This document shows positions 1-64,000 of a stretch of 64,000 nt of DNA, piece after piece. Numbering within the stretch: the stretch's first letter is position 1; every line of letters starts with the position of its first letter. Below the pieces are notes generated by a model that was not told where the DNA came from, did not search any database, and saw nothing but the letters and a program-made list of their open reading frames with translations. Made by a program: the position numbers and the translations under genes. This stretch comes from Leucoraja erinacea (Eukaryota), in contig NC_073383.1 of assembly GCF_028641065.1 (NCBI RefSeq), positions 29,636,001 to 29,700,000 of the forward strand. The letters are read 5' to 3'.

Positions 1-520
1 GTATGTTTTTTTACTCTTCCTTCGAGGGGGGGGGGGGGGAATGCGACAACTGCGACCGACCTCTAGGCTGCGGAGGCAGAGCCAGGACTTACCAACGCGA
101 GGCTGGCCGACTTCGGGGCTGTGGTTGCGGTGCGACCCAACTTCCGACCCGACTTTGGAGCCGCGGGCCAGTGGACGACATCATCGGGAGCTTGCAAGTC
201 ACAGGTGGTGATCTGTTTTCCGGAGCTCCCGCAACTACAGCTGCGTCCGCTGGACTGGAGGGCGGCAGCTTCGACCGGAGTTTGAACCGGCCCGTTTGCG
301 GAACACGGATTCAGCCGCGGGACTTACTTACCATCACCCGGCGGGGTCACAACATCGGAGGCTTGGATTGCCTCGGCGCAGAGGGAGAGCAAGGAGGGAA
401 GAGACAATGACTTTGGGACTTTAAACTGTGTTGAGTGTTTGTTATTTATTCTATGTTATGACTACAGGCTAAACCATTCTGTTGCACTGAAAAGTGCAAT
501 GACAATAAATTGAATTAAAA
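1..520 (+). mobile_element. 3' part of a GC-rich non-autonomous retroelement (same family as 61644-62568)
   Basis: Long near-identical blocks shared with 62115-62400 (GGGCCAGTGGACGACATC...CCGGAGCTCCCGCAACTACAGCTGCGTCCGCTGGACTGGAGGGCGGCAGCTT); ends in a stem-loop followed by TGACAATAAA. Confidence 0.7.
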
Positions 521-1131
521 AAAATAAATATAACAGTCTTTGTTTTTATACATCTGGTTTTCTTTCAACTGTCCTGCAGAACTTTGTAATTTATATACAA
601 TTTGTTTTGTACGTTGTCCGTGTCTGTGTGCCTGTGATGCTACTGCAAGCAAGATTTTCATTGTACCTGTACTTCATTATACTTGTTCATGTGATAATAA
701 ACCTGACTCATTGCAATTTTCTTTTCTTTTTAAATGTAACAATTGTGGTGTACTGCAATTTGCATGAATGTTTTTACTCTGAAGTGTCCAATTAGATAGG
801 CATTTTAACAGATACTTTATACAACCAAACATAAACTGAAAGGATCCAAGCACATTAATTGTTGAAGGCATCATGAACCTTTGTGCCAAGCTACCCAGTC
901 GGAGCACTGTTTATCTTCACTGGGCATTTGGTAAATATTCTGGTAGAAGTTTAAAGACTAATCGAGTTTGTTTGTAATTTAACATTTGTGTCTACTCATC
1001 TTAAAATTAAATTCGATTCAATACGTTTACAAACAAACAAATTTATTTTGAAGTTCACCCTGCATCATCCTGTGTGGCTTTGTAAATGAAAACTAAGTAT
1101 TGCATAGGTTGAAATAATGGAGCCAATTAGG

Positions 1132-1350
1132 ATGTAGGAAGGAACTGCAGATGCTAGTTTAAATCGAAGATAGACACAAAGCTGGAGTAACTCAGCAGGA
1201 TGGGCAGCATCTCTATCTGAGAGAAGGAATGGCTGACATTTTGGGTCAAGACGTCTGAAGAAGGGTCTTTACCGAAAAGTCACAGATTCCTTCTCTCCAG
1301 TGATGCTGCCTGCCCCGCCGAGTTACTCCAACTTTTCGTGTCCATCTTCA
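1132..1350. mobile_element. Fold-back (head-to-head) Penelope-like pLTR-derived mini-element
   Basis: Two inverted arms (GCTGGAGTAACTCAGC...GCAGCATC / GATGCTGC...GAGTTACTCCA); 11-bp direct repeat AGCCAATTAGG at 1121-1131 and 1351-1361. Confidence 0.7.
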
Positions 1351-2659
1351 AGCCAATTAGGGTTCCTTGTGTGGGGAGAAAACAGACTTTTTTTTAGAGG
1401 GAGGAAGAGAAATGTAATCTTGATATTCATTGAACCAGGATAACAGTCTCTCAACTGACCCACTGGAATCTGGAGCAATGGACAATCTGCGGGAGGCACT
1501 CAATGGGTCGAGCAGCATCTGTGGGGAGAAGGGGGAAATTGTTGAGGTTTCGGGTTGAAACCTAACAACGGTAAGAGGAAAAGGAAGATGGTCAATTTAT
1601 AAAGGGGGGAGGAGGTGGGAAAGAGCTATGAGACGGGGGCCAATGGGTGTTTTATGGACAGAGAGACGTGTGAGGGAAGATGGGCAGATGGAACCAGGTA
1701 GGGGAGGGGGGAGAGGGGAATTAAGAGGCAAAAGGATGATGGAGGCAGATAAAAGAAAAAAAAAATGAAACGGCCAGAAGGGAGGATAAAGGTGGAGACA
1801 ACTAGGTGGGTGATAAGCAGGAATACAGAAGCCACCAGTGCTAGAATCTGATTTTTATTTTTAATTGCACAGTGCTGGTAGACATACAGCAGGTCAGGCA
1901 GCATCTCTGGAGAACATGGATAACTGACCTTTCTAGTCGGGAACCTTCTTCAGAATAGAAAATGATACGTAAAAAAGGTGATAATGGGGAGAGGTGAAGG
2001 GAAACTGGAACCTGAGCCATCAGGGGAGGTGGGGAAACCATTTGCAGCTTGAAATATTAGCGGTGCATTTCTGAGAAGCTGCATTAATGAATAGAACACT
2101 GGTTATTTTCAGTTGCCTCGGCCCACTAGTTTATCTTTGCGTCCAGAATCAGTTCTCACTACTTAGCGGAAACAAAAACCACGAATCAATGAAGTATTTC
2201 CTGTGTGGTATTTCTGCTCTGCCTTTTTGCTTTCTTGAAAACCAGAGCTTTTTTCAAGAAATTATCAAACCTGGCGTTTTATGCCACTTTATCCACCCTT
2301 GGGGGACGATAGCTAGGATAGAAAGATGCAGCACAGGAACAGGCATTTCAGCCCACAATGTCTAGGATGTGACCAGTTAGTCACATAAAGATGGTCACAT
2401 CTACATAAAGAACTGCAGATGCTGGTTTACAAAGCAACCCAAAGAACAAAGTGCTGGAGTGATTCAGTGGGTCAGGCAGTATCTCTAGCGGACATGGATT
2501 TCTGCATTCTCCAGAAATGCTGCCTGTTGCTGAGTTACTCCATGAATCTATTTTGATTTTTGTCACTTTTTTTACTTGGGAAAAAAGTATGATCGATTTC
2601 GAAAAAAAGTTATACCATAAAATTGCAATCTCATTCAAGTTCAAATCTCATTCTATTCT

Positions 2660-2950
2660 CCAGTTCAACCTCGTTTACTGCATTTGGTGTCCCTGGCATG
2701 GCCTCTTCTACTTCTGTGTTGGCTTGGTGACCTGTTTGTAGAGAACCTGCAATCTAGCCACTATCATAAGCTCCCATTTGCATGCTATTTCTGTTCCCCT
2801 TCCAATTCCCACACTAACCTGTCTGACTTTGGCCTTCATGCCAGAGGGAGGGCTGGCACAAAACCAGAGGAACAGCACCTCATTCCACCTGTATGTATCC
2901 TCTACAACCCATTGGTATGATCATAGAAACTGAATGTTCCAGTTTTAGGT
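2660..2950 (+). mobile_element. Decayed Penelope-like element, GIY-YIG endonuclease end
   Basis: Frameshifted translation NLVYCIWCPWHGLFY...LGDLFVENL...PEEQHLI resembles the PLE GIY-YIG C-terminus (NLIYCIxCxxCGLLYIGE...KLEEQHLIF). Confidence 0.65.
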
Positions 2951-2994
2951 AACCCTTGCCTCTTGTGTTTTACGCACTCTAGACGGATCCACCT

Positions 2995-3430
2995 TTATTT
3001 TACTTTAGAGATACAGCGTTGAAACAGGCCCTTCGGCCCAACGTGCGCTAGTGTGCGCTAGCACACACACACACACACACACACACGACAATTTGCAATT
3101 AACAGAAGCCAATTAATATACAAATCTATTCGCCTTTGGACTGTGGGGGGGGGGGGGGGGGGGGGGAAACAAGACCACCCAGAGGAAACCCACAAGGAGA
3201 ATGTACAAACTTGTAGTGAAGATGTTTTCAAGAGAGTTAGATTTAGCTCTTGAAGCTAAAGGAGTCGAAGGATATGGGAAACAGCAGGAACGGGGTACTG
3301 ATTTTAGATGATCAGCCATGTTCATATTGAACAGCAGTGCTGACTCAAAGGGCCGAATGGTCTACTCCTGCACCTATTCTTTCTAAATCCAGGTCTCTGT
3401 AAGGCAGCAACTAATGCTGCACCACTGTGC
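2995..3430 (-). mobile_element. HE1-like tRNA-derived SINE interrupted by a CR1 3' tail (~3215-3384)
   Basis: TTTAGAGATACAGC...GAAACAGGCCCTTCGGCCCA tail and GTAAGGCAGCAAC...CACTGTGCTG head, matching other SINE copies in the window. Confidence 0.6.
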
Positions 3431-5607
3431 TGTCCTCCATTCATCTTAGTTTTGATCACATTTCCCTGCTTTCTCTGTCAGCCTCCATCTACAACCTGCA
3501 GAGTTTACCCACTGGTACCCCTCTCCCTTCTGGTTCCTTCTGCCCATCATCTTTCCCATATCAGTACCATTATTACCTTGTTTCCAGCACTGTGTGTGTG
3601 TGTGTCCCTCCAGCTTCACTACATCTTCACCCTCTGCTCCGTTCACCTGGATGCACGTGTCCTTTTTTCGCCTTGTTTGCTTCAGCCTATCGCCCAGCTC
3701 CCTCTGTCTCTCAACCCAACCTCGTTTCCCCTCCCCCACCTGGCTCTATTTGGCCATCAACATTCATTCCCTTGTACATCTCTCTAAGCTACTTGCTGCT
3801 TTTCATTATACTGCGGTACATGCGATAATAAGCTAAACTAAACTACTCCCCTCCCTTTTTACCGGGTAGAACACCCTCTGTCCCGATGCAGGGTTTCGAA
3901 CTGAAATGTTGATAATTTCCCTTCCACAGATTTCAGCCTCTGCAATCATGTGATTCCAATAGAAATGAGAATTCCCACAAGGAAAATTAGGGAAAAATCT
4001 CAATTCATTAAGAACACTTTGACAGAAAAGTGTAACAGTGTTATTACTGGTAGATTGTTTGCACATTTATTCTGCCCTTGCTCTCAAACCAACTCCTGCA
4101 TTTAGTTGCATTGTTACAATTTACTGGAATGAAGATAATTCAAGATAATTTGCTTGTCTATCAACTTGAGTTCACTGCTGTAGATGTATGAGATTGAATT
4201 TTATGCAAAAAGTAAGCAATTTAGACATCATTGTTCTGGGGGAATTTGTATTTTTATTGGGAGTAATTCTTTAGTTTCTGTTTCTTCTCTTTAAACAAAT
4301 GGCTTTTTTACTTTTTTTGCTATAGAATATTTTTTTAAATTATAGTGCTGGTTTTACAGACCTGAACAATAAAAATCTTTGATAGAATTTGCTTAATCCT
4401 ACAACAAGCCAAAATGCAATGCTCTCCTTTATTTTAGAATATTTTGAGGTGTTTACAGAGGTGATGATTGCCATGCTGCAGAGGTTATTAACTGAGATTT
4501 TGTTATTTGAGGTGACTGAAGTTGTTTATAACTACAGTAGCTCTAGAGACCTACAGCATGGGAATGAGGCCTTCAGCCCGGTTGGTCCAAGGTGATCAAA
4601 ATGGTCATCTGAACTAGTCAAATTTGCTTGTTTACACTCTTCACTGTCCACTGTCATGAATTTTGCTGTCATCTGCGAATGTGCTAACCATATTATCAAC
4701 GTTGTCATCCAAATGTTAATATAGGAGACAATCTACAGTGGACCCAGCAGAGATCCCTGAGGGACACAAATGGTCACAAGCCTCTAAACCAAATAACATC
4801 CCTTCATTACCACCCTATCACTCCTTCCACTGAGCCAGATTTGTATCCAGTTGGCTAGCTCAGCCTGATCCCATGTGATCTAACACCCCATTGGGGCCTT
4901 GTCAAAGGCCTTGCTAAAGTCCATGTAGACAACGTCTACTGCCCTGCCCTCATGAATCTGTAAACAGTGGCATATTTCTTTTCCTGAAATTATAAATTGG
5001 GATCAATTAAATTAAAAGTTCGTAAATGTTTATATTTGTTCCAATTTCTAATTTGAGAATATACAAGCTCCATACAGACAGCACCCATAGTCAGGATCGA
5101 ACCTCATCTCTGGCGCTATAAGGCAGCAAACTCTACAGCTGCCTTTTATATGAATGAATCGTGCCTTTCAACTGATGAGATTTCAAATGTTGCCAAAAAT
5201 ATGATTGAAAAATTCCATTCGTAGTTCTTGGGATACATGCCTTAAACATCTGGGAAACCCCCTTCAATCAACTTTTTCACACCACACCCCAGCAACCTTA
5301 CTGTTGAACAACTGGAATGCAACTGGTTTCACTGATTAAACAGCCAGATTTATGTATTTGCTGCTGAAAGCATCAAACCTGTATTTGCATTCCAGTAATT
5401 GGGCAGTGATTGAAGCTCAGAATAATATCTGCATGGGATGGCATGAATGCAAGAAGAATGTGCAGGATAATATGAGCACTTGGACATCTAACATAGCATC
5501 AGAACTGCTTGCCTAAATACCATAATTACAAGCAAATGCCTCTACAAACTCCTGGACCTAAGACTCAGCACCACCTTCGTCAACAGGATCCTTGAACTTG
5601 ATTGATT

Positions 5608-5900
5608 GGATTCGAAGATAGAGCATGGAAGCATGCCCTTTGGGCCACCGAGTCCATGCCGATCATCGATCACCGGTTCACACTAGCTCTATGTTATCCC
5701 ACTTTCTCATCCACCCTACATATTCGTGGCAATTTATAGAGGCTCATTGACCGATAAACCCACCTGTCTGCGATGTGGGAGGAAACCCTCGCGGTCACAG
5801 AGTAAAAGTGCATACTCCACACAAACAGTATCCGAGGCCGTGATCGAATTTGGGTCTCTGGTGCTGTGAGGCAGTGGCTACCAGCTGAGCCACTGTCTCC
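5608..5900 (-). mobile_element. HE1-like SINE
   Basis: Reverse complement of the SINE at 54416-54722. Confidence 0.65.
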
Positions 5901-7559
5901 CTTGAACCATAGACGGCAATCAGTAAGGATAGGCAACAGAAGAAACAAAACCGTGACAACATATACCACCAGATTCAGGAACAATCTCTTCCTTGTTGTT
6001 GCAGCCCATACATTTGTCTTTTACCTGCTTTTCTCTGCAGTTGCATCACTGTATTATGCACTGTTTATTTTCTCATTTGCATTATCTCATTTTTTTTACT
6101 GCTTGATTAGTAAAAGTGTCGGGGGGTTATGGAGAGAAGGCAGGAGAATGGGGTTGATCATCCATGATTGAATGGCAGAATTGACTTGATGGGCTGAATG
6201 GCGAAAATCAGCTCTTATAACTTATGAACATGTTTACTTGTGTATGGCACGATTTGCCTGGATCATGAGCAAAAGTTTTTTTCAATGTACAGTGACCTCC
6301 ATAATGTTTGGGACACAGCAATGTAATGTAAATGAAAGTAGTCATGTTGAGTATTTTGTTGCATATCCTTTGCATGCAATGACTGCTTGAAGTCATGGAC
6401 ATCACCAGTTGCTGGGTGTCATCTCTTGTGATGCTCTGGCAGGCCTGTATTGCAGCCATCTTTAGCTTATGCTTTGTTTTGGGGGCTAGCCCCCTTCAGT
6501 TTTCTCTTCAGCATATGAAAGGCATGCTCAATTGGGTTCAGATCGGGTGATGGGCTTGGCCACTCAAGAATTTACCATTTGTTAGCTTTGAAAAACTCCT
6601 TTGTTGCTTTCACAGTATGTTTGGGATTATTGTCTAGCTGTAGAATGAACCGCCGGCCAGTGAATTTTGAGGCATTTGTTTGAACTTGAGCAGATAGAAT
6701 GTGTCTATACACTTCAGAATTCATTATGCTACTACCATCAGCAATTGTATCATCAATGAAGATAACTGAGCCAGTACCTTCAGCAGCCATACATGCCGAG
6801 GCCATAACACACCCCCCCCCCCCCCACCACCGTGTTTCTCAGATGAAGTGGTATGCTTTGGATCTTGGACAGTGCTTTCTCTCCTCCATACTTTACTCTT
6901 GCCATCACTCTGATATAAGTTAACCTTCGTCTCATCTGTTCACAAGACCTTTTCTCAGAACTGTGGTTGCTCTTTTAAGTACTTGGTGAACGGTAACCTG
7001 GCTATCCTATTTTTGCGGCTAACCAGTGGTTTGCATCTTGCAGTGTAGCCTCTATATTTCTGTTCATGAAGTCTTCTGCGGACAGTGGTCATTGACAAAT
7101 CCACACCTGACTCCTGAAGAATGTTTCTGATCTGTCAGACAGTTGTTTGGGGATTTTTCTTTATTATAGAGAGATTTCTTCTGTCATCAGCTGAGGAGGT
7201 CTTCCTTGGCCTGCCAGTCCCTTTGCGATTAGTAAGCTCACCAGTGCCCTCTTTCTTCTTAATGATATTCCAAACAGTTGATTTTGGTAAGCCTAAGGTT
7301 TGGCTGATGTCTCTAACAGTTTTATTCTTGTTTCTCAGTCTCATAATGGCTTCTTTGACTTTCATTGGCACAACTTTGATCCTCATGTTGATAAACAGCA
7401 ATAAAAGTTTCCAAAGGTGATGAAAAGGCTGGAGGAAAGACTAGGTGCTGAGAGCTCTCTTATACCTGCATTAAGGAGGCAATTAAACACACCTGAGCAA
7501 TTACAAACACCTGTGAAGCCATGTGTCCCAAACATTATGGTGCCCTAGAATGGGGGGAC

Positions 7560-9190
7560 CAGGCACGTGCCGTCAGGGTAGGCAAGGTAGGCAGTGCCTA
7601 ACCTGACTAAAATTATAAAATGGTCATTATTAAATATAAATAGTAAAGGCGCGGGAGAATTGTGCCTACCTAAGAGATCGATCTTTCATCCACAGTACGT
7701 GTAACACACGAAACTATCTGCAACTCACGTGCTGTCGACGCTGCTTCATGCCTTCAATGACAACGGTCTATAAAGGCAGCTGAAATTCTGCCATTCCACC
7801 GTGGACTACGTGCATGTGCTGTGCAGCATACCGTGCATGCGCAGCGCAAGTATCTTGGCGGGTTTTTCAAACATGGATTGTCATTATCTTACGAGTATCT
7901 TAAGAAACAAAGAGAAGAATGGCGTTCGTGTACAAATAATGTGGTAGGTAAATTTCTTTGAGCTACCGTATTTCCCGTCAATGAAGACGCACCTGCGTCA
8001 AAGACGCACCCCCATTTTGAGTTGCTAAATTCTGGAAAAAAAGGTGGCAGGGCAGAATTTCTCACGCTCAAAAAATAAAAATAAAGAAAGTAACAATTCA
8101 ATTTGCCCAAGGCTTCCAGATCTCCTCCATACTGAATGGGTGGGGGTTGGAGGGTGACGGCAGGTGGAAAAACGGCAGCACACCAGGACAAGTTGAATCA
8201 GTTGTGATCTTATTGAATGACAATAAGATCACAACTAGTTCTAGTTGTGAATACTAGTTCATGGGACCAATTGGGGGAAGTCTGGCCCGGGTCAGCACGG
8301 GCAGGAGCGCTGAGAAGGAGGGGGTCGAGGATCATGCCAGCAACTCGCTCACCGTTGCTGCAGCCAGCTTACTCCTGTGTCAGCGCGATCAAGGGACCAA
8401 TTGAGGTTAGTCGCGCTGACACGGCAGTAAGCTCCACCACCCGCTGTCCTGTTATCCATCACCCACTGACCCGCTCCGCTCTATGATCTTTGCTCTTGAG
8501 CTGGTCCCCTCATTGTCCAGTCTACATTGAAAGACACGGACCGGGCATGAATGCCATGCAGTGTCACCCAGCGCAGCAAGTGAGGCCATGTCCTGCACCC
8601 GGCAGTAGCTGGAATTTAAGGAATGGCGGCCGCACGCAGCCACCTGAACTACTTCCCTCCCTGGCCACAATGCAGTGGCTCCGCGCCTGGAGCGTAGCGG
8701 CAGCGGTTAGTGAGTTGCTGGTATGATCCACGACCCCCTCAACGCTCCTACCCGGGCCAGACTCCCCACACGCTGTGAAAGGAAAACCCCCCCCCCCCCC
8801 CCCCTCAACGGCACTGTCCTTTTACAGCCGCTTCTCATCAGCTGCCAGCATTGAGGGATAGACTTGGCTATCCATCAGTGCAGCAACATCTTTCTTGATG
8901 TTGCTGTACTGAGGGATAGCCGTCTATCTTTCTTGGCTAACAACCTAACCTTCGGCCTCCAAGATGCAGGTAAATTTTCGTGCCTTATTTTTAGGTTTAA
9001 AAATAGCGTCTTCATTGCCGGGAAATACAGTGTATGTTTTTAAATATTTATTAAGAGATAAGGCTTTTGAAGACAAATTGCTTTATAAAATTTGACTACC
9101 GGAGAGGAGAACAATCTGCGCATGCGCGGTTTTTGAGATTATTTTAAAGCCGACTGCCTACCGTGAATAATTACTCACGGCAGGTGCCTG
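7560..9190. mobile_element. Non-autonomous hAT-like TIR element nested in the Tc1 IR
   Basis: TIRs CAGGCACGTGCCGT / ACGGCAGGTGCCTG (13/14 match); Tc1 IR sequence resumes immediately after 9190. Confidence 0.65.
7966..9030. mobile_element. pogo/Tc2-like non-autonomous element nested in the hAT-like element
   Basis: TA|CCGTATTTCCCGTCAATGAAGACGC and GCGTCTTCATTGCCGGGAAATACAG form a 25-bp TIR with 2 mismatches. Confidence 0.75.
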
Positions 9191-9396
9191 GTATAAACAC
9201 AGCTGTAATTTCTACATGGTTTACATGGTGAAAACAGAATGTATAAAAATGGCCTTTAATAAAACCTGACAATGTGCACTTTAACCACATGTGATTTTTT
9301 TTTCTATTACGAATCTCAAATTGTGAAGGACAGAAGCAAATAAATTCATGATGGGTAAAGACCATTAATGTCCCAAACATTATGGAGGGCACTGTA

Positions 9397-10246
9397 TAGC
9401 CCATAAAGTTTGTAATAATCCCATGCTCAATGTAAAATGCAACTACTGCAAGAAAATTGAGAGATATGGAGTTCAGCTTCACCTGTCGCAATTAATAATG
9501 CAACACTAACTTTAGAGTAAACTCTTAATTGAAAAATCAGTGCAGCTGATTGGAGCAACACCACAAAGTGCCAGTGCCAGCTCTGCTAAATTCTTGGTCT
9601 CATTTCTCATCATAGTAGGGAGACATCTGCTGGAGATGACATCTCTTCACAGGATGACGGCTAATTTAGGCTTATTATTGTCATGTGATCCGAGGCAGTA
9701 ACAAGCTTGTGTTTTGCATGCAATCCAATCAAAGCAGATAATGATCTTAATGAATACAATCAAACCAAAGTCAAGTACAATAGGTAGAGCAGAGAGAAAG
9801 ATACAGAGTGCAGAATATTGTTCTCAGCATTGTAGTGCAACAGTTCCAGAGACAAAGTTCAATGTTGGCAATAGGATAGAGATAAATTAGACAGTATCCC
9901 AGCTCATGGAAGGACCATTGAAAAGTCTAATAACAGAGGGGAAGAAGCTGTTCCTGAGTCTGGCAGTACATGCTTTCAAGCTTCTGTATCTTCCAGCTAC
10001 TGGGAGTGGGGGGGAAGGAATAACCGAGCTGGGAAAGGTCTGATTATGTTGGCTGCTTTCCCAAGGCAGCATGAAGTATAGATAGTTGGAAAAACTGTGA
10101 AATGGGTCTCTATCCAGTACTGTAATAACTAACAATATAATAATAGCATTTCTACATCTATACTTGTATAAAACTGCACCATTACTAAATCAATATTCAG
10201 TTATAATTTCACGCAGTGGCACACTTTTCACACAATACTGCAAAAT
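9397..10246 (-). repeat. Inverted duplicate of 51119-~52005 (unique intron sequence plus an embedded Rex/Babar 3' fragment)
   Basis: Collinear reverse-complement match, e.g. CATAGTAGGGAGACATCTGCTGGAGATGACATCTCTTCACAGGATGACGGCTAATTTAGG versus 51717-51776. Confidence 0.9.
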
Positions 10247-10276
10247 TCTTTGTCCCAAACATTATGGAGGGCACTG
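10247..10276. mobile_element. Isolated 30-bp Tc1 terminus
   Basis: TCTTTGTCCCAAACATTATGGAGGGCACTG|TA, identical to the Tc1 end at 25112-25143. Confidence 0.85.
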
Positions 10277-10278
10277 TA

Positions 10279-11960
10279 ACTCCCATTAGTGTCTTCTTAC
10301 CTTTACAATCCCTCAATTCTATCCATGTAGCGACTCTACATCGTCAGTTCCTATGTCACCCCTCACAAGGGACTGAATTTCATCCCTCACCAACAGAGCT
10401 ATCCCACCTCCTCCGCCCACCTGCCTGTCCTTTTCTACAGGACGTAAAACCCTGAATATTCAGTTCCCAGTCCCGATCCTCCTGTAGTCATGTCTCTGTA
10501 ATCCCCACAATGTCATATCTGCCAATCTCTAACTGAGCCTGAAGATCATCCACTTCTTATACTCCACACATTCATATATAATATTTTAAATTGTTTACTC
10601 ACCTCACCTTTCACTTCGATTCCTATTTCACTTGCCCATGTTCTTCTATCCCTTCATGAGCTTTCTGTCCTGTTAATTCTGGTGTATTTCTTAACTTTTC
10701 CTATACTCTGCCTTTAACTCCATCCTTGTATTTCCAATTTATCTCCCCCCGCCACCCCACTATTTAGTTTAAACCCACCCGTGTAGCAGTAGCAAACCTG
10801 CCTGCCAGAATGCTAGTCCCCCGCCTATAACGGTGCAACCCGTCCCTATTGTACAACTCGCCCTTACCCCAAAACAGATCCCAGTGGTCTAAGAATCTAA
10901 ATCCCTGCCCCCTGCACCAGTTCCTCAGCCACACATTCGGATCCCCTATCTCCCTGTTCCTGCTCTCACCAGCATGAGATAACGGGAAGCTAACTGCAGA
11001 TAACCACCCTGGAGGTCCTGCTTTTCAGCCTTCTTCTGAGCTCTCCAATGTCACGCTGCAGAATCTCTTTCTTTTTCCCCAATGTCATTTGTGCGAACAT
11101 GCACTGCCACTTCCAGCTGCCCCACCTTCCCCCTTGAGGAGGCCCTGCAATCTGTCCGTGACGCCCTGGACCCTGGCACCAGGGAGGCAACACGCCATCC
11201 TTGAATCCCTCCTGTTACTGCAGAAACCACTGTCTCTACCTCTCACTATGGAGTCCCCTACTACCACGGCTCTGCCTGACGTCTGTCTCTTCGTCTTTGC
11301 CTCAGCGCCATGTTTTGACTCGCAGACCTGTCCACCGCTCAGATTGGCAGTGTCTTCTGTCCCGACAGCTTCCAAGAGGGTGTACCTGTTTTCAAGAGGT
11401 ACAACCTCCGGGGTCTCCTGTACTCCAAGCTTCCTTACCTTCCACATTGTCACCCACCTTCTCTCTTCCGATAATTTCTGTGTAATGATCTCGCTTTAGG
11501 TCCTGTCCAGGAAACTCATTTTCCCGGATGATGCTGAGGTCATCCAGTTACCTCTCCAGTTCCCTAACATGGTCCTTCAGGAGCTGAACCTGGACACACT
11601 TTCCACAGTTGTAGCAGCCAGAGGCACCAGCAGTGTCCCTGACCTCCCACATCCTGCAAGCATCACACTGCATCAGCTTGCCTGTCATTTCTTCACTGCA
11701 TCTCGCCCTCTCCAACTTTTAGAGTAGTCTCCTCGCCGCCGCCGCCGCCTCCTTGTCGAAGACTCTCGAGCCAAAGACTCGCACTTTTCTCACAAGGCAC
11801 TTCCCTCGACAAGGCCGCTCCCCAACAGGCTGCTCCCCTAGAGCAAACTTTGCTTATATTAACTGATAAATTGACTCAATCACTAATTAGCTAACAACAA
11901 TTTGTGATTTAATTTCTTGAGCCAATCCCCGCATTCACTCCTTCACCTGCTGCTCCTTTA
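10279..11960 (-). mobile_element. CR1 LINE 5' half (ORF1 Zn-finger/SGNH esterase plus start of ORF2 endonuclease), 3'-truncated
   Basis: ORF1 motifs PLENRYTLL, VVVGDSIVRG, CCLPGARVQGV; the 10279-10810 part is homologous to the CR1 at 13315-13830. Confidence 0.8.
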
Positions 11961-12456
11961 TCGACCTTGAAGGTATGTGTTGGACAATTGAAGCACACAA
12001 ATCTGCCTTGCAATGGACATCGCAAAGGCAGCGCTTCAAGAAACTATCCATGCCTGAATTGTATTCCATGCAGTATCAAAGCAGTTGGTGGCACACTGCA
12101 GAGTCAATTGGAACCAATCAGAGAGTTACGTTGCAATCTAGCCATCACTGAGGTGTGAAAACACAAGGAACTGCAGACCCTGGAATCTTGAGCAGAACAC
12201 AAAGTGCTGGAGGAATTCAGCAGATCAGGCTGCATCTGTGGAGAAAAATGTAAAGCTAGATGGAGAAATATGGGAGGGGAGAGAGGGTGGATATTAGGGA
12301 AGATTAGTGAATAAAAGAAGGGAAAGGAGCAGTGTCACTGGAGGTGTGGGAGCTGGTGGTAGAAATGGAAGCACGCTGGGATGGGGGAGAGTGGGCACGA
12401 GGAGGGGGTTAAGAGGGCATTACTTGAAATTGGAGAATCCAATATTCATACAGTTA

Positions 12457-12933
12457 AGGGGCTGTCCCATTTGGGCGATCTAATTGGCGAGTTTAGAGTT
12501 TGAAAAAATAACATGTTGAAGACCTCCTTCGACTATGTTGAAGTCTAGCTTCGACTAGCTATGACTAACTTTGGAGAAAATTGGACATCGAATAGTGGAG
12601 AGTGAAGATGATCTCCATTCGACTGTGATGAAGGCTATCTACGACTACCTTCGACTACCCTCGATTACCTACGACTAACACCGCCGACCTACTACGAGTA
12701 AAAAAAGTATCGATTTTTTTTTTTCCATGGCGACCTTTTTTTACTCACGGGCATTATTTAACATATTGAAAAGAACGCCGCGACCCAGCTGAGGCCTCGA
12801 GTACGCGGAGACCACTCTCGAGCATGAAGGAGAGTTACGAAGACCTACGACCTTGTGTCGACCATGCTGCGAGTATGAGTCGAGGGCAAACTCGCCAGAA
12901 CTCGCGGATTAGGTCGCCCGTGCGGCAGACCCT
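12457..12933. mobile_element. PIF/Harbinger-like MITE
   Basis: AGGGGCTGTCCCA left end, degenerate right TIR, TTA on both flanks; internal ACCT(T/A)CGACT micro-repeats; inverted homolog at 49175-50103. Confidence 0.7.
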
Positions 12934-13299
12934 TTAGGTATGATTGAAAAATGGAAACTGCTTTTCAGTTACCCAATCTGCAATGTAAGCATCCTATTTG
13001 TTCAACTACAGTACAATGACTAATCCTTTCCCGATATAATGCTTTACACAACATTATTACGTTTCCAATATAACTGTGCTTGTCTCCAATGTGGGAGCAG
13101 AGCCATCAAACTGACCATTCAATTTAATAATCCTTGTTGCTAAATTTAATGTACATCTTAAGTGGCTTTATTTAACATTCAAGTCGACTTATCTGCAAAT
13201 GTTATACGAGTACTTCAATGCAGTCAGAACCGCAGAAAGAATTTTAAAAGGGGAAAATCCTTCAGTGTTGATGTTTGTGTAGAAATGTCCTAGCTGATG

Positions 13300-16200
13300 T
13301 GTAGTATATGTGTAGGCTTGCTAGGGCTACATGTGTGGGTTTAAACTAAATAGTTGGGGGGAGGGATTGACAAATTGGGAGTATAAAGATGGAGTTAAAG
13401 GGGAAGCGAGTACAGAAAAAGTTACAATAGACTCCCGTATTAATGGGAAGGAAAGTTTGAGAAGGGATAAGAGAGTAAGGTCAGGGCCAATTTTGAGAGG
13501 GGAGGTGAATACCAAAGTCAAAATGTTGTATATGAATGAGCGAAGTATAAGAAATAAAGAGGACGAGCTTGAGGCTCAGTTAGAAATTGGCAAGTATGAT
13601 GTTGTGGGAATTACAGAGATATGGCTGCAAGAGGGCCAGGGCTGGGAACTGAATAATCAAGGGTGTACCTCCTATCGAAAAGACAGACAGGTGGGCAGAG
13701 GGGGTGGGGTAGCTCTGTTGGTGAGGAATTAAATTTAGTCCCTTGCAAAGGGTGACATTGAAACTGGAGATGTGGAATCAGTATGGATAGAACTAAGGAA
13801 TTGTAGGGGTAAAAACACCCTAATGGGACATCTACAGGCCCCCAAACAGTAGACTGGATATGGGGTACAAGTTGAATCAAGAGTTAAAATTGGCATGTTG
13901 TAAAGGTAATGTTACAGTTGTTATGGGAGATTTCAACATGCAGGTAGACTGGGAAAATCAGGTTGGTACTGGACCCCAAGAAAGGGAGTTTTGCGAGGGC
14001 CTCCGTGATGGATTCTTAGTGCAGCTTGTATTGGAGCTTACCAAGGAGAAGGCAATTCTGGATTTAATGTTGTGATTTGATAAAGGGAACTTTGAGGTTA
14101 AGGAGCCATTAGGAGGTAGTGACCATAATATGGTAAGTTTTAATCTACAATTTGAGAGGGAGAAGGGTAAATCGGAGTTGTCAGTGTTACAGCTGATCAA
14201 AGGGGACTATGGAGCCATGAGGAGCTGACCAACGTTGACTGGAAAGTTACCCCAGCAGGGTGACGGTGGAACAACAATGGCAGGTATTTCTGGGAATAAT
14301 ACAGAAGGTGCAGGATCAGTTCATTCCAAAGTGGAAGAAAGATTCCAAGGGGAGTAAGGGACGACCATGGCTGACAAGGGACGTCTGGGACAGTATAAAA
14401 ATAAAAGAGAAGTAGTACAACGTAGCAAAGATGAGCGGGAAGCAAGAGGATTAGGTAATGTTTAAAGAGCAACAGAAGATAACTAAAAAGTCAATAAGGG
14501 GAGAAAAGATGAGGTACGAAGGTAAGCTAGCCAAGAATATAAAGGAGGATAGTAAAAGCTTCTTTAGGTATGTGAAGAGGAAAAAAATAGTTAAGACCAA
14601 AGTTGGACCCTTGAAGACTGAAAAAGATGAATTTATTATGAGGGATAACGAAATGGCAGATGAACAGGTACTTTGGATCTGTCTTCACTAAGGAGGACAT
14701 AAACAATCTTCCCGATGTACTAGTGGCAGAGGATCTGGGGTGACGGAGGAACTGAAGGAAATCCACATTAGGCAGGAAATGGATGGGACTGAAGGCTGAT
14801 AAATCCCCAGGGCCTGATGGTCTGTATCCCAGGGTACTTAAGGAAGTGGCTCTAGAAATCGTGGACGCATTGGTGATCATTTTCCAATTTTCTATAGATT
14901 CAGGATCAGTTCCTGTGGATTGGAGGGTAGCTAATGTTATCCCACTTTTTAAGAAAGACGGGAGAGAGAAAACAGGGAATTATAGACCAGTTAGCCCAAC
15001 ATCGGTGGTGGGGAAGATGCTGGAGTCAATCATAAAAGATGAAATAGCAGCACATTTCGATATCAGTAACAGGATCGGTCCGAGTCAGCATGGATTTACG
15101 AAGGGGAAATCATGCTGACTCGGACCTTCTGGAATTTTTTTGAGGATGTAACTAGGAAAATGGACAAGGAAGAGCCAGTGGATGTAGTGTACCTGGACTT
15201 TCAGAAAGCATTTGATAAGGTCCCACATAGTAGATTAGTGGACAAAATTAGGGCTCATGGTATTGGGGGTAGAGTGCTGACATGGATAGAAAATTGGTTG
15301 ACAGACAGGAAACAAAGAGTAGGGATTAGCGAGTCCCTTTTAGCATGGCAGGTAGTGACTAGTGGGGTACCGCAAGGCTCGGTGCTGGGACCGCAGCTAT
15401 TTACAATATACATCAAGGATTTAGATGAAGGGATTCAAAGTAACATTAGCAAATTTGCAGATGACACAAAGCTGGGTGGCAGTGTGAACTGTGAGGAGGA
15501 TGCTATGAGAATGCAGGGTGACTTGAACAAGTTGGGTGAGTGGGCAGATGCATGGTAGATGCAATTTAATGTGGTTAAATGTGAGGTTATCCACTTTGGT
15601 AGCAAAAACAGGAAGGCAGATTATCTGAATGGTGTTAAGTTGGGGAAAAGGGGATGTACAAATGGATCTGGGCGGTCCTTGTTCATTAGTCAATGAAAGT
15701 AAGCATGCAGTGAAGAAAGTGAATGGCATGTTGGCCTTCATAAGAAGAGGAGTTGAGTATAGGAGCAAAGAGGTCCTTATGCAGTTGTATAGGGTCCAAG
15801 TGAGACCACACCTGGAGTATCGTGTGCAGTTTTGGTCCCTCTTTAGGAAAGGCATTCTTGCTATTGAGGGAATGCAGCGTAGGTTTACAAGGTTAATTCC
15901 CGGGATGGTGGGACTGTCATATGCTGAGGGAATGGAGCAACTGGGCTTGTGTACTCTGGAAATTCGAAGGATGAGAGGGAATCTTATTGAAACATATAAG
16001 ATTATTAAGGGTTTGAACACGCTAGAGGCAAGAAACATGTTCCCGATGTTGGGGGAGTCCAGAACCACGGGCCACAGTTTAAGAATAAGGGGTAAGCCAT
16101 TTAGAATGGAGACGAGGAAACACATTTTCACACACTTCACAGAGTTGTGAGTCTGTGGAATTCTCTGCCTCGCGGTGGAGGCCGGTTCTCTGGATACTTT

Positions 16201-16360
16201 CAAGAGAGAACTAGATAGGGCTTTTCAAAATAGCGGAGTCGGGGGGATATGGGGAGAAGGCAGGAACGGGGTACTGATTGGGGATGATCTGCCATGATCA
16301 CATTGAATGGTGGTGCTGGCTTGAAGGGCCAAATGGCCTACTCCTGCACCTATTGTCTAT
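13300..16360 (+). mobile_element. CR1/HER1-like LINE with near full-length disrupted ORF2 (endonuclease plus RT)
   Basis: LYMNERSIRNK, GITEIW, GDFN, GSDH, NYRPVS, YLDFQKAFDKVPH, SGVPQGSVLGP, FADDTK; several stops and frameshifts; CTCCTGCACCTATTGTCTA tail. Confidence 0.95.
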
Positions 16361-17670
16361 TTCTGGAATTCTTTACCCTAGAATGTGTGGCTATTCAGTA
16401 GATTTATTTAAGAGGATTTTCTTGAGAATAAAGTCAATAGAACTCGTAGCTCAAAATGACGGTGGAAACTTATCAATTTGCAAATATATCGAGTGAGCTA
16501 TCGATGGAGCTGTAACTGCAAGATTTTGCTTCAAGACCTAGAAGGTGGGATTGGGCTAGATTACATTTTTTAGGGTGGCATGCTGTTTGGTGGCTAATAG
16601 TCACCTTCTATGCCACCTACGATTTATGGGGATGGGAAAGAGAAGTTGAGCTGGATAAACCTTGATCATATTGGATGGTGGAGCAGGACACATTCACACA
16701 GCTCTTTCCTGCTCCAATCTAATTGCTCCACACTTTGTTGCTGATCACCAAAACTGGCTGGTAAAATCTTGCTATTTGTTCTGAAGTTCAGAAACACTAA
16801 TTTTAACTTGCTGAACTTTTAACATTTAGAAAGTAATTAGATTTCAAAATACTTAGACCAATAAATTAACTAATATATTAATCCCTCACACTTGATGTTC
16901 TCCACTGGGGAATAAAGGGAGTTCTGGGTTTATGTGCCCAGATTATGGACTGGCAGCTGAAAAGTGTGTGGGAATGAGATAAAGAGTCCATGAAAAGAGA
17001 AGGGTGAAGATGTGGTCCCGTGTGGCGTCTTCTCTGCTCTTTTTGTCCTCTGCCATCCAGTTCACAGCAGCACATTCAGAATCCTCCACAAGCCTCTTTG
17101 CCAACCTCAGAATGTCGCTGTCGGTGCTTCCCCCGGGCCCTCCTCTGTGCTCTGACAGAACGTCCTTTAAACACAGAAAACAAGAGGATGGAGGGGTGGT
17201 TCATGTGGTTGGAGAAGAGAGAGGCAATGGAAACTTGGGTGGGGGAGATGAAGTAAGAAGAGGGATGCAGACTGTGGATATCAAAGGGCCAAAAGAAATA
17301 TTAAGTGCAGGGAACAAAGGGAAAAGTAATGTGGTGCGAAAGGGTGGGAATTGTCTTTTATTTCTTTACTATGTAGAAGGAAGTCATTTGAATCCACTTA
17401 GTCTATGACAGCGCAGAGAGTAATCCCATTTTCTCTAAGCTATTGCCCTCTCATTCCCATCAATCTGCTCCATCCTAGATGGAAGGATGGGATCTAAGGG
17501 AGGATGGGAGGTTAGGGAGCAAGGGAATAATTGGAGGAGGTTTATGGGGAGGTTGGGGAAAGAGTGACAGTTGATTGGGGCATCTGTGCCAGAGCCCATC
17601 CGTTTGAGCGTTTCTTGCTGATCGACATCTTGTATGTCCGTATGTGCTCCTGTAGTGTCTGATCGCTCAT

Positions 17671-18286
17671 AAGGTCATGTGATTAGGCCGTTCGGCCCAT
17701 CAAATCTACTCCGCCATTCAATCATGGCTGATTGATCTCTCTTTCTTAACCCCATAACTTCTCCCCATAACCTGTGACACCTGTGCTAATCAAGAATCTA
17801 TCTATCTCTGCCGTAGAAATATCCACTAACGGCCTCCACAGCCTTCTGTGGCAAAGAATTCCTCAGATTCACCACCCTCTGACGAAAGAAACTTCTCCTC
17901 ATTTCCTTCCTAAGAGGACGTCTTTTAATTCTGAGGCTATGACCTCTAGTGTTAGACTCTCCCGCTTGTGGAAACATTCTCTGCTCATCCACTCTATCCA
18001 AGCCTTTCACTGTTTTGTACGTTTCAATGAGCTCCCCCCCTCGTTCTTCTGAACTCCAGCGAGTACAGGCCCAGTGCCGACAAAACGTTCATCATAAGTT
18101 AACCTACTCATTGCTGGGATCAGTCTTGTAAACCTTCTCTGGGCCCTCTTGAAATAAATGCTAGCATTGTTAGCTTTCTTTACTACCGATTCAATTTGCA
18201 GATTAACTTTTTCGGAATCTTGCACCAGCACTCCCAAGTCCCTTTGTACCTCTGATTTCTGGATTCTCTCCCCATTTAGAAACACT
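17671..18286 (-). mobile_element. 5'-truncated CR1 LINE
   Basis: QRRFTRLIP, TRGHSLRIK, RVVNLRNSLP; 5-bp direct repeat CTCAT at 17666-17670 and 18287-18291. Confidence 0.85.
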
Positions 18287-19451
18287 CTCATGTTTTAGAT
18301 CTTATTCCCACAAACTAAGTTTTGCTCTATTAAGTCAGTGGGATGGATAAAGTGGCCATTCCACATCCAAAAATGTAACGAGCAGACGTTTGCACTGCTG
18401 AATATGAATTTTGAGACCTGGGGCATCATGAATATTCCTCATGGGGATTGACTTGAATTTCACTCTATAATCATAATACTAGACCACAAATACTTGGGCG
18501 TTCACATCCATGCCTTGGTCAGAGCAATGAGTGTACTTTGCAGAGGACAACTGGAAAAGGAGTGCTGTCATCAGTTGTTGATCTATTGCTGTCAAGAACA
18601 GGCTGGTCTGACATTTCACCAACTCTCTTTGAGATGTGTGAATGTCTCGTGACCCTCCAGCTTGCAGAACCAACATACTCCTGTCATCAGTGCCTGCGAC
18701 TAAATCCCAAAAATACAGGCGTGATCACGGAGGACTTGTACACCTACCTTGCAAACCGCTATTGCTGCCATCAGCCTAGCCTCAAAACCGCAACTGAAAG
18801 GGATAAGTTGATGCAAACAAATACATTGAAGGTCTTCTTTCTTACAGCATCACTGATAATATAATAGCCCTCGACCAACTGGAGCATCAGAGCATTCATT
18901 ATTGCTGGAGAGCCATCATACTTGCCATCTGTGACAAGATTCTTGGTATCTACAAGAAGAAAGTAGCATGTCTGGATTGGTGAGAATGAACAAAGATATC
19001 CCATTCATAATTAATTACTACTAACAGCAGAAGTCCTTCACAGGCAATAATTCCCCCCATTGAAATGAATGGTAAAGTAGTTCCTGTGCCAATCTAATCT
19101 TGTGCGGTATATTGATTAATTAAAAGATACAGCATACAAACGGGCCCTTCAGCCCACTGAGTCCACACCGACCATCGAGCACCGTTCACACTAGTTCTAT
19201 GTTATCCCACCATCTCATCCATTCCCTACGTACTTCTTCATAGGACACCAGAAGTGGAATGCATTTGGAGGAATAGCATTGAACCACGGGTGTAACTTTG
19301 GGTAGATACAAAATGCTGGAGTAAAAAGCAACTTTGGGTCTTCTGCATTGTTGTGGAATTCCTGAAGTTGGTCTAGCAGGGAAATGTCCCTAATTATACA
19401 GATATTTGCTGTAAAGTTGAGATTGTGCTTCGAAAAGAAAATTTCAAGATA

Positions 19452-20688
19452 CAGGTGCACAACCTTTTATCCGAAAGCCTTGGGACCAGACACTTGTCGG
19501 ATTTCGGACATTTTCGGATTTCAGAATGGAAGATTTTTAGCGTAGATTAGGTAGGTAGCGCGGGCGGCTTGAAAAGTCTGGAGCAGCTGCCTCCTCCCTG
19601 GAGACCGGGAGAATCATTGCATAAATGTTAGTCAGTTAGTTTGGAGGGATTTTATGTGGTGGTGGTGGTGTAGGGGTGAAGGGGGAAACTTTAATTCTTA
19701 GTCCCCTACCTACCTGGTCGGCGACTCCCAACCTCGCGGAACTGGGGGCTCCGTCCGGCCGCGGGCGGCGCCGGTTGTAGCTCCGACCCCGGCAACTCTA
19801 CCCCTGGCTGCGAGGCGCTCCAAATCCAGCGCAGCCCGCGGCCGGACGTCCCAGCTCCGAGAATGTCGGGAGTCGGCGGCGTCGCAGCGCTGGGATACCA
19901 GCGGGAAGCGAGCAATGCCTTACCGGGTCGCCGTGCGGCAAGCTCCGGAGCGCTGTGGCCGCCTTCTTCCAACATTCGCGGAGCGTCGCTGGATTTGGAG
20001 CCGCGGAGCTGGGGGCTCCGTCCGGCCGCGGGCGGCGCCGGTTGGAGCTCCGACCCCGGCAACTCTACCCCTGGCTGCGCGGCTCCAAATCCAGCGACGC
20101 TCCGCGATGTTGTGTGTCGGCGGCCACAGCGCTCCGGAGCTTGCCGCACGGCGACCCGGTAAGGCATTGCCCGCACCCCGCTGGTATCCCAGCGCTGCGA
20201 CGCCGCCGACTCCCGACATTCGCGGAGCTGGGGCGTCCGGCCGCGGGCCGCGCTGGATTTGGAGCGCCTCGCAGCCAGGGGTAGAGTTGCCGGGGTCGGA
20301 GCTACAACCGGCGCCGCCCGCGGCCCCACCGGCCACAGCGCTGCGGAGCTTACTGCACAGCGACCCGGTAAGGCATTGACCGCTCCCCGCCTCTCCGACC
20401 AGGTAGGGGACTAAGAATTAAAGTTTACCCCTTCACCCCCCTTCACATAAAAGCCCTCCAAACTAACTGACTAACATTTAAGCAATGATTTACAGATGTT
20501 TAAGCGTCTCCCGGTCTCCAGGGAGGAGGCAGCCGCTACAGTAGTACAGACCTGGGTTGACCGTGGGTCGTTTTGGGTCAGGTTTGGCGCCAAACGCGAG
20601 CTTTGGTGCGCAGACGACATATGGAAAAAATGGCCGGTTTTCGGAGCTTTTCGGTTTCTGGAACACCGGATAAAAGGTTGTGCACCTG
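19452..20688. mobile_element. Tigger/pogo-like MITE with a CpG-rich palindromic core
   Basis: TA|CAGGTGCACAACCTTTTATCCG ... CGGATAAAAGGTTGTGCACCTG|TA (perfect 22-bp TIR, TA TSD); long internal inverted arms. Confidence 0.9.
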
Positions 20689-22119
20689 TATACAGTTACT
20701 GCTTTTTATTCAGAAACATTCCATTTCTCTGTTTTACACAAGTATGCCTTTGAAAATTAAGATTAATTTACATTTATTTTTTAATATGCATCTATGTATC
20801 ACTAATTTACTGCTTTACTGGATACGATCATCAACACTTCCTTCAGCAGGTTCATCCCTGTTACTAGCTGAAAGTAAACAAAAGTGAATAAAATCCAAAA
20901 TTAACTGCCATACTAGTAGCCTTATGTGGCAGCAGAATTGTATAAGGGTTAATGTAAAATTTTTTACTCAAATAGTAATGGGATGAAGAATGATTAATTA
21001 GTGGAGATGTTGTCTGTGACAGTGCAATTTAACAGCTCATACATCATAAAATTACATTTATTTACGCATTTTAAAAAGTAATTGTATTTGATGCAAACAA
21101 TTAGAAGTGACGGTGAAAGCTTGACTTCGGGGTCATACAGTATGGAAAAGGGGCCAACTTGCCCATGCCGACCAAGATGTAGATGTACACTAGTCCCACA
21201 TGCGCATGTTTGGCCCATATCCCTCTAACCTTTCCTATCCATTTGCTTCCATCCATCCAAATGTCTTTTAAAGTTTGTTATTGTACCTGCCTCAACTACC
21301 TCCACTGGTAGCTCGTTCCATGTGGAAAAAGTTGATCTCAAGTTCCTATTTAAATGTTTCCCCTCACCATTAAATATCTCAGGAAAATTATCTAATGCAT
21401 GGCAATGCATCTAAATATACATTTTCCTTTTGCTAATCTGGTTAGATCTCTAAGTTTTGTTTTGAAAACAATTTCTTTGACAAAACCATAAGCTGATAGT
21501 TTTACGTTTTTGTGTTCTAAATAACAACAAAATATACAGATTGCAAGGAAATATTAAAACTACATTTTATGATAATAGCTGTTAAACCCGACTATACCCA
21601 TCTGACAGGTTAACATTGCACTAACTGACAAGAGATGGTCAAAGGACATAACTGCAGCAAATGTTCTTTTGGTAATATGTTTAAAGGTGTCAAAACGCCA
21701 CATTACCGGACATTCAGATTAGATGTATGTGTTATGAACAGCAATGAAGATACCCAGTTTGTACGAACCAGATTAAAAAAAGTTATTGATAAACGCTGTT
21801 TCCATCATTCCCACTTCAGAATTAATGTTAAAAGTTTAACTGAAATATCTCCTGACCAAATTTGTGATGTATATGACCGACTGTAAAAGTAAAATCTGGA
21901 TAAATCCAACGTATAGTTGTGAATGTTTTCATTAAATAACTACTGTACTGATACTCCATATTAAGAGCATTGATTTGCCGATACAATGAATTCTGTAATA
22001 ATGTGTCAACGGTAGCAGTGACAATCGAATACTGCGGTTTTAATCTTTCACGTGTTCACAATTTTATTAATCCATCTTTATGGATTAAAAACAAATAATA
22101 ACATTGGGAATTAAAACAC

Positions 22120-22886
22120 ATTTGGGGGGGGGGGGGGTTGAGAAGGCAATCGGTGCGGAATGGATGGATTGAGGCTGGGGAATTAGTGCGTGTTGGTTGG
22201 AGTAGATCAAATTGTGAGGGGAGAGCGCGGGGGATGTCATTGGGATTGAATGGGGGGGGGGGGAACTGGCAGGATGGATGGGGGGGGGGGGATCTGTGCA
22301 GGATGGATGGGGGGGGAATGTGCTGGATGGATGGGGGAGGAATTAGTGTAGGGTGGATGGGGGGGGGGGGATCAGAACGGGATGAATGGGGTAGACAAAA
22401 ATGCTGGAGAAACTCAGCGGGTGAGGCAACATCTATGGAGCGAAGGAAATAGACAACGTTTCGGGCCGAGACCCTTCTTCAGACTGATCCCCCCATTCTT
22501 CTTGAATGGGGGGGATCAGTACAGGATGAATGGGGGAGGTCAGTACAGTGTGGATCGGAGGGTCTGTGCAGGATGAATGGGTGAGTCACTACAGGATGGA
22601 TAGGGGAATCGGTGCAAGATAAATGGAGGGGGGGTCAGTACGGGATGAATGGGGGGATCAGTTCAGGATGGGTGGGAGCAGTGCAGGATGGATGGGGGTG
22701 GCAGGAGAATCAATGTGAGGTGGATAGGGAGATCAGTGCAGGATGAATAAAGGGGGGAGGGAAGGCACAGGGGATGTCAGTGAGGACTGGATAGAGGTAG
22801 GAATGGGGATCAGTGTGGGATTGAGAGGAGGGGTCCCAGGATAAGGGGGGAGGGGGACAGAGAGAGAGAGAGGCAGACAGACAGAC

Positions 22887-22935
<49 letters not shown>

Positions 22936-23060
22936 GGGACAGACGGAGGGGGGGAGGGACATGGAGGGGGAGAGAGACAGAGAGGGACACAGAGGGAGAG
23001 GGACACACAGACGGAGAGGGAGAGGAACAGACGTAGAGAGGGAGACAGAGGAGGTGCGGA
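22120..23060. repeat. G-rich ~25-bp minisatellite (GGGGGATCAGTGCAGGATGAATG-like) followed by (GA/GACA)n
   Basis: Repeated units seen directly; lies upstream of the hAT-like end at 23673. Confidence 0.75.
22452..22482 (-). ncRNA. Minimal hammerhead-ribozyme-like core in a Penelope pLTR fragment (activity unproven)
   Basis: Minus strand reads CUGAAGA-A-GGG(UCUCGG)CCC-GAAA-C(GUU)G-UC; stem I pairing is weak. Confidence 0.45.
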
Positions 23061-23584
23061 GGAAGGAAGGTCAGCGCTCCTCAGACAACACCGGCATCAT
23101 TGCCCCGCTGCCTTGGCCGTCCCTGTCCGCCGCCAAAGGGGGAGGCAGTTTGGATCTCCTCGCCACTGCCTCCCCTCCGCCCGCCAACCAACAGCAAGGT
23201 GCGGGGCCGAGCAGTGCAGACGTTTCAGGCAGCGGAAGGGAGCCTCCCGCTCTACCGCGCTCGCTCCCTCCCTCCTTCCTCCCAGCCTCGGCATGCGGGA
23301 GGGTTTGTTGTGAAAGCGCCGTTGGCGGAGTGGCAGGCAGTGGCCATTATCAGGCCGGGCGGGGTGCGTGAGGAGGAGGAGATGGAGCCGCTGCTGCTGC
23401 TGCTGTGCTGGGGCCTGTCATTCGCTCCGACCCAAAGTCACGCCACATTTAGCATCTTTCCCACGCATTACAGCCGTCGCCGACACATAATGCCACGTTC
23501 CTTTTCTCCCGAGACGCTGCCTGACCCGCTGAGTTACTCCATTTTTTTGTGTCTATCTTCGGTATAAACCAGTATCTGCGTGAC

Positions 23585-23673
23585 AAGCCGGGCAAAATGG
23601 CTCAGCATTTAGGTTGCCCGGCGGCACTTAGGGTGGTCATTGGCACCCGGGCAACCGCTAATTTCGAGCCCTG
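23585..23673. mobile_element. Single hAT-like terminus; partner end not found
   Basis: Ends ...TAATTTCGAGCCCTG (reverse complement CAGGGCTCGAAATTA) with GGTTGCCCGG/CCGGGCAACC subterminal repeats. Confidence 0.6.
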
Positions 23674-25141
23674 CTAGTCTTTCCTCCAGTCTTCGCATCA
23701 CCTTTGGAAACTTTTATTGCTGTTTATCAACACGAGGACCAAAGTTGTGCCAATGAAAGTCAAAGAAGCCATTATGAGTCTGGGAAACATGAATAAAACT
23801 GTTTGAGACATCAGTCAAACCTTAGGCTTCCCAAAATCAACTGTTTGGAACATAATTAAGAAGGAAGAGAGCACTGGTGAGCTTACTAATTACAAAGGGA
23901 CTGGCAGGCCAAGGAAGACCTCCACAGGTGATGACAGAATTCTCTCTATAATAAAGAAAAATCCCCCCAACACCTGTCCGACAGATCAGAAACATTCTTC
24001 AGGAGTCAAGCAAAATGTTCAAGAAGGAACTGCAGATGCTGGAAAATCAAAGGTAGACAAAAGTGCTGGAGAAACTCAGCGGGTACGGCAGCATCTATGG
24101 AGCGAAGGAAAAAGGCAACGTTTCGGGCCAAAACCCTTTTTCAGACTGATGTGGCGGGGGGTGAAAAGAATGATCACTGACCACTGTCCACAGAAGACTT
24201 CATGAACAGAAATACAGAGGCTACACAGAAAGATGCAAACCACTTGTTAGCCACAAAAATAGATGGCCAGGTTATAGTTTGCCAAGAAGTACTTAAAAGG
24301 GCAACCACAGTTTTGGAAAAAGGTCTTGTGGACAAATGAGACGAAGAATAACTTATATCAGGGTGATGACAAGAGCAAAGTATGGAGGAGAGAAGGAACT
24401 GCCCAAGATCCAAAGCATACCATCTCATCTGTGAAACACGGGGGTGGGGGTGTTATGGCCTGGGCATGTATGACTGCTGAAGGTACTGGCTCACTTTTCT
24501 TTATTAATGATACAACTACTGATGGTAGTAGCATAATGAATTCTGAAGTGTATAGACACATCCTATCTGCTCAAGTTCAAACAAATGCCTCAAAACTTAT
24601 TGGCCGGCAGTTCATTCTATAGCAAGACAATAATCCCATCTGCTAAAGCAACCAAGGAGTTTTTCAAAGCTGAAAAATAGTCAATTATCTGATCTGAACT
24701 CAATTGAGCATGTCTTTTATATGCTGGAGAGAAAACTGAAGGGGACCAGCCCCAAAAACAAGCATTAGCTAAAGATGGCTGCAATACAGGCCTGGCAGAG
24801 CATCACCATAGAAGACACTGGTGATATCCTTGAATCGCAGACTTCAAGCAGTCATTGCATGCAAAGGATATGCAACAATATACTAAAGATGACTACTTTT
24901 ATTTACATGACATTGCTGTGTCCCAAATATTATGGTGCCCTGAAATGGGGGGGACTATGTATAAACACTGCTTTAATTTTACATGGTGAAACCAAAATGT
25001 ATGAAAATGGCCTTGATTAAAATCTGACAATGTGCACTTTAACCACATGTGATTTTTATCTATTACAAATCTCAAATTGTGGAGGACAGAGGCAAATAAA
25101 TAAATGACGGGTCTTTGTCCCAAACATTATGGAGGGCACTG
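23674..25141 (+). mobile_element. Tc1 transposon copy 2; 5' IR missing, transposase decayed, PLE fragment inserted at ~24010-24170
   Basis: WTNETK, VKHGGGGVMAWACM motifs; complete right IR with inner DR (TGTCCCAAATATTATGGTGCCC) and outer DR ending CACTG|TA. Confidence 0.9.
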
Positions 25142-25519
25142 TATGTGATTTTATATGATTAAAATCTCTTTGTGGCCCTTGTGAGTTGTGCAACACTTTT
25201 TGATGTAAAAGTGTTCCTGCCACTATACCATTCACCAATCTGACGATAAACATTTAATCACAATTCTCTGTTGAGTGTCCATTAGTCAATCTTCCACAGA
25301 ACACTTTTTTATCATGAGCCAAAATTTACGAAGCAGACTTTTATTGTCAAATGCCTTCTGAAAATCCATAGCAATGACATTTACTACCTCGCTTTCATCA
25401 ACTTTCTCAACAAATAATTCAATTCTGTGAGTCCAACCTAGTCTTGAATAAATCTATGCTGGCTCTCCTTGATTTAACTCAAAAGATTCCCAATCTCCAT
25501 TTATTATTATTGACCTTGC

Positions 25520-26095
25520 TGTACTGGGCCTCCTCCAATGCTAGAGTGAGGTCACATACAAACTGGAAGACCAGCACCTCATCCTGCTTGGTTGGCTTAT
25601 AGTCCAACAGTAGGAACATTGAATTCACCATTTTTAGGTTGTACCCCCTTCCTTCCTCATCTCTCCCTCCAAAACCGATACACACCCATTACTCCCACTA
25701 TCCCCCCCCTCCCCCTTTGCCATCTCTGTCCTGTTCCACCTCTGGCTTCACATTTTACTCACCCTTAGCTGACATCTTTTTGTCTCCTTATCATCTCTAG
25801 CCGTTGTCCACTCATCTTCCAATCAATATACCTATATCCACCAATCGCGCGCCAAGCTTTGTCCTGTCCCCACCTCTTTTTCTTTTTTCTCCTTTCCCCC
25901 ACCCCCCCCCCCCCCCCCACCCCCCCCCCACCCCTCCCCCACCCCCCCCCCCCCCCCCCCCCCCCCCCCAAGAAAGAATGGTCCCGACCCAAAATTTCAG
26001 GTATCTATATGTCCTCCCTAGATGCTGCCTGACTTGCTCAGATACTCCAGCACTTTGTGTTCTGCACAAGGTTCCCGCATCTGTTGTTCTTTGTA
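25520..26095 (+). mobile_element. Penelope-like 3' fragment with pLTR and poly-C tract
   Basis: AAACTGGAAGACCAGCACCTCATC (KLEDQHLI) followed by a pyrimidine-rich UTR and GATGCTGCCTGAC...ACTCCAGCACTTTGTG. Confidence 0.6.
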
Positions 26096-27578
26096 ACCCC
26101 ATTTATTATTACCCTGATTATTGCTCCAGGCGGTTTCACCAGGAACGGAACTATCCTATCGAGTCTGTTCTTTAACCCTTTTGTGAACAACGGTGTCACT
26201 GTTTCAGTGCTCTTGGCATCTGGGACTATCATTCACTCAAGAGGTATGGAATATTATGGCATGCCATTGTCATACTCTGCAATATCTTTAAGGTAAAACA
26301 AAAGGACACAGAGTGCTGGAGTAACACAGCAGGTCAGGTTGCATCTCTGGAGAACATGGACAGATGGCGTGTTGTATCCTTCTTCAGTCTCTTTAGGGCG
26401 TTTTCCAACCAGACTAGATGACTTGTTTACATTAAGCGCAGCCAGACTTTGTGATACCTTTTCCTTGTCAACAAGCTCCATTTGAACAGGGATATTGGCA
26501 GTAGAACATGGTGCTGGATTAACTCAGCAGGTTGGGCAACATCTCTGGAGAGCATGGATATTGGCAGCATGCCCTTCCTTGGGAAAGAGTCATACAAGTG
26601 CTCATTGCATATACCAACCCTCCCCTTCACAAAAATGCATTGATTCATCTCAAAAGAGAATTATGTTTACAATAAAAATAAAACTGATTAAAGAATTTAC
26701 ATTAGATTGGATCATACTTTTTTTATATCTATATCCAGCATATTAGGAAAAGCTAACATCGCAATGAAATAGTAGTAATATTGCTAAATGAGGCAATGGC
26801 TAGTTTTTTTGTATGTCTGGATTCCTGAAAATGCCTGAATTTGTACACATTGCTTTTTGCGACTTTTTATTTACATGAATAATGCCATCAGATGGCAAAT
26901 CCTGTGTGTTCATCTTTCTCCAGCACAGTTTACATGTGATCAGCTTTGGGGAAGGCTGCTATTATGATGTAAAGCTATGCTGCTGAATCTGGCCAATAGA
27001 GCTTAGAGGTTTTTTTTTCTCCATCTCGTGCTCTCGCGCTCTCTATCTCGTCTGAAAATATTTTAAAAATCAGGAATTGCTTTCAACAGTAGTGTCAATG
27101 TAGGCATATTGGCTAATTTATGCATTGAAAATAAGTTAATATTAAATTGTTAAAAATATGGGGGATATTCATTAGGGAATCGTGGATGATGAATTATCGT
27201 TTCCTCCATTTAAAGACAGAATTGAAGGATTTCTGTGTTTAAACCACCATGATATATACTGCATGCTGCAATACTGGTGATTGTTGGAAACCTGCGAATC
27301 ATTGCTGAGAGGTATGTGTATAAGATTGCCAGGAAATAGTTGATCGTTTGCTCGGATCTCAATCTTAATGCAAGAAATTGCAGAGAGATTTATTTTGCCA
27401 CAGGGCATATATATTGACAATGTGCAGTTGGTGCAAAATGGGAAGAAACTGTTTTACATCCCATAAAGTAAGATGCAATCAGTAAAGTAAAACTGAACTC
27501 TTTCAGGCATGCAACAGAATCAAATCAATTTGTATTTGTTAGCTCTGTGAACTTAGTATATTTTTATCTTTGTCGCAG

Positions 27579-27691
27579 GAGCTCCAGTTTGAAAGGCTTA
27601 CAAGAGAGCTTGAGTTGGAACGGCAGATTGTTGCAAATCAACTAGAAAGATGCAAGCTGGGAACTGAATCGCCAAGTGGCGCCAGTGTCAG
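27579..27691 (+). CDS. PKP4: Plakophilin-4 internal coding exon (coiled-coil region; equivalent to human exon 3 from memory)
   Basis: tgtcgcAG|GAG...GTCAG|GTacag; 113 nt, phase 0 to 2; [38 protein letters not shown] matches the p120-family N-terminal coiled coil. Confidence 0.93.
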
Positions 27692-28904
27692 GTACAGACC
27701 TACGTTTTTTACTGCTTTCAGATGCCTGAGTAAACAAACTTTGGTTGATTTTCCCCTGTGCAAGTCGAATGTCAATGAAACAATATTTTTAAGTTGTGTC
27801 TGTGGAAAATCAACATCTTGTATGGATAATGTATGATCATCAAGTTTGAATAATTTTCTACCAGTTTGAATGCACCATACATAACATACTAACTAACACA
27901 TCAGTCATACAATAGATTAGATGAATCCTTAGCAGAAGACATGATCTTGTTGAATTGTTTTTTTTTAAAGTTATGGATACCCAACTTGAAGAAATATTAG
28001 GTTGTAACCATCTTAAAATTCACTTTGGGCAAATCCTGAGCAGTGACAATGTAGACGTTAAATATATTCCTTACTGTGCTGAGGCTGAAAATTGCTTGTT
28101 AAGGTACCACTTTCCCAAGACCATACTGAAAAATAATTGGCATTATCCTAGAGAATCTTAATCCCATCAAACGTGAAACATGCAGAGGTAAATCAATAAA
28201 TCGATTATCTAATTAAAATCCGTACTTTGCAAAAACAGTTCAACAATAGAACAAATGAGCAATAGTGTGAAAACGGTCCTTAATAACTAACACAAGGCTT
28301 AATGTGTTAGAGTTAATGAAAGGAGCATTGACAAGAGTTAGCAGCTTTTTCTTATAACCATATTGGTCAGCTTACCCTGGCTGTCACTGATATCCTCGCA
28401 CAATGTTAGACACGCTAGTGATACAGAATTCTGTTTTCCTTTGATGATTAAAAGTGGATTGACTAAAGTGGGACGTATACATGGATTCTGAACGTTTCAT
28501 TGAGTAACAAATGTACCTAGACTAAAAGGGTTTGTACAATAGCAGTAATTCAGATCCATATCTGCCAGATGGCAAGCTGTGTCTTAACTGTAGGCACCTG
28601 TGGAAGAAAGTCTTGCTGTATGTAAACCACCAATCCTATATAATTTGAGAAAATATTGCATTGCATGAATCCTCATTGCATTTCTTTCTCCAAGATTGAA
28701 CAGAAATGTAAGGATTCCTGTATTTCCTAGCACAAGACATTTGTTTGGAATGAAACCATTTTAAAGGTATAACACCTGTCACAGCCTAGAATCATTGCCC
28801 AGAGTCATTATTGACACTGTTCCCATGCCCATACTTAACAGATCCAAATGCAGAGCCTGTTTAGTTGCATCCCACCCCAGACTCGAGCCCAGCATCATCT
28901 TGGT

Positions 28905-29330
28905 TTAGGTTTATTATTGCCACATGTACTGAGAAAAGCTTTGCTTTGCATGCTATCCAATAAAGTCAGATAATACTATACCTAAATACAATCAAGCCAA
29001 ATAGTCCAGCATATAGTTCTCAGCATTGTAGTGCACCAGTTCCAGAAACAAAGTCCAATGTCCGCAATGACGTAGAGGAGAATCTGTAATCTAGTTTATG
29101 GAAGGACTATTCAGAAGCCTGTTAATAAAGGGGAAGAAGCTGTTCCAAGTCTGGTGACGCGTGTTTTGAAGCTTCTGTGTCTTCTGCCCGACAGAAGGGG
29201 GAGAGGAAGGAACGACTGCAGTGGGAAAGTTCTTTGATTATGTTGGCTGCTATCCCGAGGCAGCATGAAGTGTAGATCGAATCACTCGTGGGGAGTCTGG
29301 TCTGTGTGATGGACTGGGCTATTATCTTTG
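28905..29330 (-). mobile_element. Rex1/Babar-like LINE 3' fragment
   Basis: Same family as 9665-10085, 38740-39205, 51300-51720 and 59270-60000 (RLRNSFFPSVIRL-type ORF end plus GACAATAA tail). Confidence 0.65.
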
Positions 29331-30065
29331 CCAACTGTCAAAGATGTGAAGGCATTGAAATGTTGGACACATTCTGAAACACGTAAACGTTTTCTAAAAT
29401 GAAAGATTTTCTAAAATGAAAGATTCAACAAAATATATCCCAAATCATATTCCTTCTTCCCCCCCCACCACCCCATCACCCCGAGTTCATGCTAAGAAAT
29501 CTTGATAAGATCGAACTTTTCCACTTGACTTCATAGGGAGTCGAGTGCCGAATGATCTGATAGTTTTGGCATTCCAAATCTGTGACTAAGTCATTGACAG
29601 GAGGTCAGAGGGACGGTGTTGGGGAACCTCTAGCTCTTTCTTGTGGCATACCTAGGTGCTGGAATTTCTACCAAGGAAAATGATAGATTGGCTCTTCACA
29701 TGAGCAACAGCTCTTAAATCTACACCTTGCTTCAATTCCTCAGCCCTCACCTTAAAAACAGCATCATAAAGCAGATGGTATACATGATGTGTCCAACTGA
29801 TCAAGTGAACTTTTAATAGCTTCCATCTGTCTGTCTTCTGAAAATAAACATGCCCAGCATTATTAAACTTACCTCACAATTTCAGTCACTGATGCCCAGA
29901 ATGTTATCTCTAAATAACTTCCCTGGGATTTAGATTTTCGAGCGGAATGGAAACTTACATGTTTAAATTGTGACATTTGTTCATTTTTTTACATAATTTT
30001 AGCTCATGGACAATTTAAAACTTGTTCGTCGAGAATCATATTTTCAATCTTACAGTGCTATCCCT

Positions 30066-30445
30066 TGAAACATATAAGAATATTAAGGGTTTGGACACGC
30101 TGGAGGCAGGAAACATGTTCCCAATGTTGGGGTAGTCCAGAACCAGGGGCCACAGTTTAAGAATAAGGGGTAAGCCATTTAGAACGGAGACGAGGAAACA
30201 CTTTTTCACACACAGAGTTATGAGTCTGAAATTCTCTGCCTCAGAGGGTGGTGGAGGCCAGTTCTCTGGATACTTTCAAGAGAGAACTAGATAGGGCTTT
30301 TAAAGATAGTCAGGGGATATGGAGAGAAGGCAGGAACGGGGTACTGATTGTGTATGATCAGCCGTGATCACATTGAATGGCGGTGCTGGCTTAAAGGGTC
30401 GAATGGCCTACTCCTGCACTATTGTCTATTGTCGATTGTCTATAA
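30066..30445 (+). mobile_element. CR1 3' fragment
   Basis: Near-identical to 15985-16360; TATTGTC tail repeats. Confidence 0.85.
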
Positions 30446-30629
30446 CTGTAGGTGATGGAATTACCTGCACATCTTCCCTTCCCACTGTGCAGGGACACAA
30501 ACAGTCTTTCCAGGTGAAACAGCAAATCACTTGAACTTCTTCCAATCTTGTGCATTGCATTTACTGTGATTCTCTCAACATTGGAGATATCAAATGCAGA
30601 TTGGGTGATTATTTTGAGGAACACTTTGA

Positions 30630-30892
30630 GGGCAGCACGGTGGCGTAGTGGTAGAGTTGGTGCCTTACAGCGCTTGCTACAGCAGTTCTCCCCGTGACCA
30701 CGTGGGTTTTCTCTGAGATCTTTGATTTCCTCCTACACTCCAAAGATGTACAGGTATGTAGGTTAATTGGCTTGGTGTATGCGTAATTTGTCCCTAGTGG
30801 TAGGATAGTGTTGATGTGCGGGGATCACTGGTCAGTGCGGACTCGGTGAGCTGAAGGGCCTGTTTCCTCGCCGTATCTCTAAACTAAACTAA
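30630..30892 (+). mobile_element. HE1-like SINE inserted into a Penelope GIY-YIG remnant (~30470-31090)
   Basis: GGGCAGCACGGTGGCGTAGTGG A-box head, (CTAAA)n tail, AACACTT duplicated on both sides. Confidence 0.75.
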
Positions 30893-31179
30893 AACACTTG
30901 CATTTACTCCACGGGAGTGACTCTGAGCTTCCTGTCATATAATTACTTCAATTCTCCATCCCCTTCTTACTCTGACCTAACAGTATGTGTCATTAAAGCC
31001 CAACACAAGCCTGACGAACAACGTATGATATTCTGCCTGAGCATGCTGCAGCTTTTTAGACAATACTAAATTCTACAACTTCCGTCTATATGGGCCTGAA
31101 CCTGACCTGTCAGCCACATCCTCCTGCTCTGCATTTTGCAACTCCCACATTTATTCTTATTTTTTGCCTAGGTTCTCAC

Positions 31180-31465
31180 TTTTAAGGATAACAGGGAAGT
31201 CTTTTAGGACCGAGATGAGAAAAACATTTTTCACACAGAGAGTGGTGAATCTGTGGGATTCTCTGCCACAGAAGGTAGTTGAGGCCAGTTCATTGGCTAT
31301 ATTTAAGAGGGAGTTAGATGTGGCCCTTGTGGCTAAAGGGATCAGGGGGTATGGAGAGAAGGCAGGTACAGGATACTGAGTTAGATGATCAGCCATGATC
31401 ATATTGAATGGCAGTGCAGGCTCAAAGGGCCGAATGGCCTACTCCTGCACCTGTTTTCTATGTTT
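31180..31465 (+). mobile_element. CR1 3' fragment
   Basis: FFTQRVVNLWDSLPQKVVEA...GYGEKAGTGY. Confidence 0.8.
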
Positions 31466-31889
31466 CAACTACTCCCATTCTCTCATTAACTAGATAACCG
31501 TACAACTTTTCCTCATGATCAGCTGGGTTTTACCCTATCAGAGAATCCGCCCTCTCTCACCCTCCTTGCATCTGACAAGCCTCTTTCGGCTCCTTCCCAG
31601 TTCTTATGTAGGATTTTCAACTTGAAATGTTAACTCTGATTCTCTTCCCACAAATGCAGCCTGACATGCTGAGAAATGGAAAACCAGCATTTTCTGTTTC
31701 TTTGTCACATTTTTAAATGTTTTTGTTTCAAGTGGTTTAACCCCTTCCAGTCTGTGCAGTACTTGACAATACTTAATTTACAAGTTACTTTTGGACAATC
31801 AGAATGAAAGAGAATTCCAAGGTATGAATAGGATTAGCGAATGGCATAATGAGAAGTCAATAGTGTTCACATTACTGCACAACATTGTA

Positions 31890-32690
31890 CAGGTGCACAA
31901 CCTTTTATCCGAAAGCCTTGGGACCAGACACTTCTCGGATTTCGGAATTTTTCGTATTTCGGAATGGAAGATTTTTAGCGTAGATTAGGCGGCTTGAAAA
32001 GTCTGGAGCGGCTGCCTCCTCCCCGGAGACCGGGGAATCATTGTAAATCATTGCTTAAATGTTAGCCAGTTAGTTTGGAGGGATGGGTGAAGGGGGAAAC
32101 TTTAAGTCTTAGTCCCCTACCTGGTCGGAGAGGCGGGGAGCGGGCAATGCCTTACCGGGTCGCCGTGCAGTAAGCTCCGGAGCGCTGTGGCCGCTGAATC
32201 CCAACATCACCGGTCGCGGGCCGCGCTGGATTTGGAGCGCCGCGCAGCCAGGGGTAGAGTTGCCGGGGTCGGAGCTACAACCGGCGCCGCCCGCAGCCCC
32301 AACTCCGCGATGTTGGGAGTCGGCGGCCACAGCGCTCCGGAGCTTACTGCACGGTGACCCGGTAAGGCATTGCCCGCTCCCCGCCTCTCCGATCAGGTAG
32401 GGGACTAAGAATTAAAGTTTCCCCCTTCACCCCCTCCCTTCACATAAAAGCCCTCCAAACTAACTGACTAACATTTAAGCAATGATTTACAGATGTTTAA
32501 GTGTCTCCCCGGTCTCCGGGGAGGAGGCAGCCGCTACTACAGTAGTACAGACCTGGGTTGACCGTGGGTCGTTTCGGGTCAAGTTTGGCGCCAAACGCGA
32601 GCTTTAGTGTGCAGACGACATCCTGGAAAAAATGTCCGGTTTTCGGAGCTTTTCGGTTTCCGGAACTCCGGATAAAAGTTTGTGCACCTG
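31890..32690. mobile_element. Second copy of the Tigger/pogo-like MITE with a shorter core
   Basis: TA|CAGGTGCACAACCTTTTATCCG ... TGTGCACCTG|TA; arms near-identical to 19452-20688. Confidence 0.9.
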
Positions 32691-33446
32691 TATAACAAAA
32701 AATCTAAAATGGTGGAAATGCAGCACATAAATCAGGATCTTTAGAAAGGGGAATGGTTAATATTTCGGGTTGAAGTCATTTAATCAGCACTGGGAAAAAG
32801 AAAAAAAAAAGACAAAGTCTGGAGTAACTCGGTGGGTCAGGCAGCATCTCTGGGGAAAATGGATAAGTGACATAGAAACAAGAAACAACAGATGTTGGTT
32901 TACAAAACAAGACACAAAATGCTAGAGTAGCTTAGTGGTTCAGGCAGCATCTCAGGGGAACATGGATAGATGACATTTCAGGTCGGGACCCTTCTTTAGA
33001 CTGATTGGAGTAAAGCGGAGAAAGCTGGAAAAGAGAAAAAACAAGTTAGCCTTAAACTGTAATGTAGGTTGGAGGAGGATGGATATACCGAATGGGCTAT
33101 GCCTAGAGTGAAGCCAGAGTTGCCATGGTGATAAGCTGTTGAAGTTTTCAGCTTGATAGCTTAATGAGAGCAGTTAGGGAGAGGGAACATAAACAAAGGA
33201 AGTAAAAGCTCTAAAATCCTATTGTAGGAAATGCTCAGTAAGTCAGGTACTCTGGAGAGGGAATAAATTGAGTCAATATTGTCAAACAAAAATTATACCT
33301 GTGCTAAATGTTTTACTTTCTTTACTTCAAACATAGAACAAAGAACAGTACCCTGACAAACACGATGCCAAGATAAACTAATCTCATCTGCCTGTATATG
33401 ATCCATATCTATCCATTTCCTGCATGTCCATGCATGTACCTTCTGA

Positions 33447-33616
33447 AGATAGATACAAAATGCTGGAGTAATTCAGCAGGTTAACTTGGACAAAAGGGTT
33501 CCAGCCCAAATCTATTATTTTCCTCCAGAGATGCTGCTTGACCCGCTGAGTTACTCCAGCATTTTGTGACTATCCATTTTTTTGGGGACCAGTATCTGTA
33601 GTTCCTTCCTACACAA
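33447..33616. mobile_element. Fold-back Penelope pLTR mini-element
   Basis: Inverted arms; 11-bp direct repeat GTACCTTCTGA at 33436-33446 and 33617-33627. Confidence 0.7.
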
Positions 33617-36600
33617 GTACCTTCTGAGATGATTTCAACTTTAACTTTCTCTCTCATAGTCTATACAGATCTGTTCTGCACGTCTTTCAAATGTTTTTTA
33701 TTTCAGACTTTAATTTAAAACGAAACTCAGCTAATGCAAGCAATTAGAGGCCAACTAATTCAATATCTTCCGTATAAATCAGTGAGAAATTGAATGCAAG
33801 CTCTGTTTTTGAATTTGGATACATTTCAGATATTTATAATGCCTTCAAATTGGCTGCTTACACTGCTGCAAATTATACTATTATTGATTTATTTCATATT
33901 TACCAAAGTAAGTAATTGCTTTAAAATAATGTCCAAATATCAAACGATCAGTCAGATTGTGGTCCATTAACAAAGTTAGAAATATATACCTCAGATTCTC
34001 GCAATTCGTAGGTAGAATGTAAATGGAGTACAAATTATGATTACACAATTCAAAAAAGCTAGTTGTTGGTAGATGGATATTTTTAGTTTTCCAAAATGTA
34101 GCATAGCAAAAAAGTCATTTTAAATAGTCAAAAATAGCAGGTTTCCCTAAACCTGTACAATTTAAATATTGAGGGGGAAAAAAAATCATATTTGCATATA
34201 GGTGTAGTTGCATTTAAGCCACAATAATAGCAAGATGCATTTAATGTTTAAGAATATGCAATCAAATTTGATGTTTATATTATACATTGCCAGTGTATAA
34301 AATGCTTCAGAATTCTATTTATGGTATAAATGTATTAATCTGTCCTCTAGCGTTGATAAAAACTTTAAGCTGTGGCTTGGGGAAGTGAGCTGTAGTCAAC
34401 CAAATCCAGAAATTCATTTGTTGCAACCTTTTATGCACCCGAGTAAACTGGAGGTCCTTCATTCTCAACGGTCACTCTCTTTGCAAAAATAATCATATTA
34501 TTGATAAGCGTTGGGCTGCTAGACCAGGGGTCTGTTCTTGGACGTGATTCACTGACGTAAATAGGCTTAGTCATTATTGACTGGCTTTTCCATTTTTCCT
34601 TAAGACAATCTGCGTACTTGTGTGTAAAATTGTCTTGTGTGTCGTTGCCTTCTATGAGACTCCATTTAGCTTAACTCAGTATGTTATAACTATAACCAGT
34701 TACCTTTACATTTTATCTGTAATTATGTGGGTGGGATTTATACGTAGTCTGAGGCGTGTTTGCGGCTGGGATTCTCGCAGACGCCCTCGTAATTAGTTTA
34801 GTTTGAAGAAGCATGGAGGAGAGGTCACAGCTTTCCACCATGCACGAGTTAGACCACGAGGAAGATCAAATTGTGCTTATACAAGAAGAAGTTTGGATGA
34901 ATATCTTACTGTTTTTACTACTACAATAAAGAAACTATTAATTAAGAGACTGTGTTTGGAAGATTTAACTTTGGACGGCATTGAATGTCTCGTGGAGAGC
35001 TCGTGAATGCATTTTGATTATCCCCTGAATCCCTGTCTTAAAACATAGTGACTAAAGGAGAAATTCTTGAAACAATATAAAAATCTGTCACTACAGAATA
35101 GATGACCAACATTTATTTGTTAGAAAGGTTCACTGCACTTTTATTCACCAGTTCCAATTGCTTCTTAAAGGTTTATTTGTTTTTCCCCTGCATGAACAAG
35201 GAAACCATTTCAGGTGCAGAACCATCAGTAAAAATAATTTTTGTGATGCTTGTTCTAAATTGCAGTTTAGCTTTAATCCACGAGTCCTGCATTTAATTTT
35301 AAATGTTGATTTTTTTCCCTTCTGATAATCTTATTCATATCTTGGATCATGTTTTCATATTTTCCTATATTTAAAAATGTAAAGTTTATCAAATTATTTC
35401 TCATTACAGTGTTTTACACTAGATTTTTACAAAGACTTCAATATTAAAATATCGACCTCAACATTATACTGCGGAGACAAGACTAATGGAGCTGTTTTGG
35501 ATATGTGGCTTTGAATTCTTTTAGATTGTGTTGATTACTGCACTACATTGGACGCACTGAGTGTAAAATATTGTAATGCACCTTTTCTTTAGCTTTCAAT
35601 CTTTACCTATTGTCTTGTGTGTGACAGGTGTTTGCTCGTATAGTATTGTATTTTTCGGCATTGTGTCATTTGTCACTTTTCTGTCACCTGAAACAACTGA
35701 CATGATGCAGCTTTTCTATATCTGTCATTGAAGGCTGTTTTCACTGAAGACTGAAGGCTTCTTTTTCTAATCCAAAGCATAAAGCCTTTAGACTGTAATT
35801 CTAAAATCCATGTGAATCACCTCACTGCCACTGAGCTTTGTGCACTGCCAGAATCGCTGTGTGTTTTTTGTCCATTTTGTATACCTAATGAGTTTCCATC
35901 AGATGGGATTCATTAAACTGCTGTGTTGAGCACTAGTTGTACATTATCACTGCTCTTAATAGAAGGAAGGATATGACAGCCGCCAGGCACATTAATAGCT
36001 TTGTTTTATGTTTGATTTCTGTGGATTCTCGGCATACCCATTCATAAATCAATATTAACTTTCCCAAAATGTTCATGAATTAACTCTATGATATTTTTCA
36101 ACAAATGTTCACAAATAATTGTAATTTTCATGAATCTTCCATTCCCAGAGGGGAAAGATAAGGAATAAAAGGATGGGGGAGGGGGGACAAATAAACCAAG
36201 TCAATCTCACAAAGGAGGATGATTCCCGGTCTGAAACATTGTTTGTCTATTCCCTCCTCAAATGCTACCTGATTTGTTGAGTTCCTCTGGTATGTTTTGG
36301 TTTTCGCTGAAGATTCCAGCATCTGCATTTTTTCTTCTCTCAAATCGCATAAATAAGTTTGACTGATACGAATGGAAAGTGTAAAATTCAATATTAACAG
36401 TCCTCTGGGAGTGTAGAACATGCCTAGCACGACATATTGGCATGTCTTCACGGGCCTATGTTCTCTGGCCCATTCTGGCTCTCTAAATGCTCCCTAAATT
36501 CAATGGCCAGATATCATTGTTCCCAGTCTGAAGAAGGGTCCCAACCTGAAACCTCGCCCATCCCTTTCCTTCAGAGATGCTGCCTGATCCGCTGAGTTCA

Positions 36601-37072
36601 TTCGGCATTTTCTGTTTTGCTCAAAATTCCAGCAACTGCAGTTCCTTGTCTCCCTCACAATGTTCCTTTATAACTTTCTATGTATGTTCCTGCAATTGCT
36701 TTTTCAAGCTCGATGTTTTCAGGAGACCCACCACTTGCCACACAAACTCCTCAATATCTAGCATCTGACCTCAACATTTATTTTCTATTAGCTCTTTGGC
36801 AACAATGTTTCCTACTTGCAGCCTCTGATCCTCCATTAACGTACTCCTCCTTTCTTTTGATCTATTGTATACACGTCAATCTAACCATGCTGTTACTAAA
36901 TCCTATGCTAAACATGATTATTGATGCTAAAATATTGTAACATGCAACCTTCAGTATTTTTAGCTTGCAGTTAAATAGTAAATTTTTAGCTATTAAAGAC
37001 TATTCATTTTGAAAAACCTGTGGGGGAAGTAACTTAGTTGTTGCGAGTCTAAAACTCTCTAGCCCCTAACCT

Positions 37073-38085
37073 AGCAATGTTACAACATTTTGAGATTTAA
37101 AAAAATCAAGTCTTTAATTTATCCCACCAGATAAAGCATAAAAAGAAGTTTAATTTGACACCTAATTCACTTTCATATCTTCAGTATTAAAAAAGTTATG
37201 GTCATTTTCATACTCGTAAATTGCTTTTTCATTGACTTAACACAAAAGCTGTGATCGAGAACATTTAAAAGCCCATAACTTTCTTAAAATTTAAGAGAAC
37301 TGACATTTTCAGTTATTATAGATGGAAGCATTCTGAAACAAATATGAAACAATCTTCTTAGATGACGAAATTAAAGCATATAATTAGTTAGTTACCCAAT
37401 TGTAGCTAATTACAAAATTCAATTACTAGATCTAAACATCTATCCAATTCTTAAGAATAGATTAACATTTTTAAATAGCCTAAGTGTCCAAATAACATTC
37501 ACACAAGAATTCAGAATATAACATAATTTTTAAATCTCATTGTTATGGGTTTATAGGCCAAATGGAAGGAATTTAATGTTTAATACCTGTAAATGAATGG
37601 CCATTTAAATCAACTTGCTTGTGGGAATTTCTGGAACGGGACCATTTGGAACGCTGAGGTTGCGGTGATTTTAGTCTTCCATATCGGTTCTTCGGGGGGG
37701 GGGAAATCACCGTTTCACAACTTAAAATGTGAATTAAATACATCTTAAGAAACACTTTTATACATAAAAATAAACTACTTTCTTTTACCTGTCCCCTACA
37801 TAAAATCCGGCCCCGTTGTCTGCATTGACGGCTTCAGAAGGTGATTTTAAAATCACTCCAGCGATTAATTTGTCGGTGCAAATTTTTTTTAAAAACACAC
37901 AGAACGGCCGTCGGAACGATTCTTTAGCAAAATCTTGCACTCGAACAAATACAATCCAGGACCAGGTCGGAAAAAAAAAAGTGTTTTAACCCCCCCCCCC
38001 CCCCGCCCCTCAAACGTGCCAAAATCACGCACACGGCCAGTGGCAGAATTGCAGCGCCGCTGAAGGTAAGTATTGTAACATACCT
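37073..38085. mobile_element. Unclassified non-autonomous DNA transposon
   Basis: AGCAATGTTACAA / TTGTAACATACCT (13-bp TIR, 2 mismatches), ACCT on both flanks. Confidence 0.5.
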
Positions 38086-38400
38086 ACCTAACCCCCTTTC
38101 CCCAATTGACACAATTGTTTTTATCATGAGATTTTCTAGAACATGAGATTTCTAGGGAATGCAACTGTATCGTTTATAACAGTACCTACATTTTATTGAA
38201 TGAAATTCAAGAACCTCCTTGGTGTAGGTCAAATGAACCTAAAATATTAAAAGGCTTTGAACATTCACAAAGATCATTCATTTTATAGTTCATTTTATTT
38301 TAATAATTTCCATTGTTTTCAATGTAATGAAATGTATACAAGTGTAGCTGGCAAAACAACAAATGAAACTTTTTTTTCTTCTCTCTGCCTTTCCCAGCAG

Positions 38401-38435
38401 CTCAACTGAAAAATCCTTCCATTGGAGGCCAACAG
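38401..38435 (+). CDS. PKP4: Plakophilin-4 35-nt exon
   Basis: Polypyrimidine tract plus CAGCAG|CTCA...ACAG|GTatt; phase 2 to 1; STEKSFHWRPT (human STEKSFPWRST). Confidence 0.9.
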
Positions 38436-38739
38436 GTATTAGCAGTGTACTTTGCAGTTGTAATTTTGTTTTTGCTTGTAGGATCTTCGTATAAATGCAG
38501 TTGATAAATTTGATAAATAAATGTTGCATTGTTGGAACTTTGTGTTGCATGCGTTCATTTTAATCAGGGTGCAGTTGTTTGGGGTGTTTAATGTACCTGT
38601 GCAGGGAGTTTTGGCCAATGCAGTGAGGGAATGGTGATCTATTTCTGATTTAAAGACTATCATTTTTTTAATTCAACTGGCGCAAGAAAACATCAATGTT
38701 TTTAGTACTATTATATATCTCATTTTTAAATGTGCTGTA

Positions 38740-39205
38740 AGTTTATTATTGTCATGTGGTCCAGGTATAGTTAAAAGCTTTGTTTTACATGCTATCCAAA
38801 CAGAACAGATGTACCATACATAAATACAATCGTCAAACTCATGTAATAGGTGGAGTAAAAGGGAAGATACAGAGTGCAGAATATAGTTTTCAGCATTGTA
38901 GCGCAACAGTTCCATAGACAAAGTCCAATGTCCACAATGCAGTAGAGATGAATAGGACTGTATCCTAGCTAATGGAAGGACCATTCAGAAGCCTGATAAC
39001 AGAAGGGAAAAAGCTGCCCCTGAGTCTAGTGGTGCATGCTTTCAATCTCCTCTATCTTCTGCCTGATGGGAGCAGGGAGAAGAAGGAACGACCAGGGTAA
39101 AGCAAGTCATTGATCATGTTGGCTGCATTTCTGAGGCAGCATGAAGTATAGATGGAGTCAATGGTGGGAAGTCTGGTCTGTGTGGGCTACAGCTACAACT
39201 CTCTG
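38740..39205 (-). mobile_element. Rex1/Babar-like LINE 3' fragment
   Basis: Homologous to 28905-29330. Confidence 0.65.
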
Positions 39206-39529
39206 TTATACATGGTTTGGGTTTAACTGGTAATTCCTGATAAAGCACTTTTGGTAAATGCAAAAAATATATATTTTGCACTTAATCAGCAGTAGATTAC
39301 AGGGTTCAATAACACATGAACAATGCTCTTGTCAGATTGCCTCCCAGGGGAACAAGTCAAAACAAAACAAAATGGTGAAGTAACTCAGCAGGACAGGCAA
39401 CATCTCTGGAGAACATGGATAGGTGAACAAGTCATAAGACTTCCATTGACGCTGCAGTCTTACTTGCATTTTTCAGTAATTACTGATTGACAGATTGGAC
39501 ATTGTTCACGATTTCCTGAGCCGTTTTCA

Positions 39530-40020
39530 ATATTTTGGTCACCCTGCTACGGGTAGGATGTCATTAAGCTGGAAAGGGGGCAGAGAGAAACTATGAGGAG
39601 GTTGTCAGGACTTAAGGTCCTGAAATATATAGGGAGAGACTGGGCAAGTTAGGACTTTATTCTTTGGAGCATAGGAGGCTAAGTGGTGATCTTATAGAGA
39701 TATATAAAATCATGAAGGGAAATGATAGGGTGAATGCGCAGTCTTTTACCCAGGATAGAGAAATCGAGAACCAGAGGAGATAGGTGTAAAGTGAAAGGGG
39801 AAATATTTAATAGTAACCTGAGAGGTGCCATTTTCACTCAGAAGGTGGTGATTATATGGAACGAACTGTCAAAGGAGATAGTAAAATAACAATATTTCAA
39901 AAGCATGGATAGAAAAGATTTAGTGAGATATGGGCTAAACACGGGCAAATGGGACTAGCTTAAATAGGCAATCTTGGTTGGCTGGGACAAGTTAGGATGA
40001 AGGGCCTGTTTCCATGACTA
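39530..40020 (+). mobile_element. Old CR1 3' fragment
   Basis: Degenerate LGLYSLE...RGDLIE...TRG motifs and CR1-type tail. Confidence 0.65.
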
Positions 40021-40190
40021 TAAAACTATTTAATTTGAGTAAATTACTGTTCATCCAGTATAAGACCTGCAATCTGAAAATGTAGATTGCATCTCTAAGT
40101 GTCCAAAGTTCAAAGTTTTTTATTAATATGAGACTGTGATCCACAAATGCTGATGGCAGGGCAAACTCACAATAGTTGAATAGTCACATA

Positions 40191-40480
40191 ATTTAGTTTA
40201 GAGATTCAGTGTGGAAACAGGCCCTTCAGCTCACCGAGTCCACGCCAAACTACAATCACCCATACTCTAGTTCTATCCTACACCCGAGGGACAATATACC
40301 GAGGCCAATTAACCTACAAACTTGCACATTTTTGGAATGTGGGAGGAAACTGTGGCCCCCGGAGAAAGTCCATGTGGTCACATGGAGAACGTACAAACTC
40401 CGTACAGACAGCACCCTTGATCATGATCGAACCTGGGTCTTAGGCGCTGTAAGGCAGCAACTCTACCGCCGCGCCGGCCC
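40191..40480 (-). mobile_element. HE1-like SINE
   Basis: TTTAGTTTAGAG tail through GTAAGGCAGCAACTCTACCG head. Confidence 0.7.
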
Positions 40481-41227
40481 CAACTATTTGGCAAGTCAGC
40501 TTTGTCAGGGGCAAATTGAATAGAAAAATTATCCTTCAATGGGCATACAGGACATTTCAGTTTGCTGCTCATAAGGAAACTACAATGAAGGATATCATAA
40601 GAAGTACAGACAGCTGTTCTGGGCTTGTGTAAAGCAGTCAAGCTTGGGAGAGTTGCAGTAGATCAGCACCATTGCAACATGAAATAGATACTTACCCCTA
40701 AGATTTGTTGCACCATTCAATAATATCATAGTTGATCCGGGGCCTGACTCATTATACAGATTAGTTTGTCATACATACCAGGGTGCAATACAATTCCTAG
40801 TTCATATGAAACTCACAGTGTGAACAGTATACATTAATGATAAATGTAAGTGCAAAACAGCAATTGGGATGGGGTTGTCTTCGCCTCTCGTTTGATTGTG
40901 TCAACAACCAGCTCTATCTAAATAAAGGCTAGCTTATTAATTGGTTTAAATGTTATTAGGTGCCTAAATATCTTGGAATATTAAAGTTGAAAAAAAAAAG
41001 ATTTTTCAATAGATAAAATCATGGGTATTCCTTTTTGCAAGCATTCAATATATGGATCTTCCCCATTGATGCATTGATTGAGGATATGACCATTTCTAAA
41101 TCTATTTCTCATCATAGTGTATAGCACACCACATTGCCAATTGAAATGCATTACACCAAAATACCAATGATGTCTTTCTCCTAACCTTCAATTTATTTAA
41201 AAAATGTTACAGGAACTCACCCCTTGC

Positions 41228-41228
<1 letters not shown>

Positions 41229-41293
<65 letters not shown>

Positions 41294-42475
41294 CAATAAT
41301 AAACTTTATTACTGACTCGAGGTCCAGACAATGGGCAACATTACATAAAAAAATGCATCGCATATTAAAAAATATCATAGAGTACATATAAAATCTTAGT
41401 ATATCACTTATAAAAGCATCATAAATTATATATATTTTAAAAACACAATACATAAGTTAAAAATCCAGATTTAAAAAATGATCAATGTCCTACAACGAGA
41501 CAACGATACCAGTGTCTCCACAGCTGGGATCCGTAGTGTGCAGCGCTAACCCTTATGTTTGACAAGGCCACAATAATTACATTTTTAGAGTCATTTATCC
41601 TGCAAATGAATTGATACATGTGATTTCTTAGGATAGCTTCTAAAGTACTGACTCCTGCAGCCACAAACATATTACTGGCACTACACCACCTAGGTTTCCG
41701 TAGCAGTGTTCTCATGGCATCGTTATATGCCACCTTTGGTCTCTGCAAACTTGTCTTTCCATAGTTCGACCACAGGTGCGCAGTGTAGAGTGGTGTGCAG
41801 TATGCTCTAAATAGCGACATCTTCACCACATCTGCACACGCACCAAATTTACGCAAGAGAATATCCGCCTGTGCATATAGCATGCGTCGTTGCCTATAAC
41901 TAACCTCATCATCTGTCATTTGTTCTGTAATAATATACCCTAGATATTTAACCTTATTACAGACACTAAGATTATTGTCAGACAATTTAAAATCAGGAAA
42001 TTTTAGACATTTATCCTCTTTGGTTCTACAGATCATAACAGCACTCTTACTAGCATTATATTTAATGTCATGGTCCACACCATACACAGAATATATAGTA
42101 AGGAGCTGCTGGAGACCAGCGCTAGATGGACTAAAGACCACAAGATCATCTGCATACATAATATGGTTCACTAAAATATTACCAATCATGCACCCAGTGT
42201 TACAGGCTTTCAATTGTTTAGACAGATCAATATATAGATTAAAAAGGACTGGGGACAAAATTCTCCCTTGTCTAACACCATTGCTAACCCCAAATGGGTC
42301 TGAGACCCTATTGCCCCATTTTATTTGCATAGTCTGGTGGGCATACGAGTAGGCCAGAATTCTAACAATGTATTTAGGCACCCCTCTTTGACTCATTTTA
42401 CCAAACAGCCTTCTGTGATTAACACGGTCAAAGGTTTTGGAAGCATCAATAAAGCACATAAGGATTGAAGAGTTT
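41229..42475 (-). mobile_element. 5'-truncated RTE-X-like non-LTR retrotransposon with an uninterrupted RT reading frame and (TTA)n tail
   Basis: CFIDASKTFDRVNH, NGVRQGRILSPVLFNLY, IMYADDLVV, KYLGY; stop at 41482; (AAT)n at 41229-41303 on the + strand. Confidence 0.8.
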
Positions 42476-45400
42476 GAGGAATGGTTGTGATTAAAAGCAC
42501 TGTCTTCCAGAAATAAAGCAAAAATAAACGGGGGAAATAAACACATTGCCTCCTAAGGCACAGGCCCAGAATATCAATTGCTTGGATGTTGCCTGACATT
42601 AGTATCTTCCCCAAAAGAGCCAGTGAAAACTTGTAAACGGAGTCTCTACCACTGGGTTCTCTGTCAAGTAAAATAGCAGAGTACAGTGACTGATCTGACC
42701 CACTGAATGTGTCAGAAAATCCCGCACTCACAGCTCTGGATTCTAATTATCAGCACTTAAGTTTGAAAGGGTAAATGTTGAAAGTTCATTTTGGTTTGGA
42801 ACAGCCAGCCACAGGCTGCACAGCTCAGCACAAAGTGTACATTAACAAAATCTTTAATTAAAGACTGAAGGAAATTTCCAAAAGCAGATGTTTAACTAAC
42901 CTCGTTCATAATTCCTTGCTGAAGGCCACGGGTCTATATTTGGGAGGACAAGGTAATTGCTGCAAGTTCAGTTCCTTAATTACCAGGTCCATCTCTTCTC
43001 TGTGGATGAAACAGACCACATTTTCATCATACTTTACTTCAGTTGACTTCAATGTCTGTTTCTACTTCCATAACATTGCCTGACTTCTTGCCTTCCTCGG
43101 CTCATCTGGTACTGAAATCATCATTCATGTATTAGTGACATTTAGATTCATGGCTGCCACCCTCTTGTAAACAGACGGCAAAACTCTGCTTTCTATGTCC
43201 TAATTTACAACGCCGCATTCACACATCACTCATATAACACTGAATGCTGTATTCAACGGTTCTAGGATCTACTCTCCAAAACTGTAATAAAGCATACAGC
43301 ATAGAAACAGGCCCCTCAGCCCAACTTGCCTACCAAGATGCCCCATCTACACTACAGTTACCCTGGGACCTGCCCACGTTTGGCCTATATCTCTCTAAAC
43401 CTTTCCTATAAACCCATCCTTCTACATCACGATTATTTGGCCTTCAACAAGGAATTATAAAGTTAGGAATTATGAAATGAGGTTAGTTAAATATCTGCTT
43501 TTGGGAATTTGCTTCAGTCTTTAATTAAAAGATTGTTCCTGTCCATATACCTTTTAAATGTTGTTTTAGTACAAGCCTCAATTACCTCTCAGATTAAATC
43601 TATGTCCCTTGGTGCTTAATTCCCATACTCTGGGTAAAATATCCCAAATCCAAATTCTAGCCAGTTGAGTGTTGTTGGTTTTAATTCTTCTTAGGCAGAC
43701 TGTTGAAATTGAGATGACTAGTTTCTACTCAGCTACATGTGTTCCATGGTGGTTGATGGGTTCAAAATGAGACTGCAGATTCTTCTACAAATTGGGCCAG
43801 AGATGCTTCATGGGGTAGGTAGTTGGTGAGGTGATGCACTCCTTCCACTGCTTACATAGCATGCTCCCATTGCATGATTCTCATCAATTCAGAGAAGCAA
43901 TGGGCTAGGAATTCCCAAGAGTCAGTGGTGACATCACCAAGGCTGCCTGCATGCCCAACACTGAATCTGGAAAATCTTTGTTCTTGCACGCTGGGACAAA
44001 ACTGGTGGTCTACAAGACAGGAGTGATCCCAGCCTTCCTCTGTGCTTTTGAGAGGACAATGATGAATTTGGAGGATTTTGCATTGTGATTTTACAGTGCA
44101 TGTTGTACGTAATCCAGCTCAGAGACATAAACCACAAGTTTTGTTCCAAATTAGTAATCTTAATCTTCAAATAATCCGGTGTGTTAACAGTGAGTTGATG
44201 CCCGCCTTCACTGAAATTGGCTCCCGAATCTGGGAATGATGTGCCTCTACAGCTCTTGCTGTGAATTTGTATTGTCTGAGGGTAGTGTGGTGTAATGGCA
44301 GCATCTTTGTTGGTTCAGACAATCAATGCAAGGCTCATCCTCTTATTTTGCTTCTGTGAACAATGGCTTGGAGCTTGGCCTCTGGGCATGCACAATTGTA
44401 AGCATTATCAATGTTCTCCTGCTCATCTACTGAGACACCAGTGACCTTGGTTCTGGAGTGAAGTAGCTGAAAAATAGTTCCACAATTGACTATCATTTGT
44501 TCAGTTGTCAAAGCCCTCAGGACTGGAATTCCTGATTTAAACCATGGCACCTCAATCTCCTCCTCTCCTTTCACACACTCCTTTAAAAGTGCATCTGACC
44601 AGGTCATCTCCCGTATGCCTCAATTGAAATTTATGAACACTCCTTTAAATGTCCAAAGTTCAATGTTTTTAATTAATATGAGAATAAACGTACTAGTAGT
44701 TGGATGGAAGCCATATGTGTTAGCAACTGAGAATTCTTCAGTTTAGAGATACAGAATGGAAACTGACCTTTCCACCGAGTCCATGCCGACCATCGATCAC
44801 CTGTTCACACTTTAATTCTTTAACCCAACATTTAGCAGGTCAATGATATCCAATTTAAATTGTAGTAACAGTTCTTCAGGAACCCAGACATCAACACAAG
44901 AAACTGCAGATGCCTGAATCCTGCATAGAAGACAAAGTGCTGGAGTAACTCAGTGGGTCAAGCAGTATGTATGAAGGACATGGATAAGTGTTCTCCAGAG
45001 AGGCTGCCTGACCCGCTGCTACCTCCAGCATTTATGGGGTTTTTTTACCTCTAACAAAGTTGTGTTCCCTTGGTATGGGATAGTATGAAGCGAACACTAC
45101 TTTGTTAGATATCAATGTGGATTTTAGGTCTAAAATGTATTTGTTAGATATCAATGTAGACATTGGGCCAGCAGTGTCTGGGCTAGGACTAGACCTATGA
45201 TTATGATTCCAGTTTCGCAGCTGACATTTGTTGTTGATGAAGTGGGTGATTATTCAACCCAAAACTGGGAGGTTTTTAAAAGTAAAAGAGTTAAGGGCTG
45301 GCATATTACTGTGAAGGGGAAGGGGAAGGCTGGGTCTTTTGACCCTGGAGTGTAGGGCGCTAAGGCCTAATAATACCATCAAAATTGACCTTGGTCCAAT

Positions 45401-46169
45401 TTAGAACTTCAGCATTTGGACCAGTCTTACCATATCCATAGTTATTTTAAAACCAATAGAATCACTGGTCCCACAGTGCTCCCCCAGTAATACATCAGTC
45501 ATCTGCCTTGCTGTATTTCCCAAGAGGAGATTGAAGTTAGTCCCTTCCCTTGACATATTGACTGAGTAGATTTTCCTGAACACACAATAAATTCCACCGT
45601 AAGTAAGCCCTGAGTGCTATAGCAGTCCTGGTCAATATTTGGAAAGTTATAACCCTTGTAGGGCTTTATAAAATCACGAGGAACATAGATCAGGAGAATA
45701 GCTGCAGTCTTTTCCCAGGGAAGTCAGTCAAGAGGGCATAGGTTTAAGGTAAGAGTAGAAAGATTTAAAAGGAACCTAACTTTTTCGCATAGTGTGGTGG
45801 ATATATGGAAAGGGTTGCGGAGGGAGTGGTAAGGTGTGTACAATTACAAAATGTAAGTCATTTGAACAATTACTTGGCCAAGAAAGGTTTGGAGAGATTT
45901 GGCACTTCTGCCAAATATGGAATAGTATCCATCAACTTTTCCCTGTGTTCATTGCAAACATGATTTCCTATTGGCTTATTCACTGATTTATTCCCACACC
46001 ATCCCTCAGATTCATATCCATAATTTCCTACCTTTGTATAGAAGTCAAAAGAGCAAGAGCTACACAGTAGTGGTGCCGTGAAATTTCAATGATTGATAGC
46101 ATAGTGACAGTGTAAGAACGGAAAAGTGGAGTCAATTGCTAAAGTGTGTACGAGAACTTTCTTGTTTCT

Positions 46170-47400
46170 GCAGCAAGTGAGCAGCTGAGAGAAGGAGCAG
46201 CGCAAGAGATTTAACACGGAGGCGTTAGCGAGCGGCCAGGTTAGTTTCAACAGCGAGTTAGTAGCTGAGAGGGGGAGCAACGTGGGAGATTTAACACCGA
46301 GCCGTTAGTCTTTGGGAGTGACTGCTCCCACATAGAGTATAAAAGGAAGACAGGGACCAGCAGCGTGGCCGTTTTGGGGAGAGGCTGAGGTGAAGTGCTA
46401 TGTTTTGAGGGTAAGTGCTAAGACTTTGGCCAGGAAGTTGAACGGAGGTCGGGTGTAAGTAAGACAAGGTAAGAATTTGTTTTCCCCCGCCAGTTCCTCT
46501 TTGGTCTGAGTGCAGTGGGGATGGCAGTTAAGGTAGCAGTATGCTCCTTCTGCAGGATGTGGGAGGTCAGGAAATCCTCCCCCTTCCCTGAGGAGCACAT
46601 CAGTTGGAAGTGCGTCCCACTGTAGGCCCTGTGACCACATGAAGGAACAGGAGGCTGAAGCTGAACGTACTCAGGTTCAATTGGAGGCCACATACAAACT
46701 GGAGGAGCAGCACCTCATATCCCGCTTGGGTAACTTACAACTAAACAGTATGAACATTGAATTCTCCAATTTTAGGTAACCTCGAACCAGCCCCCACCCC
46801 CTAAATCCTCCCCCACTTTTCTCCTCCACGCTTACCCCCCCCCCCCCCCCCCACCCTTCCCTCCTCTGTGCCCCACCTGGGCGCCCATCTATTTCTTCCC
46901 CCCCTCCCCCACAACTTTCCTCCCCCTTGCTTCATAATGTTCAACGCTCCAAACCTGTCTCACACCTGTTCTAATCTCTGACCCTTGTTCAACCCATATG
47001 CCTACAACCCCCCCCACCTGCATCCACCTATTATCTGTCCCATGTTGTCCTGCCTCTCTTTTCCAGCTACCTTCTATGCCCCCCTACAATCAGTCTGAAG
47101 AAGAGTCTCGATCTGAAACATCACCTATCCATGTTCTCCAGAGGTGCTGCTTGACCTGCTGAGTTGCTCCAGCACTTTTTTGTCTTAACTATAATCTGCA
47201 GGTTTTTGTTTCTTTATCTGGAAGGCCGATAGCTTCATATAGAACCGTTATGGTGAGGTGGTCACACGTAAGGTGCAGGCGGAAAGTAGATGGGTGACCA
47301 GCAGGATAGGCAGGGAGTGTGGGATTCCCCTGTGGTTAATCCCTTTGAAAAAAAACGAATATCCTTTTGGAAACTGTTGGGTAGGGGGTGACCGTGCAGG
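46170..47400 (+). mobile_element. CR1 5' end/ORF1 fragment interrupted by a Penelope 3' fragment (~46685-47217)
   Basis: MAVKVAVCSFCRMWEVR Zn-finger start; KLEEQHLISRLGNLQ PLE end; pLTR CAGTCTGAAGAAG...GAAAC. Confidence 0.6.
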
Positions 47401-47565
47401 AAACATCAACCCTTCTTCACCTGGATCCACCTAATGCTTGCCAGTGCTTGCCTTATTCTAACCCCCTGCCCCCTTATATTGGCTATCTCCTCTTTACTTT
47501 TTCAGCCCAGATGAAGGGTCCCAACCTGAAACGTCTGCCTGACCCACTGAATTCCTCCAGCAGCT

Positions 47566-47862
47566 AATTTAGTTTAGAGATACAGCGTGGAAATAGGCCC
47601 TTCAGACCAGCATGGAAACAGGTCCTTCCTGCCAACCAGCGATCACTGGTACACTAGTTATATCTTACAAACTAGGGACAATTTACAGAAGCCAAATAAC
47701 CTACAGATCTGCATGTCTTTAGAAAGCGAGATGAAACTGAGGGACCTGGAAAAAACCAACGTGGTCACAGGAAGATCATACAAACTACTCTCGGACAGCA
47801 ACCATTGTCAGGATCGAACCTCGGGTCTCTGGTGCTGTACCGTTGAGCCACTGTGCTGCCCT
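47566..47862 (-). mobile_element. HE1-like SINE
   Basis: Same head and tail as other copies. Confidence 0.65.
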
Positions 47863-48686
47863 CTGCAGTTTGTTGCTCCAAGTTACAGCCCCTGCAGTCT
47901 CTTGTGTCTCCACTAAAATACTTTGCATCACCATTAAAACATCTCATATTGAAATGGAAAAGCACAAAAAGACAATTACATGCATAAAGTTAGTCATTGT
48001 TAGATTTAGTTAAACTATATATTAAAAAAAAGAAAAGATGCTAGTTTAAATTATTTTCAAGAAACAATTTCACTGAATTGTGGGATGATCCAAGAACAAA
48101 ACATCCATAAGCAGCTTACATCTTAGGTGGTTTGGCTAAGAGGAGGGAGTTTTTATCTTGATCTTGATGTCAGTTTGTGATAGGATACTGATCACCAAGA
48201 TGCAGTTTGATCAAGGTCCACAACCAATGTTTTGACACTGTTGGTTCCCGAGCCTTGCTGGATTATCCGTTTTGTTCAACAGTACTGAAACGGTGCACCT
48301 AGGCTGCTGAAGGACTGAGATACCGGCCTGCAAAGTCAGCTCCGGAGGTTGGCTGTGGGAACAGATCTGCCAGCTTCAGCCAGGTCGGAGTTCCAGAGCC
48401 CCGGCCGCAGAGGGCAAATTTGACCCACTGATCGGTGTGGAAGGCCTGATGAGGTCAAGTTCGACCACCTCACCTGGACTAGGCCACATTTTCGGTGGGA
48501 CTTCCGGGAGAGGGTGGGGGTGGGTTTCAACTTCGCTCTTGTGATTTTGTCCAGATTAATAGAAGTGCGGGATCATCAGTCGAAAAATCAGTAGTGGACC
48601 TGTATATTAACTTTTTAAATAGTATAGTACATTTCTGCAAAAAGTCTTTATTTTTGAAGAGCTCTAACTCGCATCTTTTCTTGCAG

Positions 48687-48818
48687 AAGAACTAACAGGA
48701 GGAATAAATCGATGTAGAGTTTCGGAAAGCGCACATCCCCATTCCTTTACTATTGAGACAGGACGTAAACAATTGCCAATTCTCGGAAGTGAACAAACAT
48801 CCCTTCGTGAAAGTGAGG
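48687..48818 (+). CDS. PKP4: Plakophilin-4 132-nt exon
   Basis: ttttcttgcAG|AAGAA...GAGG|GTctg; phase 1 to 1; ends EQTSLRESE (human EQTSLHESE). Confidence 0.88.
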
Positions 48819-48963
48819 GTCTGTTGTATATGAATTTTAAGTATCAAGAGCGTGTCAGCATTTTAGATATTTAAAAAAAATGTTTTTGCAACAAAATGCG
48901 TTTTAATTTTTCCTCTAGTTCACTTTTACGTTAACCAAATATACGTATCTGCTTTAACTGCAG

Positions 48964-49160
48964 GATCTATCGGAAACTCGCGAAGCTCTACGCAAATGAA
49001 CTCCTATTCTGATAGTGGTTACCAGGACACGGGCAGTTACTACAGCAGCCAGAATTTGATCAAGACTATCCCAAGAAGTCTACACGAACCTGTTCATATT
49101 AGCACCAACAGTAATCACCTAATCCGAAATTCTAGGCCGGAGGGACAGACAATAGGCCAG
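48964..49160 (+). CDS. PKP4: Plakophilin-4 197-nt exon
   Basis: ctgcAG|GATCT...CCAG|GTact; phase 1 to 0; GSIGNSRSSTQMNSYSDSGYQD...LIRNSRPEGQTIGQ. Confidence 0.93.
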
Positions 49161-49174
49161 GTACTATAGCTTTA

Positions 49175-50103
49175 AGGGGCTGTCCCACTGCAGCGACCTA
49201 ATCCGCGAGTTCGGACGAGTTTGCCCTCGACTCATACTCGCAGTATGGTCAACACAAGGTCCTAGGAGGTCTTTGTAACTCTCCTTCATGCTCGAGAGTA
49301 GTCCCCGCGTACTCGAGGTCTCAGCTAGGTCGCGGCGTATTTTTCAACATGTTGAAAAATGTCCGCGAGTATAAAAAGGTCGACATGGAAAAAATCAATA
49401 CTTTTTTTATTCGTAGGTTTAGTCGAAGTAGGTCGTGGTAGGTCGGCATGTTATTCGTAGGTAATCGACGGTAGTCGAAGGTAGTCGTAGATAGTCTTCA
49501 ACATAGTCGAAAAGAGGTCAATAGACAATAGGTGCAGGAGTAGGCCATTTGGCCCTTCGAGCCAGCACCGCCATTCAATGTGATCTTGGCTGAAAATCCC
49601 CAATCAGTACCCCATTCCTGCCTTCTCCCCTTATCCCCTGACTCCGCTACCTTTAAGAGCCCTATCTAGCTCTCTCTTGAAAGTATCCAGAGAACCGGCA
49701 GAGGCAGAGAATTCCACAGACTCACAACTCTGTGAACAAAAGTGTTTCCTCGTCTCCGTTCTAAATGGCTTATCCTTTATTCTTAAACTGTGGCCCCTGG
49801 TTCTGGACTCCCCCAACATCGGGAACATGTTTCCTGCCCCTAGCGTGTCCAAACCCTTAACAATCTTATATATTTCAATAAGATACCCTCTCATACTTCT
49901 AAACTCCAGAGTGTACAAGCCCAGCCGCTCCATTCTCTCAGGATCGCCTCAGGAAGGATATCGAAGGAGGTCGTCTTTACTCTCCAATTTTCCCGAAGCT
50001 AGTCGAAGCTAGTCTTCAACATAGTCGAAGGAGGTCTTCAACATGACATTTTTTCAACCTCTTCTAAACTCGCCAATTAGGTTGCCGCAGTGGGACAGCC
50101 CCT
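49175..50103. mobile_element. Harbinger-like MITE copy 2 containing a CR1 3' fragment (~49519-49939, minus strand)
   Basis: TTA|AGGGGCTGTCCCACTGC ... GCAGTGGGACAGCCCCT|TTA (perfect TIR, TTA TSD). Confidence 0.85.
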
Positions 50104-50109
50104 TTAAGC

Positions 50110-50655
50110 AAATTAATAGTAAACATGTTATAGGACTTTGGTTAGGCCATATTTGGAGCATTCCACACAGTTCTGGTTGCACCATTACAGGAAGGCTGTG
50201 GAGGCTTTGGAGAGGGTGCAGATGAGGTTTAACAGAATGATGCCTGGATTAGGGGATATTAGCTACAAGAAGAGTTTGGGCAGACTTGGGTTGTTTTCTC
50301 TGGAATGCCAAAGGTCACGGAGAAATTTCATAGGCGTATATAAAATGTGAGATGCATAGTTAGGGTAGACAAACGCGACCTTTATGCCAGGATGGAAAAA
50401 TTAAACACTAGAGGCATAGTTTTAACGTGAGGGGGGAAAAGGTGAAAGAAGATGTGCAGAGCAACTTTTATTACACAGAGGGTGGTGAGTGTTGCTGCTG
50501 GGGGCGATGGTTGAGACAGATACAATAGCAGCATTTCAGAGACTTTTGGATATGGATATGCAGGGAATAGAGGGACATGAATTACATAAGGCAGATCAGA
50601 TTTAGTCTTGGCATCATGTTCGGACCAGACATTGTGTGCCGAAGGTCCTGAACAT
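50110..50655 (+). mobile_element. Old CR1 3' fragment
   Basis: VRPYLEH...LERVQMRFNRMMPG. Confidence 0.7.
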
Positions 50656-51118
50656 GTGATGTACTTTGTGTAGGAAAGAACTGCAGATACTGGTTTAAAT
50701 CAAAGGTAGACACAAAATGCTGGAGTAACTCAGCGGGACAAGCAGCATCTCTGGCAAGAAGGAATGGGTGACGTTTTGGTGCTGTACTTTTCCATGTTCT
50801 GTGCCATACCTGATCTCGGAGGCATGTTTAAAGCAGGACGCGACAATCCATGCCAAAGTCTGACATATTTGAAATCAGCACTTAATTTGGAAACATCCGG
50901 CCTTAATTCTAACCAACATCACAGGGGAATGTAAAATAAAACAGAAATTCTGGAAACACTCAGCAACTTAACTTTTCTGATCTTTTCTGTTTAATTATCA
51001 GAACTCTTTTTACAGATAATGTCTATTTAGTGATGAGATGCAAAAGTAATCTGTGAAAATTGTGTGAAATTAATGTTCTGTTTACAGTTGAGATGAACTG
51101 GCAAAGTTCCAAACTCTT

Positions 51119-52005
51119 ATTTTGCAGTATTGTGTGAAAAGTGTGCCATTGCGTGAATTTATAACTGAATATTGATTTAGTAAGTTTTAGTTAGTGCAGT
51201 TTTGTACAAGTATAGATGTAGAAATACTATTATTATATTGTTAGTTATTACAGTACTGGATAGGTCTGTTTAAAAGAGACCCATTTCACTGTTTTTCCAA
51301 CTATCTATACTTCACACTGCCTTGGGAAAGCAGCCAACATAATCAGACCTTTCCCAGCTCGGTTATTCCTTCTCCCCGCTCCCGTCAGCCGGAAAGTACA
51401 GAAGCTTGAAAGCGTGCACTGCCAGACTCAGGAACAGTTTCTTCCCCTCTGTTATTAGACTTTTGAATGGTCCTTCCATAAGCTGGGATACTGTCCAATT
51501 TACCTCTTATCTTATTGACCGACATTGAACTTTGTCTCTGGAACTGTTGCACTACAATGCTGAGAACAATATTCTGCACTCTGTATCTTTCTCTCTGCTC
51601 TACCTATTGTACTTGACTTTGATTTGATTGTACTCATTTATAGCACTATCTGGTTTGATTGGATATATTGCAAAACACAAGCTTGTTACTGCCTCGATAC
51701 ACATGACAATAATAAGCCTAAATTAGCCGTCATCCTGTGAAGAGATGTCATCTCCAGCAGATGTCTCCCTACTATGATGAGAAATGAGACCAAGAATTTA
51801 GCAAAGCTAGGATTTAGTCCTGGAACTTTGTGGTGTTGTTCCAATCAGCTGCACTGATTTTTCAATTAAGAGTTTAACTTTAAAGTTAGTGTTGCATTCA
51901 TAATTGCGACAGGTGAAGCTGAACTCCATATCTCTCTCAATTTTCTTGCAGTAGTAGTTGCATTTTACATTGAGAATGGAATTATTACAAACTTTTCATG
52001 GACAA
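51119..52005 (+). repeat. Presumed source of the inverted duplicate at 9397-10246 (includes Rex/Babar fragment ~51300-51720)
   Basis: Reverse-complement match over its whole length, including the non-TE flanks. Confidence 0.85.
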
Positions 52006-52247
52006 TATATCTAATTAAGTGTCAACTTGCTAATTCAATGAGGTAAAAAAAGATGGCTTAGGTTGAGGTATATTGTTGCCACGCGTATTGGTACAGAGAA
52101 AGGCTCTGTAAGGCATGCTTTGCAATCGGATCAGATAATACTTAAATACAACCAAGTTAAACTCAAATGCAATAGAAAGAGCAAAGGGAAAGATACAGAG
52201 CCAGGTAAAAAGACGATCTAAAAGAATGAGGTGACTGTATCAGCTGA

Positions 52248-52525
52248 TTAGTTTTGAGATACAGCACAGAAACAGGCCCTTTGTCCCACCGAGTCCATGC
52301 CAACTAGTGATCCCTGTACACTAGCACTTTCCTACACACTCGGGACAATTTACAATTTTTACCTAAATCAATTAACCTACAAATATACTTTGGAGTGTGG
52401 GAGGAAACCAGAGCACCTGGGGAAACCCCACGCAGTCATTGGGAGAACATACAAACTCCATACATTACCCGTAGTCAGGATCAAACCCGGGCAAGGCGGC
52501 AACTCTACCGCTGCCTCACCGTGCT
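52248..52525 (-). mobile_element. HE1-like SINE
   Basis: Family match within the window. Confidence 0.65.
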
Positions 52526-53170
52526 AGCTGATAGTTGACCGTGTTCTGGGACCAGCACACAAAGTCGCCTCCCCCGGTGCCATCTTACCCTGTTTCTTTT
52601 CCTCATGGTAACTTACCTGCTTCAACCAGTTGGCTTGGATTTATTAGTGAAAGTGGAAAAAAAGTCCCTTTCTGGCACTCTAAGCTGTGGGAAGTTTTAA
52701 ATAAAATGGTATGGATGATATATATTGACTTGTCTACCAAATTGGTGCGAGACAAATACAATTTACACCATAATATAAGCAGCATATACATATCATCTAC
52801 CCTGCAAAAGGTTCCTGAACAGTGTCTTTATTAGTCCCTGAATTACTATTATTTACCTAATTTAAGAATCAAGTGGCAAGAGTGTTTAATTGTCTTATGT
52901 GCCGGTAATGGAATGATTACATTCTTACATGTTGCAGCTTTACAGGTTCATACTGCCAAACACATGAATTAATATACAATTATCATTAAAACAATAAATT
53001 AAAAACCAGTAATAGAGGGTAACCAGACCATAATAGTACAAAACCAAAGTCCACTGTAGATCATAGTTGCTCAGGTAGTGGTTAGTATGTAGTGTTAAAG
53101 AGCCTTATGTTTGCTAGGGCCACTCTGTTCTTGAACCTGGTGGTCATGGTTCTCAGGCTCCTGAGCCTTC

Positions 53171-53456
53171 TGGCGCAGTGGTACAGTTGCTGCCTTACTG
53201 CGCCAGAGACCCGAGGTTGATCCTGACCTCGAGTGCTGTCTGTATACAGTTTGTACATTCTCCCTGTGACTGCGTAATTTTTCTCGGGGTGCTCCGCTTT
53301 CGTCCCTCATTCCAAAGAGGTACAGGTTCGTAGGTTAATTGGCTTCTGTAAATTGTCCCTAATGCGTTGCATAGAATAAGTGTACGGGTGATCTTTAGTC
53401 AATGCGGACTCGGTGGGTTGAAGGGCCTGTTTCCACGCTGTATCATTAAACTAATT
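53171..53456 (+). mobile_element. HE1-like SINE
   Basis: TGGCGCAGTGG A-box, GGTTGATCC B-box-like motif, GAAGGGCCTGTTTCC tail. Confidence 0.7.
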
Positions 53457-53627
53457 TAATCTTTCATTCAGTTTTTTTCAAGAAGATGAAGAGCACATAA
53501 GGAATGTAATGAAGAAATACTTTATTTGATTGGAAAAACGTAATTCTGAGCAGCTGTATTGTGCATGCTATTGTCTGTGATATTTTTCAGAACAATTAAT
53601 AATTTGGTATCATCTTTTGTCAAACAG

Positions 53628-54198
53628 GGTCCAATGAATGTCGCTGTTACCACAAATAGGGCAATGAGGAGGGTTAGCTCAGTCCCATCCAGAACACAGT
53701 CACCATCGTACGGTACAGGAGTGTCACCTTCAAGGGGGTCTCTGAGAACTTCGCTCGGGAGTGCTTGTGGCTCGCCGGTATTAACGGAACCTCGGTCCAA
53801 TAATTCGACAGTGTACTTGTCCTCCACGTTGCCAGCTCAAAGAGCAGGTTCGCCACGTACTGCCCAGCGATCAACGTCACCAGCCACCATCAGACGAATT
53901 GGTTCAGTTACAAGACAGCTCACTAATTCCAGCAGGGCAACCTCTCCGTATCAGACTTTGGGATCTTCTCTGAGAATGGGTTCACCCCTCGCCTTAACAG
54001 CCGTACAGACGAGAGTAAACACTTCACCCCAAGGTCAAACCGGATCACCATCTCCAGCAAGGTCCACAATGACTGCTGTCCCCCAACGAATGGTGGCACC
54101 GCTGCAAAGGTCTCATGCCATAGACGGTGATTTTTATTGTCTACAGTCACCTGAAATCTATGAGCGGATGGTTCCAACGCGGCCAGACAGCCTTGCAG
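53628..54198 (+). CDS. PKP4: Plakophilin-4 571-nt Ser/Pro-rich exon
   Basis: caaacAG|GGT...GCAG|GTctg; phase 0 to 1; NRAMRRVSSVPSRTQSPSY...GVSPSRGSLRTSLGS...IYERMVPTRPDSLA. Confidence 0.95.
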
Positions 54199-54415
54199 GT
54201 CTGTTTTTATGAAAGGAATCACAAACGCAACATCAATTCAGGCAAAAGGTTATTTTGATGGTTAAATGATGTGTCACCTGAAGTCCCTCTCCAAGCACTA
54301 ACAAAAGAATTTAAGGTGAACCAAAATAAATATACCCCAGTAGCTGTTGCTCTTCAGTCATCAATGGGTTTCCATTTCATAATAGGTCTGACTTGCCTGG
54401 GTTTATCTTCTCTGT

Positions 54416-54722
54416 GGGGCAGCACAGTGGCGGTCGAGTTGCTGCCTCACAGCGTCAGTGACCCGGGTTTGATCCTGACTACAGGTGCATTTTAATTTTA
54501 TATGGAGTTTGTACGCACTCCCTGTGACTACGTGGGTTTTCTCCGGATGCTCCAGTTTCCGCCCACACTCCAAACAGGTACAGGTTTGCAGGTTAATTGG
54601 CTTCTGTAAATTATAAATTCTCCCTAGTGTGTCGGATAGTGATAGTGTACGGGGTGATTACTGGTGGGTGCGGATGTGGTGGGCTGCGGGCCTGTTTCCA
54701 TGCTATATCACTGAAGTCTAAA
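54416..54722 (+). mobile_element. HE1-like SINE
   Basis: GGGGCAGCACAGTGGCG head, GGTTTGATCC B-box, GGGCCTGTTTCC tail. Confidence 0.7.
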
Positions 54723-55559
54723 GTTCTCATTACCTCCTATCTCTTCCAAGCTGCAGACATCCCAGCCAATGGATCAGCCTACCAATCTGAGCTGTCATTC
54801 AGTAGGTTTGGGACATATGCAGTGGTGGAAGTTCTGGACTAATTGCATGTGGCATTACCGTAATTCTACCATCAAATGCCTGTTCATGTAGAGTCAGCAT
54901 TTATCAGTAAGATTGGGCAACATGGTTTAGTCTATTTGTTTTCCACTAAATTAACAGTGTTTCAACAAATATTCTAATTAGCACCTCAACAAAATAGCAT
55001 TATATTTTTCCTGTGGAAATAATACAAAACACAAAGGAAAAACTTTATTAAATGACACCGACTTTTTCGTCTTCACCTTTTGATTGTCTAGTTCCCGTTA
55101 AGGACCATATCTCCTAGATTTGGTTTGGTGGATTTTTTTATAGGGAATATGAATTTCATGGGGTGAGAGATTTAAACATTTTAAAAATCGTTTTTTCAAG
55201 TTTTTTAATTGCTTAAACAATTTACTTTTGGGAAGGGGAGTTTAGGGGAGGGAGACCAAGCTATACATTTATTAGATATTGTGAGTTATTTTTCTCACAC
55301 CCATTTGGAATATGCTTCTTTCTTTTAACACATCCTCAAATTTCCTTCCTACTGTCATAATTTTAATTTATTTTGTTTTAAGTTGCATTTTAGTTTTAGA
55401 GATACAGCATGGAAACAGGCACTCTGGCCCACCGAGTCGGCGTCGACCAACGATCACCCATGTACTAGTTCTATTCTAAACACTAGGGACAATTGACGGT
55501 GATTACAGAACCCAATTAACCTACAAACCTGTATGTCTTTGGGATGTGGGAGGAAACCT

Positions 55560-57880
55560 GAAATGGCAGGTTTGGTGAACAGGTAGTTTGGATCCGTCTT
55601 CACTAAGAAGGACATAAACAATCTCCCTGATGTACTAGTGGCCATAGGATCTGGGATAACTGAGGAACTGAAGGAAATCCACATTAGGCAGGAAATGGTT
55701 TTGGGTAGACTGATGGAACTGAAGGCTGATAAATCCCTAGGGCCTGATGATCTGTATCCCGGGGAACTTAAGGAAGTGGCTCTAGAAATCGTGGACGCAT
55801 TGGTGATCATATTCCAATGTTCTATAGATTCAGGATCAGTTCCTGTGGATTGGAGGGTAGCTGATGTTATCCCACTTTTTAAGAAAGGCGGGAGAGAGAA
55901 AACAGGGAATTATAGACCAGTTAGCCTGACATCGGTGGTGGGGAAGTTGCTGGAGTCAATCATAAAAGATGAAATAGTGGCATATTTGCATAGCAGTAAC
56001 AGGATCGGTCCGAGTCGGCATAGATTTACGAAGGGGAAATCATGCTGACTTGGACCTTCTGGAATTTTTTGAGGATGTAACTAGGAAAATGGACATGGGA
56101 GAGCCAGTGGATGTAGTGTACCTGGACTTTCAGAAAGCATTTGATAAAGTCCCACATAGGAGATTAGTGGGCAAAATTATGGCACATGGTATTGGGGGAG
56201 AGTGCTGACATGGAGAGAAAATTGGTTGGCAGACAGGAAACCAAGAGTAGGGTTCCTTTCAGAATGGCAGGCATTGACTAGTGGGGTACCGCAAGGCTCG
56301 GTGCTGGGACCGCAGCTATTTATAATATATATATTAACCATATAACAATTACAGCACGGAAACAGGCCATCTCGGCCCTACAAGTCCATGCCGACACAAC
56401 TTATTTTCCCTTAGTCCCACCTGCCTGCACTCATACCATAACCCTCCATTCCCTTCTCATCCATATGCCTATCCAATTTATTTTTAAATGATACCAACGA
56501 ACCTGCCTCCACCACTTCCACTAGAAGCTCATTCCACACCACTACCACTCTCTGAGTAAAGAAGTTCCCCCTCATGTTACCCCTAAACTTCTGTCCCTTA
56601 ATTCTGAAGTCATGTCCTCTTGTTTGAATCTTCCCAATTCTCAAAGGGAAAAGCTTTTCCACATCAACTCTGTCTATCCCTCTCATCATTTTAAAGACTT
56701 CTATCAAGTCCCCCCTTAACCTTCTGCGCTCCAGAGAATAAAGACCTAACTTATTCAACCTATCTCTGTAACTTAGTTGTTGAAACCCAGGCAACATTCT
56801 AGTAAATCTCCTCTGTACTCTCTCTATTTTGTTGACATCCTTCCTATAATTGGGCGACCAAAATTGTACACCATACTCCAGATTTGGTCTCACCAATGCC
56901 TTGTACAATTTTAACATTACATCCCAGCTTCTATACTCAATATATTAATGATTTAGATGAAGGGGTTACGTAACATTAGCACATTTGCAGATGACACAAA
57001 GCTGGGTGGCAGTGTGAACTGTGAGGAGGATGCTATGAGAATGCAGGGTGACTTGGAATAGTTGGGTGAGTGTGCAAATGCATGGTAGATGAAGATTAAT
57101 GGGTAAATGTGAGGTTACCCACTTTGGTAGCAAAAACAGGAAGGAAGATTATTATCTAAATGGTGTCAAGTTGGGAAAAGGGGGAAGGAAGTACAACGGG
57201 ATCTGGAGATCCTTGTTCATTCGTCAATGAAAGTAAGCATGCAGGTACAGCAGGCAGTGAAGAAAGCGAATGGCATGTTGGCCTTCATAACAAGAGGAGT
57301 TGATTATAGGAGCAAAGAGATCCTTCTGCAGTTATACAGGGGCCTGGTGAGCCCGCACCTGGAGTATTGTGTGCAGTTTTGGTCTCCAAATTTGAGAAAG
57401 GACATTCTTGCTATTGAGGGAGTGCAGCGTAGGTTCACAAGGTTAATTCCTGGGATGGCGGGACTGTCATATGCTGAGAGAATGGAGCAGCTGGGCTTGT
57501 ATACTCTGGAATTTAGAAGGATGAGATGGAATCTTATATATGAGAGGCAGGAAACATGTTCCCGATGTTGGGGGAGTCCAGAACCAGGGGCCACAGTTTA
57601 AGAATAAGAGGTAGACCATTTAGAACGGAGATGACGAAAAACTTTATCACACAGAGAGTTGTTAGTTTGTGGAATTCTCTGCCTCAGAGGGCGGTGGAGG
57701 CCGGTTCTCTGGATACTTTCAAGAGAGAGCTAGATAGAGGTCTTAAAGATAGCAGAGTCAGGGGATATGGGGAGAAGGCAGAAATGGGGTACTGATTGTG
57801 GATGATCAGCCATGATTACATTGAATGGCGATGCTGGCTCGAAGGGCCGAATAGCCTACTCCTGCATCTATTGTCTATTG
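55560..57880 (+). mobile_element. 5'-truncated CR1 LINE inserted in a SINE (55390-55560 plus 57881-57996, minus strand)
   Basis: Closely similar to 14650-16360; RT motifs; the SINE halves continue across it. Confidence 0.9.
56338..56939 (-). mobile_element. Young CR1 3' fragment of a different subfamily nested in the CR1 above
   Basis: Uninterrupted 168-aa ORF end; 9-bp direct repeat ATATATTAA at 56329-56337 and 56940-56948. Confidence 0.85.
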
Positions 57881-58524
57881 TCACCCAGAGATAATCCACG
57901 CAAACACAGGGAGAATGTGCAAACTCTGTACAGATTGCACCGATAGACGGGATCGAACCCGGATCTCTAGTGCTGCAGGGCAGCAACTCTGCCACAAGTA
58001 GCATGTTGAAAAAAATATTATGGGACTAAAACAGTTCAGGAGTATTTCCGTGTGGTTTCTATGGTAACAAGATTTGTTAATCGGCACACATCATCTCAAA
58101 CCGTTCCTGAATGATTCACTTCTGCATCCATAACCATACCAAATCAATGCACAAGTAATAAGCAATTTCTATAGAATGCTGTTGTGCTGATTAGTCATAT
58201 TCCTCTGGTGTGTTTTTGCTGCATTTTTAATTCATCCTCGGGAATATTTTAATTTCAAAGATTAGATCAAAAGAAAATTAAAATGCACCGGAAGATATGT
58301 TTGCAGAGACAATGCCAAAGAAAAAAATAAGAGGGTTGAGAAGTGGATGGTGCGTTAAAGGAATTTATTTTACAAAAAAAGTTGCACAGAATAATAAAGC
58401 AAGGAAGAAAAATGAATTCCAGAGGTGGCATATGAGAAATGCTCTGATGAAAGAGGACAATTTTTATTGATTAGCATCAAGCTCCTGCAAGAGTTAAAAA
58501 ATTGCAAATTGTGTCATTATAGAA

Positions 58525-59040
58525 CATAGAACAACACAGCACTGGAAAATACCTTCTTGCCCACAATGTCTGTGCCAAACATGATGCCAGGTTAAACTTA
58601 TCTCTTCACTCCATAGCCCTCCATTCCCTGCATATGCATGCACCTATCAAAGAGACTCTTAAATGTCGCTATAATTTCTGTCTCCTCCACCACACTTGGC
58701 AGCTCGTTTCAGGCACCTGCCATTTTGCAAAAAAAACTTGCCTCTCGCATCTGCTCTATTTTCCCCTACTCACCTTAAAGCTATGCCCTCCAGCCTTTGA
58801 CATTTCCACCCAGGGGAAAAAGGGTTCTGACTGTCTACTCTAATTATAGCTCTCATAATTTTATATACTTTACCAGATCTCCTCTCAACCTCCATGTTCC
58901 AGTGAAAACAATTCAAGTCTGTCCAACCACACCTTATAGCTATTACTCTTTAAACCAGACAATATTCTTTTAAACCTCTTCTTCACCCTCTCCAAAGCCG
59001 CCACATCTTTCCTGTAATGAAGCAACCGGAATAGCACATA
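58525..59040 (-). mobile_element. Old CR1 3' fragment
   Basis: AGAACATAGAAC tail and degenerate CR1 ORF2 end. Confidence 0.6.
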
Positions 59041-59269
59041 GTTCTAATTATAGTTAAAATAACAGTTTATAATTATCTTATAATTAAATCTAGCACTTGT
59101 AAATTGGAAGGACAGCATACTTTTTTTAATTTTATCTTTAACATCAAGACTGAACAGAGGAGAAAGGAGTGTTTAACAAGCTTTTGAATGAATTGGAGAA
59201 AAGTCTGAAAGCTTTACTGAGGAGACTTTGTTTAGAAAGTTTTCTAAAAGTTAAGCATGGGCAGATGTT

Positions 59270-60000
59270 TAGTTTAGTTTATTGGTGTCATGTGTACTGA
59301 GGTACAGTGGAAAGCTTTTGTTTTCATGCAATCCAGTCATAGAAAAGACTACACATGAAGACTATCAAGCCGTCCACAGTGCACAGGTGAAGTATAAAGA
59401 GTACAACATTCAATGCAAGATATAACATTGAAGTCAAATAAAGTGCAATCAAACATAGTTCAAAGGTCTCCAAGGAGGTGGATGGGAGCTCAGGACCACA
59501 CTCTAGCTGATGAAAGAACCGTTCAGTCGCCTGATGACAGCTGGGAAGAAACTGTCCCTGAATCTGGAGGTATATGTTTTCACATTTCCGTACCTCTTGC
59601 CTGATGGGAGAGGGGAGAAGAGGGATTGACCGGGATGAGACTGGCCCCTGATTATGCTAGCAGCCTTGCTGAGGTAGCATGAAGTATAGATGAAGGCAAT
59701 GGAAGGGAGACTTGTTTGTGTGTTGATGTAAGCTACATCCACAACTGCAATTTCTTGTGGTCTTGAATGGAGCTGTTCCCAAACAAGGCTGCGATGCATC
59801 CCAATAATGCTTTTATATTGCATATCTGTAGACGTTAGTGAGAGTTGTTGGGGATATGCCAAACTTCCTAAGCCTTCTAAAGAATGACTTTGCTTTGATG
59901 TGCTTTCTTGGCCAAAGGTTCCAAGTGGCTAGTCCAGGACAAGCTGCTAGTGATATTTATTCCGAGGAACTTCAAGCTTTCAACCATCTCTACTTCTGCA
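59270..60000 (-). mobile_element. Rex1/Babar-like LINE 3' fragment
   Basis: HPGQSLFSPLPSGKRY...SRFRDSFFPAVIRRLN. Confidence 0.7.
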
Positions 60001-61344
60001 ACATCAATATATGCTGTGACACAAAATACTGGAGTAACTCAGCGACCTGAAACATCACCCTTTTCTTCTCTCCAGAGATGCTGCTGTCCCACTGAGTTAC
60101 TCCAGCAATTTGTGTCTATCTTTGATGTAAACCAGCATCTGCAGTTCTGGGATGTATGTGCTGCTTTGCTTCCTGAAGTCACTCACAATCTTGCTGACAT
60201 TCAACCTCTTCTGCAGAATTAAAATTGTGTGCTGCCGCTGATTCTTTTAATCCTATTTTGTTTGGGTCACCGAACAGCTTTTGAGAGAGCTTTTAAACAG
60301 TGGGTTGTGGACAGAATTGTTGTAGGTGTGGGAGTCAAGATCCATATACTCTTCCAGCACAATACCTTAATCAGTCCTCTTGTCACTCAAGACCAACATT
60401 TTCTTTAACTAAAGTGCCTTTAACTAAATTAGTCCTTGTTATCTAGTCAAATTAATTGTGCATAATTTGCTTTGATTTTGTTTCTGAATTTCCCCACCAT
60501 TACCTGAAGGACATAGTTATCTATTTTACATTGAGAAAGGGTTATAACATTGCAACTTACAACTCTCTGGAGCAGTAAACAATTCATTTTCACTCTTGGG
60601 AAAAATGCACTGCTTCCCCTTCCCACCGCACATCGACAATATGTTGGTCTGCTTCTTCAGAGGAGATGAGACTGGGGATTCCCTAGATGGTTTGAAGCTC
60701 AAATCCTGGGACAGATATTGATGATTTTGTGAATATTTAAATAAATTATCTCAATACTATGAAGCCCACATTTGCAACACGCAATATTCCACCAGATTCC
60801 CATTGCCTCAGAGGCCTTCCCGAGGTGTGGAAACCAGCACAGAGGACCCGAAGGCTTGGCGGACCATGGTAATGGGAGGGAGCTGGAGATGTTGGATGAA
60901 AGGAGCAAGGGACGGTAGGAGGGTGAATTGGGGTAATGCCTCCAGCGCCTTCAAGCTCGGCTGCAGGAGGCGCCCCTGGGGCACAAAGATGGCTGAGCGA
61001 GGAGAGAAATGTTGGTTTGCGGGCCGATTCGGTCAAAGTGTGGCCTGCAGGAGTCGGGTGTATCTGGATCGGGAACCACTACAGTAGACTGGGCGTGTGG
61101 ACAAACCGGACTGTGGAAATGGCCCCAAAATGTGGTGGCGCCTGCATGTGCAAATATGCATGAAGAATTTCACTGCAGTTGCACGTGTGACAAATAAAGC
61201 ACCATTGAACCTTTTGATATGGTGTGAAAATGGCAGGTAGTTGTCATTTCTACAAGTGTTATCATAGGCAAATGTAATTCTACAAGAAGATTGGTGTGGT
61301 TGAGGGAAACTACGTTTGTTCCCTCTGTGTGTTTGTTTTATAAC

Positions 61345-61628
61345 TGGCATAGCTGGTAGAGTGCCTCAGTGCCAGAAACGTGGGTTCTGGGTGCTATCTG
61401 GAGTTTGCATGTCCTCCCTGTAACCACGTGGGTTTCTTCTGGGTGCTCCGCTTTTCTCCCACATCCCACAAATATGGCTTCTGTATATTGGCTTCTGTAT
61501 ATTGCCTCTAGAGTGTAGAGAGTGGATGACAACGTTGGTTAACATAGGTCTAATGTGAACCGGTGATCGATGGTCAGCCTTTATTCAGAGGGCCTCTTTC
61601 TACGCTGTATCTCTTAGATATACTAAAC
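61345..61628 (+). mobile_element. Degenerate HE1-like SINE
   Basis: Family match within the window. Confidence 0.55.
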
Positions 61629-61643
61629 AAATTGCAGACAAAT

Positions 61644-62568
61644 AGATGGCGGCGCTGCCATAGCAGCTGCAGTTCGTCTGGTTTTTTTTCTTTTTTTTTG
61701 TTGTTCTTTTGTCCTGTTTTAGTTAATTTTTGATTTATTAGGTTGTGTATGTGTGTGGGTGGGGGGGAGAAACATGTTTTTGATCTCTTCCTTCGGGGGG
61801 ATGCGACTCCTCTTGTCGTATTCCCCGTCTCCGCCTGCGCCGAGGCCTAATAGCGGAGCTGGCGGCCTCGGAGCTGGGGCAGCGGTCCGACTCTGGAGCT
61901 GTGGTGTTCTGACGGCAGTGGCGACCCGGCCTCGGAGCTGGGGCAGCAGCAGCGGCGACCTGGAGCTGTGGTGTTCTGACGGCAGTGGCGACCCGGCCTC
62001 GGAGCTGGGGGCAGCAGCGACCCGGCCTGGCAGCAGGAGCTGCTGGGGCAGTGGCAGCAGCGACCCGGCCTCGGAGCTGGAGCAGTGTTCCGGCGGCAGT
62101 GGCCACCCGACTCGACCGCGGGCCCAGTGGACGACATCGTCGGGAGCTCGCTGGTCACAAGTTGGTGACCTGTTCTCCGGAGCTCCCGCAACAACAGCTG
62201 CGTCCGCTGGACTGGAGGGCGGCAGCTTTGGAAGCTTTGACCAGCCCGGCCTGCGGAGTTGAACCGGCCCGTTCGCGGAGCTTGGATTCAGCCGCGGGAT
62301 TGACATTACTTACCATCGCCCGGCGGGGTCACAACATCTGAAGCCTGGATCGCCTCGGCGCAGACGGAGAATAAGAAGGGATGAGACAAAGACTTAAGAC
62401 TTTTGCCTTCCATCACAGTGAAGAGGTGCCTGGTGAACTCACTGTGGTGGATGTTAATTTGTGTTTATTGTGTGGTTTTGTCATTTTTACTATATGTAGG
62501 ACTGCAAGGCAACAACATTTTGTTCAGACCGCAAGGTCTGAATGACAATAAAGGCTACTTTGACTTTG
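61644..62568 (+). mobile_element. Non-autonomous GC-rich retroelement with an internal ~67-bp tandem repeat
   Basis: Starts AGATGGCGGCG; TGGAGCTGTGGTGTTCTGACGGCAGTGGCGACCCGGCCTCGGAGCTGGGG at 61894 and 61961; hairpin, TGACAATAAA and CTTTGA tail. Confidence 0.7.
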
Positions 62569-62916
62569 TACACCTTTTAGGACACTATCTTCATCAAAGA
62601 AATAGGCCATATGACTCAAATAGTCAATACCAACTCACTTTCTCCACACGTCTCTTTCCATCCGTCTATATCTCAGTTTTCCATTCCTTTATGTCTTGAG
62701 TCTAACTTTCCCTTGAATTAGTCGGTGCTGTTGGCCTCAGCTAAACACTTGGTATTTATTCATTCTATATTCTGCTGAATTCCATTAGGGATTTATTGGT
62801 GACGAGAGACTCTTGTATGACTGTGACTCAATGAGAATTAGACTGTGTGTAATCATCTGTGTATACCAAATGAAATCTGCTTTAACAGGCCAACCATGGA
62901 TTCTGTTTTGTTTTAG

Positions 62917-63108
62917 GATTACGTAGTTCATACGCCAGTCAACATAGTCAACTGGGAAATGAAATGCGTTCAGCCATGTCGCCTGATTTACATATAACTC
63001 CTATCTACGAGGGAAGAACACTTCAAAGTCCCGTGTTTTGCAGCCCCAGCCATGCAGGCGTGGAGCTTCATCACGGCACGCAAACTGCAGTATTTCGGGC
63101 AGCATCAG
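62917..63108 (+). CDS. PKP4: Plakophilin-4 192-nt exon
   Basis: ttttgttttAG|GATTA...TCAG|GTaaag; phase 1 to 1; GLRSSYASQHSQLGNEMRSAMSPDLHITPIYEGRT. Confidence 0.95.
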
Positions 63109-63749
63109 GTAAAGATTGTTTCTCTTCCTCTTAAGATCAAGATTGAGATAGGCTACTGAAGAAAATAATTCTAATCCAAATAAAGAGCCTGTTGTTTGAA
63201 TGTGTTTACGCTTGGAAGAAGATGCATAATATGGAACGTCAGAACAGGCTTGGGAGGGGTAGGCAGTCCATCTCGAATCTATGATCTTGTATTCATATGT
63301 ATTCTATCTCTTCACCAATGTATTAAAGTAACTGCTGGTAGTTAAAATTAACAAATTAGTGCTAGAATTGTTGTTTTAGCCGGGGTCATTAAAATAAACC
63401 TCTATTTGTTATTCATGTTTTTAGTATTTTTGTATTAGTTTGAACTCCTTTGTAAGGAAAGACGATTAGTATTGTCACTTCTTGAACCAGTTAGAATGTG
63501 ATAACAAGGAACTGCGGGTGTTCGTTTATTCAAAAGGTAGACACAAGTCAAGTCAAGTTTATTTGTCACATACACATACACATACACCTACAGATGTGCA
63601 GTGAAATGAAGTGCTGGAGTAATTCAGCGGGTAAGGCAGCATCATTGGAGAACATGGATGGGCATTTATTTGGTTCAGAACCTTTCTTCAGACTGATTGT
63701 AGGAGAACGGGAAAGGAAGCTTGAAAAAAGGAGGGGAGGGGCAACACTT

Positions 63750-64000
63750 TGCCTTCATCAGTCAGAGTATTGAATATCGAAGTTGGGAGGTCATGTTGCA
63801 GTTATATAAGATGTTTGTGAGGCCATATTTAGTATTGTGTTCAGTTCTGGCCACCATGTTATGGAAATATGTTGTCAAGCTCGAAAGGGTGCAGAGAAGA
63901 TTTACGAGAATGTTGCCAGGATTTTAGGGCCTGAGCTATAGGGACAGGTTGAGCAGGCTAGGAATCTATTTCTTGGAGCACAGGAGAATGAGGGGTGATC
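63750..64000 (+). mobile_element. CR1 fragment running off the window
   Basis: AFISQSIEYRSWEVMLQLYK...LERVQRRFTRMLPG. Confidence 0.75.

Follow-up and report, generated by a model that had tools for sequence, protein, structure and literature searches.

Among the systems closest to the locus described here are the Pack-TIRs of animals, in which host DNA has been copied into TIR elements. As defined by Tan et al. (2021, PMC8277862), a Pack-TIR holds 100–5000 nt of internal DNA between fragments of a single TIR element, none of which spans less than 10 nt of a terminus. The captured DNA has to be non-TE sequence, its parent locus has to be the only top hit in the genome, with at least 90% identity and a length ratio of 80–120%, and a further filter, no TE within 100 nt of the parent, guards against segmental duplications. 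In the portions of that study on which we draw, most animal cases are single-copy, 59.8% are intrachromosomal, 67.6% show microhomology at a breakpoint, TcMariner elements account for 115 of the 370 cases, breakpoints lean towards the interior of the TE and leave gaps, and primate outgroups carry the TE without the duplication in 91 of 97 cases. Multi-template insertions with microhomeology have been described for MMBIR (PMC8421209, in the part cited here), and inverted-repeat fillers together with blunt joins for SD-MMEJ (PMC2943611, likewise). Among templated sequence insertion polymorphisms, class 1 insertions are marked by a poly(A) tail and a polyadenylation signal, according to the section cited of PMC5110952.

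The second relevant group comprises the composite insertions made by transposases. The papers listed on these concern maize, plus Arabidopsis (PMC12312487, as excerpted); among the open-access titles and abstracts listed, none described such an insertion for a Tc1 element of a vertebrate, an absence that counts as weak evidence. For Sleeping Beauty (SB), the excerpts cited indicate that end pairing begins at the inner direct repeats and that truncated substrates mobilise poorly (PMC5224488; PMC8151067), and that single-ended reactions are suppressed in IR/DR elements, with 0.54% for SB versus 6.4% for Hsmar1 (PMC5224488).

Here we analyse a 64,000-nt stretch of the genome of the skate Leucoraja erinacea (contig NC_073383.1, positions 29,636,001 to 29,700,000; hereafter the window), in which a segment of a PKP4 intron has been copied, in inverted orientation, into the end of a Tc1 relic. 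We argue that the result is probably an ordinary repair scar and no new mobile element.

RESULTS

A segmental copy inside PKP4

Comparison of the window with itself by BLAST gave, as the top-scoring inverted match (1190 bits), an opposite-strand match of 9395–10246 to 52007–51119, which spans 890 columns with 89.9% identity, gaps included, and an E-value reported as 0. The features involved are the following.

9395 to 10246, minus strand: inverted copy of the intron segment 51119–52007, from self-BLAST and alignment
51119 to 52007, plus strand: source segment, in the PKP4 intron downstream of exon 48964–49160
9661 to 10083, minus strand: LINE 3' fragment embedded in the copied segment, with window paralogs that are 71–78% identical

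A global alignment of the two copies (803 matches, 45 substitutions in 848 aligned bases, i.e. 5.3%, and 15 indels) agrees with the BLAST result, so that the inverted copy of about 850 bp of a PKP4 intron segment lying some 41 kb away, which had been proposed by a sequence-only reading of the window, is real. The boundary given in that reading needs a slight shift: the intron match does begin right after the Tc1 end, but the tip ends at 9394, the TA occupies 9395–9396 and the match starts at 9395.

The captured DNA is made up of about 420 nt that are non-repeat within the window and about 420 nt of LINE fragment, which we take to be Rex-like. Each of the two parts outside this fragment, 9396–9660 and 10085–10246, has one strong match within the window (E 3e-87 and 2e-48, respectively), the runners-up reaching E 0.045 and 0.18; within these 64 kb the duplication is thus a segmental copy, local and linked to a Tc1 end, as had been suggested. 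These single partners also bear on the possibility that the two copies belong to a dispersed family, be it an ordinary repeat or a multicopy Pack-Tc1, and lie close to each other by chance. Other repeat pairs of the window are similarly diverged (4.6% for a TA-flanked miniature element, 6.4–8.5% for LINE pairs), but neither terminal repeats nor a target duplication were found at the ends of 51119–52007, the search of the window for Tc1 tips (up to seven mismatches) found none near 52007, and the outer flanks of 6290–10276 are unpaired (see below), all of which makes a dispersed family most improbable. An assembly artefact is barely credible: the 45 substitutions and 15 indels are distributed along the full length and are more than alleles or sequencing would produce, structured features mark the junctions, and the window is devoid of any N.

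We also considered a longer inverted segmental duplication, of 9.4–12.9 kb against 52–49 kb, and rejected it: the second match on which it would be based, 12456–12934/50104–49174, is a dispersed TTAA-flanked element with terminal repeats of its own, and the sequences beside the source, 50780–51130 and 52000–52260, have no partner beside the copy.

Several other features of the window were recorded. The differences between copy and source are clustered, leaving two identical runs of 100 and 104 nt, and divergence is uneven, with 3.7–3.9% in the non-repeat parts versus 6.4% in the LINE part, which rate variation or gene conversion could explain. The TA-flanked miniature element is present in two copies (19450–20692 and 31888–32694), 4.6% apart where compared, with GC-rich internal palindromes of differing length. 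Pfam searches of 13 reading frames gave hits for five of them and none for the frame inside the copy or for the PKP4 exons, and Rfam returned no match for 5500–12500. On the minus strand, a reverse-transcriptase frame at 41482–42552 (Pfam RVT_1, E 3.9e-23) is open over 356 residues and is better preserved than is usual for the LINE relics of the window.

The Tc1 relic

The window contains exactly four Tc1 tips (up to seven mismatches), with ends at 6290 (minus strand), 9394, 10276 and 25141. The features of the element and of its second copy are the following.

6290 to 9394, minus strand: Sleeping-Beauty-like Tc1 relic (IR/DR, D34E spacing), its transposase at about 6330–7400 with stops and frameshifts
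6288 to 6315, plus strand: TA and left Tc1 tip, the outer and inner direct repeats being fused within a 17-nt shared core, by comparison with 24919–25141
7560 to 9190, no strand assigned: element with short terminal inverted repeats, nested in the terminal repeat of the Tc1
23674 to 25141, plus strand: second copy of this Tc1 family, which lacks one end

The element is an IR/DR Tc1 of the Sleeping Beauty group, as characterized by an SB-like transposase, the D34E spacing, repeats of about 230 nt with inner and outer direct repeats, and a TA target, and it is not coding-competent. In the relic 6290–9394, the transposase is preserved as fragments across three frames, in which the D34E spacing is legible, with a stop within it; the HTH_SB profile matches with E 4.7e-5, below the curated cut-off, and the paralogous copy 23674–25141 matches SB100X with E 2.7e-20. 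This second copy retains an intact terminal repeat of about 220 nt (24919–25141), whose inner and outer direct repeats have 17 nt in common, and it is the only copy that serves as the intact terminal-repeat reference. Its 5' side (23590–23674) is apparently cut by the end of another element, and its other terminus is absent from the window.

With respect to this reference, the outer tip at the left end of copy 1 runs directly into the interior of the inner repeat, 197 nt of terminal repeat having been lost. The nested 1.6-kb element (7560–9190) lacks a target duplication, and 3 nt are missing there relative to the second Tc1 copy; numerous inverted repeats are nested within it. Mixed BLAST strands had raised the possibility that one of the Tc1 copies contains an inversion, which was dismissed, the terminal repeat and the left-end fusion accounting for the pattern. 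Note that the two Tc1 copies (6299–7444 and 23674–24935) form an inverted pair in one intron; the larger part has a predicted duplex of −1156 kcal/mol and the pair brackets no exon.

Anatomy of the junctions

Three short features delimit the copied segment.

9357 to 9368, plus strand: 12-nt filler replacing repeat positions −29 to −27; its first 9 nt reproduce the neighbouring repeat sequence in inverted form, one base short
9369 to 9404, plus strand: duplicated tip (26 nt, ending at 9394), TA (9395–9396) and 8 further nt
10247 to 10278, plus strand: last 30 nt of the Tc1 terminal repeat and TA, presumably the original tip, joined bluntly to the copy

Reading towards the tip, copy 1 tracks the reference up to −30, carries the filler in place of −29 to −27, and resumes at −26 through to the tip and the TA. 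The filler, which has no other exact match in the window, had been described as a micro-inversion: it does comprise an inverted local copy of 9 nt, but the event is not a clean one, since 12 nt stand in for 3 and one base is missing. As the reference repeat is a single copy, the filler could also be a Tc1 subfamily variant. Immediately upstream, at 9345–9350, two adjacent substitutions relative to the second Tc1 copy form a short palindrome, possibly the trace of another local template switch.

At the opposite end of the copy, the return join (10246/10247) lies at repeat position −30 and is blunt, without microhomology. The filler and the return join therefore fall at the same point of a repeat of roughly 220 nt, whereas two independent events would be expected to lie within 3 nt of each other in about 3% of cases by our own arithmetic. 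The simplest description of the locus is an insertion into one terminal repeat, and not a packing of DNA between two elements. The claim that the segment had been captured between two Tc1 termini is not supported: what looked like the second terminus is the last 30 nt of the same repeat, most simply its original tip, and the first is the duplicate. The stretches 9369–9404 and 10251–10286 form a direct repeat (33 of 36 positions identical) that extends about 8 nt beyond the TA. A candidate template bridging the blunt join was found in 9583–9602, 660 nt away, which 10238–10257 resembles at 17 of 20 positions (16 of 20 in the source). It was set aside as a weak lead only, the null varying with window size (2, 4, 59 and 241 of 1500 decoy junctions reach its score with the four sizes used); SD-MMEJ repeats are scored within 20 bp in the cited part of PMC2943611.

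The join to the intron admits two readings. The 10 nt that follow the duplicated tip match the source at 8 positions and the flank of the second tip at 7, so that the join can be placed either at the tip plus TA, in a transposase-like manner, or about 10 nt further, at a microhomeology. One base among the first 10 of the copy agrees with the flank and not with the source. Where the copy switches to the intron, the source and the LINE flank have in common, in register, the TA plus a 4-nt run (TA...CCAT). In-register runs of at least 4 are found at 126 of 7875 TA sites within 8 nt and at 260 of 7875 within 12 nt; a plain identity of at least 4/8 is reached by 938 of 7875 TA sites, and by that measure the microhomeology is unremarkable. 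The Tc1 target-context score at the source, based on the consensus of Tc1 target sites, is 4/6 for the aligned TA and 5/6 for its neighbour, values reached by 7% and 1% of 3938 TA sites, respectively. All these junction tests are post hoc, in that they were designed after the sequence had been seen.

The direct duplication also raises the question of an RNA-templated origin, in which a LINE reverse transcriptase would have been primed on PKP4 pre-mRNA from a nick 10 nt past the tip, a nick at −30 yielding a 40-nt target duplication. A flanking direct duplication does exist, the left-primed template would be the sense strand, which is found in the pre-mRNA of the same gene, and the window holds reverse-transcriptase relics. 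However, inspection of the 52007 end and of 9395 revealed neither a poly(A) or tandem tail nor an AATAAA near the 3' end, and the duplication is long, with one copy scarred, which nick priming does not predict; we regard this origin as improbable.

Unpaired outer flanks

The right flank of the element is a LINE, which we take to be CR1-like.

10279 to 11800, minus strand: LINE cut at a TA inside its endonuclease-coding region, the 11800 end being approximate and set by eye

The reading frame of this LINE reaches up to the TA that follows the second tip; this TA is thus native LINE coding sequence, so that the second tip is a real integration end. A paralog at 13314–16361, with endonuclease and reverse-transcriptase hits, continues for 2.5 kb beyond the cut point. 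The corresponding continuation (at least 2.5 kb as judged from the paralog) is absent from the left flank and from the rest of the window: a search of the window returns only the paralog itself, and the score of the alignment between the left flank and the LINE continuation is reached by 32 of 200 shuffles, i.e. the LINE is not continued there. The outer TA flank to the left of the Tc1 and that to its right derive from different sites, and at least 2.5 kb of LINE are missing, a failure of pairing that went unremarked in the sequence-only reading. The left flank itself may be a different LINE tail cut at a TA. A local test against six LINE tails gave a score reached by 0 of 500 shuffles and 1 of 300 random 65-mers, and a window-wide profile search gave E 4, which is not significant, so that this assignment is suggestive only; the conclusion on unpaired flanks rests on the right-flank LINE. 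A single deletion, from the outer repeat of one Tc1 to the inner repeat of a different copy, would account at once for the fusion at the left end and for the flanks that fail to pair; an adjacent deletion would serve as well, and so would an inversion within the intron.

Since its outer flanks are unpaired, 6290–10276 did not arrive by one transposition, and nothing indicates that it ever moved as a whole. Nor is the view of this interval as a potentially mobilisable unit supported. Its transposase is in pieces, as seen above, its outer TA flanks do not add up to a single target site, and no end has a usable pair of outer and inner repeats: the left end has the outer repeat only, and on the right the inner repeat is split from the tip by the nested element and the 850-nt patch. 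On the reading that we favour, the patch is an immobile, probably neutral fossil.

Direction and age of the duplication

In the global alignment, 12 gaps (41 nt) fall in the 9-kb copy and three (3 nt) in the 51-kb copy (12 versus 3, p 0.035), and in the non-repeat parts all seven indels shorten the 9-kb copy. The direction of the indels mildly supports the 9-kb copy as the derived one. Junction hallmarks are present at both of its ends, and none at the 51-kb copy. Substitutions in the LINE part, once polarised with the LINE paralogs, are symmetric (18 versus 14, p 0.60, one unresolved) and hence uninformative on polarity, and the copy shows no excess of errors; the LINE-part indels polarised in the same way give 2 versus 3, with one unresolved.

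The divergence of the duplication (5.3%) can be set against that between the two Tc1 copies (6.9–10.2%). The duplication thus somewhat postdates the separation of these two copies; transposase activity at that time is neither proved nor excluded by these ages.

The inverted pair and PKP4 splicing

The host gene is skate PKP4, an exon at 53.6–54.2 kb showing 98% identity to plakophilin-4 of Rhinoraja longicauda. The two copies had been said to form an inverted pair around four PKP4 exons, and these were recognised.

27579 to 27691, 38398 to 38435, 48687 to 48818 and 48964 to 49160, plus strand: four PKP4 exons between the arms, all with AG/GT splice sites, 480 nt in total with an open frame

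Canonical splice sites and a length of 480 nt in frame bear out the claim, and loss or circularisation of the four exons keeps the frame. Among the 42 inverted matches of at least 100 nt, nine bracket the same four exons, and the 9395–10246 pair is the strongest of the nine. Its predicted duplex (−1386 kcal/mol) is the strongest of the six that were folded, the next bracketing pair reaching −735 kcal/mol. The upstream arm of the pair lies 17.3 kb from the acceptor, and one other bracketing inverted match begins 14 nt after the donor site. A literature search for 'circPKP4' found nothing. On this basis, the inverted pair is a candidate only for driving a 480-nt in-frame PKP4 circle or an exon skip.

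Two further observations concern the surroundings of these exons. A TTAA-flanked inverted-repeat element that holds a LINE 3' fragment occupies 49174–50109, 14 nt past the donor of exon 48964–49160, and its inverted copy at 12456–12934, upstream of the four exons, is another candidate pairing partner. At 48640–48687, where isoform X3 of R. longicauda has extra residues before the exon, the window has an in-frame stop, with a usable acceptor at 48687.

DISCUSSION

Origin of the patch

We give slightly better than even credence to a one-off repair insertion in which, at a break in the terminal repeat of the resident Tc1, 30 nt from the tip, synthesis switched templates serially. The anatomy of the sequence and its junctions are read directly, and from them we infer the order of the steps and the enzymes, as well as the polarity and the neutrality of the patch. 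A break, or a collapsed fork, 30 nt inside the terminal repeat would have been followed by (i) copying, by the left 3' end, of about 9 nt of the nearby opposite strand, giving the inverted filler; (ii) resumption of forward copying at −26, across the tip and over some 10 nt of the LINE flank; (iii) a switch at the TA...CCAT microhomeology to the intron 41 kb off in the same gene, about 880 nt of which would have been copied inverted; (iv) rejoining of the right end at −30. The product would be a patch within a direct duplication of 36–40 nt that contains the Tc1 tip by chance, hence the apparent second terminus. Such an event would be akin to a single-copy Pack-TIR and may have involved gap filling or switching of the MMBIR/polymerase-theta type. 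Transposase may have made the break, whose edge is the inner border of the outer binding repeat, and would not be needed for the joins.

Template switching is favoured because a single episode then accounts for the filler, the second copy of the tip, the microhomeology and the position of the return join. The suppression of single-ended reactions in SB relative to Hsmar1 was counted on the same side, as were the traits of animal Pack-TIRs given by Tan et al., the multi-template MMBIR insertions and the SD-MMEJ fillers. It has weak points: the 8/10 match to the source lets the join sit exactly at the tip plus TA and a mosaic heteroduplex is required, the target context at the source TA is favourable for Tc1, the return join is blunt, the microhomeology is common by plain identity, and all the tests are post hoc. 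The lack of an excess of errors in the copy, the reliance of the filler on a single reference repeat and the terminal position of the break, where Tan et al. find breakpoints leaning inwards, also count against it.

The first and second of these points lead to a possible but rather unlikely alternative, namely that transposase made the tip–TA–intron join. A Tc1 would once have stood at the source TA (52007–52009) and given rise to a composite insertion as in maize: ends from two sister chromatids would have integrated at the LINE TA, 41 kb off, and the arms, broken or re-replicated, would have been joined to each other at a point 850 nt along the donor flank and 30 nt within the sister's terminal repeat, a later deletion removing the left flank. 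In a variant, repair would have copied the tip and flank of a neighbouring Tc1 since lost. A composite insertion predicts that the termini have the same orientation, that a TA marks the join, that the segment is inverted, that the internal fusion is blunt and that the donor site is empty; in addition to the favourable target context and the 8/10 match from the TA, the source reads TATA, one of eight SB footprints according to the abstract of bioRxiv 10.1101/659086, the structure is analogous to the maize cases as outlined in PMC4270019 and bioRxiv 2020.01.07.897926, and TcMar elements are expanded in skates according to the passage cited of PMC12361510. However, this route leaves two things as coincidences, the filler at the fusion position and the in-register 4-nt match to the LINE flank (1.6–3.3% of TA sites), it predicts outer flanks of one target site, which would require a further event here, and TATA is also frequent by chance in an AT-rich intron. 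The complete scenario of a natural composite insertion by a vertebrate IR/DR Tc1, with a 41-kb hop within PKP4, 850 nt of donor flank, a TATA footprint and a fusion at the edge of the outer binding repeat, appears more doubtful still. Thus, one of the two mechanisms offered by the sequence-only reading, template switching, is retained as the favoured one, whereas Tc1 transposase hopping is possible but not favoured, since microhomeology in register continues past the tip and the filler coincides with the return join.

Significance

If the patch results from template switching, which we take as the best reading, the locus matters little in itself: it is one more intronic templated insertion in a dead transposon, albeit with an unusually legible anatomy. 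It does illustrate how the duplication of a transposon tip can give the false impression of a composite element. Positions −26 to −30, the inner edge of the outer transposase-binding repeat, are where three rearrangements of this element end, namely the fusion on the left, the filler and the return join. Should this clustering hold genome-wide, it would designate a fragile position in Sleeping-Beauty-type ends, and a large number of genomic breaks at −26 to −30, if found, would mark the binding repeat as a site that breaks repeatedly and seeds local duplications in skates. If, on the other hand, the composite reading were true, alternative transposition with re-replication, as known for maize Ac/Ds, would extend to Sleeping-Beauty-type elements, with a natural vertebrate case.

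Comparison with known systems

In maize Ac/Ds composite insertions, as far as PMC4270019 and bioRxiv 2020.01.07.897926 are cited here, an element, a flank, an end-joined junction and a partial terminus are found in an array, as they are at this locus, where the junction between flank and partial terminus is the blunt join 10246/10247 at −30. In those cases, the captured DNA is donor flank and the outer ends have one target duplication. Here, by contrast, no donor element is seen at the source: there is no tip near 52007, and the TATA found there is compatible with a footprint but common by chance. The outer flanks differ and the outer termini lack a common target-site duplication, which a later deletion could have erased. 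The elements, moreover, are of different superfamilies, Tc1 versus hAT.

The locus resembles templated sequence insertion polymorphisms of classes 1 and 2 (PMC5110952, in the section cited) in that the copy of a distant locus forms a patch and the donor is intact. Class 1 requires a poly(A) tail, and neither such a tail nor a polyadenylation signal is present at the 52007 end or at 9395; class 2 insertions are without target duplication, whereas 36–40 nt are duplicated here.

The locus also resembles the MMBIR and SD-MMEJ products described in the cited parts of PMC8421209 and PMC2943611: serial switches, an inverted local filler, microhomeology and an apparently blunt return. Three templates (inverted local, forward local and distant) precede the return to the original template, and junction homology amounts to the TA plus a 4-nt run at the intron switch (126 of 7875 TA sites), with none at the return join. 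The scale differs, one template being 41 kb off and about 880 nt long here, whereas the cited yeast cases are short tracts within 100 bp.

Like single-copy Pack-TIRs, finally, the PKP4 patch is host DNA of 100–5000 nt copied in cis into a TIR element, with its parent intact and microhomology at one breakpoint. In this instance, the insert measures 852 nt and is bounded on one side by the Tc1 body, whose tip is at 6290, and on the other by the final 30 nt of the repeat; the parental identity is 94.7% over aligned bases (89.9% counting gaps) with a copy/source length ratio of 0.96, values that derive from BLAST and alignment and not from BLAT. A LINE tail (52057–52206), outside the copied segment, lies 50 nt from the 52007 end, i.e. 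within the 100 nt that Tan et al. keep free of TEs around the parent. As this filter fails, and as genome-wide uniqueness and the outgroup state lie beyond a 64-kb window, we do not file the locus as a strict Pack-TIR. A multicopy, mobilised Pack-TIR would have a one-site target duplication and copies at distinct sites; here the right LINE is cut at a TA and the left flank is not its continuation. The locus further departs from the single-copy cases of Tan et al. in that the break is terminal, inside the terminal repeat, with TE sequence (the tip) duplicated, where those cases show a small internal gap, in its three templates, in that half of the captured DNA is a LINE fragment, and in its unpaired outer flanks. 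In conclusion, the patch is probably of a known kind, a templated insertion from break repair, working in the manner of Pack-TIRs or of complex templated insertions.
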